Below are positions 1 to 47,069 of a stretch of 47,069 nt of DNA, in pieces (the first letter of the stretch is position 1; each line of letters starts with the position of its first letter). Origin of the DNA: a virus (taxonomy: Duplodnaviria > Caudoviricetes); IMG/VR virus record IMGVR_UViG_3300011116_000483, positions 1 through 47,069 of that record; one strand, 5' to 3'. The translations under genes and the position numbers were made by a program. The notes under the pieces were generated by a model. That model made no database searches and was not told the origin of the DNA. It was given only the letters and a program-made list of their open reading frames with translations.

Positions 1-105
1 GGGCTAGTAGGGCTCGTGGTGGCCTACGTCATCCCGGCAGTATGGCGGGCGCATAAGCGAGGGCTAGAGCGAGTCCGTCGCCACAATGCTCGCAACGCTC
101 CGTAG
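1..105 (+). CDS. 5'-truncated membrane protein, paralog of 684..893
   Basis: Frame 1 reads GLVGLVVAYVIPAVWRAHKRGLERVRRHNARNAP*, matching the C-terminus of 684..893; TAG replaces the paralog's AAG. Confidence 0.6.
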   Translation, partial: GLVGLVVAYVIPAVWRAHKRGLERVRRHNARNAP

Positions 106-132
106 CACGCTAGGAAGTAGTTCCGCAGTAAG

Positions 133-181
133 TCCCTCGCTGGCGCGTAGTTGGTAGGTTCGATTCCTGCCGGGGGAACCA
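133..181 (+). ncRNA. tRNA-like mini-element (acceptor stem plus T-arm, ACCA end)
   Basis: TCCCTCG(133-139) pairs with CGGGGGA(171-177); T-arm GTAGG-TTCGATT-CCTGC; then A-CCA; only a 14-nt linker in place of the D and anticodon arms. Confidence 0.7.
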
Positions 182-225
182 TGCCGGGATAGTCTCGGCA
201 GTAGATAGCCCTAAGGGGTGTAGCA

Positions 226-687
226 ATGGCAACACGAACGAACGAGGCTAAGGCCTACGCGATGACCATAGCGGACGAAGTACGGGCGCTTGAAGCCGTG
301 TTAGGCGGCGATTATGACGAGCTTGACGACGAGGGTTACAGCGACCTTACGCCGGATGAGCGAACGGCGGCGGATGAGGCTAAAGAATTGCGCGAGGCTA
401 TGGCGGACGAGGCGCGCGAGGAATTAGGCGACTACACGCCTAGCATTTTTGACTACGTGAACGCGTTCGGCCTTGAATGGAAGGCGACTGGTGAGAATAG
501 CGGCAACGGTTGGGAAATTACCGGCGCGAAAATGCTGCGGACGTTCGGCGGCCCTAATTGCTGGTTAGTTTGGGACGGCGGTAGCTCGATTCTCGTTAGC
601 ACCTACTGGGGCGGCGATGAGTTTCACGAGCGGGTCATTGCGCCCATCGTTGCGGATGCCTTTAGCACGATGGCGGACGAGCAATGA
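226..687 (+). CDS. acidic hypothetical phage early protein
   Basis: 153-aa ORF, SD-like aagggg, ATGA overlap with next gene. Confidence 0.8.
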   Translation: MATRTNEAKAYAMTIADEVRALEAVLGGDYDELDDEGYSDLTPDERTAADEAKELREAMADEAREELGDYTPSIFDYVNAFGLEWKATGENSGNGWEITGAKMLRTFGGPNCWLVWDGGSSILVSTYWGGDEFHERVIAPIVADAFSTMADEQ

Positions 688-893
688 ACGGCCTACAATA
701 CGGGCCAGGGCTGGCCTACGTTAGCGGGGGAGGCGCACCCGCTCGACAGTTCGCTATCGGGCTAGTTATCTGGCTAATTGAGTGCGCAGCCGTTACCCTC
801 GCCGCCGCGTATCTTTGGAAGGCGCATAAGCGAGGGCTAGAACGCCTTCGCCGCCACAATGCCCGCAACGCTCCGAAGCACGCTCGGAAGTAG
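684..893 (+). CDS. small single-pass membrane protein
   Basis: Hydrophobic helix followed by a basic tail; duplicated at 1..120. Confidence 0.7.
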   Translation: MNGLQYGPGLAYVSGGGAPARQFAIGLVIWLIECAAVTLAAAYLWKAHKRGLERLRRHNARNAPKHARK

Positions 894-905
894 TCCCGTA
901 GTACG

Positions 906-949
906 TCCCCCGCTGGTGCTAGGGGTAGGTTCGATTCCTACCGGGGGAG
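906..949 (+). ncRNA. second tRNA-like mini-element
   Basis: TCCCCCG pairs with CGGGGGA; T-arm GTAGG-TTCGATT-CCTAC; 12-nt linker; no encoded CCA. Confidence 0.65.
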
Positions 950-989
950 CTCCGCTAACAATGGCGGCAAACAATGAGAGGTGGCAACA

Positions 990-1142
990 ATGGCGCAATT
1001 TAGAGTGGTGTTCTGCACTTCCTACGAAATTGAGGCTAGCGACGAAAACTCGGCAGAAGACGCGGCGTGGGAGCAATTCCGCCTAGACAGTGTTGAGCTG
1101 GCGGGCGCTAATTTCGCCGCAATGGTCGAGGAAGTGGAGTAA
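990..1142 (+). CDS. 50-aa acidic protein (not in ORF track)
   Basis: SD gagagg, then MAQFRVVFCTSYEIEASDENSAEDAAWEQFRL...; TAATG overlap with next gene. Confidence 0.7.
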   Translation: MAQFRVVFCTSYEIEASDENSAEDAAWEQFRLDSVELAGANFAAMVEEVE

Positions 1143-1330
1143 TGAGAGGGTCTACAGTCCGAAGCCTGGCGACGCGGCTAGTTATGGTTGAGCATGGTCA
1201 CGACCTAGACCTAGTCCTATCAGAGTGGCGCGGGGAGGGGGTGAGTCTGCAACAATGCGCCAGCCGCCTAGCCCGCCGCTATGGGGTCGAGGTGACCTAC
1301 CAGACGATCCGAACGTGGACAGGTGGCTAG
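1142..1330 (+). CDS. small HTH DNA-binding protein
   Basis: GVSLQQCASRLARRYGVEVTYQTIRTW helix-turn-helix pattern. Confidence 0.65.
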   Translation: MRGSTVRSLATRLVMVEHGHDLDLVLSEWRGEGVSLQQCASRLARRYGVEVTYQTIRTWTGG

Positions 1331-1372
1331 GCTACCCCGGCTAGGCTACCCCGGCCACCAGAACACCAGACG

Positions 1373-1402
1373 ACTCGCCCTTCGGGGCGGGTTTTCTGTT
1401 TT
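1373..1402 (+). terminator. Rho-independent terminator at a convergence point
   Basis: ACTCGCCC-TTCG-GGGCGGGT hairpin followed by TTTTCTGTTTT. Confidence 0.85.
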
Positions 1403-1416
1403 CTAGGCTACTCCGG

Positions 1417-1692
1417 CTAAGCGAACATCTCTAAGGCCATATGAAGCAGGCCAGTCGTGGAGTGGGGCGCTTGTCCCGTGTTCTTCATCACGCTATAGAA
1501 GTCTCTGCCGGCGTCGAAGTCTTGATGGCGGCAAATCAGTAGCCACTCGGTTACTTGAGTATTTTCGACCTCAGCGTAATCTTCCGTATCTTCGTCGTAT
1601 TCCACAGGGAATAGGTCAGAGGCGCTTAGAAACGATTCTAGGGCTGCCTGACGGGATTTTATGAGGGTATCTAGTTCTTCATCGCTGAGCAT
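1417..1692 (-). CDS. hypothetical actinophage protein, probable homolog of 13879..14133
   Basis: Shared W...GQ(A/P)x(H/Y)xTxGL(L/M) pattern. Confidence 0.75.
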   Translation of the reverse strand: MLSDEELDTLIKSRQAALESFLSASDLFPVEYDEDTEDYAEVENTQVTEWLLICRHQDFDAGRDFYSVMKNTGQAPHSTTGLLHMALEMFA

Positions 1693-1707
1693 TACCCCAA
1701 CCTAGTG

Positions 1708-2070
1708 TCAAGTAGTGGCGGCGCGGTGGGATGCGGCGAGAGTCCGGAGCGCCGAGAGGATTTCCTGAGTTGCGGACAAGCTCGAGCGCAGCACAGTCAA
1801 GTGGTTCTTTGCAAGTAAGTGTGCTTCGAGTTCGTCGGATGAGTTCACCGTTGCCCAGTCAGTAGTCTGATCGGCAGTTACTTTCTTTCCTACCTTGTCG
1901 CACTCTGCTCGGAAGGTTACTCTTTCACTGGCGAATTTGAGTTGCCAAGCTGCCTCTGCTGTTGCCGCCTGAAAGCCTGCTTCGGCAATTTCGGCCACGA
2001 GAGAGTCCAGCTTCCGCACCGTAAGCCGCATACGCTCCTCAATTTGGTGATAACTCAGAACATCTGCCAT
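1708..2070 (-). CDS. helical/coiled-coil phage protein
   Basis: 120-aa ORF with SD aaggag. Confidence 0.75.
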   Translation of the reverse strand: MADVLSYHQIEERMRLTVRKLDSLVAEIAEAGFQAATAEAAWQLKFASERVTFRAECDKVGKKVTADQTTDWATVNSSDELEAHLLAKNHLTVLRSSLSATQEILSALRTLAASHRAATT

Positions 2071-2183
2071 GGTTTTGCTCCTTCATCTTCGACGTATTGC
2101 AGGCACTCGCACTCGGGGATAAGACAACGACCCCAGAAGCCCTGGTGTTCCCGGCCATCATGCTGACATTTGCACTCGTTCAT
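2055..2183 (-). CDS. 42-aa Cys/His-rich micro-protein (not in ORF track)
   Basis: MNECKCQHDGREHQGFWGRCLIPECECLQY...; ATGA-coupled to the upstream gene. Confidence 0.6.
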   Translation of the reverse strand: MNECKCQHDGREHQGFWGRCLIPECECLQYVEDEGAKPWQMF

Positions 2184-2629
2184 AGTTTCTCTCCACACTT
2201 CGGGCAGTAGGCGAACGTCACAATAGACCCGGCAGCAGTCTCAACCCCTTTGATGTGGTTGCATTCCGTTTGTGCAGGGCTAACTGGGCCATTTGTGCGC
2301 TCTGGTTGCGATAATGGGTCTGTGGTTGCTTCCGCTCCCCTAAAGAACTTCACTACGTCTTCCGGGTGCTTGTCACTCCACTCAGGCTGTGCTGAAATGT
2401 AACCGCAAGCCATGTAGAACAGGGGCCTCTCTGCTTCCCAAGCATCAAGCACTCGAATTATGTCTTGCAAGTATTCAGCGTAAAGGCAAGGCCAAGGGAC
2501 ATAACAATCATCGCAATAATCTTCATCATTTGGAGTAGGCGCCAAGCCGTTGTCATGCCTGCTTTTATTGTGGTATTCCATGTCATGCTTGACTTTGGCT
2601 CGCAGTTCGTCTCGTTGTTGCTGGTTCAT
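2180..2629 (-). CDS. modular Zn-finger-ended protein (MNQQQR...YCPKCGEKL)
   Basis: ATGA overlap at 2626-2629; CxxC motifs; N-terminal ~120 aa shared with 45478..45972. Confidence 0.75.
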   Translation of the reverse strand: MNQQQRDELRAKVKHDMEYHNKSRHDNGLAPTPNDEDYCDDCYVPWPCLYAEYLQDIIRVLDAWEAERPLFYMACGYISAQPEWSDKHPEDVVKFFRGAEATTDPLSQPERTNGPVSPAQTECNHIKGVETAAGSIVTFAYCPKCGEKL

Positions 2630-3017
2630 AGTTTGTCTCCACACTTAGCAAGGGCGTGGTAGCACACGCTTGTGTCCGTGCTGTCTCCGTAATCAATAAG
2701 TGAGGCAAGGTAGTTGCCGTTTTCCAAAAACCACAAAGTGTAAACCTGTGGTTTGCCGTATCGCCCGTATTTGTCGGTGAGAGATGAGGCAACCTTCGCC
2801 GTTGGAGAGTTGGCAAGTTCTTTGTCGTACTCCGCACAGTCAAGGTCTATCCACTCAACTGCCTTACCTTCAGTTTCCTCGGCAACAAAGTCGTGTGCCA
2901 TAGCAATTGCTCGGTTCATCGTTCCCACCTTTCATCAGCCAGCCACGCTTCTCCTGCTTCACAGAACTCTTTGGCAAGGGCGAGTTTGCTTGGCTCTTGC
3001 CCGTCGTATGTTGTGCC
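2265..3017. repeat. 753-bp direct repeat, copy 1 (copy 2 at 45608..46360)
   Basis: Offset 43343; by eye the only mismatches are at 2287-2288 and 2315. Confidence 0.95.
2626..2919 (-). CDS. hypothetical protein ending in KCGDKL (duplicated)
   Basis: Identical translation at 45969..46262. Confidence 0.75.
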   Translation of the reverse strand: MNRAIAMAHDFVAEETEGKAVEWIDLDCAEYDKELANSPTAKVASSLTDKYGRYGKPQVYTLWFLENGNYLASLIDYGDSTDTSVCYHALAKCGDKL

Positions 3018-3217
3018 TCTTCTTTTAGTTGAGCGTCTAACTGATGTTTTACTTTCCCATCGTTTTGGTACATTTTTGTGGATGGCATTTTCTTACCGCA
3101 CCACAGGCAACCAAAGCCACCGCCACCCTTGGCAGGTACGCCCATCTTGAACTGGTGCCTGCCAAACAAGCACTTAAACCTACTAATTTTGCGTTTGATT
3201 AAGTACTTAAACCTCAT
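2870..3217 (-). CDS. small Zn-binding protein whose C-terminus appears fused out of frame into the repeat
   Basis: MRFKYLIK...CLFGRH...CLWCGKK; reads into the repeat in a different frame from the intact gene 46259..46507. Confidence 0.5.
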   Translation of the reverse strand: MRFKYLIKRKISRFKCLFGRHQFKMGVPAKGGGGFGCLWCGKKMPSTKMYQNDGKVKHQLDAQLKEEAQHTTGKSQANSPLPKSSVKQEKRGWLMKGGNDEPSNCYGTRLCCRGN

Positions 3218-3281
3218 CGTAACGACGCAAACACTAGAAACCAGATGCAGCAAAGGATGACGACCAACTCAAGGCCATTCA

Positions 3282-3389
3282 TTACGCACCCCCGTAAGGG
3301 TCAAAGCCACACCACTCGCAGGAGAACTCAGTGCTTTCCACTGGCTCACCACACGATAGGCAATACAGGATTTCTTCTTCTTCACTCAT
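3282..3389 (-). CDS. 35-aa zinc-ribbon micro-protein
   Basis: MSEEEEILYCLSCGEPVESTEFSCEWCGFDPYGGA; overlapping start/stop codons on both sides. Confidence 0.6.
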   Translation of the reverse strand: MSEEEEILYCLSCGEPVESTEFSCEWCGFDPYGGA

Positions 3390-3523
3390 AGTCTGTCCCA
3401 ATCCACAGGCTCGGGGGCAACCTTGCGTTCAGGGTCACCCATTGGATGGTGCATTTCAACGTGGTCCTCTTGGTCAATCTTTTGCCAACACCAAGGACAC
3501 ACTCGGTCACCTTCAAATCTCAT
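3386..3523 (-). CDS. 45-aa CxxC/His micro-protein
   Basis: MRFEGDRVCPWCWQKIDQEDHVEMHHP...; ATGA overlap with next gene. Confidence 0.55.
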   Translation of the reverse strand: MRFEGDRVCPWCWQKIDQEDHVEMHHPMGDPERKVAPEPVDWDRL

Positions 3524-3728
3524 TGCTCTTACTCCTTGCTTTCTTGATTGCCACTACCTTTGACGGGTCTACTGTACGGAACCCGGCGTTGGTCCAAATG
3601 GAGCCAGCCCTAGTGCCACCGTACAGGGTGACCTCTCCGTTCCTGAAATACTGGAACGAGAACACGCCACGTTCGCCAGCAATACGAAAATCCGTACCCT
3701 TCTCAATCTCCTGCCAGTTGATTGCCAA
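3513..3728 (-). CDS. small beta-rich actinophage protein
   Basis: GTDFRIAGERGVFSFQY...VTLYGG; probable TTG start after SD aaggag. Confidence 0.6.
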   Translation of the reverse strand: MAINWQEIEKGTDFRIAGERGVFSFQYFRNGEVTLYGGTRAGSIWTNAGFRTVDPSKVVAIKKARSKSNEI

Positions 3729-3894
3729 CGTCTGCTCCTTCAATCCAAGCACGGAACTCTATCTCGGCTGCCTTGGCTTCTTCCCATGTGACATGGTAGG
3801 CAACGCTGTACGAAATGCCTTTGTATTTCACCCTAGCGTGCCAAGGTTTTGTCAGGTTAGCATGGGGTTTGTGTGGGCGTCTATCGGTTGGCAT
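3703..3894 (-). CDS. AP2-domain DNA-binding protein
   Basis: KPWHARVKYKG...YHVTWEEAKAAE. Confidence 0.65.
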   Translation of the reverse strand: MPTDRRPHKPHANLTKPWHARVKYKGISYSVAYHVTWEEAKAAEIEFRAWIEGADVGNQLAGD

Positions 3895-4129
3895 TGAGTC
3901 TCTTATTCAGTTGTCGTTGGTATGCGTTCTGTTCTCTGACCCTGATGCTCTTAGCCCTAGCGTGAGCAGGCCATGCTTTTGGCTGCGGTGGGTTAACCTT
4001 GGCGAATTGTGCCTCTACAGACATGGCTTCCTCCATCGTGTTGTAGTTGCCAAGATGGTGAACTTTGCCAGAGCGCTTGACTGCTGCTCTCCACGGCTTG
4101 CCCCCACCCGGTCTATTCTTGCTCGGCAT
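3881..4129 (-). CDS. AP2-domain DNA-binding protein
   Basis: KPWRAAVKRSGKVHHLGNYNTMEEA, a classic AP2 signature. Confidence 0.75.
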   Translation of the reverse strand: MPSKNRPGGGKPWRAAVKRSGKVHHLGNYNTMEEAMSVEAQFAKVNPPQPKAWPAHARAKSIRVREQNAYQRQLNKRLNANR

Positions 4130-4433
4130 GGTGGTCCCCTCCTAGCAACTTGATGACGGTCTTGGCAAGTGACTTGCCACTGGTCTTGCCATCCCTGTCA
4201 GCAATAATCATCAGGCACAGTGAACGCACGGCGATGATGCCGTCCTTGTTCTGCATCCGTCGCAAGTTCTCAATGTATTGCTTCTTGCTGGCGTGTTCCT
4301 TGTCGTACTCCAATTTCAATACCTCAAGGCTGGCTTTCAATTGTGCTAACCGAATTTGAGCCTCCTCAAGGTCACGCACCAGCAACTTGTTTCTGATTTC
4401 GGCTGGCTCTTCTGAGTGGTCATATACTTTCAT
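4113..4433 (-). CDS. coiled-coil hypothetical protein
   Basis: Heptad pattern; translationally coupled to whiB. Confidence 0.75.
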   Translation of the reverse strand: MKVYDHSEEPAEIRNKLLVRDLEEAQIRLAQLKASLEVLKLEYDKEHASKKQYIENLRRMQNKDGIIAVRSLCLMIIADRDGKTSGKSLAKTVIKLLGGDHHAEQE

Positions 4434-4729
4434 CGTCCTGCCACCTTTCTTTGTTCGTAGATTTTGTTTCTGCTGTACGCAATTCGGCCACGGTAATCCA
4501 AGCCACCCCAGATGTGGGTCTGGATGTCACGCTCAATGCCGATGCGGTTCTTGATTGCGTAATTCAGGCAAGTTTCCTGTACCGGGCAACCACCACAGAA
4601 CTCGGCTATAAAGGCCTTAGTCTTTGCGTTGTGCCTCTCAAGTGGATAGAGGTAGGTATTCCTGTCCTCGTAAGAAAGCGACCGGCAGCGAGCCTCCTCC
4701 ATCCAAAGCGTTGAATCAGGCTTCTTCAT
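4430..4729 (-). CDS. whiB: WhiB-family transcription factor
   Basis: WMEEARC...CGGCPVQETCLNYA...IWGG: four Cys plus the IWGG turn. Confidence 0.92.
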   Translation of the reverse strand: MKKPDSTLWMEEARCRSLSYEDRNTYLYPLERHNAKTKAFIAEFCGGCPVQETCLNYAIKNRIGIERDIQTHIWGGLDYRGRIAYSRNKIYEQRKVAGR

Positions 4730-5070
4730 TTGGCACCGCCTTCACGTTCGACCATCAGAATCAGCGCCCTAGCCTTGGCTTTGGCTTCTTCTTTCCCCAA
4801 CGCAGGGTAGATGCTTGTGCGGTTGTAGTTGCAGAACTCTGCAATCTCGCTGGCCGACCAACCGAGCAGGTGCAGGGCGTTCCAGAAAACGTGCCTCGCT
4901 TCGACCTGACGGGGGCTGCGCCCTAAGTCCAGTTGCCTTTCTTCAATGTCAAAGACATCTATCACTGCATCCCAAAGGTCAACTGCCTTTGGCTGACGCT
5001 GCAACGCAAGGTGCTCATCGTAAGCATCGCTGGACTGCTGCTCTACTAACTTCTGTTTGTAGTAACCCAT
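4726..5070 (-). CDS. DnaA C-terminal-like HTH protein
   Basis: R..VEARHVFWNALHLLGWSASEIAEFCNYNRTSI resembles DnaA domain IV. Confidence 0.6.
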   Translation of the reverse strand: MGYYKQKLVEQQSSDAYDEHLALQRQPKAVDLWDAVIDVFDIEERQLDLGRSPRQVEARHVFWNALHLLGWSASEIAEFCNYNRTSIYPALGKEEAKAKARALILMVEREGGAK

Positions 5071-5071
5071 G

Positions 5072-5314
5072 TTATTCCTCTTTCTCTCCGTTTAAGTTTT
5101 CCCACAATTCCCTGTGGCGGTTTGCCTTGTTTTCCAAATCTTGGACAAGGCGCATGGTGTACTCGTCAAGCCAGTAAGCCAAATCTGGTACTGACTCGTC
5201 GTCATCAAGCAACTCCACTGTCAACGCACGCTTTATCTCAGCGCTGCGAGTCTCTGCTGCCTTAATCCAGTCTGCTGCTTCATCCAGCAGTTCGTATAGT
5301 GGCCTGTATGCCAT
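5072..5314 (-). CDS. hypothetical protein
   Basis: SD ggagg; tightly packed in the operon. Confidence 0.7.
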   Translation of the reverse strand: MAYRPLYELLDEAADWIKAAETRSAEIKRALTVELLDDDESVPDLAYWLDEYTMRLVQDLENKANRHRELWENLNGEKEE

Positions 5315-5315
5315 G

Positions 5316-5648
5316 CTATCTATCCTCCATGATTGTGCAGAACGTTGCGAGTGTCATTACGACGTACGCCTCGCCTGCTGGTTTCCTGTTTCTCTTTGCT
5401 ACAACTACGCCGATGTCAGCGTTTGCATTTGCACGCTCAACCTCGGCCTCGGCCAACCACTCCGAGAACTTGTGTGTCTTGTGATTCTTACACTCTATCA
5501 CAACACCCGGCAGACCTGTTAGGTCACCCTTGTCCTTCTGCTGCCCGGCACCAAACCGACGCTCCATCCAACGGAAACCCCTCGTCTGCATATATGCTAC
5601 CACGTCACGTTCCCACTGTGAACCCTTCGCTTTGGCCGGGTTGGTCAT
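5316..5648 (-). CDS. Holliday junction resolvase (Hjc-like PD-(D/E)XK)
   Basis: KAKGSQWERDV...DKGDL...VIECKN. Confidence 0.88.
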   Translation of the reverse strand: MTNPAKAKGSQWERDVVAYMQTRGFRWMERRFGAGQQKDKGDLTGLPGVVIECKNHKTHKFSEWLAEAEVERANANADIGVVVAKRNRKPAGEAYVVMTLATFCTIMEDR

Positions 5649-5911
5649 CGCTGCCACCAGCGCTTTTTCTTTTCTGGTGGCAGAGATGGCTTGGGGAGCA
5701 AATGCTCAGGGATAACCCACTTGTCTTTAGGCATCCCACACCGTTGGCATTGATTAGTGTCAACAGTTGTAAAACCATAGGGCGCTCGCTTTGTTCTTGT
5801 TTTTGCATATGCATACGCTTCTTGCATGTGCTTCAATTTCGGAGGCGAGGTCCTTGGGATTTCCTTGTAGAAACGGTGGTCGCAATATGTTGATGGTGGC
5901 ACTGGTTGCAT
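5645..5911 (-). CDS. Zn-binding hypothetical protein
   Basis: CDH...CQRCG; coupled to neighbours on both sides. Confidence 0.65.
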   Translation of the reverse strand: MQPVPPSTYCDHRFYKEIPRTSPPKLKHMQEAYAYAKTRTKRAPYGFTTVDTNQCQRCGMPKDKWVIPEHLLPKPSLPPEKKKRWWQR

Positions 5912-6675
5912 TAGAACGGCTCCTCGTTCAGGCCGAACGCATCGGCAACCTGCTGCACCTGCGTCAACTCGTGGGTCAGGCGCTTCATCTCAGCCTCAGG
6001 GTTCTTCCTGTGGGCCTTGAGCACGTCGTCTGCCAGTTTGGTAGCAAACCCCAGTTGCTTCGGCGTGAGTGGGTACTTGCCTGCCTTGTCGGTGATGTCC
6101 GTAAGCGTAGCGTTCGGATTCTCACTGTTCTGGTTCAGGCCTTCGGCGTACCGAAGGTAAGCAAGCATGGCCGGTGATGCCTTGGCCTTGTCTCCCGTGG
6201 CTGTCGCTGGTGCTGGTGCTGCTTGAGGTGCTGGTTGCCCCGACCTGACCGTCTGCTTCATTTCGGAAATGTTCTTCTGCACCTGCTGCTTGGACGCTGC
6301 GTTGCCGTCGTCATCCACGTCAGCCACCAGACCGAGCACGCTCATGTACGAATACCGGCGAGCGTAGGTCACGGCACTGCCCTGCCCCTGTGGGTCATCC
6401 TTGACCAGATACAGACGCATTGCGTGCGAGATGTATTGGCCTGATGCGTGCAACAAGTACGTCATCAGGTAGTCGTGGTTGTCCTCGTAGGTGATGAACT
6501 GACTGATTGATAGCCCGTACTTGGTAAGCACTGGCGTAGCCGTCCGTACCACGTCTGGCAGGGCTGCGTAGGTGCTCTTGAAGAACGGGTTTACGCTGTC
6601 CTTCGGCACCGCCGAGAACTCTGCCTGCGCCTTGTTCAAGGCTGCTGCTAGTTCGTTGATGTGTTCACTATTCAT
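5911..6675 (-). CDS. erf: ERF-superfamily ssDNA-annealing protein
   Basis: KDSVNPFFKSTYAAL...LLHASGQYI...PQGQGSAVTYARRYS...DDDGN. Confidence 0.93.
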   Translation of the reverse strand: MNSEHINELAAALNKAQAEFSAVPKDSVNPFFKSTYAALPDVVRTATPVLTKYGLSISQFITYEDNHDYLMTYLLHASGQYISHAMRLYLVKDDPQGQGSAVTYARRYSYMSVLGLVADVDDDGNAASKQQVQKNISEMKQTVRSGQPAPQAAPAPATATGDKAKASPAMLAYLRYAEGLNQNSENPNATLTDITDKAGKYPLTPKQLGFATKLADDVLKAHRKNPEAEMKRLTHELTQVQQVADAFGLNEEPF

Positions 6676-6860
6676 TGCTCTCCTCCTTTAGGATACAACT
6701 TTGGAATACGGATGCCCTTGTTGGCAGCGAATTCCATACGCTGGTTCGGGGTCATCGCAACAAAAGCGTTCACCCCATCTTCCTCAATTTGCACGATTAG
6801 GAAATCGTTACGGTGAAAAAACTCACCTGTGTAAACGTCAACCAGATAGTTTTCTGCCAT
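6672..6860 (-). CDS. hypothetical protein
   Basis: Coupled ORF between the nuclease and erf. Confidence 0.7.
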   Translation of the reverse strand: MAENYLVDVYTGEFFHRNDFLIVQIEEDGVNAFVAMTPNQRMEFAANKGIRIPKLYPKGGEQ

Positions 6861-7723
6861 TAGTTACCCTCGCTTTCTGCCAGTACCGTGAGGTACGAGG
6901 CTTCGATGTGTGTTGCTCCTGCGTCCTGCTCGCACAGGGTACGGAAGGGGCAGTAATCGCACGCCCAGTACGAACCGGGGGTGATGTTCTTGTGGCTGAG
7001 GTCGTCCTCCACTACTGATGGCTGAACCAACAGGCCATCTTTGGTGTCCTCGGCAATTTGAGTAATGCGATTGATTTCCTCAAGCGCTGGGCCTTCCCAT
7101 TCATGACGGGGGAACCACCACTCCTGAGCAAACCGCTCGTAGGGGTCAGTGATGCCAAGGGTCTTAGCCTTGTTGACACTGACTGCCTCCTTCGCCAGTG
7201 AGATGAGGCCAAGGAACTCAACCTCAGGTTCTCCGCCTCGCTCAATGCCAATGGCGTTCATGCCTGCCTGCACAATGGCTGACCACTTCGGCCCCTTGGG
7301 TTCAGTGCGTTTGTAGTTGCCATACCCAGCCTGCGAGTTGAACACATACTGCCCAACCGTCTTGATTTCCAAAACCAACCCATTCCCAATCCCCAAAGGG
7401 CCGGGGATGTACCCGTCGCATGACCCGGACAGGTACTCGTTGACCTGCGACGCCACCTCGAACTGTGCGTTGGGTGCCTGCTCTGCGATTGCCTCTTGCA
7501 GGTGCTCGTGCAGCAGGGTGCCTAGGTTGGTGACCCAAGCGCTCGCTGCATCCCACGGCTCAGTAGTCGTGGCGTTGAGCGCCGAGTACTGCATCTTGCG
7601 TGAGCACCCGTGAGCATCAGAGTACCGAAACGGTGTCCCCTTTGCCGTTGGCTTTGGGCCACGGGCTATGTCCTCGTTCAGCCACTTGCGTGCAAGCAGG
7701 TGGGCAAATGCCATCTCTGTCAT
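6860..7723 (-). CDS. Cas4-like/RecB-family exonuclease with Fe-S Cys cluster
   Basis: S...C.R, GTLLHE, SGSCDG, LEIKT, C-terminal CDYCPFRTLC. Confidence 0.88.
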   Translation of the reverse strand: MTEMAFAHLLARKWLNEDIARGPKPTAKGTPFRYSDAHGCSRKMQYSALNATTTEPWDAASAWVTNLGTLLHEHLQEAIAEQAPNAQFEVASQVNEYLSGSCDGYIPGPLGIGNGLVLEIKTVGQYVFNSQAGYGNYKRTEPKGPKWSAIVQAGMNAIGIERGGEPEVEFLGLISLAKEAVSVNKAKTLGITDPYERFAQEWWFPRHEWEGPALEEINRITQIAEDTKDGLLVQPSVVEDDLSHKNITPGSYWACDYCPFRTLCEQDAGATHIEASYLTVLAESEGN

Positions 7724-7989
7724 TCTGTCTCCTTGTTTTCTTGTGTAGCGATGAAATCTAGCAATACTGCCTCGGCGTCACGGTTGGCGTCTTGGTCAGA
7801 GTAGAGTTCTGTCCACTCTAAGACATCACCGAACCTGTCAGCAGGGAACACTAACACTGCTTGGTCAGAAGCCTTAGCAACAATGACCCACTTGGTCAGG
7901 CCTCGCTTGGCCTGAACTCTGAATGGCAGTTCCCAATGACTCGCATCGGTCAGCCATCCGTCAAGTTTTTTGATGAAAATTACTTCCAT
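7720..7989 (-). CDS. hypothetical protein
   Basis: SD caggagg before MEVIFIKK. Confidence 0.7.
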   Translation of the reverse strand: MEVIFIKKLDGWLTDASHWELPFRVQAKRGLTKWVIVAKASDQAVLVFPADRFGDVLEWTELYSDQDANRDAEAVLLDFIATQENKETE

Positions 7990-8006
7990 GTTACCTCCTG
8001 TTGTGT

Positions 8007-8017
8007 TCATCCTAGCA
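8007..8017 (-). promoter_or_regulatory. extended -10 promoter for the recombination genes
   Basis: Minus strand TGCTAGGAT (TGnTAnnnT), about 20 nt upstream of the ATG at 7989. Confidence 0.5.
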
Positions 8018-8133
8018 CCACGATGGTGATAGGTGTATGATGGTAGTGCGATTAGGGGTGTCTGCACTGTCCGTTTTGGCGGTGCCTAGAGCGTTCTCCC
8101 TACAGGCTCCACCCCTAATCGCTTCTCCCTTAG

Positions 8134-8463
8134 TTACGCATCCTCACGGTGACGTGCGTAGATGTCCCACTTGCCTTGTGGCGTCGTCTCGTCCTGTCCC
8201 CACACCACTTCCAATTCTGGATAGCGCTTGCGTAGGTAGTAGACGGTCGTTCGTGAACTTGCTGCTCGTTGCAAGAGCAACCATCTGCCCTTGTTCTGCG
8301 CCATTGCTGCCAATTTAGGTTGCAGCGTGTTGCGCCTGTCAGTGCTGGCCGGGGGGTTAGTTACCCATTCCAATGTTTTCTCCTTGCTATCCTTGATGCC
8401 GAATGACACCCTAGAGGGCTGTCCCTCTAGGCTGCCATCCAACTGATGTTGGATGACTACCAC
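8134..8463 (-). CDS. hypothetical protein
   Basis: 109-aa ORF in the operon. Confidence 0.7.
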   Translation of the reverse strand: MVVIQHQLDGSLEGQPSRVSFGIKDSKEKTLEWVTNPPASTDRRNTLQPKLAAMAQNKGRWLLLQRAASSRTTVYYLRKRYPELEVVWGQDETTPQGKWDIYARHREDA

Positions 8464-8466
8464 ACT

Positions 8467-8682
8467 CTACCACAACTTCTTGCCCACTCGGTACAACACG
8501 CTGCCCACCAGCCACCCTACCACAAACCAGAGTGGATATGTCCACAGGTGCCAGTGTGTTGGATGCGCCTTGTAGTACTCAGGCGTGACATGTAACACGT
8601 CTGCCGTAGGGTTGTCGTGCATGAACGCAAAGGTCACGAACGTCAACGCTGTAGCAAACCTCACTCCGTTGCCCCGTATCAT
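8467..8682 (-). CDS. two-TM membrane protein, paralog of 8975..9184
   Basis: YY...WHLWTYPLWFVVGWLVG. Confidence 0.7.
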   Translation of the reverse strand: MIRGNGVRFATALTFVTFAFMHDNPTADVLHVTPEYYKAHPTHWHLWTYPLWFVVGWLVGSVLYRVGKKLW

Positions 8683-8966
8683 CAGTAGTCCTCGGGCAGT
8701 AACAGTGTGGTCACTGACCTGTCGGCCTCGGTGATAATCCAGAACTTGATGCCCTGCACCTTGTATGACGAAAGCAACCTACCCCCGTGCTTGAGAGAAT
8801 CGTCGTTGAGTGCCTTGTCCTCATCGCAAAGGTCGCCCCAGTCACCTGACTCATGGCGGTGTAGTGCTTCGTGCAAATCCGATATTGCTTTGCGGTCATC
8901 ATCGTGGCGGAAAACCTGTTCCGCCAAGTTTCTCGTGATGACAACTTGTCCTAGTTCCACTCTCAA
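8682..8966 (-). CDS. conserved plasmid/phage protein (GDWGD...ED...N family)
   Basis: LGQVVIT...HESGDWGDLCDEDKALND...GGRLLSSY...FWIITEADRSVTTLLLPEDY; TTG start after aggag. Confidence 0.85.
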   Translation of the reverse strand: MRVELGQVVITRNLAEQVFRHDDDRKAISDLHEALHRHESGDWGDLCDEDKALNDDSLKHGGRLLSSYKVQGIKFWIITEADRSVTTLLLPEDY

Positions 8967-8974
8967 TGTGTCTC

Positions 8975-9184
8975 CTATCTCTTGTTTGTCTTGATGCTGC
9001 TGATGATTGCCCCGGCTATCCACCCACCCAGCCCCCAGAGGGGGTAGGTGAGTATGTGCCAGTCCGGACCTTGTGGCCCGTAGTAGTGGGGGTGGTCATG
9101 CTGTAGGGCTACGAGAACCCCCAGCATTGCCCCCCACACCCTTGCTAGCAACATGCGTTGAGGTGGGTCGTAACCGTGCCTCAA
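8975..9184 (-). CDS. two-TM membrane protein
   Basis: YY...WHILTYPLWGLGGWIAG. Confidence 0.7.
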   Translation of the reverse strand: MRHGYDPPQRMLLARVWGAMLGVLVALQHDHPHYYGPQGPDWHILTYPLWGLGGWIAGAIISSIKTNKR

Positions 9185-9441
9185 ATCTTGCCTCGCATGA
9201 TTGCTACCTGTTCTTTGGTGAACCTCTCAATGGTGCTGTCTGCTCTGAGTTGCCTGATGAGCACGACCACACCCTCGTCTAGGTTGTTGAGCCAGTCAGT
9301 CTCCTTGAATCCCTTGTCCGGGTTCCAGCGCTGCTTGGCGTCAGCGATGAGGTAGTCCTCCAACCTGTCTGCTGCAATGAGCAGGGTGGTCATAAAGGAC
9401 TTGACCTCATCCATCACTTCGTCTCTCTTGGACTTAGCCAT
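9181..9441 (-). CDS. hypothetical protein
   Basis: SD ggagg before MAKSKRD. Confidence 0.7.
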   Translation of the reverse strand: MAKSKRDEVMDEVKSFMTTLLIAADRLEDYLIADAKQRWNPDKGFKETDWLNNLDEGVVVLIRQLRADSTIERFTKEQVAIMRGKI

Positions 9442-9443
9442 GC

Positions 9444-10313
9444 TTAGTCCTCCTCCCACGTCGTGACGCCGACCTCAAGGTCGAACCCACCGGCGAGGCA
9501 GAAATCGTCCTCGTCGTCCTGTTCTGCAACGTCTACACGACATCCGATACACGTCCACGTCCCACAGACTGAACACGCACCACAGGCTTCACAGACACCT
9601 GTCAGGTCAATGTCGTCCTCCTCCCCGCAAAACGCGCAACCCTCTTCTTGTGCGAGCCACCACTGCTTGTCTGCAACGGAGGCCTCAGGGTTGGCCGGTA
9701 CTGTGCTGTCGTCTTGCCATTTCCACCCCGTAGAGGTGAGGTAGGCAGGTGCTCGAACTGCATCACAGGATGAGTTAGAGAACCACACGTTGTCAGCGCT
9801 CCACGTCCCCAGTTTCTCTCCCAGAATCGTGAGAGGGTAGGGCGCAGTTGCCGAGACAATGGCAATCTTGGAATACTCCTCGGTGACAAACTCGTCAACC
9901 GTGGTGAACGCAGGCCCGGCTACTGAGAGGGCGTCTGCGCCCAAAGGCCAGATTACCTTCTCGGCGTAGTATTCTGAATCCACACGCCCCACAGGGGTGT
10001 TGATGTGCAGGATACCGTTGTGAGCCAATGCTGACTGCCCGTCAGGGCTGATGAATGGGTGGCAGTTCTCTTCGATGACCCGTCCGTGGGTGGCAATTCT
10101 CGCGTGCCAAATCCACGCTTCGATTTTGCCGTCGTTCCACAATTGGATGAGTTCCTGAGAAATCTCCCAGCCATTCTTGACAGACTTGCGGTAGATGAGT
10201 TGACCGTCAGTAGTGACGGCTGCCCAGCCACAACCGTCAGGGTTGTTCCGCAGGCCATTCTTTACTTCTGACTCGGTGATAATTCCCGAGTCGCTAGCGA
10301 CTAGTACGCACAT
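9444..10313 (-). CDS. class II (Ntn) glutamine amidotransferase with C-terminal Zn ribbon
   Basis: Met-Cys N-terminus, NPDGCG, HARIATHG, NCHPF, AHNG, DSE, WFSN. Confidence 0.9.
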   Translation of the reverse strand: MCVLVASDSGIITESEVKNGLRNNPDGCGWAAVTTDGQLIYRKSVKNGWEISQELIQLWNDGKIEAWIWHARIATHGRVIEENCHPFISPDGQSALAHNGILHINTPVGRVDSEYYAEKVIWPLGADALSVAGPAFTTVDEFVTEEYSKIAIVSATAPYPLTILGEKLGTWSADNVWFSNSSCDAVRAPAYLTSTGWKWQDDSTVPANPEASVADKQWWLAQEEGCAFCGEEDDIDLTGVCEACGACSVCGTWTCIGCRVDVAEQDDEDDFCLAGGFDLEVGVTTWEED

Positions 10314-10348
10314 AGGCGTTCCTCCCTTGTTTGATGGATATTGATGGT

Positions 10349-10410
10349 ATCTGATGATACCCTGCTGCCCACCACCGCAGGGGCGGTGGACAGTATGGCT
10401 ACCTACAGAT
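10349..10410 (-). repeat. conserved intergenic hairpin, copy A (copy B 10695..10753, copy C 11032..11087)
   Basis: Stem - G(G/T)TAGC - 7-bp stem - TGG - stem' - GGT, each followed by ACAAGGGAG and a start codon. Confidence 0.7.
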
Positions 10411-10415
10411 GGGTG

Positions 10416-10667
10416 CTACTGAGTTTCGACGTTGCGTGCTGCATGGTAATTCAGTGCTTCGAGCAACTCACGATTGCAATTAATCGCTGAGCCGATTGCC
10501 TCAAGCGCTTGGTCGTGCAGTCTCTTGAAATGCACGTCAACTAGGCACTGATACGAAACGTCAATGTAATGCTGCTGCAAGCGGTCATCCACGATTTCAC
10601 AGACTCTAATAGCCTCTGCAAAATCGGCGTTGCTGATATTACGGGTACTACGGGTGGCATCGGTCAT
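10416..10667 (-). CDS. hypothetical early protein
   Basis: Start follows the AAACAAGGGAG motif. Confidence 0.7.
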   Translation of the reverse strand: MTDATRSTRNISNADFAEAIRVCEIVDDRLQQHYIDVSYQCLVDVHFKRLHDQALEAIGSAINCNRELLEALNYHAARNVETQ

Positions 10668-10767
10668 GCCTGTCTCCCTTGTTTGATGGATGGTACTACG
10701 GTTAGTACCCAGCATCCTACCACACGGATAGGATGGAGGCTAACAACTGTAGCGGTTGTTACAGTGA

Positions 10768-11007
10768 CTACGACAGGCGAACCGCTAGTTTAATCGGTCC
10801 ATTGCCGGGATAGTCAACCGTTTCGACGTCGCACCCTTCGGATAAGAACGCTGAGCGAACTATGCGAGGGCCGAACCCGACAACACACGAGACGATTACG
10901 TTTTCATCGTCAATAATCTCAACGTTCGTAGCGTAATCGGCTGCGTCGTAGTGTTGCAGAATGTCCCATGCGTACGTTTCTGTCGTGGTTTTGAGTGTTT
11001 CTGTCAT
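10768..11007 (-). CDS. hypothetical early protein
   Basis: Start follows the ACAAGGGAG motif. Confidence 0.7.
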   Translation of the reverse strand: MTETLKTTTETYAWDILQHYDAADYATNVEIIDDENVIVSCVVGFGPRIVRSAFLSEGCDVETVDYPGNGPIKLAVRLS

Positions 11008-11098
11008 TGTTTTCTCCCTTGTGTTTGGTGCTTGTTGACACCATCCTCCCCACCACCGCTAAGCGGTGGGGAGTGTGCTACCAACAAACTGCGGTGGA

Positions 11099-12373
11099 CT
11101 AGATGTCCAACTCAGTCGTCACGGTTTTCGTCTCAGTGACGGTGAACCGTTGACCTGCCCACACTTGTCCGGCCAGAGGGTAGTTCAGGGCTAGGAACCT
11201 TGCCCAGTCGTGCTTGAGAGCAAGACGGTCAGCGTGGCTCTTAAACCGTGGCTTGCGAGTGAACTCGCAGGCTGCTGCTACCAGTTCGATGTCACCTAGC
11301 AACCGGTCAGTTGCGAGGGTACTACGAAAGATTCTGACCTCCACTGTGTGATTCCGGAGCGATACCGCATCGCTGTGGTTGCTCCCAGAGGTGCCTTGCG
11401 CCTTACGCTTGAGACGACGGAGGCCGTCGAAATCAGCGTAGTGGCAGTCACGCCCTGCTGCTCGTGTCCAGTCTGCCCGGAGAGTCCGGAACAGGTGGAG
11501 GAATCGGAGCAGGTGATACTCGCTGTCGAAAGACTCACGGTCAATGTGAACGTGAATTCCAACAGGGTGCAGGTCAGTGTTCCTGTCCCATGCTCGCACC
11601 CCACGGGACGTGAGTTCCGTGAAAGCGTTGATGAGCAGTGAGCGGTTACTGTGCCACACTTCCAGCGACAACGGTTGCGAGGTAATTTCGTAGCCGTTGT
11701 GCAGTGAGCCGTCGTGAGTAATCCAGATTCCGCCGTCAAGGTCAGCGAGGAGTTCGTAGGTGTCGTGTGCATTGGTCGCAACGTCCGTGCGACTGTCAGC
11801 ATTTTCGACCTCAATTTCCACGCCGAACTTGGAGCCGGTTCCGATAGGCGTCCAGCCCTGTGGAGGGATGGAGCCGTAGGAGTGGATGGCTGCTGCTGTG
11901 CACTGGTCATCTTCACTGTCGTGGTACTCGTCGCACTCTTCACAGTAAGCGAACCGGTCATCCCAGCACGTCTCGCAGTAAGAGTTGCCCCAGTCCGTGT
12001 AGCGTAGAGTGCTAGCACGTTGAGACTGTGCTTGTGAACAGCCCTCGCAGAATTCTGCGTAGTTGTCCGCACACGACTCGCACCACTCTTCAGTTGAGTG
12101 AACATAGTGGCGACTTACCCTGACGGTAATCGTCGAGTCCTGAGAGAATTCCTCGCAGTGCTCGCAGAAGTGAGCCTCTCTGTCACGACACGACTCGCAC
12201 CACTCGTCGTAGTCCACCGTGGTCAGGCCGTCTACCGTCCACTCGTCGCAGTTATCGCATTTCTCACGTCCGGACGACGAGTCGTCCTGAACCTTGAGTA
12301 GTGCGAGAGCGAGAATATCGGGAGCGTAACCCGTAGCCTCAATGAACGTATCGATGTTGAGTTCGTTGCTCAT
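11099..12373 (-). CDS. putative amidoligase (COOH-NH2 ligase) with N-terminal CxxC repeats
   Basis: FGVEIEVE, HDGSL..GYEITSQP, GIHVHI, TVEVRIF; multiple CxxC pairs. Confidence 0.88.
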   Translation of the reverse strand: MSNELNIDTFIEATGYAPDILALALLKVQDDSSSGREKCDNCDEWTVDGLTTVDYDEWCESCRDREAHFCEHCEEFSQDSTITVRVSRHYVHSTEEWCESCADNYAEFCEGCSQAQSQRASTLRYTDWGNSYCETCWDDRFAYCEECDEYHDSEDDQCTAAAIHSYGSIPPQGWTPIGTGSKFGVEIEVENADSRTDVATNAHDTYELLADLDGGIWITHDGSLHNGYEITSQPLSLEVWHSNRSLLINAFTELTSRGVRAWDRNTDLHPVGIHVHIDRESFDSEYHLLRFLHLFRTLRADWTRAAGRDCHYADFDGLRRLKRKAQGTSGSNHSDAVSLRNHTVEVRIFRSTLATDRLLGDIELVAAACEFTRKPRFKSHADRLALKHDWARFLALNYPLAGQVWAGQRFTVTETKTVTTELDI

Positions 12374-12605
12374 GGCAATTTCTCCCTTGTTTGTTTGTTT
12401 GTTGCACTCTCAATGCCGGGATATGCTCCGGACAATTGCCACTAGGTGGCGACGTGCCTACACTTGAGAGTAGTGGGAGGGTAGGGCTATGACACCCCTA
12501 GCACCTACGCTTGAGACGTACTACGGACATCCCGGACGGCATCCCGTCCTAAGGCGTCCACCGTCTACCGGTAGCGCTCCCCCCCCTAACAAGGGGAGGT
12601 TTTTT

Positions 12606-12624
12606 ATTCAGTTGTCAAGGTACT
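12606..12624 (-). promoter_or_regulatory. boxA-like antitermination motif, copy 1
   Basis: Minus strand AGTACCTTGACAACTGAATA resembles the extended rrn boxA of Gram-positive bacteria. Confidence 0.55.
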
Positions 12625-12845
12625 CGCACCGTACCGCTTGAGTTTTGTTATCGGCACTACTAGGCATCCCGGACGGCATCCCGTCCCGTGGCGACTAGCC
12701 GACTCAACCGGCCATAGTTAGAACCTCTCACTAGGTGCCACTGACTACCGTCGCAGTAGTGGCGGTGCCGTAACTGCCGTCGCAGTAGTGGCGGTGGCAG
12801 TGGGTGCCTAATGCCGTCGCAGTAGGAACCCGGTGCCGGGAGAGG

Positions 12846-12863
12846 TTCAGTTGTCAAGGTACT
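12846..12863 (-). promoter_or_regulatory. boxA-like motif, copy 2
   Basis: Identical 18-mer AGTACCTTGACAACTGAA. Confidence 0.55.
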
Positions 12864-12934
12864 TGCCGAAATTGCAACCGGGCGCCTGCATCGTCTCCGA
12901 TGCGGTGAGGCTAGGCCGGTTTCGGCATGACGAC

Positions 12935-12945
12935 AACGTAGCACA
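12935..12945 (-). promoter_or_regulatory. probable early-operon extended -10 promoter
   Basis: TGTGCTACGTT directly upstream of the structured leader. Confidence 0.5.
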
Positions 12946-12999
12946 CGTCCTAGAACGTTGTTGACCGATACCGTGAAACCCTAGTAATCCCTTGGCATT

Positions 13000-13330
13000 C
13001 TCAGTTTCGACCTTAGTGTCAACGGTACTGACAATTGTTTCTAGCCCTAGTTAGTGAGTGACACTTGCAAGGCGTCCCTAGGTGGCACTTGGTGGCACTT
13101 AGTGAGGATGACTAACAAGGGTTAGTAAGTGAGAGTTGCAAGCGGTTGCAAGTGAGAATGACAACGTGCAAGTGAGAGTCACAAAGTGCTAGCCATGCTA
13201 CATACTTATGCACTTGCCTGCATAATCATGCAGACTGCATGGTGTGCATAATTATGCGCTTGTTTGCATAATATACAGGTCAGGAATGGCGGAATCGACC
13301 GGGGGTGTGCCCTCGGGGGGGGGTTTCTAT
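13000..13330. other. low-complexity repeat tract ending in G-runs; possible genome terminus/pac region
   Basis: Repeated TTGCAAG, GTGAGA and TGCATA, then GACCGGGGG...G9, lying between the divergent operons upstream of terminase. Confidence 0.4.
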
Positions 13331-13457
13331 GTTATGTTAAAGACCCATTCATACATCCGCTCATTCTACGCTCACTGTATAACCACAGCGTGCCATGAGA
13401 GGTCCCTGAGATTCGTTCTAAGCCACGCTAACATTAAACGCTCGTAACGACATCACC

Positions 13458-13515
13458 ATATGTTTTTTATATATATAAATAAAAATAACTATAACTATAA
13501 ACACTTACTCTTTAG
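13458..13515. other. AT-rich patch, candidate origin unwinding element
   Basis: TGTTTTTTATATATATAAATAAAAATAACTATAACTATAA in an otherwise GC-balanced genome. Confidence 0.5.
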
Positions 13516-13539
13516 TAGGTAACTGGAACGCACTCACGC

Positions 13540-13826
13540 TTCGCTTAGAGTTATCCCAACTTCCTCGGTACTGTTTTTTACGAGGGTTGTTCCCTCGGCA
13601 TGACTCATCACATGCTCAGACCCGCATCCATCCGCGGTCCCCTTCCCAGCAGCATTAGGAGAGTGGCTACTGACAACGGGGTCCCGGCCTAGTGGGACAT
13701 AGAGGCAGTTACCCATCTGACGGGGATACTCCCTTACTAGGGGAGGTCGGCGCTACCGTTGCTCTTGCCTTTCGGCGCTAAGTGGGACTCTAAGTTGTGG
13801 GCCTTCTCCAAGGCCAAGTAGTTCGG
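13540..13826 (-). ncRNA. candidate ~300-nt structured non-coding RNA
   Basis: Long-range closing stem, about 8 hairpins, GAAA tetraloop on the minus strand, two loop-mediated complementarities, upstream TGGTAGTGT. Confidence 0.65.
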
Positions 13827-13878
13827 TATGTACACACTACCATATCCAAGGCCACCACAATACCATCTATGGTATGGT

Positions 13879-14133
13879 CATGACATGGACACCTTTGTGA
13901 ATGACATCCGGGCTTCGGTTGAGAAGCATATCACCGATGCGGGACCACCCGACGCAGCCATGCCATATCTGCTGCATTGGGTTGTTACCTTCTCAGTGGG
14001 CGACATGGATAACGAGGGTGTGGTCTACATTCGTTCGGTTACTCCCAAGGGCCAGCCACAGTACGTTACCAACGGGCTGATGAACGAGGCGTACGAAATT
14101 ATTAGCACGCAACATCTTCCTGACGAAGATTAG
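13879..14133 (+). CDS. hypothetical protein (homolog of 1417..1692); start at 13879 or 13885 uncertain
   Basis: MDTFVND...LLHWVV...GQPQYVTNGLM; TGGTATGGT -10 just upstream. Confidence 0.6.
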   Translation, partial: HDMDTFVNDIRASVEKHITDAGPPDAAMPYLLHWVVTFSVGDMDNEGVVYIRSVTPKGQPQYVTNGLMNEAYEIISTQHLPDED

Positions 14134-14198
14134 TGTGCTAAAGTAAACCAGCCGGGAGGGGGGGAACCCCTCCGCAGGCACCATTCAAGGGAGGAAGT

Positions 14199-14567
14199 AT
14201 GGCTACAGTGTCAGTCGTCGGCAACGTCGTCCGTGACCTAGAACTTCGGTTCGGTACTAACGGTGGTACGGCGTATGTCAAATTCAGTATTGCATGTAAC
14301 CGCAAGAAGAAGCGTGGCGATGAGTGGGAAGAAATCACTTCCTTCTTTGACGTTGTGTGCTTTGGAGACATGGCGGAAAACGCTGCTGCATCGCTGAACA
14401 AGGGAACTCGTGTGTTGGTCACCGGCCAACTTGATGTTACCAACTGGGAAAAAGACGACAAGAAGGGTACGTCGGTTCAGATTACCGCCGACGAAATCGG
14501 ACCGTCGCTCAAGTTTGCCACTGCAAGTGTCACTCGCAACGCATCGAACAGTCAGGAGGCCTTCTAA
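14199..14567 (+). CDS. ssb: single-stranded DNA-binding protein
   Basis: VVGNVVRDLELRF...FFDVVCFG.MAEN...KGTRVLVTGQL...ADEIGPSLKFATA (actinobacterial type). Confidence 0.95.
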   Translation: MATVSVVGNVVRDLELRFGTNGGTAYVKFSIACNRKKKRGDEWEEITSFFDVVCFGDMAENAAASLNKGTRVLVTGQLDVTNWEKDDKKGTSVQITADEIGPSLKFATASVTRNASNSQEAF

Positions 14568-14821
14568 TGGCTGAATTTGAATTGACAGAAGAAACTTCTA
14601 TTCGTTACATGGAACTGCAAGACATCTTTGCAGCCCTTGACGAGGAGTTGGCGCAGCAGGCTTTGCGCCTTGACGAAGATGTACGCATCACCGAAGAAGA
14701 ACTCCATGACCTTTTGAGGGAATGGGTTGTTGCTCGCGTCGAAGTGTACGAATGGGTCAAGAAGTCACTCGAACAGGAATACCCAGTTAACGAGGAAATT
14801 CAGGAATCTGAGGTAGAATAG
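14567..14821 (+). CDS. acidic hypothetical protein
   Basis: TAATG-coupled to ssb. Confidence 0.7.
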   Translation: MAEFELTEETSIRYMELQDIFAALDEELAQQALRLDEDVRITEEELHDLLREWVVARVEVYEWVKKSLEQEYPVNEEIQESEVE

Positions 14822-14828
14822 TTGCCTA

Positions 14829-16715
14829 ATGGCAATTACCCCTGCACAGATTGCTAAGTACTTTGACTTAGTAGGTGACGGTTGGAGTCAAGCCAAGGCT
14901 GCTGAAAAGGCTGGCTTCTCCGTCGCTACTGCTCGTCGCCTTGAGAAGAAATCCGAGGCTAGCACTGCTGCATCGCGTGCAGAACTCCGCACAAACAGGG
15001 CCAACGATAAACTCGGTGGACCTAAACGCTACGACCAACTGTCAGAAGAGGCTAAGAAAGCCTACAACGACTTTGGTTATTTCCAGAAACGCTACTTTGG
15101 GCGCATTGCTACGCCTTGGCAGGTAGAAGCAGCAGAGCAAATTGTCGCTTTGCTGGAAACTCCTGAGCGAGAGTACGTCGTTATCAACTGCCCACCGGGT
15201 GCTGGTAAGACAACTACCTTCTCGCATGACATTCCTGCGTGGCTCACAGTCCGCAACCGTGGAATCCGTGGGATGTTGGGGCACTCTGTTGCCCGTGAAG
15301 TAAAGAAAAACCTTGGTCGCTTAAAGCGTACGTTTGAATCTACGATTCCGTTTCAGGCTGACCCCGATGATGTCGCTAGGGGATTGGCAGTTGACGCAGA
15401 AAGCACGCTCGCACTTGACTTCGGTCGCTTTAAACCCGTGGCTAAAGACGTGTGGAATCAAGAGTCCCTGTTGGTTATGCAACACGACGACATTGGCACC
15501 ACTGCCGAAAAAGAATACACTTGGCAGGCTTATGGGGTGGACTCAGGTTTCATTGGTACGCGTTGCGACTTTGTTATCTGGGACGACCTTGTAGACCCAA
15601 GCAAACTTCGCACCGCAGAAGCCAAGGAAAATCTCGAGAATTTCTATGACGACGTTTGTGAAACCCGACTAGAGCCGGGTGGCCTGCTGGTCTTGATGGG
15701 CCAGAGAATCTCGTCTGATGACCTGTACCGCTACAACCTTGACAAGACTCTTCCCCTTGATGACGAAGAAGATTTGCTTGAGGATTTGAGCGAAGAAGAA
15801 ATCGAAGCCCTGCGTAACCGCAAGAAATATCACCACATTAAATTCAAGGCTCACTACCCAGACCGGTGTGTGCCAGAAAGCCACAAACGCACAGCGCCTC
15901 ATTATCCTGAAGGCTGCTTGCTTGACCCTCGTCGCCTTGACTGGAAAACTTTGTCAGGTCGAATTGCCAACGGCGCTGAGAAATTTGAAGTCATCTACCA
16001 ACAGGAGGACCGTGACCCCGGAAGCCAGTTTGTCAAAGAAGATTGGATTTACGGTCATAATGGATTCCCCGGGTGCGTTGACCGCAACAGGAATTTTTGG
16101 GAGTTCCCGACACACCTCGACCCATCGCGGTGCATCGTTTATGTCACTGCTGACCCTAGTCCGACAATGTACTGGGCCGTCGAACTCTGGATTTATCATC
16201 CGGAATCAGAGTACCGCTATCTAATTGCCATTGAGCGTCGGCGCATGGAAGCACCAGAATTTCTTGACTGGTCTTACACCGAGAACAAGTTTACTGGCCT
16301 CATGGAAGATTGGCAGCAACGCGCTACCACTGCTGGCTGGTTTATCCCGACTTGGATTATTGAACAGAACGCTGCCCAAAGGTTCTTGTTGCAGTACGAC
16401 CACATGCACAGATGGCGCGCTAAGTGGGGAGTTAAAGTCATTCCCCATTCAACTGGTGCCAATAAAGCAGACCCAAATTACGGGGTTTATACGCTTGGTC
16501 CACATTATGAGTTTGGACGTGTTAGAATACCTTATACGGATATCGCTAAAACTGACGCGATTAAGTTGATTTCCGAAGTCAAGAACTACCCCCACGGCAG
16601 GACGGACGACACGGTTATGGCTCAATGGTTTGGTGAATGGAACCTGCCTGCCCTAAGCGTGCCTCGTGTCAACCTCCAACGACAGAAGCGCCCCACTTGG
16701 TTAGTCGGGGCTTGA
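14829..16715 (+). CDS. terL: terminase large subunit with N-terminal HTH
   Basis: Walker A PPGAGKTT, Walker B FVIWDD, YQQ, nuclease motifs ADP and TDDTVMA. Confidence 0.92.
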   Translation: MAITPAQIAKYFDLVGDGWSQAKAAEKAGFSVATARRLEKKSEASTAASRAELRTNRANDKLGGPKRYDQLSEEAKKAYNDFGYFQKRYFGRIATPWQVEAAEQIVALLETPEREYVVINCPPGAGKTTTFSHDIPAWLTVRNRGIRGMLGHSVAREVKKNLGRLKRTFESTIPFQADPDDVARGLAVDAESTLALDFGRFKPVAKDVWNQESLLVMQHDDIGTTAEKEYTWQAYGVDSGFIGTRCDFVIWDDLVDPSKLRTAEAKENLENFYDDVCETRLEPGGLLVLMGQRISSDDLYRYNLDKTLPLDDEEDLLEDLSEEEIEALRNRKKYHHIKFKAHYPDRCVPESHKRTAPHYPEGCLLDPRRLDWKTLSGRIANGAEKFEVIYQQEDRDPGSQFVKEDWIYGHNGFPGCVDRNRNFWEFPTHLDPSRCIVYVTADPSPTMYWAVELWIYHPESEYRYLIAIERRRMEAPEFLDWSYTENKFTGLMEDWQQRATTAGWFIPTWIIEQNAAQRFLLQYDHMHRWRAKWGVKVIPHSTGANKADPNYGVYTLGPHYEFGRVRIPYTDIAKTDAIKLISEVKNYPHGRTDDTVMAQWFGEWNLPALSVPRVNLQRQKRPTWLVGA

Positions 16716-16722
16716 GGACGAT

Positions 16723-18711
16723 ATGAGTTTGCCAGCCGACGACAAGGAAGCAGCCTCCCAAATCCATCGGATGTATTTGGAACGGAAGCAGCACAACCAT
16801 AAGCACATTGAGGCTATGAACGCTGTCCGTACAATTTATCACAACGAAGTCAACCTGCCGTTGCCTGAGTTAGATAAGTTGGAGAAGCCAGCAATCCCTA
16901 ACCTTGTCGCACAGGGCATTGACCAAACCGCCATGCGCATTGCATCAGTGCTCCCAGATTTGACCTACCCATCAGAACGCCCCGGGTTCCTCTGGGCAGA
17001 CAACAAAGCAGCAGACTCTCGCCAAGCCAACCTTGGCTGGTGGAGAGCAAACAAGTTCTCCCTCAAGATGCCGCGCCGCGCGCGTCACTTGATTACTTAC
17101 GGCACCTCGCCAGTCAGTCTATCGCCTGTTAGTTCAGACATTAACGACAAGCGTAAGATGCCTCATTGGAGAGTCCGCAACCCTATGGGCACTTTCCCAG
17201 CACCGACGGATGACCACGATTCCGTTGAGCCAATGGACTGCATCTTCTCGGACGTTCGCTCCTTTGCTTGGCTGATGGCAAATTACCCATCGCAGGCTGC
17301 CATTCTCGAAAAGCCGGACACCCCATCATCTGCCGACCTTTACTACGTTTTGGAATATGTAGATGACGAAGAGACGGCAACGATCGTCCTCGGTCAGAAG
17401 CGTGACCACCAGCACGCCCCGTTTGGTGGCGAGGCCAAGCAAGTTGGCGCACCGCACGCAATGTTGAGCCGCGTCAAGAACCGCTCTGGCATCTGCCCGG
17501 TTGTCTACCCTAAGCGTATCGCACTTGACGGTATGGTCGGCCAGTTTAACTCAATGATTGGCATGTACATCGCCTCTGCCAAGTTGTTTGCCTTGAACCA
17601 GATTGCAGTTGAGCGCGACATCTTCAAGGACGAGTGGATTGTCGGTAACGTGCCGAACCAGACGCCGCAGATTATCCAGCAGGCTGATGGTCGCATGGGC
17701 GTGATTGGTGTGGTCCACAACGGTGACGTGCGTTCGGTTGGTAACCCTCCCGGCCAACTTACCCAGCAGACCAACGATGCCCTTGAGCGCGCTCAGCGTT
17801 TGACCGCAGGCATCCCTGCTGAGTTTGGTGGCGAATCCCCGACTAACGTCCGTACTGCTCGTCGTGGCGCTTCCGTGCTTTCGTCCAGCATTGACGGCGT
17901 GATTGGTGAATGTCAGGCTGTCTTTGCCTCCTCAATGGAAGCCGAAAACCGCAGGGCTGTTGCAATCCAAAAAGCGTATTACGGTAACCGCAAGTGCGTG
18001 TTCTTCGGTGAGCGCTACGATGGAGCCGAGCCTGACAAGAGCGACTACGTTCCAAACGACACCTTTGTCCGCGAAGAATCTGAGGTCAAGTACGCCATTC
18101 CCGGCACCGACATGCCCGGTTTGATTGTGGAAATTGGACAGATGATTGGTGATGGCACCATGTCTACCCAGACGGGGCGCGAGATGAACCCACTCATCAC
18201 TGACCCGTCCAGAGAAAACGACCGCATCGAACTCGAAGGTCTGCGTCGTGCTGCCCTCCAATCGCTTGAAGCCGGTGTTGCAAACGGAACAATTGACCCC
18301 AAGCAAATTGCAAAAATTGCAAAGATGAAAAACGAGAACCACTTGCCAATCGAAGAAGCAATCATCAAGGTTCACGAAGAAGAACAAAAGGAACAGGCTG
18401 CTGCTCAGAGCGCTATGCAACAACAGCAGCAACCAATGGCCCCCGGACCAGAAGGTATGGGTGGTATGCCCCCGACGGCGGAGGGCGGTATGCCTCCCAT
18501 GCCGCCACCAGAAGCACAACCCGGCCTTGGTTCTGCTGCCGAAAACCAAATGACTATGGCAGGACCTCCACCTGCTGCATCGCCAATCCCCGGGCCACAA
18601 CCCGGACAACAAGATTTGGCTGCTTTGCTTTCCGCCCTTGGTACAGGTGGTGGAGTACCCGGACCTGCACAAGCAATGGGTCCATCACAGGAGATGATGG
18701 CTGGTGCCTAG
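16723..18711 (+). CDS. portal protein
   Basis: Follows terL; 662 aa; FGGES..NVRT.RRG; Pro/Gln-rich tail. Confidence 0.82.
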   Translation: MSLPADDKEAASQIHRMYLERKQHNHKHIEAMNAVRTIYHNEVNLPLPELDKLEKPAIPNLVAQGIDQTAMRIASVLPDLTYPSERPGFLWADNKAADSRQANLGWWRANKFSLKMPRRARHLITYGTSPVSLSPVSSDINDKRKMPHWRVRNPMGTFPAPTDDHDSVEPMDCIFSDVRSFAWLMANYPSQAAILEKPDTPSSADLYYVLEYVDDEETATIVLGQKRDHQHAPFGGEAKQVGAPHAMLSRVKNRSGICPVVYPKRIALDGMVGQFNSMIGMYIASAKLFALNQIAVERDIFKDEWIVGNVPNQTPQIIQQADGRMGVIGVVHNGDVRSVGNPPGQLTQQTNDALERAQRLTAGIPAEFGGESPTNVRTARRGASVLSSSIDGVIGECQAVFASSMEAENRRAVAIQKAYYGNRKCVFFGERYDGAEPDKSDYVPNDTFVREESEVKYAIPGTDMPGLIVEIGQMIGDGTMSTQTGREMNPLITDPSRENDRIELEGLRRAALQSLEAGVANGTIDPKQIAKIAKMKNENHLPIEEAIIKVHEEEQKEQAAAQSAMQQQQQPMAPGPEGMGGMPPTAEGGMPPMPPPEAQPGLGSAAENQMTMAGPPPAASPIPGPQPGQQDLAALLSALGTGGGVPGPAQAMGPSQEMMAGA

Positions 18712-19162
18712 AACTGGTAAAGGTGGAAAAGTAGACGGCGCTGTTGGTAAGACGTATTCAAACCGAACCGACCTGAACGCTGCTACCAAGACTGTACCAA
18801 ATCAAGAGTACGGTAAAGCAACGGCACAACGCATGGCTATGGCAAATGTTCCAATGGCTGCTGCACCTGCTCAACCAGCAGCGCCTACGCCAGCAGGACC
18901 GGCTGCTCAACGACCACAAGAATACTCTGCTCCTGCTCCTGCCCCCACTCCGGGGCCGGGGGGACTTCCTTGGCTTCATGAAACTGCCAGACCGGATGAG
19001 CCATTGACTGCTGGTTTGAATGGTGGTGGGATGCCAATGATGGACCCTGCACAACAGCGAATGGCGTATTTATCTAGTACACTTAAAGACCTAGCCAATT
19101 CTCCGGGAGCAACCCCTGAGACTATTCGGATGGCTACTCTCTTAGGAGCGCTGGGGTCTTAA
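18704..19162 (+). CDS. virion-associated protein
   Basis: Position after portal; YSNRTDL and T.RPDEPLTAG; Pro/Ala-rich. Confidence 0.65.
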   Translation: MPRTGKGGKVDGAVGKTYSNRTDLNAATKTVPNQEYGKATAQRMAMANVPMAAAPAQPAAPTPAGPAAQRPQEYSAPAPAPTPGPGGLPWLHETARPDEPLTAGLNGGGMPMMDPAQQRMAYLSSTLKDLANSPGATPETIRMATLLGALGS

Positions 19163-22100
19163 TGGGTCAGTTTGATGAATCCGCTTTTACTGAGCATCCA
19201 ACTCCAAGTCTTACTGATGGTTTAACTCACGCTGCCAGAACTGTTCCGGGACTTTCCCCAGAACACGCAATGATTGCTGCAAGAAGTGACAACCCAAATG
19301 TAACTGCTCAATCTCTTGCTGGACTTAATCTCTTGTCTGGTGCATACGCCAGCCACGTTGCCAACACTGCCCTTAACAAGCAACTTCTTACAGGACAATA
19401 TAGCCCCGGTGCTCAAGGTCCTCTAAGGGCCAACCAAACAGAAATGGCCCCATCGTATCGTCCTGCTCCGTATGTTGCTCCCGGTCCAGTTGGCGCTCAA
19501 GGTACTACGCATCCGCAATCAGCCATAAACACTATTGTTCCTACGCAGGGACGAGGTGCACAAGGCCAGTTTGGTATTGACACTGGTGGTTACAACGGGC
19601 CATTGATGAACCAGCAGCAAATTAATAATTCTCTTTATCAAATGAACAAAACAGATTGGGACAGGCGTTGGGACAATACGCATAAAAAATTAAACCAATG
19701 GTCTGACAATATTGGTGAAGCGTTTGGTCAAATTTTTGGAGTTGTTGGCGGTAGTCTTGATGTCGCTGGTAGCGCGCTAATTGGATTTTCAAATCAGACT
19801 CCGGGCGCAGCGTGGACTCAAGGTTACGACCAACTTCACAATTTTGGTGCTTCGGGTGCCAGTTACATTGCTAAAGACCTTTTTGGTATTGGTGAATACG
19901 CCCTTAAGTTGCCGGGCAGAATTAACCAACTTGGTTCAGATTTTGCTGAGGCTCCCGGTGGCACGCTTGCCCGCATGAGGCACGATGTTGCTGCTGATGC
20001 CCATAGCGTTCTTTACGCACCAGACCATTTCTACCGCTACATGGTGCAAACCGTCCACGACAAGGGATGGTCATACGCGCTTGGTGAAATGGCTGCAATG
20101 ATTGCTATGGCTTTTGGCACCGGTGGCGAAGGTACAGTAAACGCAGTCAGGCAATTGGGTACGGCTGGAAAATCATTTGCAGAAATGACAACGCCGCTTG
20201 CACTTCGTGGCACAAAACTTCCACTTCGTGATGGAGCCGTCATTGGAGACGAAAGCGCTAGCCCTCTTGCTAAGTTCTCTGGTCTTAACGATACCACTCG
20301 TGGCGCTTATGAGCGCTACCGGTCTATTGTAGAGTCTAAGGCAGTTGCAGGAACGCGCTTTGCGTTTAAGCCAATTACTGAACCATTGCGTCGTCTTGCT
20401 GTTATGAGCGCTGACCCCGGTGTTGCTCTTGGTGAAGCAATGGCAATGAACCACCCACTTGGGATAGATGCTGAACGCTGGAAGCAAACGGAAAACCAAG
20501 ATACTTGGATTAACCCATACACGGGCGTGGCTGCTTCACTAGGACAGCAAACCATGTTGATGATGGGAATTGACCCTAAGTCGTGGGAAGGTTCAATCCT
20601 GAGCGGTGGCCTTGACTTTTACAGCAAGTTCATTATGCCTGACCCACTTGGCGCTGGCCTTCAAGTGTTTACAACTGCTCGCAGCCTTGAGGGTTGCAAA
20701 GGCTTGCTTGGGCAACTTTGGGGTGGCACTGGTATTCGCAGCGCTAGTGACTACGACCGCATCTACAAGCAATACGGGGCTTTCCGTCGCACTGTCCAAC
20801 TAATTGCTCGTTCAAGTTCTGCTGACCTAATTCGTCTTTACAAGGGCAAACTGTCGCCAGAGATGCTGACAAGGTTTGGCAACGCCAAGACTGTTGAAGA
20901 AGTTCTTGACGTGTTTAAGTCAGAAGCAGCAGCAGTTGAGTTCCAGACTACCAACATGGCTACGCTTGGTGGGTACGCCCGTACTAAGTACGCAATGAAA
21001 GATTATCTGCTTCGCGACCCCACGCTTACGGCTGAGGGTGCTGTTAGAAAAGGCATCCTGCAAGAGCGTTTGTTTGCAAGTACGCCTTACATTGCTATGC
21101 GTAACGTTGGCGCAAGCATTGCCAAGACAATGACCCAGCGTGGTTTCTACCTTTCAGACACAGCAGGTGGAACCACAGAAATTCTTGTTGACAAGATTGT
21201 TGATGGCAGCATCCAATCTGCTCACGTTCTTGCTGACCGTCTTACCCGTATGGGTGTTAGCCAAGATGTCGTTAAGGTGACACTTGAGCACCTGCTTGAA
21301 GCGTCCCGTTTGGGAGAAACCCAACGGTATATGCAACTTGCAGTCAACGCTCAAATCAAGGCTGGCCCTCGGTTTGTTCAAGCGCTTCTTCGCGACCCAG
21401 CAATGGGGCCTGAATCCATTGTAGTCCAGCACATTGCAGAAGAATCCATGAAGGGTCGCCTCCACGTTGATGCTGTTGGCACCAAGGGCAAATATGTTCA
21501 CGATGACCGAGATTCTGAGTTAGTTAACTTTAGCGGTGAAACAGTTGCTACTGCTGGTGAAGGAACCCCACACTTGCAATCTGTGCCGTTGCTTGACCCT
21601 GTACAGATTCGTAGGGCAATGCGTGTTCTTGTTCGCCTGTCCAAAGACCCAGTTCTCATGGACCTTGGCGTTGCCATGATGATGGCAAACAAGGCCGATG
21701 GTTACACGCTGGACTTAATCAAAACCTTTATTCGTGATTACAAAATTTCAGGCAAAAAAGTTGAAGATGCAATTACTAAAATCTTTGAAAACAAAGTTGC
21801 CAACAAAACATCCAAGGGTGTATGGGCAGGTCAAAGAATTGGTCAGAATGTAACTCTTTTCAGTGGTGACGCTCGCGATGTGTTTTTGCAAATGTTCCGT
21901 GACCACGCTGTTGATGCTCTCGGCAACAAAGTTCCTCTTGCTGAACAGATTAACAACTTCCGTGGCGAACTTCAAAACCTTGCCAACAATGGCCTGCACC
22001 CAATTAGCCGTGGTGAGGCTGCCGTTCTTTCGACGTGGCTTGATGGTCACCTGACAACCGGGTACAAGCCTGACCTGTCTGACATTTACCTTGGGTCAGC

Positions 22101-25100
22101 AGAACGTACTCCGTTGACGCCAGCAGAACGCGAAACAATTGAATCTGAAAAGTATGGCGAACGCAAGTTAGAACTGATTGGTGACCGCAAGTTCCTTAAG
22201 TGGTCTGACGCTCGCAACCTTCGCATCAACGCTAACTTGACAATGGATGCAATGAACCACGTTGTCAACGACATGTTCTTTAAGCCAGCCACGTTGAGTT
22301 CCCCGTCATGGGCATGGCACGTTGGTATTTCGGAAGGCATCCTTAACGCGTTTCGTTATGGTCCAATCAACATGTTTGAGGCACACTTTGCTGCTCAGTT
22401 TGCACAGAAGGCCAAGAAGTACAGCCTTGCTGATGGCGTTGACCACAACCATGTTCGCAATGCCGTTTCTTCATTGCTTCAAGACATTGACAAAAAAGAA
22501 CTTGAAGCAATGTTTGATTCTGACGTTCTTCAAATTGCTCGTAAAGAAGCGTTGGCTGGTGGGTACGTCCAAGGAAACCAGTATGGCCGACAGGAACTTG
22601 AAAACCTCCACAACGAAATTATGGGTTCCGTCAAGGAGCATGGCGGAGTAAGCATCAATTTACATGGTAAGTCATATCCTTCTGCTGGTTATGGAGTTGC
22701 CACAGGTTCTAAAAACAACGTTGTAATTAACGCTAGAGACATGTTTGAGGATGAAGAAAAAGCAAAGAAAATTCTTTTCAACTACGTTAAACAAGTTTCT
22801 GAAAACATGTCAAATAAAGACAAGGATTTGGTTCTTGGCATTTGGCACGACACAAATGATTTAACTGACCCAGTTTTAATGAACGAATTTGAAAAAAAAC
22901 ATTTTCTTGAAACCACAAGTAGCACCACTTTAAAAATTGATGACAAAAAAACTTTTGCCGAAATTACGGGTGGTGGGGTAGACCGCAAGGGGTTAGACAA
23001 ACTTAAACAAGATGGAAAAATTACTAAAGAAGAATACGAAGAAATTCTTTCTAAAGCAGGGTTGGGCAAAATCCACCTTGATGTGACAGAACGCATTGGC
23101 AATCTGACTGACGCTATGAAGTTAGGTGCAGAGCGTGACCAGATTTCAATTTTTGATTTTGAAAACTTTGCAGAATATGCAACAGGTGGTTCGGGCGTTG
23201 GTGGGTTTAACGCTTTTGGGAAAAGGCAATCTCTTCGTAAAAAAATTCCTATTCATTTTGACGATAAAGAACTTCTCAAAGATTACGCAGAGCGTACGCA
23301 GCGTTTAGACCGAGAAGGTTTCAAGCAAAAAGTTGCCATTGCTTACATGCGCGCGCAGCGTGCTAAGGCTGGCGTCATGCTTGGTGTTCGTGAATCCATT
23401 GTTCACGGCATGGCTGGCGAAGCCAAGGCCCGACGCTTGATTGACGATGCTACCGACCTTGTGTTGTTGCATCCCGGTGGTATTCACCCAGCACTGTCGG
23501 CTGCTCACACTCGCTACCTTGGCGAAATTTCTGGTCACGTTGACGACATGGAACTTTCACCAAAAAATAGCAAGACAAAAGTTGTTGACCCAGCCAACCC
23601 ACTGGCAAAAGAAAAGACTCGCCGTTGGAAAACTGGGACCTTTGAAACTTACAAGCGTGGTAACCGAGGCCACCTTAACGCCATGCAGCATTACATTGGC
23701 ACTGCCCTTAACACCGAACAGCACAAGTTCATTGCCAATGCGTTCCAAGAGGCAATCAATAAGATTGGCGTTAAAGAATTCCAACGCCAGATTACGGCTG
23801 CCAAGAACGCAGCCGGTGGAGACATTCGTAACGCTGCCATTGTTCGTGACATCGAAGCACAATTTGAGGCCCACCTTCGGGCACAGCCTGAGGAATGGCG
23901 CAACCGTTTCCTTCGCTCTAAGTTTGTTTCTAGGAACGGCCTTGAAAAATACGACATCCGTGACCCACTGAAAGACTGGGCACGAGTTTCTGTTAGCACC
24001 AACATGAACACTTGGATGTCTGGCGAACGCGATATTACCCACTTGCCAATCCTAAAGCAAATTTCAGAAGGCAATGTTAAGGACCTGCAATGGTTTAAGG
24101 ACTACGCCTCTCGCAAGGGCATGACTACGATGCCTGACAACATTATTGGTCCACGCATCATGGACGGTGGTAGCGGACGATTCTGGGCACAGAACCTTGC
24201 TGACAAGAGCCACGAGAAAATGCTTGGTCCAATGGTGGACTACCTTTCACGTCGCCCTGCCTACTTGTTGACTTACCACAACGAGATGGAAAACATCCGT
24301 AAAACCAATGGTGTGTACAAGACCACCATCGGTGAGCACAAGCAGGGTTTGATTGAACGGGTGAAGTTCCTTGAAACTGAAATCCGAAAGTTTGACCCAT
24401 CTGGCACCTTTGATGCTTCGCTCAAAAAACTTCACGCAGCACAAGCAGAGTTTGACCGGTTAGAAATTGAAGGTCGCTCTATTGCTGCGTCTGCTGTGCC
24501 ATCGGCAGTACGTCACGCTTTTTACGAAGAACACATTGCCGAACTTAACACGCACATTGCTTCCTTGGACAAAGAAATTGAGATGCTTACCAAGACCCTT
24601 GGTAAAGAAGCACGCAAGGTCATGGCAGGTTACAAGGCTGCAATGGTTGCACATGGCGCGCAAATGAACGCGTACATTGGCGCAATGAAGGAGTACAACT
24701 ACGCCCTTGCACAGCACGAGCGCCATCGTGCAATCATGATGGCAAACGAAGGTTTGTCATTTCCAACATCACAACAGCACATTGAAAACTGGCAGTTCCA
24801 CGCCCCGATGCAAGACATGTACGGTGTAGATTATGACTACATTGACCCGTACTGGCACTCATTGGCTGAGAGCAAAGATGCTGCAAGACTGGAAGCATTA
24901 ACTGAAGGTGGACTTTTTTTACCAAATCCAATTACATATCGTTCTATTGAAAAAGGTCTTATCCGTGATGAATTGTTTAGAGCAGGTATTGAGATAACGG
25001 AATTTGAATTTAAATGTTTGCAAGCGTATGTTGCCTACGATTACAAACCTATCAACGAATACTTGCGCCTTGACCAAGCAAGCCGTCGCGCTATGGCTAA

Positions 25101-28100
25101 TACAAAAATTGAAAGTAGAATTGGCAAAAAATTAGATATGTCATACAAAGACATAGTAAAAGCATTAGATTCAGTTGTTTCAAAAGTTGAACTACAAAAA
25201 CCCTTAACTGTTTTTAGAGGCGTTGACCATCGTAAATATGCCGTTGGTGAACTTACGCCAGAGCCGGGATTCATGTCTGCCAGTGTAGACTTTGATGCTG
25301 CTCACAGTTTTGCAGTTAAAACAGGAAGAAGTGCTGAACTTGTTGGTGGTACTGGGGCAACCATTCTTGAAATTCAACTTAGTCCCGGACAAAAACTTTG
25401 GCCTCGCAATTCAGAAGGCGAATTAACGCTTCCTCGTGGAACTCATTTGTATGTTCACGAAGTGACAACAGCAACACCAAGTGAATTATACCCAGACGAT
25501 TTTCATGTGGGTCTGACCGCGTATCTTGATACGCCAATTCAACATGTCATTGCCACTGTGGTTGATGCAAGAACCGCTAGGGCACTTAATGGTCGCTACG
25601 CTTCACCTGAGGTTAAAGCCAAATACAAAGAAGCAGCGACAAAACTTGAAAGTGCTCGTGCATCTCTTATTGCGGAGCAGCGAAAGACTTTTGGTTATGC
25701 TGGTACAAATATTAACCCAACTGTTTCTGTTACCCCAGAATGGGCGCAAACTGAATTAACGCGTCTTATTGAAACTCATAAAAAAGATATTGCAAAACTT
25801 GAAACAATTGAAGAAAAATTATGGAATCCAAAACCATTTATTGAAAATGGGTTTACTGTTCCAGCCGAACCTATCAAACCAATTTTGGTTGAAGATGAAT
25901 TTACTAAAAACATTTGGCGCAAAACTGGTTTAAGAATAGGCCAGCCCGGTAATTACGCAGGCAAGGCTATTAAAAAAGCAGAGTGGCTTTCAATTGAAGA
26001 ACTTCTTAAACATGGCGACCCCGGCCCTTATTTGTTTGGTGCAGGGTTTGAAGAAAAACTTCAAGAAATTACTAAAAAAATAATTGAAGATGGGTTTTCC
26101 ATGCCATTTGAGTTGTTTATAGATGAAGCAACAGGCAAAGCAGCATTTAGTGCTGCTGAGACTGCCGTCATTAGAGAATTAAATGACCTTGGAATTACGG
26201 CTATGCCTGTAAAAATTGGCAAAAGAACTGGTTCAATAACCGACGAAAAAGTAAACACTTGGGCAAAACTTTCCAATCCATTCCCAATGGACATGCCTTT
26301 TGATATGTATAAATATGCAACTGATAGATATAGATTTAAAGATTTTGGTTTAACACCAGTTGGGGAAACACCAGATTTAAACGGCGGTACGCTTGGTTCG
26401 TATTGGTCAACTAAAAACAAAATTGAAAAAACTAGAAAATTTTTAACGGGTGGCAAAACATATTACCAACGTAATACCTTGGCAAAGTTGCAGGCCCACG
26501 TTGAAAACGTTGGCAAGTTGAAGTCTACCCATGAGTATACCCAAACGCTTATCAACGAAAACCGCGCTGCTCGCATGGATGCGTTGGAACGTATGCGGGA
26601 TGCTGCTGCTGGCGTACACCATATCCACGTCACCCCAGAAATGATTGACGAGTACGCTGCCAAATACCCTTCCGTAAAAAAACACGTTGACGCTTACAAG
26701 GCCAACAGAAGGGCTGTTTACGGCGATGACTGGATGCCATCTTCCACTGGTTCTTGGTCAGGGCTTCAAAGCACAATTAACTGGAACAAGAACTTAATTG
26801 CTAGCCAAGGCGCATGGCACAAACTGGAACTTACCAAATTGCAGCACGTCTACGACAACTTGCAACTAAGTGCTGATGGTAAGAGGATTAACCAATACAT
26901 CCAAGAGCACATGGAATTGCAAGGCGACCCAAGTCTTATTGGTGGGGTCCAATCTAAGCATTACTACGACAGTGATGGCAACTTGCAGCAAGCAAAAATC
27001 CCGTTCCATCCTGTGCAGGGTGGCATGATGCACGAGGCTCAGGCTCAGGTTCTTGCTGAAACCCGTGCTGCTCGCAAGATGCTTGGCGAAGTCCACAACC
27101 CTTCGGACAAGACCAACTTTGAATACGCCATGCGTTACTTCGCTCCGTTCTATTTTGCCCAGAACCAAGCATGGCGACGTGCTGCTCGCTTGATGGCAGA
27201 GAACCCAGCAGCCTTTGAGAAGTATCTCAAGTTGACCCTTGGCATGACCAACTACGCTCAAACGGCTGCCGCGGAAAACGGTAGCCCGATGGTGACCATC
27301 CCCGGTTCTCAGTTGCTCGGTCGCTCGCTGTTTGGTTTGGACATGGGTCTTGGGTTGAACATTGGCTCCATGAACACAACCACCCTGTTCGGCATGAGTG
27401 GTAAAGATGAAGGCGCAGCAGGGATGATGCAACACATCCTCAAGCCTGAGATGGGACCCCTCCTTACTATCCCTGCCAAGTTACTGACCGGTAGCATTGA
27501 TTACGCTGCTGGCATGGTCGGGGGCCAAGATGCAGAGATGAAGGTCAACGCTTTCTCTGACTGGCTGCAAGGTGACATCGCATCACGCCAACCGCTTATG
27601 GCGCAACTGGTTCCAAACACCCTTATCCGCCACCTCTACCAACTTGCCGTAGACGGTCACATTGGCCTTGGCGACTCGCCTGACAGCGCTGGCGACTCGG
27701 TTGGTAACGGCTACATCTCAACTCGATTGCAAGTGTGGAAGAACATCACCGAAGAAACCCTCAAGCAACTTGGTGAGGAAATGGAGCAAAACGGTTTCCA
27801 CGGCTACACGGCTAAGGAAATCCGTAAGTTCAAGCGTGAAAGCCCCGGCCTATACACGGTGCTTGAGCAGATGAAGTGGGCCATGAAGTCGCACAGCGAC
27901 CCACGCTTCTTGCAGGACATCGCAAACAAAGCCAACCGTGACACCGCAGTATTGTGGTCACTGACCACTGCTGCAAGTTTCTTTGGTCCAACGACAGTTA
28001 CCTCTACATCAGGTTTGCAGCAACTTGGTATTCAACTGAACCAAGAATTGCAAGCCGACATTGCTAAATTGGGAACCACCGAAGGCTACATTAAGTTTGC

Positions 28101-28866
28101 TAAAGACCACCCAACAGATTCGATGTCGCAAATCTTCCAGACCACCAGTCCGTACAACGTCACCTACCCTTCGACTGCACCGACTTTGGAGTTCATTCAG
28201 AACCACGGCGAGTTTGTTTTGCAACACCCAACCATTGCTGCCTTCTTTGTGCCTCGTCCAAATGACGCTCCATACGACGAAGCAGCACATGCGGTTGAGA
28301 TGGACCTTCAATTGCGAGGACGCTCAAACATGGCGCAGATGTCCAAGTCTGCTTTGATTGCGTGGGGTAACAACTGGTACTACAACTACATTATCCCGTT
28401 TGCAGACCAGACCTTTGGTAAGGACTACACCCAAGACAAGGCTACTTACCTTTCAGGCTCCAAGAAGATGTACTCGCAGTACAACCCGATGTGGGCGAAC
28501 TACCATGATACTGACAGGCTTTCCCATGCCGACGATGCGTACCGTGAGTTCTCAAACTTCATGAGCAAGGGTTACAAGTATTCGTACAAGCCTGCCGAAG
28601 CCGACAATTCGTTTAAGCCAATCGAATTGCCAGTTGCCGTAAGGGACATGGACCGCCCAACCCAAGACTTGTTCTACTACGCAGCACAAATGGCAATCGT
28701 GTACAAGTCTTACGTTGAGGCATATGGAAATTCAAGCGACAGGAGTGGCATGAAGCAACAATGGTATGATTACTGTGAAGCAATGGTCAAAATTAATCCC
28801 GGCTTGCGTTCTATCGCCAACTCCATGTTTATTCACCTGCCCGGAGAAGGAGTGAACAATGGCTGA
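19162..28866 (+). CDS. giant internal virion/ejection protein with ADP-ribosyltransferase and degenerate ParB-like domains
   Basis: 3234-aa ORF; YKPINEYLR, VFRG, FMSAS, SEGE.LPRG at about 25020-25460. Confidence 0.85.
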   Translation: MGQFDESAFTEHPTPSLTDGLTHAARTVPGLSPEHAMIAARSDNPNVTAQSLAGLNLLSGAYASHVANTALNKQLLTGQYSPGAQGPLRANQTEMAPSYRPAPYVAPGPVGAQGTTHPQSAINTIVPTQGRGAQGQFGIDTGGYNGPLMNQQQINNSLYQMNKTDWDRRWDNTHKKLNQWSDNIGEAFGQIFGVVGGSLDVAGSALIGFSNQTPGAAWTQGYDQLHNFGASGASYIAKDLFGIGEYALKLPGRINQLGSDFAEAPGGTLARMRHDVAADAHSVLYAPDHFYRYMVQTVHDKGWSYALGEMAAMIAMAFGTGGEGTVNAVRQLGTAGKSFAEMTTPLALRGTKLPLRDGAVIGDESASPLAKFSGLNDTTRGAYERYRSIVESKAVAGTRFAFKPITEPLRRLAVMSADPGVALGEAMAMNHPLGIDAERWKQTENQDTWINPYTGVAASLGQQTMLMMGIDPKSWEGSILSGGLDFYSKFIMPDPLGAGLQVFTTARSLEGCKGLLGQLWGGTGIRSASDYDRIYKQYGAFRRTVQLIARSSSADLIRLYKGKLSPEMLTRFGNAKTVEEVLDVFKSEAAAVEFQTTNMATLGGYARTKYAMKDYLLRDPTLTAEGAVRKGILQERLFASTPYIAMRNVGASIAKTMTQRGFYLSDTAGGTTEILVDKIVDGSIQSAHVLADRLTRMGVSQDVVKVTLEHLLEASRLGETQRYMQLAVNAQIKAGPRFVQALLRDPAMGPESIVVQHIAEESMKGRLHVDAVGTKGKYVHDDRDSELVNFSGETVATAGEGTPHLQSVPLLDPVQIRRAMRVLVRLSKDPVLMDLGVAMMMANKADGYTLDLIKTFIRDYKISGKKVEDAITKIFENKVANKTSKGVWAGQRIGQNVTLFSGDARDVFLQMFRDHAVDALGNKVPLAEQINNFRGELQNLANNGLHPISRGEAAVLSTWLDGHLTTGYKPDLSDIYLGSAERTPLTPAERETIESEKYGERKLELIGDRKFLKWSDARNLRINANLTMDAMNHVVNDMFFKPATLSSPSWAWHVGISEGILNAFRYGPINMFEAHFAAQFAQKAKKYSLADGVDHNHVRNAVSSLLQDIDKKELEAMFDSDVLQIARKEALAGGYVQGNQYGRQELENLHNEIMGSVKEHGGVSINLHGKSYPSAGYGVATGSKNNVVINARDMFEDEEKAKKILFNYVKQVSENMSNKDKDLVLGIWHDTNDLTDPVLMNEFEKKHFLETTSSTTLKIDDKKTFAEITGGGVDRKGLDKLKQDGKITKEEYEEILSKAGLGKIHLDVTERIGNLTDAMKLGAERDQISIFDFENFAEYATGGSGVGGFNAFGKRQSLRKKIPIHFDDKELLKDYAERTQRLDREGFKQKVAIAYMRAQRAKAGVMLGVRESIVHGMAGEAKARRLIDDATDLVLLHPGGIHPALSAAHTRYLGEISGHVDDMELSPKNSKTKVVDPANPLAKEKTRRWKTGTFETYKRGNRGHLNAMQHYIGTALNTEQHKFIANAFQEAINKIGVKEFQRQITAAKNAAGGDIRNAAIVRDIEAQFEAHLRAQPEEWRNRFLRSKFVSRNGLEKYDIRDPLKDWARVSVSTNMNTWMSGERDITHLPILKQISEGNVKDLQWFKDYASRKGMTTMPDNIIGPRIMDGGSGRFWAQNLADKSHEKMLGPMVDYLSRRPAYLLTYHNEMENIRKTNGVYKTTIGEHKQGLIERVKFLETEIRKFDPSGTFDASLKKLHAAQAEFDRLEIEGRSIAASAVPSAVRHAFYEEHIAELNTHIASLDKEIEMLTKTLGKEARKVMAGYKAAMVAHGAQMNAYIGAMKEYNYALAQHERHRAIMMANEGLSFPTSQQHIENWQFHAPMQDMYGVDYDYIDPYWHSLAESKDAARLEALTEGGLFLPNPITYRSIEKGLIRDELFRAGIEITEFEFKCLQAYVAYDYKPINEYLRLDQASRRAMANTKIESRIGKKLDMSYKDIVKALDSVVSKVELQKPLTVFRGVDHRKYAVGELTPEPGFMSASVDFDAAHSFAVKTGRSAELVGGTGATILEIQLSPGQKLWPRNSEGELTLPRGTHLYVHEVTTATPSELYPDDFHVGLTAYLDTPIQHVIATVVDARTARALNGRYASPEVKAKYKEAATKLESARASLIAEQRKTFGYAGTNINPTVSVTPEWAQTELTRLIETHKKDIAKLETIEEKLWNPKPFIENGFTVPAEPIKPILVEDEFTKNIWRKTGLRIGQPGNYAGKAIKKAEWLSIEELLKHGDPGPYLFGAGFEEKLQEITKKIIEDGFSMPFELFIDEATGKAAFSAAETAVIRELNDLGITAMPVKIGKRTGSITDEKVNTWAKLSNPFPMDMPFDMYKYATDRYRFKDFGLTPVGETPDLNGGTLGSYWSTKNKIEKTRKFLTGGKTYYQRNTLAKLQAHVENVGKLKSTHEYTQTLINENRAARMDALERMRDAAAGVHHIHVTPEMIDEYAAKYPSVKKHVDAYKANRRAVYGDDWMPSSTGSWSGLQSTINWNKNLIASQGAWHKLELTKLQHVYDNLQLSADGKRINQYIQEHMELQGDPSLIGGVQSKHYYDSDGNLQQAKIPFHPVQGGMMHEAQAQVLAETRAARKMLGEVHNPSDKTNFEYAMRYFAPFYFAQNQAWRRAARLMAENPAAFEKYLKLTLGMTNYAQTAAAENGSPMVTIPGSQLLGRSLFGLDMGLGLNIGSMNTTTLFGMSGKDEGAAGMMQHILKPEMGPLLTIPAKLLTGSIDYAAGMVGGQDAEMKVNAFSDWLQGDIASRQPLMAQLVPNTLIRHLYQLAVDGHIGLGDSPDSAGDSVGNGYISTRLQVWKNITEETLKQLGEEMEQNGFHGYTAKEIRKFKRESPGLYTVLEQMKWAMKSHSDPRFLQDIANKANRDTAVLWSLTTAASFFGPTTVTSTSGLQQLGIQLNQELQADIAKLGTTEGYIKFAKDHPTDSMSQIFQTTSPYNVTYPSTAPTLEFIQNHGEFVLQHPTIAAFFVPRPNDAPYDEAAHAVEMDLQLRGRSNMAQMSKSALIAWGNNWYYNYIIPFADQTFGKDYTQDKATYLSGSKKMYSQYNPMWANYHDTDRLSHADDAYREFSNFMSKGYKYSYKPAEADNSFKPIELPVAVRDMDRPTQDLFYYAAQMAIVYKSYVEAYGNSSDRSGMKQQWYDYCEAMVKINPGLRSIANSMFIHLPGEGVNNG

Positions 28867-29824
28867 ACAGACAGGTCCAGTTGGGCCTTTGGGGGTAATG
28901 TCAGAATGGTCCCACAGCGACCCATCATTTCACAACCCTAAAGATGGTCCGCAACCAATTGACGCGCATGACCAAAGAATTGCTGATAGTCGTCAACGCC
29001 TTCGCCCTCGCAATAACAGAATGGCAAGTGGGCCAAACGGCTCAGTTGGTTTTCAAGGTGTAGCCGGGGCTAATACAAATACCAATGTAGTCCCCGACAT
29101 GCAAACTACTGAGGACATCAGTGCTAGAAACCTTTTGCATGAAAACCGTTGGGATGCAAACGGAAACCCCATTCCAAGCCGAGGCGATACCTTTGTTGGT
29201 GGTCTTGCTAGGCAGCAAGATTCCAGCGTCAACGACGCTGTAGGCCCACAGGGGCCGATGGCTATGCCTCGTGACAATTCTGCCATGCTTACGCCGTTGG
29301 GCGAAATGAAGTCTATGCCTCGGCGCAAAGAACAAGAAGCAGGCGACAAAGAAGTCAAGCAGCACACCACTGACGACATCGTAAGGATGCTGCACATGTA
29401 CCATGTGCCAATGTCACCCGAGACTATCAACTCTATGGCAGAGCCAGATGGTACTGTCCACCCTGACAAGATGAAGTCTCTTGAAGAATACGTCAAGAAC
29501 GTAGCACAGGGATTGTTCCCCACGCTGGCACCTCAAATCAAGGCTGGCATCCCTACCGCTTACCTTGTTGACCCGTACCGCCATGTTGCCAAGATGCTAC
29601 TTGGTGAACACGTTGACCCTGATTTTATTGGCGACCCTAAGTGGGGCATGGCATTGACCGGGGGCCAAGACAAAGACGGTCGCCGTATCCCAATGGGGCT
29701 AGACGAATGGAAGCAGCACATGATGAGAAGCCGTGACTACGGTTACCAGAACACCGAGGCTGCTCACAGGCACGCTGAAAAAATTGCAGCAGCGCTGCAC
29801 GAAGCCTTTGGAGGTCAACGATAA
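28859..29824 (+). CDS. probable internal virion protein
   Basis: Coupled to the giant gene; lies before the scaffold gene. Confidence 0.65.
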   Translation: MAEQTGPVGPLGVMSEWSHSDPSFHNPKDGPQPIDAHDQRIADSRQRLRPRNNRMASGPNGSVGFQGVAGANTNTNVVPDMQTTEDISARNLLHENRWDANGNPIPSRGDTFVGGLARQQDSSVNDAVGPQGPMAMPRDNSAMLTPLGEMKSMPRRKEQEAGDKEVKQHTTDDIVRMLHMYHVPMSPETINSMAEPDGTVHPDKMKSLEEYVKNVAQGLFPTLAPQIKAGIPTAYLVDPYRHVAKMLLGEHVDPDFIGDPKWGMALTGGQDKDGRRIPMGLDEWKQHMMRSRDYGYQNTEAAHRHAEKIAAALHEAFGGQR

Positions 29825-31347
29825 TGGCTGCCAATCCCGGTGCAAACTTTACAGTACAGAGCCAAGGACAACTCCCATCAGGGTTTAGCCTTGGTATTCC
29901 CAAAGAACTAATCCCTATCTACCAGCAGCAGTTCAAAGAAAACAAGACTGCAAACGACCCAAACTTTATTAACCGCACCCAAAACAAAATGACTGTTGCT
30001 GGTTTGGCAAACATCATTATGACTGCTCGCTCTGGCGAGGACAACCAACCAGCATTGTTGAACTGGGTAAAAAAACAGTATGGAACCACCATCAATGGAG
30101 AGAAGTGGCCGACAACTCAGGCTGGCATCAAGAATGTTTTAACTGGCCTGATTAACGCAACTGTGTTGCACAACCAGCAAACTGGTTCTCAATCGCCAAT
30201 GTTCACCAACCAAGCCAACGGTGCTGTTGGTGTTCTCCAAGGCATGGGCGACCAGTGGGCGAATGGGCCGGGTGGGGTAAACGCTGGGGTTAATCTTAAA
30301 ACCGGACAAATCTACATGTTCAACCCTGCTACCCAGCAGCAGGACGCTTATGACCCAATTGCCCAAGCAGGTCTTACTGCCAAGATTAGTTCCATTTGGA
30401 ACGCTGACCAGCAGATGGACCAACTGTTAGACCGTTGGGGATTTAACAATGTTGACAAGGGTGCAACCGCACGCCTAAGCCAGCACATCTACGACGAGAC
30501 TATTGGCAAGGGCGTCATGCTCAGCCCCAACCAACTTGCCAACATGGTGCAGGAATACAAAGACCCTCAACTTGGCAAGCCAGTTTACGACGTAGTGTTT
30601 GACGGCTTGAAAGAAGCCCGTGCCAAAGGCTACAAGATGGACGAGAGCCAGTACCTTGACTACAAGACCAAGGCTATGGAGATGGCTAGCGCTGCTGGTA
30701 TCAGTACCGGCGACAAGGGGTTTATGAGTTCCAAGGAGTTTGGTGAACTAGTGCGTCAGGGTGTTGCTTTGCCAGAACTGACTGAGCGAATCAACAACGC
30801 TTACGGCGCTATGAAAAACGCCGACCCTAGAGTGAAGCAAACGTTGCAGCAATACTATGGCATCAGCGAAGGCCAGTTGTTGCAGTATTACCTGCACCCT
30901 GACAAGGGCACTAAGCACATGACAAGCATGGACACCATTGAGAAGCAAGTTGCTTCGGCACAGATTGGTGGTTTTGCTAAGAACGTTGGCCTTCAAGGAT
31001 TGAGCCAAGGCACAGCCGAGCAAATGGCAGGGATGCTTAAGGGGCAGCACCTTGGCACTAACAACACAGGCCCTTACACAATGGCCCAAGTTAACGCTGC
31101 CGAATTGACCGCAGCGCGTCAAGGCGCATTGACACAACGTGGCAATGGCTTGCAGGCCCCGGGCACCCGTGTGAACACTGACCAGTTGCTTGCTGCACAG
31201 ATTGGTGGAGCCGGTGGCATCAGTCAGGTGCAGGCACAGCAGGCTGTACAGACCGCAGAACAAGCGAAGATGTCCCCCTTCCAAAAGGGTGGTGGCTACG
31301 AAGAATCGGCACAAGGCGTGTCAGGTGCAGGTTCGGCCCGTCAGTAG
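29824..31347 (+). CDS. probable internal virion (ejection) protein
   Basis: Gln/Gly/Ala-rich helical 507-aa ORF. Confidence 0.65.
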   Translation: MAANPGANFTVQSQGQLPSGFSLGIPKELIPIYQQQFKENKTANDPNFINRTQNKMTVAGLANIIMTARSGEDNQPALLNWVKKQYGTTINGEKWPTTQAGIKNVLTGLINATVLHNQQTGSQSPMFTNQANGAVGVLQGMGDQWANGPGGVNAGVNLKTGQIYMFNPATQQQDAYDPIAQAGLTAKISSIWNADQQMDQLLDRWGFNNVDKGATARLSQHIYDETIGKGVMLSPNQLANMVQEYKDPQLGKPVYDVVFDGLKEARAKGYKMDESQYLDYKTKAMEMASAAGISTGDKGFMSSKEFGELVRQGVALPELTERINNAYGAMKNADPRVKQTLQQYYGISEGQLLQYYLHPDKGTKHMTSMDTIEKQVASAQIGGFAKNVGLQGLSQGTAEQMAGMLKGQHLGTNNTGPYTMAQVNAAELTAARQGALTQRGNGLQAPGTRVNTDQLLAAQIGGAGGISQVQAQQAVQTAEQAKMSPFQKGGGYEESAQGVSGAGSARQ

Positions 31348-31382
31348 TGCTATAGTGTGGTTCTCACCAAACAGGAGGAATC

Positions 31383-31547
31383 ATGTTCACAGTACATATG
31401 GATGACGGCAAGGCTTTGATGGTTGATGCCGATGGCTTCAAGACAGCAGAAAGCGGTCAGTTAGTTTTGTACGTCACTGACAATGACCGCAACAGCACAG
31501 TGTTTGTTGCAGCCAAAGACAAATGGCGTTACTTTACAACTCCGTAA
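31383..31547 (+). CDS. 54-aa moron-like gene (not in ORF track)
   Basis: TGCTATAGT -10, SD aggagg, MFTVHMDDGKALMVDADGF..., own terminator. Confidence 0.75.
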   Translation: MFTVHMDDGKALMVDADGFKTAESGQLVLYVTDNDRNSTVFVAAKDKWRYFTTP

Positions 31548-31569
31548 AGTTACACAAAATCTAGCAGTT

Positions 31570-31601
31570 AGGCTACCCTACGGGGTAGTCTTTCTGTTTT
31601 T
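31570..31601 (+). terminator. Rho-independent terminator
   Basis: GGCTACCC-TACG-GGGTAGTC followed by TTTCTGTTTTT. Confidence 0.85.
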
Positions 31602-31611
31602 GTGGTACACT
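31601..31611 (+). promoter_or_regulatory. extended -10 promoter of the capsid operon
   Basis: TGTGGTACACT. Confidence 0.6.
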
Positions 31612-31790
31612 TTGTTTAGCGCCTTCTGCCCCGCTTGCAACGGGTGAGCCGTAGGAGCAGTCCCGGATGGCAAATAAGCACGCCATTTGCGTAACGTGCG
31701 ATAGATGCAGTTGCAGTTGACAGTAGTACAAAACCCTATCCGCGTTGGCTCCTCCTGCCAACACGCGTATCCCACAAGGAGCGGTAACAG

Positions 31791-32276
31791 ATGTCAGATG
31801 AGTTCTATGACGAGTACGGCGAGCCGATTCGGGACGAGAACATTCGTTCCCAGATGAAGGCTCTCAAGGCTCAAGCGAACAAGGCAGCAGAGTTGGAAGC
31901 CCGACTTGCAGAGCGTGACCTACAGGTCGCATTTGCAGAAGCAGGCATCCCGAAGGATGGACTGGGAGCATTGCTCCGAGACTCCTACAAGGGACCAGCC
32001 GACCCAGACGCCATTCGCTCTAAGGCCAGTGAGTACAAGATTCCCGGTTTTACTACCGAATCTCCTGTAGCCAATCAAGTCCCAGACCCATCGGATGCAG
32101 AGTTGGAGCAGTTGCGTCGTGCAGCAGGTGTGACGGCTAGCGGTGGAGAATCCATCGTTGACCCTCAAGCAGCCTTCCTCACGGCACTTGCAGCGTCCAC
32201 CAATGCAGACGAAGCCGCATCTGTTATCGAAAGATTCTCGGCACAGACCGGGGTTTTCCTTGACCGGGGTATGTAA
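31791..32276 (+). CDS. capsid scaffolding protein
   Basis: Acidic, coiled-coil, immediately upstream of the major capsid gene. Confidence 0.75.
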   Translation: MSDEFYDEYGEPIRDENIRSQMKALKAQANKAAELEARLAERDLQVAFAEAGIPKDGLGALLRDSYKGPADPDAIRSKASEYKIPGFTTESPVANQVPDPSDAELEQLRRAAGVTASGGESIVDPQAAFLTALAASTNADEAASVIERFSAQTGVFLDRGM

Positions 32277-32295
32277 CTAACCCGAAAGGCCTATC

Positions 32296-33894
32296 ATGGC
32301 TGGCTCATACTCTGCTGGTGTTTACACCGCAGGCCCATCAGAAGTTTCTACTTCTACTAACCTTGTCCAAAATGCGTACGACCGGATGGCGTACTTCTCC
32401 CTTCGCCCGGAGTTGTACTTCGACCAAGTTGCTGACGTTCGTGCTACGAACCAAGCGATGCCCGGTAAGACGGTTATCTTCACGATTGTGAATGACCTTC
32501 CTGTTGCGCCTAACGCCCTTACCTCAGAGCAGTACGACGTTACCCCGGTTTCGTTCTCTGACTCGCAAATCTCAGTGGCCCTTGCCGAATACGGTAACGC
32601 CATTGTGACCTCCGCCAAGTTGCGTGGAACTGCGTTCGTGGACGTTGACCCTGTGGTTGCTAACCTCATTGGTTACAACGCTGGTGTGTCAATGGACTCC
32701 ATTGCTCGTAACGTCCTTGCTGGTGGTGCACAGGTTGCCTACTCCAACAGCGCCAACGTTGGTGTTTCTGGTGTTGCTGGAAACCAGAACGTAACTACCC
32801 GTGCAGGGTTGACTGGTGGAGCAATCTCGTACAACCAGATTTCTTCGGTTGACATTCGTACCGCCCGTGCCCGTTTGCGTGCTGCTAACGTTCCTACCTT
32901 CGGTGGTTCATACGTTGGTTTCATTCACCCAGACGTTGTGGTTGACTTGCAGTCGAACGACACCACGCTTGCTGGTTGGCGTGCACCACACACCTACTCG
33001 GCTCCGTCGGAAATCTGGACGGGTGACCTTGGTCAGTACGAAGGTGTTCGCTGGATTGAGACGCCTCGTGCGCCTGAGTTCATCAACGCTGGTGTTGCCT
33101 ACACCCCCTCAGGTTCAACTGACACGATGGTTGCCAACTACATCAAGGGTGTTCCGGACGAAATGAACGGTACTGTCTCTGGTAACGGTTTCCCAGAAGT
33201 CGGCTCTGTGGTTATTTCCACTGGTTCTGGTTCTGGTACTGGCAACACGGCAATTTTCAGTGACCAAGATGGTAACCCTATTGCGTCAAGCCTTGCTTCG
33301 CCAAAACTTATCATCACTGGCGTTCAGGGTTCAAACTTTGTGGTTCAGGTTAACGCAGCCTTGTACCCCGGAACCATTGCAAGTTGCACCACCGCAGGAA
33401 CCATCACGGTTCTCGGTTCGGGCTCCTACTCCGTGGTCACTGGTGCGAACCCAGCCGGTACTTACACTGGTCAGGCTCCTATTGTTGGTGCTACTCTTGC
33501 TGCTGTCGGTGCTGGTACGCTTACTGGTTCGCTGACGGTTGCATCGGTTACGCCAAGCACGTCAACTCCCGGCACTGGTACGTTCACCACGACCGGTGGT
33601 GGTTCGTTCGCTAGCGCTGGTACGGTCAGCGTTACGGCCAACTCTGCTCAGGCCAACGTGTACGGAACCCTTATCCTTGGTCGCCAATCACTTGCTAAGG
33701 CTCACGCCCTTGCAGATGGTAACGGCCCACTTCCAAGCATCGTGCCCGGACCTGTCACTGACTTGCTCCGTCGTCACGTTCCACTGGGTTGGTACTGGCT
33801 GGGTGGTTACTCCATCTTCCGTCAGGCCTCGGTCTACCGCCTTGAGAGCACCTCATCGCTTGGTGACCAAAACCTTGCGATTGACCTTAACTAA
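32296..33894 (+). CDS. major capsid protein (N4-gp56 family) with ~190-aa insertion
   Basis: AYDRMAYFSLRP, LAEYGNA, GFIHPDV..DL, G.YEGVRWIETP, GWYWLGGY. Confidence 0.9.
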   Translation: MAGSYSAGVYTAGPSEVSTSTNLVQNAYDRMAYFSLRPELYFDQVADVRATNQAMPGKTVIFTIVNDLPVAPNALTSEQYDVTPVSFSDSQISVALAEYGNAIVTSAKLRGTAFVDVDPVVANLIGYNAGVSMDSIARNVLAGGAQVAYSNSANVGVSGVAGNQNVTTRAGLTGGAISYNQISSVDIRTARARLRAANVPTFGGSYVGFIHPDVVVDLQSNDTTLAGWRAPHTYSAPSEIWTGDLGQYEGVRWIETPRAPEFINAGVAYTPSGSTDTMVANYIKGVPDEMNGTVSGNGFPEVGSVVISTGSGSGTGNTAIFSDQDGNPIASSLASPKLIITGVQGSNFVVQVNAALYPGTIASCTTAGTITVLGSGSYSVVTGANPAGTYTGQAPIVGATLAAVGAGTLTGSLTVASVTPSTSTPGTGTFTTTGGGSFASAGTVSVTANSAQANVYGTLILGRQSLAKAHALADGNGPLPSIVPGPVTDLLRRHVPLGWYWLGGYSIFRQASVYRLESTSSLGDQNLAIDLN

Positions 33895-33920
33895 GGTCTG
33901 AGAGTTAGAGAGGGGTACAG

Positions 33921-34112
33921 ATGCCTTGGCCTTACCGATGTGCTACCTGCGGTAGCCGTGAAGTGCAGTCCGGAATCCACGAGATTACATGTCTCCTGTG
34001 TGGACGGCTCACCGATAAGGACGGGGTGCCTGTGCCCCTCCTCGCTCAGATTCACTCAGAGGACCACTACAAGGACATTCAACTTGGCCTTGTCAACCCT
34101 GAGGAGGGTTAA
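33921..34112 (+). CDS. small Zn-ribbon protein
   Basis: CATCG...CLLCG. Confidence 0.65.
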   Translation: MPWPYRCATCGSREVQSGIHEITCLLCGRLTDKDGVPVPLLAQIHSEDHYKDIQLGLVNPEEG

Positions 34113-34369
34113 TGGAAGTTACTGGACGTGGAGATACAAGGGGCCTAGACGCTGCACAGGTTTGCGCCCCTTGGAATGGCCCACGACAAGACTGGGCACA
34201 CAATGCCAGTATGCGTAAGGGCCACGTTGCCGAAGGACACTACATGGGCGAGATTAACACCGTCCGTGACATGATGACTGACAACGATCCAAGTGTAAAC
34301 CCTGACATTTTCTACCGTGACGTGCCTACCAGCGATGGTAGTTGGTCACATGGATGGTTCCCTAAATGA
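34112..34369 (+). CDS. hypothetical protein
   Basis: Coupled ORF. Confidence 0.65.
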   Translation: MEVTGRGDTRGLDAAQVCAPWNGPRQDWAHNASMRKGHVAEGHYMGEINTVRDMMTDNDPSVNPDIFYRDVPTSDGSWSHGWFPK

Positions 34370-34614
34370 GCAAAGACCAAGCCGCGATGAAGCGACAGGC
34401 TACTGCTGCCGAACTGTCAGGGCAACGTGACATTCACGGGTTTATCCCTGCATCGTTTAAGCAGGGCAACAGCCTTGACCGTCGTATGGAAGAGCGTACG
34501 AACCGTAAGACCAAGCACATTGCTCCGGAAATCGGTGGCATGACTTGCATTGACTGTGCTGGCTCTGCCGGTCAGTACCCACAGGTCACCCCGTTCAAAG
34601 TCTGGGAGGACTAA
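34366..34614 (+). CDS. hypothetical protein
   Basis: Coupled ORF. Confidence 0.65.
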   Translation: MSKDQAAMKRQATAAELSGQRDIHGFIPASFKQGNSLDRRMEERTNRKTKHIAPEIGGMTCIDCAGSAGQYPQVTPFKVWED

Positions 34615-34844
34615 TGCCTGCACCTGATAGCCAAGTTGACAGCCGGGGCCACGCCTCTGTTTCATACACGATGGATTTCGGTCCTAGTACACTTGCTGAT
34701 GTTGCTGCTCATAACGGTGACACTCGTGTGAACGCACCTGTTGGTGCTGCTGGCGAGAGTACTTACGTCAACCACTTCACGGCACTTCGTGCTGCTGATG
34801 AAATCGAAGCCGCGTCGAGGATTAAACAGAACAAGCGGTGGTAG
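34614..34844 (+). CDS. hypothetical protein
   Basis: Coupled ORF. Confidence 0.65.
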   Translation: MPAPDSQVDSRGHASVSYTMDFGPSTLADVAAHNGDTRVNAPVGAAGESTYVNHFTALRAADEIEAASRIKQNKRW

Positions 34845-35285
34845 ATGTCTTTCCCACCGTACGACCCAACGGCAACGTACACTTTCACACCGCCACTGGT
34901 TAACGTAGTCCCTCGCTTTCTGCCTACCGACACTGGGCAGCAAAAGGCATTGTTTCGGTTCTACAAGCCATCGGCAGCCTACGTTCAGGTGTTCATCCTG
35001 AGCGACATGTCATGCGTTCAGAACTTCCCTACGCCTGAGAATTCCAATACCAACATCCCATACCCGTGGAATATTAATGACCCATCGGGGCCGTTTGCTT
35101 GGGGTACTTATGTTGACTACACGGTAAGTCCACCACAGTCAAAATACTTTTCTGAGTCCCATGAAGTGTACATTACGGAGTTGTTGGACCGCCCACAGAA
35201 AATCAGTGGGAACATTGCTAACATATTGGTTGCCAGTAACGCTGGCTACGCAGGTGGCAATGGGTTCACCGCAAGTATCTCTTAG
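34845..35285 (+). CDS. hypothetical virion-region protein
   Basis: 146-aa ORF adjacent to the previous stop codon. Confidence 0.7.
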   Translation: MSFPPYDPTATYTFTPPLVNVVPRFLPTDTGQQKALFRFYKPSAAYVQVFILSDMSCVQNFPTPENSNTNIPYPWNINDPSGPFAWGTYVDYTVSPPQSKYFSESHEVYITELLDRPQKISGNIANILVASNAGYAGGNGFTASIS

Positions 35286-35293
35286 GGGGAGTA

Positions 35294-35650
35294 ATGCAAA
35301 AGACACATTTTGGGCAGCATGGTGATGATTGTTTTGGCTGCAAGATTCAATCTGTCTCTATTGGTCAGCCATCGGACATGCCTACTCGCAAGCCCGAAGT
35401 TGTTGCGTCCAAGCGATATGAAGCACAACGTGAAAAAGACATTGCTGCTTACCGTCGCCTTCGCAAGGATGGACGGGTCAAAGGTACTCAAGGTGCTGCA
35501 CGCCTAGAGCAATCTGCCAACACCAAGTTTGAGTTGGAGTCTGGTCAGGTTGCACCTACCGCTTCCATCTCACGCCGTATTGAAGAGGCACAGACCGAAG
35601 TTAAGCAGCGTATGGCAGAACACCACAAAGAAGTGGCTGCTTCTAAGTGA
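35294..35650 (+). CDS. hypothetical protein (CFGCK motif)
   Basis: H...CFGCK...AYRRLRKDG, a pattern I recall from actinophage head-tail regions. Confidence 0.7.
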   Translation: MQKTHFGQHGDDCFGCKIQSVSIGQPSDMPTRKPEVVASKRYEAQREKDIAAYRRLRKDGRVKGTQGAARLEQSANTKFELESGQVAPTASISRRIEEAQTEVKQRMAEHHKEVAASK

Positions 35651-37440
35651 CTGACTATTACCTGTCCGGAGTAGCACTGGGGCCAACTGGCGCCCTTGAA
35701 AACGTACAGGTAACTGCCTATCTTGCTAGCCGTTTTACCAACCCACCAGCACAGAACCAAGCACCACCAGATACTCAGGTTCCTGATGCTGGTCCCGTTT
35801 ACCCCGGCCCACAGTTTGGTGGTCCCGGCCAATGGATTCTCAAAGTCCCTACTCAGGCTTCCTATTACGTCTCTATTGCCTACCCAGTAGCCGGTCTTAC
35901 GGGTACGGTTTATTCTTATTCGTGGGCGCTTGATAACAGCCTAACTGGTGGAAGTAGTGGAACTCAGGGTCCTCAGGGTTCGCAGGGCGCACAGGGCACT
36001 ACAGGGGCCTCTGGTGGGCAGGGAGCACAAGGTTCTCAAGGTGCCCAAGGACCGCAGGGAACTCAAGGTGCAACCGGTGCTCAAGGTGCAACCGGTGCTC
36101 AAGGTGCTACAGGTTCCCAAGGGCCACAAGGTTTTCAAGGTGCTACAGGTAGCCAAGGCTCAACCGGTGCTCAAGGCAGTACCGGTGCTCAAGGTCCACA
36201 GGGATTCCAAGGTGCCACTGGTGCACAGGGTACACAGGGGTTCCAAGGCAACCAAGGAAACCAAGGTTTTCAAGGAGCGATTGGTGCTGGTTATTCTTCG
36301 TCAACTTCGACAACAAGTTTTCTCATTGGCACTGGTTCTAAAACTTTTACCGTTGGAGCCACCGGCGCCTATGTCGTTGGTAACAGAGTTCGAGTTTCAA
36401 GCACAGCAACGCCAGCGAACTACATGGAAGGCATCATCACGGCGTTGACAACGAACACTTCCATCACGGTCAATGTTGACCTCGTTGGTGGTTCGGGAAC
36501 CATTGCCTCTTGGAACTTCGGCATTGCTGGAAACCAAGGAACCCAAGGCACACAGGGTAACCAAGGAACGACTGGTGCTCAGGGAAGCACTGGTGCTCAG
36601 GGAAGCACTGGTGCACAGGGTGCTACCGGTTCTCAAGGTTCTACCGGCGCCACTGGTGCCCAAGGACCGCAGGGTACGCAAGGATTTCAAGGCTTCCAAG
36701 GAACGCAGGGAACCACTGGTTCTCAAGGTGCTACAGGTAGCCAAGGTGCTACTGGTGCTCAAGGTTCACAAGGACCACAAGGTACGCAAGGTGTGCAAGG
36801 AACACAAGGTTTCCAAGGCTTTCAAGGTGCAACTGGTTCTCAAGGTGCAACTGGTTCTCAAGGTGCTACCGGTTCTCAAGGTTCTACCGGCGCCACTGGT
36901 GCCCAAGGTGCTACCGGCGCGCAAGGGCCACAAGGTAACCAAGGCTTCCAAGGTAACCAAGGCTTCCAAGGTAACCAAGGCTTTCAAGGTGTTGCTGCTG
37001 CAAGTAATACAATTTTTGTTAATGCTGGTGGAAGCACTAGTGTTTCAGTAACAAATACTTCTTCTGTTGTACCGCCAATTACTGTAAACCCTAATGGATT
37101 TAACTATTATTTGGTAACTGTTAATTGTGTTCAAACTGGAATTGCTACTAACGCTTCATGCAGAATGAACATAGGTTTTCAATCTACGTTGCTTTTTTCA
37201 GCAGTTCCAAATATTAGCATTGACGGTAATTTCCCAACTAGCCAAACTACAGGAACACATATTTTTAGCAGCGTAGGAACTACTACGGGAAGTTTAATGA
37301 CTTCTTCTTACACAACTATGCTTGCGGCAACCAATACAAACGCTTTTGCTCTTAGCGCTTTTGTCCAACTTACAGCAGCACCGGGTGCGTCGGTTCCAAC
37401 TTTTGCTTATTGGACGCTTACTGTTGTTGGTGTTGTTTAG
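35647..37440 (+). CDS. collagen-like tail fibre/spike
   Basis: Two long G-X-Y blocks (GxQ/GxT) separated by a beta domain; AT-rich C-terminal domain. Confidence 0.88.
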   Translation: MTDYYLSGVALGPTGALENVQVTAYLASRFTNPPAQNQAPPDTQVPDAGPVYPGPQFGGPGQWILKVPTQASYYVSIAYPVAGLTGTVYSYSWALDNSLTGGSSGTQGPQGSQGAQGTTGASGGQGAQGSQGAQGPQGTQGATGAQGATGAQGATGSQGPQGFQGATGSQGSTGAQGSTGAQGPQGFQGATGAQGTQGFQGNQGNQGFQGAIGAGYSSSTSTTSFLIGTGSKTFTVGATGAYVVGNRVRVSSTATPANYMEGIITALTTNTSITVNVDLVGGSGTIASWNFGIAGNQGTQGTQGNQGTTGAQGSTGAQGSTGAQGATGSQGSTGATGAQGPQGTQGFQGFQGTQGTTGSQGATGSQGATGAQGSQGPQGTQGVQGTQGFQGFQGATGSQGATGSQGATGSQGSTGATGAQGATGAQGPQGNQGFQGNQGFQGNQGFQGVAAASNTIFVNAGGSTSVSVTNTSSVVPPITVNPNGFNYYLVTVNCVQTGIATNASCRMNIGFQSTLLFSAVPNISIDGNFPTSQTTGTHIFSSVGTTTGSLMTSSYTTMLAATNTNAFALSAFVQLTAAPGASVPTFAYWTLTVVGVV

Positions 37441-37459
37441 AAGAATGGTAGACTAGAAC

Positions 37460-38455
37460 ATGACCGTCTTAACCGCCAGTGGTACCGCTTCGTATGGCTC
37501 TGGCTATTCTTTTAGCGACATCGTTGAAAAGGTTTATCGTCGCGTCATGTCTGGCGTGTCGGAGATTGCCCTCAACCTAACTGCCACTATTGATGGTAGC
37601 ACCTCAGCCAACATTGGTATAACGGGTGTGCAATCTTCTTCCTTGGTGCCCGGTGCCATTCTGTCTGTCGGCCTTGAACTCATGTTGGTACTTTCGTCCA
37701 ACTCATCTGCTGGTACGGTCAACGTAGAGCGTGGGTATTTAGGTTCCAATGCTGCCACCCACACTGCTGGCGACCTCGTGTACGTCAACCCTTCGCTGTC
37801 TAAGTTCGACGTTGGCGTTGCTATCAATGACGACCTGAACTCCCTGTCTGCTGCTGGCTTGGTCCGAATCAACAGCGCTGAAATTACCTACAACCCGGTG
37901 TTCATGGGATATGACCTTGGCGCTTTGCCACACAACTTTATTGACATTCTTGAGATTCGCTACAAGATTCCATTCCCTGACCGGCGCTACCCACCGATTA
38001 CCCGTTGGCACGTCAGCCGTTATCAGGACACCAGCGTGTTCCCATCAGGGAACTCACTCACCATTTACGAAGGTGGCTATCCCGGCCTCCCCATGTACGT
38101 CACCTACTCGGCACCGCTTGTTCCATACTCGTCATTGGACGACAACATTTGCAGCCCCCCTGTAAGCAACGACCCTGATGGTCCGTACAACGGTTACAGT
38201 GGCTTACTGTCCATCCCTAGCCTTCCGCCTACGGCTATTGACATTCCGCCTATCGGTGCCACCATCCAGTTGATTCAGAACCGTGAATTCTCTCGCAATG
38301 CCTACATGGTCCAGCCTGACCCTCGCAAGGCATCCGACGTTCCTGCTGGGGCAATCATGAACTCCACGCAGCGTATGGAAATTTGGCGACAGAAGCGTAT
38401 TGAAGAAGAAGTCGCTCGTATCCACAAGCAATACGGAAAACTGCCTCACCGATGA
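37460..38455 (+). CDS. head-tail adaptor / tail tubular A-like protein
   Basis: Position and size; leaderless start after TGGTAGACT. Confidence 0.6.
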   Translation: MTVLTASGTASYGSGYSFSDIVEKVYRRVMSGVSEIALNLTATIDGSTSANIGITGVQSSSLVPGAILSVGLELMLVLSSNSSAGTVNVERGYLGSNAATHTAGDLVYVNPSLSKFDVGVAINDDLNSLSAAGLVRINSAEITYNPVFMGYDLGALPHNFIDILEIRYKIPFPDRRYPPITRWHVSRYQDTSVFPSGNSLTIYEGGYPGLPMYVTYSAPLVPYSSLDDNICSPPVSNDPDGPYNGYSGLLSIPSLPPTAIDIPPIGATIQLIQNREFSRNAYMVQPDPRKASDVPAGAIMNSTQRMEIWRQKRIEEEVARIHKQYGKLPHR

Positions 38456-41166
38456 GTAGCGTACCCCCCGGCATAACAATTCCATATGCAGGACCAGTAC
38501 CTAACACGACGTGGTTCCCTAACCATAGGTACGAAGTTTACGACTCCTCCCCCCCTTCGGGCTACCCCGCGTACCCCAGTTCTACGGCTACGTCATTTAA
38601 TGTGACGGCTACCACTTTAACGCTTTCTGGCGGTACTTGGACAACGGACCAATATGTGGGTTTTAAAGTACAAAGCAACGGAAGTTACGCCATAGTAACT
38701 AGCAACTCAAACAACGTGCTTACGTTTGCTGGTGGCTGGGTAGGCACTCAACCAGCAACAGGGGCGCAGTTTAACGTTGCCCCTATTCCAAGCGTTATTT
38801 GGTACAACGGTACGCTTTGGACAGTCATTCTTGCTGGCACCAGTGGGAGCGTGGTGCCAACATGGGATAATACTAAAAGCGTCATATATGACGGTAGCAT
38901 CTGGTGGAGACAGGCTCTCCCATCTTCTAAGCAATACTTTCCTATTCCACAGCACGCTGTCAACCCTGCTTACACCTACCCGGATAACATTTCCATTGGC
39001 GGTAGGCCGTTTACTGCTAACACCTCGTATGAGCAATACCGCCGTGAGGCTTTTCGGCACAGGACCATTGCACCGCAACGCCAGTCAATTAACTTTGAAA
39101 ACGTGGCTGGCTACGGCACACTCAACACTGAGGGTCTGTGGCGACGCGACCAACTGGACTGGTCAAACGGGGCAGGCCAACAGTTCCTTGACCGCAAGCA
39201 GGACAGCACTGCATCCCGGTTCCTGTCATCCAAGGGCGTCAATCCGTGGGTTGAAAGCCAACTTACTTTGCTTAACGACACAGTGCGCCGTGGGCAGGCT
39301 TCTTCCAACACTAATTTCAAAGCCGTGACAGCAGGCCAGCAGGTGTGGTGTATTGACGGTACGTCTCTTTACTACTACAAGAACTCATGGAGTTCCACCC
39401 CAACTGGAACAGTGGCTATCACTGCAACGCCTACGCTTAACGACATTTGTTCTGACGGTGCTTACGTTTACGTTGCCACCAGTTCAGGCATTTGGAGCGT
39501 TGACACTACTGCTGCTACCCCTACGGCTACCCAATACGCAAAGTGCGACGGCACCACAGCCTTGCCGAATTACCAAATTGTGTTGGACAATTTTGCAGGC
39601 GCTAGCAACACCAACCTAATCCACACCAACAACACCGTTCCAAGCACCATCCAAATTGGGATGCCTGTCAGTGGCGGTGGGTTGCCAACAAACACCTATG
39701 TAACCGGAATCAGCAACAGTGCTATTAGTTTGAATAACAAATTATCTACAAGCATTACAACAAATGATTTGCTTACGTTTACATCGCAAATCAATTACAC
39801 TGTTTCTGCGTTTACCAAAGTGTGGGTATGCAACAACGTTGTTGTTGTTGCTGCTAAGCAATCTACTGGTAGTTCCAACTGCCTATTTGGATTTGTGAAC
39901 AAGCCTGTTGCTGGTGCTGTCCCGGACGCATCGAACGTGCTGATGATTCACCCCAACCCTAACTTTACTTGGACTTGTGCAACAGGTGGAGCAACCCAAA
40001 TTTACATGGGTGGGTCTATTGCTAACGGGAACTCTTCACAAGGTTTTATCTACCGCTCTTCAATGACCGGTAGTTCGGTCAACTCATCGGTTAACCAACC
40101 GTTCGACTTGAACTACCCAATTCAGACGTTGCCACTTGAGACTGGTGAATACCCAACCTGCTTGTACGCATACCTGAACTTCATCTTTGTCGGCACCAAC
40201 CTTGGTGTCAGAATGTGCCAGACGCTTTCAGTGTACGACCCAAGCGCTACTCAAACTGGTGACCTCAAGGCTGGCCCTTTGGCACCTAACCTTTTGCAGC
40301 CTGTGTCATCACCCGTGTATGCCATTGTCGGTGATGGGCGCTTTGTCTACTTCGGTTGGAACAACTACGACACCACCAGCACTGGTATTGGACGCATGGA
40401 CCTGACCCAGACCATCGGTGGCGACACGCTTTCGCTGGCGTATGCTTCTGACCTTATGGTTACTGGTCAAGGTACTATTAACAACCTTGCCGTTGACCCG
40501 TTCAACAACACGCCTCTGATGTCCATAATTGGCAAAGGCGCCTACTCTGCCGACCTGACCAAGTATGTTCCTAGTGGGTACATTGACTCTGGCTCAATTA
40601 CTTACGGCATTTCGGACGACAAGATTCCAGTCAAGATTGACATGTCTGCTAACATCAACGGTTCGTCTGGCATTGGCATCAGCCTCAAATTGTTTGACCC
40701 AACTGGTCCAAGCATCATTGTATCCCCAGATAACTACAAAGGCATTGAAATTGACATTGGCGGTAGTGCTCGTTCCGAGCGAATCAATACAATCTTGACC
40801 CTGTATTCGGCCTCAAACAACACGGCGACGCCTACGTTGTACAGGTACACGCTCAAGTCTTGGCCTACGGCAGTTACGGAAACTGTAATTACGCCCGTCT
40901 TGATGTTCTACAAAAATGTTCTATCAGGGGCACAGGTCCAGCATGATGACCCGTATGACAATTTCTGGTTCTTGCAACAACTGATTCAAAGCCAGACTAT
41001 TGTACAATATAAGGAAGGGCCACTCAGCGCTAACGTTGTTGTCGAAGCAATGGATTGGCTACCTAACAAGTTGAGCGATGATTACAACCAAGGTTTTGTT
41101 GGGGACTGTGTTGTCACTCTCAAAACCATCGGTGGTTACCAGTACAATGCGACTCCAACCCAATAG
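38452..41166 (+). CDS. tail nozzle / tubular B-like beta-propeller protein
   Basis: 904 aa; WRRDQLDWSNGAGQ.F.D...F.SSKGVNPW; beta-rich. Confidence 0.7.
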   Translation: MSSVPPGITIPYAGPVPNTTWFPNHRYEVYDSSPPSGYPAYPSSTATSFNVTATTLTLSGGTWTTDQYVGFKVQSNGSYAIVTSNSNNVLTFAGGWVGTQPATGAQFNVAPIPSVIWYNGTLWTVILAGTSGSVVPTWDNTKSVIYDGSIWWRQALPSSKQYFPIPQHAVNPAYTYPDNISIGGRPFTANTSYEQYRREAFRHRTIAPQRQSINFENVAGYGTLNTEGLWRRDQLDWSNGAGQQFLDRKQDSTASRFLSSKGVNPWVESQLTLLNDTVRRGQASSNTNFKAVTAGQQVWCIDGTSLYYYKNSWSSTPTGTVAITATPTLNDICSDGAYVYVATSSGIWSVDTTAATPTATQYAKCDGTTALPNYQIVLDNFAGASNTNLIHTNNTVPSTIQIGMPVSGGGLPTNTYVTGISNSAISLNNKLSTSITTNDLLTFTSQINYTVSAFTKVWVCNNVVVVAAKQSTGSSNCLFGFVNKPVAGAVPDASNVLMIHPNPNFTWTCATGGATQIYMGGSIANGNSSQGFIYRSSMTGSSVNSSVNQPFDLNYPIQTLPLETGEYPTCLYAYLNFIFVGTNLGVRMCQTLSVYDPSATQTGDLKAGPLAPNLLQPVSSPVYAIVGDGRFVYFGWNNYDTTSTGIGRMDLTQTIGGDTLSLAYASDLMVTGQGTINNLAVDPFNNTPLMSIIGKGAYSADLTKYVPSGYIDSGSITYGISDDKIPVKIDMSANINGSSGIGISLKLFDPTGPSIIVSPDNYKGIEIDIGGSARSERINTILTLYSASNNTATPTLYRYTLKSWPTAVTETVITPVLMFYKNVLSGAQVQHDDPYDNFWFLQQLIQSQTIVQYKEGPLSANVVVEAMDWLPNKLSDDYNQGFVGDCVVTLKTIGGYQYNATPTQ

Positions 41167-41178
41167 AAGGTAGAACCA

Positions 41179-42168
41179 GTGCCAGTTACTTTAGATTATT
41201 CTGTTCGTTCGTATGGTGGTGGCGCTGCGCCTACCACTATTACGCAGACCATCACGTCTGTTGCTACGAATATCCTTCTTGCCGACACAACTACTTGGCT
41301 TGAGGTAAACACCGGGTCAAAACTGACTACCTCTGGGTACATTGTTATCGCTATTGACTATGGCTTGTCTACTGAGGAAAAAGTACTTTGTACTGGTCTT
41401 ACTGGCAATGGAACTAGCCAGACCATCACTGCTCTTTTGAGAGGTTACGACGGGACGACAGCACAATCCCACAGTTCAGGTGCCACGGTTGCCGTTGTCG
41501 CAAGCAGTGCTGAACTAGCAGAAGCAAACAAGGCAGCAGCATCAACACTTTATTTAAACACATCGCCCGGAAGTGACCCTTCTTTCCCGGGGCTTATTGA
41601 GTGGGGTAGCACTACAAGCGCGTCTACTAATGGGACTGTTACTACTGCTGCATCTTCGGACCACAAACACTTTTTGCCACAATCACTTGTCACTGATTTG
41701 ATTAACCAAACGTACGTCCAAAGTCGGCAGAAGAACACTAGCGCTGCACGAAGCGGTGGTAGCGGTGGAACTAACGTAACCCTGCCCAATACTGCACCGG
41801 CGTCGTCTGTTATTACTAACACCACCACATCTGTTGCCATCACTGGCGTAACCAAAGTCATGTGGGTTGCCAAGTTCCAATGGCATGGTGCTACTACTGC
41901 CAACGCTAACGAAGTGCTTGCCAACTTGTACGGCTCTACTAACAGTGGAAGCACTTGGACAAACTTAGACAGTGCTTCCGCAGGCTACATGCCAGCAGTG
42001 GCAAGCGCCAACACTGTGGTGACTTTTGTTGCCACTAGTGTTTACGCTGGTTTAACTGCAACAAACACTTACGTTTTTGCCCTTAACGGAAGCGCTTCGT
42101 CAACTGGCGGGTCAACAGACCGTGACCACTTCAACCGCTTCAACCTCTCAGTGATTGGAATTCCGTAA
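41179..42168 (+). CDS. tail fibre-like protein
   Basis: EEKV...RGYDGTTAQSHSSGATV; Thr/Ser-rich; ASSDHKH. Confidence 0.7.
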   Translation: MPVTLDYSVRSYGGGAAPTTITQTITSVATNILLADTTTWLEVNTGSKLTTSGYIVIAIDYGLSTEEKVLCTGLTGNGTSQTITALLRGYDGTTAQSHSSGATVAVVASSAELAEANKAAASTLYLNTSPGSDPSFPGLIEWGSTTSASTNGTVTTAASSDHKHFLPQSLVTDLINQTYVQSRQKNTSAARSGGSGGTNVTLPNTAPASSVITNTTTSVAITGVTKVMWVAKFQWHGATTANANEVLANLYGSTNSGSTWTNLDSASAGYMPAVASANTVVTFVATSVYAGLTATNTYVFALNGSASSTGGSTDRDHFNRFNLSVIGIP

Positions 42169-42845
42169 TGCCTACCATGCGCCAGAAGATTGTTGCTAAT
42201 GCCAAGTGGGGCGTAGCCAACGCTAACCAAATCCACTACTCACAAGGTGGGCAACGGATGGAGGGTGTGCATCACCCCTTCAAGTTGCCTCTCACCGCCG
42301 ACTGCTCAGCATGGGTGACTGACTGCTACAACTGGGCAGGTGCCCCTGACCCTAACGGCATGAACTACGGGGGCTTTGGCTACACCGGTACTCTGCTGTC
42401 GCATGGTGAGCACATTGTTCTGTCAGACGTACAGTACGGCGACGTGGTGGTTTACGGTGGTGGCACCGGGGAGCACACAGCCATTGTCATAGAGGTACAC
42501 AACAACACCGATGTGTTGACGGTTAGTCACGGCTGGGAAGGTGACCCTTCCTACGTCTGGGTGAACGCACCACGCACTGTGCCTCGTGGGGCTTACGGAG
42601 TTGATGGGCGCACCCCACAAATTTACCTACGTTTTCTCCCTAAAGACCCCAAGATTGCTACCAACGGTTCGCTCCCACCAAGCAAGGCTAAGGTCGTTGC
42701 TGCTGTTGGCGGTAAGCCACGCAAGGTTCTTAAGTTCAAGAACACTCAGGAGATTAAGAAGTGGCAGGCTGCTCATGGCCTTGCTGCCGATGGAATCATT
42801 GGGCCACTGACTACCGCCAAGTTGCGGTCCCTTGGACTGATGTGA
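42168..42845 (+). CDS. endolysin: NlpC/P60-like peptidase plus peptidoglycan-binding domain
   Basis: YSQG...ADCSAWV...GDVVVYG...EHTAIV...SHG; C-terminal WQAAHGLAADGIIGPLT. Confidence 0.9.
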   Translation: MPTMRQKIVANAKWGVANANQIHYSQGGQRMEGVHHPFKLPLTADCSAWVTDCYNWAGAPDPNGMNYGGFGYTGTLLSHGEHIVLSDVQYGDVVVYGGGTGEHTAIVIEVHNNTDVLTVSHGWEGDPSYVWVNAPRTVPRGAYGVDGRTPQIYLRFLPKDPKIATNGSLPPSKAKVVAAVGGKPRKVLKFKNTQEIKKWQAAHGLAADGIIGPLTTAKLRSLGLM

Positions 42846-42846
42846 C

Positions 42847-43149
42847 ATGTTATCCGCAGTTGATTTCCCAACGCTTCTTGGCGAGGTTTACAGTGTTGTT
42901 TTCATTCTCGGTGGTTTGTTCGGTGGTGGCACCGTAGTGTTTACCGCCCATCGTCGTCATGTAGAGCATCGCAAAAACCAAGTAGAGACTCGTGAAATTG
43001 TTGATGCTCTTGTCGTCACTGTCAAAGAGCAAGATGAAACCCTTGCCCGTATCGAACACAAGTTGACCATGAACGGCAAGAACACCAGCAACCCTGCCGA
43101 CCTGCTCGGCCTCATCTGCGACAGACTAGGAATTGAAATCCCCTCATGA
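42847..43149 (+). CDS. holin-like membrane protein
   Basis: N-terminal TM helix plus coiled coil, directly after the lysin. Confidence 0.55.
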   Translation: MLSAVDFPTLLGEVYSVVFILGGLFGGGTVVFTAHRRHVEHRKNQVETREIVDALVVTVKEQDETLARIEHKLTMNGKNTSNPADLLGLICDRLGIEIPS

Positions 43150-43466
43150 ACATCTGGCTTGAAGTTCTCTTCTATTCTGCTGTCGGCTCTGTCTGCATGT
43201 TGGTCAAGGACCTTGTAGGCACCATACTCGTTGACGCTATCGCCAACGGCAAGGCCAAGTTAGCAGGCAACATGGACGGCATCTTGGACTGTGCGTCCAT
43301 CGTCCTGTCTGCGTTTTCAGGTGTAAACTTGATTGGTCTAGGTTGGCGTGGCTGGCTAGGCATTGTCCCAATCGCCCTCGTTGGTAAGTACACGACGCAA
43401 CACTCAGTTAAGTGGAGCCACGAGAACATCCAACAGGAGCCAGAAGTTGAGGGAAGCGAACGCTAA
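43146..43466 (+). CDS. membrane protein in the lysis module
   Basis: 2-3 hydrophobic segments. Confidence 0.6.
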   Translation: MNIWLEVLFYSAVGSVCMLVKDLVGTILVDAIANGKAKLAGNMDGILDCASIVLSAFSGVNLIGLGWRGWLGIVPIALVGKYTTQHSVKWSHENIQQEPEVEGSER

Positions 43467-43589
43467 GGTTGACCGCCTAGTAAAGCAGTGGATTGCTAAC
43501 CCCACTGAGAGCAACCTTCAAGTTCTCAAATACGCTGCCGACGTTCGCGACCGGCTGTACTTTCAAATGAAAAGAGAGAAGGCAATCCG

Positions 43590-44093
43590 ATGAACCAAGG
43601 TGACCTCGTAGTGGCACACGGTGCCAACATCATCAGCAAGGCTATTCGCTTTGGCGAGTGGCTGCGTGGTGGAGAGAGGCGCAAGGGTTCTAAGTGGAAC
43701 CACGTTGCCATCCTGTCGCATCAGGTAGACGGCGTATGGTACGTCATTCAGGCCGAGGCCGAAGGCGTGACCAACGACAAGACCCTAGACAGCATCGCTC
43801 CCGGTGGCGTCTATGAGGTGCACCCCTTCCCTGCTGGTGCCGACAGGGAGTTGTTCATGAGTTTCGTGAACGACCAAGTGGGAGCAAAGTATGGGTACGT
43901 CAGCATCCTGTCTTGCATCGTAGACATCATCCTTCCAGACAGCATTTGTTTGCGTAAAGCAAAGACATGGATTTGTTCTGGCCTTGCTGCTGCTGGTCTG
44001 ATGTATGCAGGTTGGAAACCTACGAGTAAGTGGGCACGCAAAGACATTTACACCATGATGCCTAGCGAAGTGTACATCGAATTGGTGCGTTAA
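43590..44093 (+). CDS. permuted papain-like NlpC/P60 enzyme (YiiX/YaeF family)
   Basis: GDLV...WNHVAIL...GAKY...ICSGL (His before Cys). Confidence 0.82.
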   Translation: MNQGDLVVAHGANIISKAIRFGEWLRGGERRKGSKWNHVAILSHQVDGVWYVIQAEAEGVTNDKTLDSIAPGGVYEVHPFPAGADRELFMSFVNDQVGAKYGYVSILSCIVDIILPDSICLRKAKTWICSGLAAAGLMYAGWKPTSKWARKDIYTMMPSEVYIELVR

Positions 44094-44125
44094 TCTGATA
44101 CAATCATGGGGACTAGGGAGGTCAC

Positions 44126-44941
44126 ATGGCTCAACCAAGTACCCACGTTTTTATTCCTGATACACAGATTACTCCGGATACACCAACCGACCACATTAAG
44201 TGGGTTGGCATGTACCTTGAGGACCTACTCTCCAAGAGAGAGGGCAGGGTTGAGGTCATCCAGATTGGCGACTGGCACGACATGCCATCGCTGTCCTCGT
44301 ACGACAAGCCCGGTAGCAAGAACGCAGAGGGCCAACGCATTGAGGCCGACCTAGCCGTGGGCAACGAGCAGATTGCCGTCCTCTCAGGCTACCTGAATCA
44401 AGCCGACAAGATTCGCATGGCTAAGGGCGAACGCAAGATAGGTCGCCACCACCTCCGGGGCAACCACGAGGACCGTCTATTTCGCCTTGTGAGAGACGAC
44501 GTGAAGTTTGAAGGGGTATTCGGCCCCAAGTCTTTTGACTGGCAGAAGCACGGCTGGAAAACCACTGAGTTCAAGGAACTCAAGTTCATTGACGGCATCG
44601 CCTATTCGCATTTCTTTTACAACCCCATGACAGGAAGGCCGTACAGTGGAAACAACATCGAACTCAGACTCAAGACCATCGGTTGCTCATTCAGTATGGG
44701 GCATCAGCAAGTGCATCTCACGGGGATGCGTCAAACCATTGCAGGGGTGCAAAGAGGACTCGTGTCCGGCGTCTGCTATCTTCACGACGAAGATTACGTC
44801 GGGCCACAAGGAAACGGAGAGTGGCGAGGAATCATCGTCAAAAACGAGGTCAATGAAGGGACCTATGACATCATGGAAGTCTCCCTTGACTACCTCTGCC
44901 GACGCTACGAAGGAGTCTCCCTTGCCAAGTTCCTCAAGTAA
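44126..44941 (+). CDS. calcineurin-like metallophosphoesterase
   Basis: IPDTQ, IGDWHDM, GNHEDR, YSH, GHQQ. Confidence 0.9.
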   Translation: MAQPSTHVFIPDTQITPDTPTDHIKWVGMYLEDLLSKREGRVEVIQIGDWHDMPSLSSYDKPGSKNAEGQRIEADLAVGNEQIAVLSGYLNQADKIRMAKGERKIGRHHLRGNHEDRLFRLVRDDVKFEGVFGPKSFDWQKHGWKTTEFKELKFIDGIAYSHFFYNPMTGRPYSGNNIELRLKTIGCSFSMGHQQVHLTGMRQTIAGVQRGLVSGVCYLHDEDYVGPQGNGEWRGIIVKNEVNEGTYDIMEVSLDYLCRRYEGVSLAKFLK

Positions 44942-45248
44942 AACCATCCTCGAAGAGGCAGCAGGCATCACCACCACTGACCGCAACATAACTTACGGGC
45001 AACCGATTGACAACCACGGTCGTACCGCAGAGTTCTGGTCAACGTACCTTGGCACCAACATCACCCCAGAGGACGTGTGCTGGATGATGATGCTGGTCAA
45101 GGTGTCACGGAACATGCACGCCCCATCACGAGACAACCTCGTTGACATGGCTGGCTACGCTCGCAACATTGAGATGATTCGGGATGCAAGCCAAAGCCGT
45201 GTTACAAACTTTGGGCACTTGCCATACTCCAACCCAAACGGAATCTAA
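44922..45248 (+). CDS. DUF6378-like protein (all-alpha nucleotide pyrophosphatase-like)
   Basis: ILEEA..ITTTDRNITYGQP..NH.R.A..WS.YLG...V..MM.LVKVSR...DN.VD.AGYA; TTG start after aggag. Confidence 0.8.
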   Translation: MPSSSSKTILEEAAGITTTDRNITYGQPIDNHGRTAEFWSTYLGTNITPEDVCWMMMLVKVSRNMHAPSRDNLVDMAGYARNIEMIRDASQSRVTNFGHLPYSNPNGI

Positions 45249-45274
45249 ACTCCATAACCTCCAACAAGAAAATT

Positions 45275-45481
45275 CTATATTGGAGGTTGAGGCTTAAGGT
45301 CCAATAAGTGAGGGTGGCCTTTGTGGTGGTACTTGCCACAAGGCCAACAGAAGTTACTTTCCTTGGGGCAGGGCATTGGGTCAACATCCATGTTACCGTA
45401 GACGTGCTGGAACCTATCGTTCTCCGGAAAATACTCAAGCACCAATCCACAGTCTTGGCATTTCTGAGTTGGGTTTTTCAT
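45275..45481 (-). CDS. small Cys/His-rich protein
   Basis: CQDCG...H...C...CWPCG; ATGA-coupled. Confidence 0.65.
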   Translation of the reverse strand: MKNPTQKCQDCGLVLEYFPENDRFQHVYGNMDVDPMPCPKESNFCWPCGKYHHKGHPHLLDLKPQPPI

Positions 45482-45972
45482 GGCTTTGCCCCACACTTGA
45501 TGCAGTAGTCGCGACGGATGCCAACAAGTGCTTCACCCTGTCTTGACCATTCTCGAAACTGGTGCTTGCACTCTACGTTCTGCCCCTTAGGTGGGTATTC
45601 CGCAGTATCCGTTTGTGCAGGGCTAACTGAACCATTTGTGCGCTCTGGTTGCGATAACGGGTCTGTGGTTGCTTCCGCTCCCCTAAAGAACTTCACTACG
45701 TCTTCCGGGTGCTTGTCACTCCACTCAGGCTGTGCTGAAATGTAACCGCAAGCCATGTAGAACAGGGGCCTCTCTGCTTCCCAAGCATCAAGCACTCGAA
45801 TTATGTCTTGCAAGTATTCAGCGTAAAGGCAAGGCCAAGGGACATAACAATCATCGCAATAATCTTCATCATTTGGAGTAGGCGCCAAGCCGTTGTCATG
45901 CCTGCTTTTATTGTGGTATTCCATGTCATGCTTGACTTTGGCTCGCAGTTCGTCTCGTTGTTGCTGGTTCAT
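45478..45972 (-). CDS. variant of 2180..2629 with a different C-terminal Zn finger (YCIKCGAKP)
   Basis: Shared N-terminus; diverges after SPAQT. Confidence 0.75.
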   Translation of the reverse strand: MNQQQRDELRAKVKHDMEYHNKSRHDNGLAPTPNDEDYCDDCYVPWPCLYAEYLQDIIRVLDAWEAERPLFYMACGYISAQPEWSDKHPEDVVKFFRGAEATTDPLSQPERTNGSVSPAQTDTAEYPPKGQNVECKHQFREWSRQGEALVGIRRDYCIKCGAKP

Positions 45973-46360
45973 AGTTTGTCTCCACACTTAGCAAGGGCGT
46001 GGTAGCACACGCTTGTGTCCGTGCTGTCTCCGTAATCAATAAGTGAGGCAAGGTAGTTGCCGTTTTCCAAAAACCACAAAGTGTAAACCTGTGGTTTGCC
46101 GTATCGCCCGTATTTGTCGGTGAGAGATGAGGCAACCTTCGCCGTTGGAGAGTTGGCAAGTTCTTTGTCGTACTCCGCACAGTCAAGGTCTATCCACTCA
46201 ACTGCCTTACCTTCAGTTTCCTCGGCAACAAAGTCGTGTGCCATAGCAATTGCTCGGTTCATCGTTCCCACCTTTCATCAGCCAGCCACGCTTCTCCTGC
46301 TTCACAGAACTCTTTGGCAAGGGCGAGTTTGCTTGGCTCTTGCCCGTCGTATGTTGTGCC
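45608..46360. repeat. 753-bp direct repeat, copy 2
   Basis: Matches 2265..3017. Confidence 0.95.
45969..46262 (-). CDS. duplicate of 2626..2919
   Basis: Identical translation. Confidence 0.75.
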   Translation of the reverse strand: MNRAIAMAHDFVAEETEGKAVEWIDLDCAEYDKELANSPTAKVASSLTDKYGRYGKPQVYTLWFLENGNYLASLIDYGDSTDTSVCYHALAKCGDKL

Positions 46361-46507
46361 GACATAAAACGACTTCACACACCCAAAGGGGTCATAGAAA
46401 CAACGAAGGTGTGCATCCTCGTAAGTAATCAACCAATCATCCCAACGCCAACACCGAACGGTTCCCCAACCCTTGAAGGTCTCAACGCTTTCAATCCACT
46501 CGTTCAT
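46259..46507 (-). CDS. Trp-rich hypothetical protein
   Basis: MNEWIESVETF...LADERWER; ATGA-coupled on both sides. Confidence 0.65.
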   Translation of the reverse strand: MNEWIESVETFKGWGTVRCWRWDDWLITYEDAHLRCFYDPFGCVKSFYVGTTYDGQEPSKLALAKEFCEAGEAWLADERWER

Positions 46508-46665
46508 GGCCTGTTCCATCCTTTGATTTCTGGCTTGTAGCAACGAGGGTCACCGTTGACGATGTGAACCCAGTCCCACCCACCGCTGTCGTACGAGTAA
46601 GGGCAAATGAGTTCACCGCAACTTTCGCAATAGAAGTTGTCGTTTACAGGGTATGCAATTGGCAT
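46504..46665 (-). CDS. small CxxC/H/C protein
   Basis: MPIAYPV...CESCG...WVH...C; TAATG-coupled. Confidence 0.6.
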   Translation of the reverse strand: MPIAYPVNDNFYCESCGELICPYSYDSGGWDWVHIVNGDPRCYKPEIKGWNRP

Positions 46666-46802
46666 TAGAGTTTCTCTCCACACTTCGGGCAGTAAGGCAA
46701 CGCAAAGTGATTGTTCCATAAGGCATTTGCAAAATCTTGATGAACGTTGCACTCTGTTTGTGCAGGGCTAACTGAGCCATTCGTGCGCTGCTGCTGGTTC
46801 AT
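46665..46802 (-). CDS. 45-aa minimal member of the MNQQQR...CPKCGEKL family (not in ORF track)
   Basis: [45 protein letters not shown]; SD ggagg. Confidence 0.7.
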
Positions 46803-47068
46803 GGCGTTGCCTCCCTCACCACATAACCGTCCACAACCTCGTATCCCTCTGGTAGCAGGGTGTCCTTGTCACCACGGCAGTTGGTGAGGTCGGCACACCA
46901 GAGGTTGGCACTCGCAAGGTTGGCATCCGTGAGGTCGGCACTCGCAAGGTTGGCATCCGTGAGGTCGGCACCCGTGAGGTTGGCACCCCAGAGGTTGGCA
47001 CCCGTGAGGTTGGCACCCCAGAGGTTGGCACCCGTGAGGTTGGCACCCCAGAGGTTGGCACCCGTGAG
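46799..47068 (-). CDS. pentapeptide-repeat protein (5'-truncated by window edge)
   Basis: 15-bp tandem repeats read [15 protein letters not shown]...[11 protein letters not shown] (A[N/D]Lxx). Confidence 0.9.
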
Positions 47069-47069
47069 G

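What the first reader, a model, noticed from the sequence alone, without database searches (positions are those of the whole stretch)
13458..13850. Candidate novel ~300-nt multi-domain ncRNA pointing into an AT-rich patch (possible RNA-primed origin)
Seen (plus-strand coordinates): closing helix CTTAGAG(13544)...TCCCA with TGGGA-CTCTAAG(13794). Hairpins CGAGGG/CCCTCG (13581-97), GCATG/CATGC (13598-615) and CCGC/GCGG (13622-37). An inner domain closed by CAACGG(13674)/CCGTTG(13756) holds GTCCC/GGGAC, CCC/GGG and CTCCC/GGGAG. GCC-GAAA-GGC reads as a GNRA tetraloop on the minus strand, and GGCCTT/AAGGCC lies at 13799-815. Loop sequences are complementary: CCTAGT(13688) with ACTAGG(13736), and TCAGA(13616) with loop TCTGA(13716). 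An extended -10 (TGGTAGTGT, minus strand, ~13834-13842) lies upstream; the most AT-rich stretch I saw lies ~40 nt downstream; there is no credible ORF. It does not match tRNA, tmRNA, RNase P or intron cores that I recognise. Inference: a folded RNA acting as a ColE1 RNA II-like replication primer in a phage with no primase, or a packaging/regulatory RNA near pac and terL.
Basis: partly seen in the sequence, partly recalled or inferred. Interest (0 to 1): 0.82.

Follow-up and report, generated by a model that had tools for sequence, protein, structure and literature searches.

The report
Phage RNA related to replication-origin RNAs
This freshwater phage carries a conserved non-coding stretch of about 285 bases, predicted to be a folded RNA, whose core hairpin also sits in the RNA regions that let some mycobacteriophages replicate without an initiator protein, so it likely starts the phage's own DNA replication.

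Summary
The element is real. Window 13544-13828 (minus strand) is a conservation island: 98.6% and 87% identical in two relatives, against 45-85% for its flanks, ssb included. Its 60-aa ORF is broken in relatives, helices show compensatory changes, and an extended -10 promoter is kept in all four close sequences. No Rfam family matches. It belongs to an unannotated family found beside terL in at least 52 of 87 related loci. The family's signature hairpin (13712-13724) also lies in 4 of the 5 RNA origins tested in cluster A mycobacteriophages (Wetzel 2020), on the transcribed strand and inside both published ori deletions. The window encodes no recognisable initiator, primase, helicase or polymerase. 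Best reading (0.45): an initiator or primer RNA for protein-free origin firing by host enzymes. Against it: only about 40 nt are shared, close relatives lack the RNA with no Rep gene in its place, the AT patch is not conserved, and subcluster A4 phages carry the core in their early-promoter leader. Rivals: a put-like antiterminator (0.22), an abundant trans-acting early RNA (0.18), a packaging RNA (0.05). No transcript data were available.

The parts
13834..13842 (-). Extended -10 promoter (TGnTAnnnT), predicted start near 13828
   Evidence: Kept in window, L020, L016 and L017, with changes only at the n positions (read by eye); a like element precedes the related RNAs
13544..13828 (-). Predicted structured ncRNA, about 285 nt; both ends inferred
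   Evidence: Conservation island; covariation; no Rfam hit
13800..13815 (-). 5' hairpin P0
   Evidence: 6 of 6 pairs kept, 1 double change; a 5' hairpin is also present in type C and cluster A ori RNAs
13783..13794 (-). 5' strand of the closing helix, pairing with 13544-13558
   Evidence: L017 keeps it with G-U pairs on the minus strand
13748..13776 (-). GNRA-tetraloop hairpin (13767-13776) and small hairpin (13748-13758)
   Evidence: Invariant in all four sequences, so no covariation evidence either way
13729..13745 (-). Hairpin P4; its loop is predicted to kiss the P7 loop
   Evidence: Stem invariant; two compensatory loop changes in L017 (by eye)
13712..13724 (-). Signature hairpin P5: G-C stem with a 7-nt loop of consensus GUYAGAK; family core
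   Evidence: Same 13 nt as in the LadyBird ori; best window hit of two outside profiles (E 0.087; E 0.018)
13681..13698 (-). Hairpin P7, beginning about 11 nt after P5 as in LadyBird, Alma and Gladiator
   Evidence: 3 of 5 pairs with double changes
13639..13680 (-). Long hairpin P8
   Evidence: 3 of 12 pairs with double changes, 80% paired
13567..13637 (-). 3' domain: hairpin 13622-13637 and a junction closed by 13567-13573 with 13617-13622, holding hairpins 13598-13615 and 13581-13597
   Evidence: L017 keeps all helices after a two-column shift (by eye); one search scored the unshifted alignment at 80-100% paired
13458..13517 (.). AT-rich patch downstream of the RNA; not a conserved part of the element
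   Evidence: 0.87 here, 0.83 L020, 0.73 L016, 0.47 L017
13301..13374 (.). Two conserved DNA motifs (13301-13311, 13354-13374), possibly the packaging or genome-end site; separate from the RNA
   Evidence: the first also stands in RNA-less relatives L003, L146, L153, L217; function inferred
13870..13878 (+). Back-to-back extended -10, likely driving a leaderless late operon from 13885 (DUF7213 ORF, ssb, terL)
   Evidence: by eye; also in L016

Best explanation
The stretch 13544-13828 is a conserved non-coding element that shares its core hairpin with the RNA origins of cluster A mycobacteriophages, and it likely encodes a folded initiator RNA that would start phage DNA replication without a phage initiator protein. 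Shown: conservation, covariation, the promoter consensus, the shared core, and the lack of recognisable replication genes. Inferred: host sigma-A polymerase transcribes it leftward from 13828; the 5' part folds during transcription (P4-P7 kiss, P5 exposed); the 3' part stays paired to the template as an R-loop and is used as a primer by host Pol I, by analogy to ColE1 RNA II (RNase H and PriA steps recalled, untested here and untested in cluster A); phage SSB, Erf, the Cas4-like nuclease and RusA would then support recombination-linked replication. Whether it serves lytic growth or a plasmid-like carrier state is open.
For: (1) The signature hairpin is in 4 of 5 ori regions of PMC7157519 (LadyBird, RedRock, Alma, Gladiator), on the strand reverse to parA that the paper reports as transcribed, and inside both deletions that destabilise lysogens (LadyBird 25900-26299, Alma 26463-26959). 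The paper finds the ~600-bp regions sufficient for plasmid replication with no ORF needed. (2) A profile of 8 cluster A and Rahul sequences alone ranks 13724-13687 first in the window (E 0.087; next 3.8); a profile of 81 outside core loci gives it as the only hit (E 0.018). (3) The stem varies in the same two ways in cluster A and in this lineage, and type C shares a further helix motif with cluster A (by eye). (4) No polymerase, primase, helicase, Rep, integrase or ParAB among 54 window ORFs in PHROGs and 60 in Pfam. (5) Gordonia phage Rahul (26 genes, integrase, no annotated replication gene) carries the core and several 3' motifs of the ori RNA (by eye), which fits a lytic origin. (6) In LadyBird the RNA runs head-on into genes 33-31, so antitermination of a downstream operon does not explain it there.
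Against: (1) Only about 40 nt are shared with the tested origins, and both profile E-values are modest. (2) Wetzel did not mutate this hairpin or show priming in the sections read, and the Et2Brutus ori works without the core. (3) Close relatives lack it: L001 (TerL 80%) and the complete genome G002 gave no hit with R1, R2 or the core profile, and no Rep or primase turned up among 81 of their ORFs (the one 'primase' row is a methyltransferase match). (4) No ParAB, integrase or clear repressor, so the plasmid-prophage setting of cluster A is not evident, and the cluster A deletions grew normally in lytic cycle. (5) A4 phages carry the core in the right-end early leader while encoding their own helicase (Kampy). 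(6) The AT patch is not conserved, and no DnaA box lies in 12300-14300. (7) The window's completeness is not proven.
Confidence: 0.45

Rival explanations
1. Cis-acting antiterminator like HK022 put: the adjacent hairpins P4 and P5 in the nascent leader bind the elongating host RNA polymerase and carry it through about 1.1 kb of repeat-rich non-coding DNA into the early operon starting at 12373.
For: It lies directly after the early leftward promoter. put RNAs are two stem-loops of about 70 nt just after or about 270 nt after early promoters, working without a phage protein (PMC9378689, passages). The shared part is just such a two-hairpin unit. The core also sits in A4 leaders and inside the early operons of Rahul and Rabbitrun/Trax/Neville. 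An extended -10 lies 20-130 nt upstream in 33 of 81 core loci, against 19 on the other strand.
Against: It does not explain the LadyBird ori, which has no same-strand gene behind it, nor 285 nt conserved at 87-99%. The consensus scan found terminator-like sites only on the plus strand (5 of 5). No sequence comparison with put was made.
Confidence: 0.22
2. An abundant, stable early RNA acting in trans (protein decoy, host shut-off or anti-defence), like the P-left RNA of L5 and D29.
For: Same map position: first transcript of the leftward early promoter, back to back with the late operon. PMC5712189 reports the ~500-nt P-left RNA as the most abundant transcript, toxic, and partly not deletable. 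The A4 version holds the core. Patchy presence among relatives fits an accessory function.
Against: The L5, LadyBird and Et2Brutus right ends lack the core, so the toxicity data are not on this family. No target was found. The exact core pattern is in only 16 of 301 genomes of the presumed host phylum (one is the unpublished G264, 15 without it), so it does not copy a universal host RNA.
Confidence: 0.18
3. Packaging or virion RNA like phi29 pRNA, with the kissing loops joining copies into a ring at the portal.
For: Next to the packaging-like motif and terL in 45 of 46 type C loci; complementary loops.
Against: Absent from L001 with TerL 80% identical while present in relatives at 41-57%; the core occurs mid-genome beside parA, far from cos. 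pRNA features are recalled, not tested.
Confidence: 0.05
4. A folded single-stranded DNA signal (lagging-strand initiation or packaging), not an RNA.
For: Covariation cannot tell RNA from ssDNA; it is near ssb; no transcript was seen.
Against: Conserved promoter at a fixed distance in all types; minus strand folds better in 4 of 4 sequences; GNRA and T-loop-type hairpins; the cluster A homologues are transcribed.
Confidence: 0.06

Closest known systems
RNA-based prophage origin (ori ncRNA) of non-RepA parABS cluster A mycobacteriophages LadyBird, Alma, RedRock, Gladiator (PMC7157519)
   Same: Signature hairpin (13 of 13 nt with LadyBird), the following hairpin start at the same spacing, a 5' hairpin, a looped hairpin just before the core, no conserved ORF, no Rep gene.
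   Different: The rest of the RNA differs; no parABS; lies at the early/late promoter junction beside terL; host phage is an uncultured podovirus-like phage with no replication genes, so the use may be lytic.
Cluster A right-end P-left leader RNA (L5, D29, StarStuff, Kampy; PMC5712189, PMC4626039)
   Same: Map position and direction; the A4 version (Arturo) has the core.
   Different: L5-type versions lack the core and end in a tRNA-like arm (by eye); about 500 nt with stoperators.
ColE1 RNA II primer
   Same: Proposed mode of action only: folded transcript used as primer by host Pol I (PMC7157519 introduction).
   Different: No sequence or structure likeness tested or found; no antisense RNA I-type promoter seen by eye.
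HK022 put RNA (PMC9378689)
   Same: Two adjacent stem-loops in an early leader, no dedicated protein.
   Different: put is about 70 nt and proteobacterial; this RNA is about 285 nt with a pseudoknot.
Large phage-associated RNAs in Rfam (GOLLD, ROOL, raiA, manA and others)
   Same: Multi-junction fold with kissing loops.
   Different: No Rfam 15 match for the window or relatives.

Membership tests
Cluster A RNA-based ori | Sequence and structure relation to the ori RNA | tested here: met
   Core only, about 40 nt; E 0.087 and 0.018
Cluster A RNA-based ori | Full-length homology | tested here: not met
   One search aligns only model positions 50-87 of 207; window region finds no phage record by blastn beyond a 29-nt chance match
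Cluster A RNA-based ori | Lies upstream of parA in a parABS cassette | tested here: not met
   No ParA or ParB in the window
Cluster A RNA-based ori | No repA gene and no required ORF in the region | tested here: met
   60-aa ORF broken in L016 and L017
Cluster A RNA-based ori | Transcribed as a non-coding RNA | not testable with these tools
   No RNA run listed; promoter consensus conserved
Cluster A RNA-based ori | [quoted passage not shown] | not testable with these tools
   Needs a plasmid assay
ColE1-type primer RNA | Persistent RNA-DNA hybrid, RNase H cut, Pol I extension | not testable with these tools
   Bench test
ColE1-type primer RNA | Antisense RNA I over the 5' end | tested here: inconclusive
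   No plus-strand promoter inside the element in the sigma-70 scan, which also missed the extended -10 sites
HK022 put | Two adjacent stem-loops in an early leader | tested here: met
   P4 and P5 lie about 85-115 nt after the predicted start
HK022 put | Sequence likeness to putL/putR; polymerase binding and read-through | not tested
   put sequences were not obtained; function needs an assay
phi29 pRNA | Always present with the cognate terminase and portal | tested here: not met
   Not found in L001/G001 (80% complete) or G002 (complete)
Any Rfam 15 family, tRNA, tmRNA | Covariance-model match | tested here: not met

The most novel reading that the evidence does not exclude
A widespread, undescribed class of phage RNAs, built around one conserved hairpin and present in about 200 viral contigs, is a general protein-free replication initiator that lets small phages with no replication genes fire a lytic origin with host enzymes alone; the cluster A prophage origins are one offshoot.
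Probability: 0.35. Interest if true: 0.85.

Novelty: new variant of a known kind. Interest (0 to 1): 0.7.

Why it matters
The cluster A RNA origins were described without a structure or mechanism (no occurrence of 'secondary structure' in the main text of PMC7157519). A conserved hairpin and a covarying loop-loop pair now give specific positions to mutate in a system that already works in Mycobacterium smegmatis. The family also offers a candidate answer to how actinophages without polymerase, primase or Rep genes start replication, and a possible source of small RNA-based replicons. Even under the rival readings it is a large structured phage RNA family missing from Rfam.

Tried and rejected
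Rfam: no gathering hit for the window or 11 related loci, only chance E-value hits. ARAGORN: none. blastn of the element against cultured phages: chance only; TerL tblastn: no match; plasmids: none or chance. Pattern scans gave chance hits. Model R1 found only the four type A sequences. R2 had one helix mis-registered by me, though it found its positive control at E 2.7e-33. RNAalifold on 27 core segments gave only the invariant P5 stem, fixed by the search pattern, so it is no covariation evidence. No RNA holder listed. Contigs laid were not used because 56 difference rows were hidden. Rep-for-RNA swap: not found. Plus strand as the transcript: one U-rich helix favours it, but promoter, fold energies and homologues favour minus. 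Hammerhead, tmRNA, group I/II, RNase P and Y RNA likenesses were considered from recall and dropped as not conserved in L017 or unmatched in Rfam. A per-helix tally on a hand-shifted alignment is missing, so the double changes in the kiss and the 3' junction rest on reading by eye. Literature searches found no description of this family; three supplement files of PMC10690425 and the supplement of PMC5737381 could not be searched and may hold it.

Full report
Setting. The window is a phage contig: WhiB, RusA, Erf, a Cas4-like nuclease on the left arm; SSB, TerL, portal, a 3234-aa protein and major capsid on the right. WhiB and TerL relatives in bins labelled Acidimicrobiia and Actinomycetes (which also lists bins of other groups) suggest an actinobacterial host; this is inference. 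Runs holding it are freshwater, sediment and soil DNA. No polymerase, primase, helicase, Rep, integrase or ParAB was found among 54 ORFs in PHROGs and 60 in Pfam. Completeness is likely but unproven: the only long repeat is 753 bp.

Observation. All listed features are at the stated places (by eye). Folding alone is modest (z -1.98 minus, -1.59 plus). Homologues settle it. L020, L016 and L017/L018 (TerL 98, 93, 86%) carry the element. Identity is 98.6% in L020 against 75-85% for the upstream DNA, AT patch, next ORF and ssb, and 87% in L016 against 45-81%. The one 60-aa ORF has stops in L016 and L017. The extended -10 changes only at free positions. The minus strand folds better in 4 of 4 sequences. 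On the structure I gave, 8 of 79 pairs show double changes against 3.1 in shuffles; this is four sequences and a window-derived structure. The AT patch is the window's richest but is missing in L017.

A family at the same place. Among phages with TerL 41-57% identical, the same position and strand hold other structured RNAs: type B (6 loci), type C (about 44 loci), D and E. Type C has 9 of 22 predicted pairs with double changes in 20 sequences, and 45 of 46 type C pattern hits lie within 3 kb of terL or portal. All types share a G-C stem around a loop of consensus GUYAGAK (shorter in type B). A strict rule finds it upstream of terL on the minus strand in 52 of 87 loci (window included, near-duplicates not removed, rule written after seeing the sequences), against 0 in 253 kb of the other strand and 1 in 547 kb of terL-portal DNA. 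About nine more loci have it with one A-U pair or a loop change (by eye). Some of the 35 misses are contigs that end early or are arranged differently, but L001, L003, L145 and L146 lack it.

Link to known origins. A pattern drawn from the window's lineage hit a locus that proved to be mycobacteriophage 20ES upstream of parA. PMC7157519 (abstract, passages, sections 10, 11, 15 read) shows that such regions express a non-coding RNA reverse to parA, are needed for stable lysogeny in Alma and LadyBird, suffice for plasmid replication in five phages, and need no ORF. The hairpin is in four of the five, on that strand and inside both deletions; Et2Brutus lacks it. LadyBird's 13 nt equal the window's; Gladiator's equal type C's. 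A profile built only from 8 cluster A and Rahul sequences ranks the element first in the window (E 0.087) and puts upstream-of-terL sites of L013, L225, L226, L020, L016 and L017 near the top of 1.27 Mb, with two off-site hits among them. A stricter core pattern returned 120 loci, about 200 estimated in the collection; 95 were distinct; after dropping 14 that looked coding, a profile of 81 hit the window only at 13724-13683 (E 0.018) and nothing in G001, G002, G006, the Et2Brutus ori or three cluster A right ends. Rahul, with 26 genes, an integrase and no annotated replication gene, carries the core and 3' motifs of the ori RNA.

The second home. The core also lies about 650 bp from the right end of A4 mycobacteriophages (most of the 50 rows shown of 154 records; Arturo), in the early leader. 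PMC5712189 (passages and Discussion) describes an abundant, stable, toxic ~500-nt RNA there in L5, D29 and StarStuff and cites a similar one in Kampy; PMC4626039 (passages) reports strong expression upstream of Kampy gene 88; 10.1101/2025.11.21.689395 (passages) repeats the D29 peak. L5 lacks the core. The window's RNA has this map position, which keeps the antiterminator (PMC9378689, passages) and trans-acting readings alive. The core may be a module used in RNAs of different function.

Mechanism. I commit to an initiator RNA (0.45): transcription from the conserved promoter, folding of the 5' domain, a retained 3' hybrid used as primer by host Pol I. Only conservation, structure, homology of the core and absence of replication genes are shown; transcription, hybrid formation and priming are inferred. 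The main unexplained result is that relatives without the RNA, including a complete genome, show no replacement initiator among 81 ORFs scanned.

Novelty. No Rfam match. Nine paper searches found no description of the family or of a structure for the cluster A ori RNA. Also seen: PMC5737381 (passages; supplement unreadable), PMC10690425 (listing; 6 supplement files searched without a hit, 3 not searched), 10.64898/2026.07.01.735769 (abstract), 10.64898/2026.09.22.753630 (passages, nothing relevant). ColE1 details beyond Pol I priming and all pRNA features are recalled. Verdict: a real structured RNA, a new variant related by its core to a known RNA-origin kind, not a full member of it; interest 0.7.

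Noticed in passing
window 19162-28866: The 3234-aa protein has an ADP-ribosyltransferase domain at residues 1944-2104 (Pfam PF03496, E 1.7e-10), suggesting an ejected protein that modifies host proteins, like T4 Alt (recalled).
   Followed up: no
window 14829-14950: TerL starts with an HTH-like segment (weak Pfam HTH_3, E 0.045), possibly a fused small-subunit function; no separate TerS was identified.
   Followed up: partly
window 12373-13300: About 900 bp of non-coding DNA with several direct-repeat families and inverted repeats, variable between strains; may be the genome-end or regulatory region.
   Followed up: no
window 2265-3017 and 45608-46360; 46816-47069: A 753-bp duplication (99.6%) and a terminal tandem repeat suggest a mosaic or over-run assembly.
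   Followed up: partly
L153 about 700-900 and L217 about 6800-6920 (minus strand): Short versions that keep a promoter, the type B-like long-range pair and tail motif but lack the core hairpin: natural deletion variants.
   Followed up: partly
L360 (L5 51197-51110), L361, L362: The cluster A P-left RNA ends in a tRNA-like T-arm and acceptor-like stem, within or next to the segment reported as not deletable (by eye).
   Followed up: no
L148, L175, L176, L182, L200: Type B RNAs show a covarying loop-loop pair between P4 and P8 and a 5' hairpin loop pairing with the 3' tail (by eye).
   Followed up: partly
L239, L262, L266, L275, L284, L291, L249, L251, L254, L270: Unrelated phages carry the core next to their terminase gene or in an early operon after whiB.
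   Followed up: partly
L017 about 1750: A perfect DnaA box lies downstream of the RNA where the window has its AT patch.
   Followed up: no
window 1417-1692 and 13885-14133: Two distant DUF7213-like ORFs, one on each arm.
   Followed up: no
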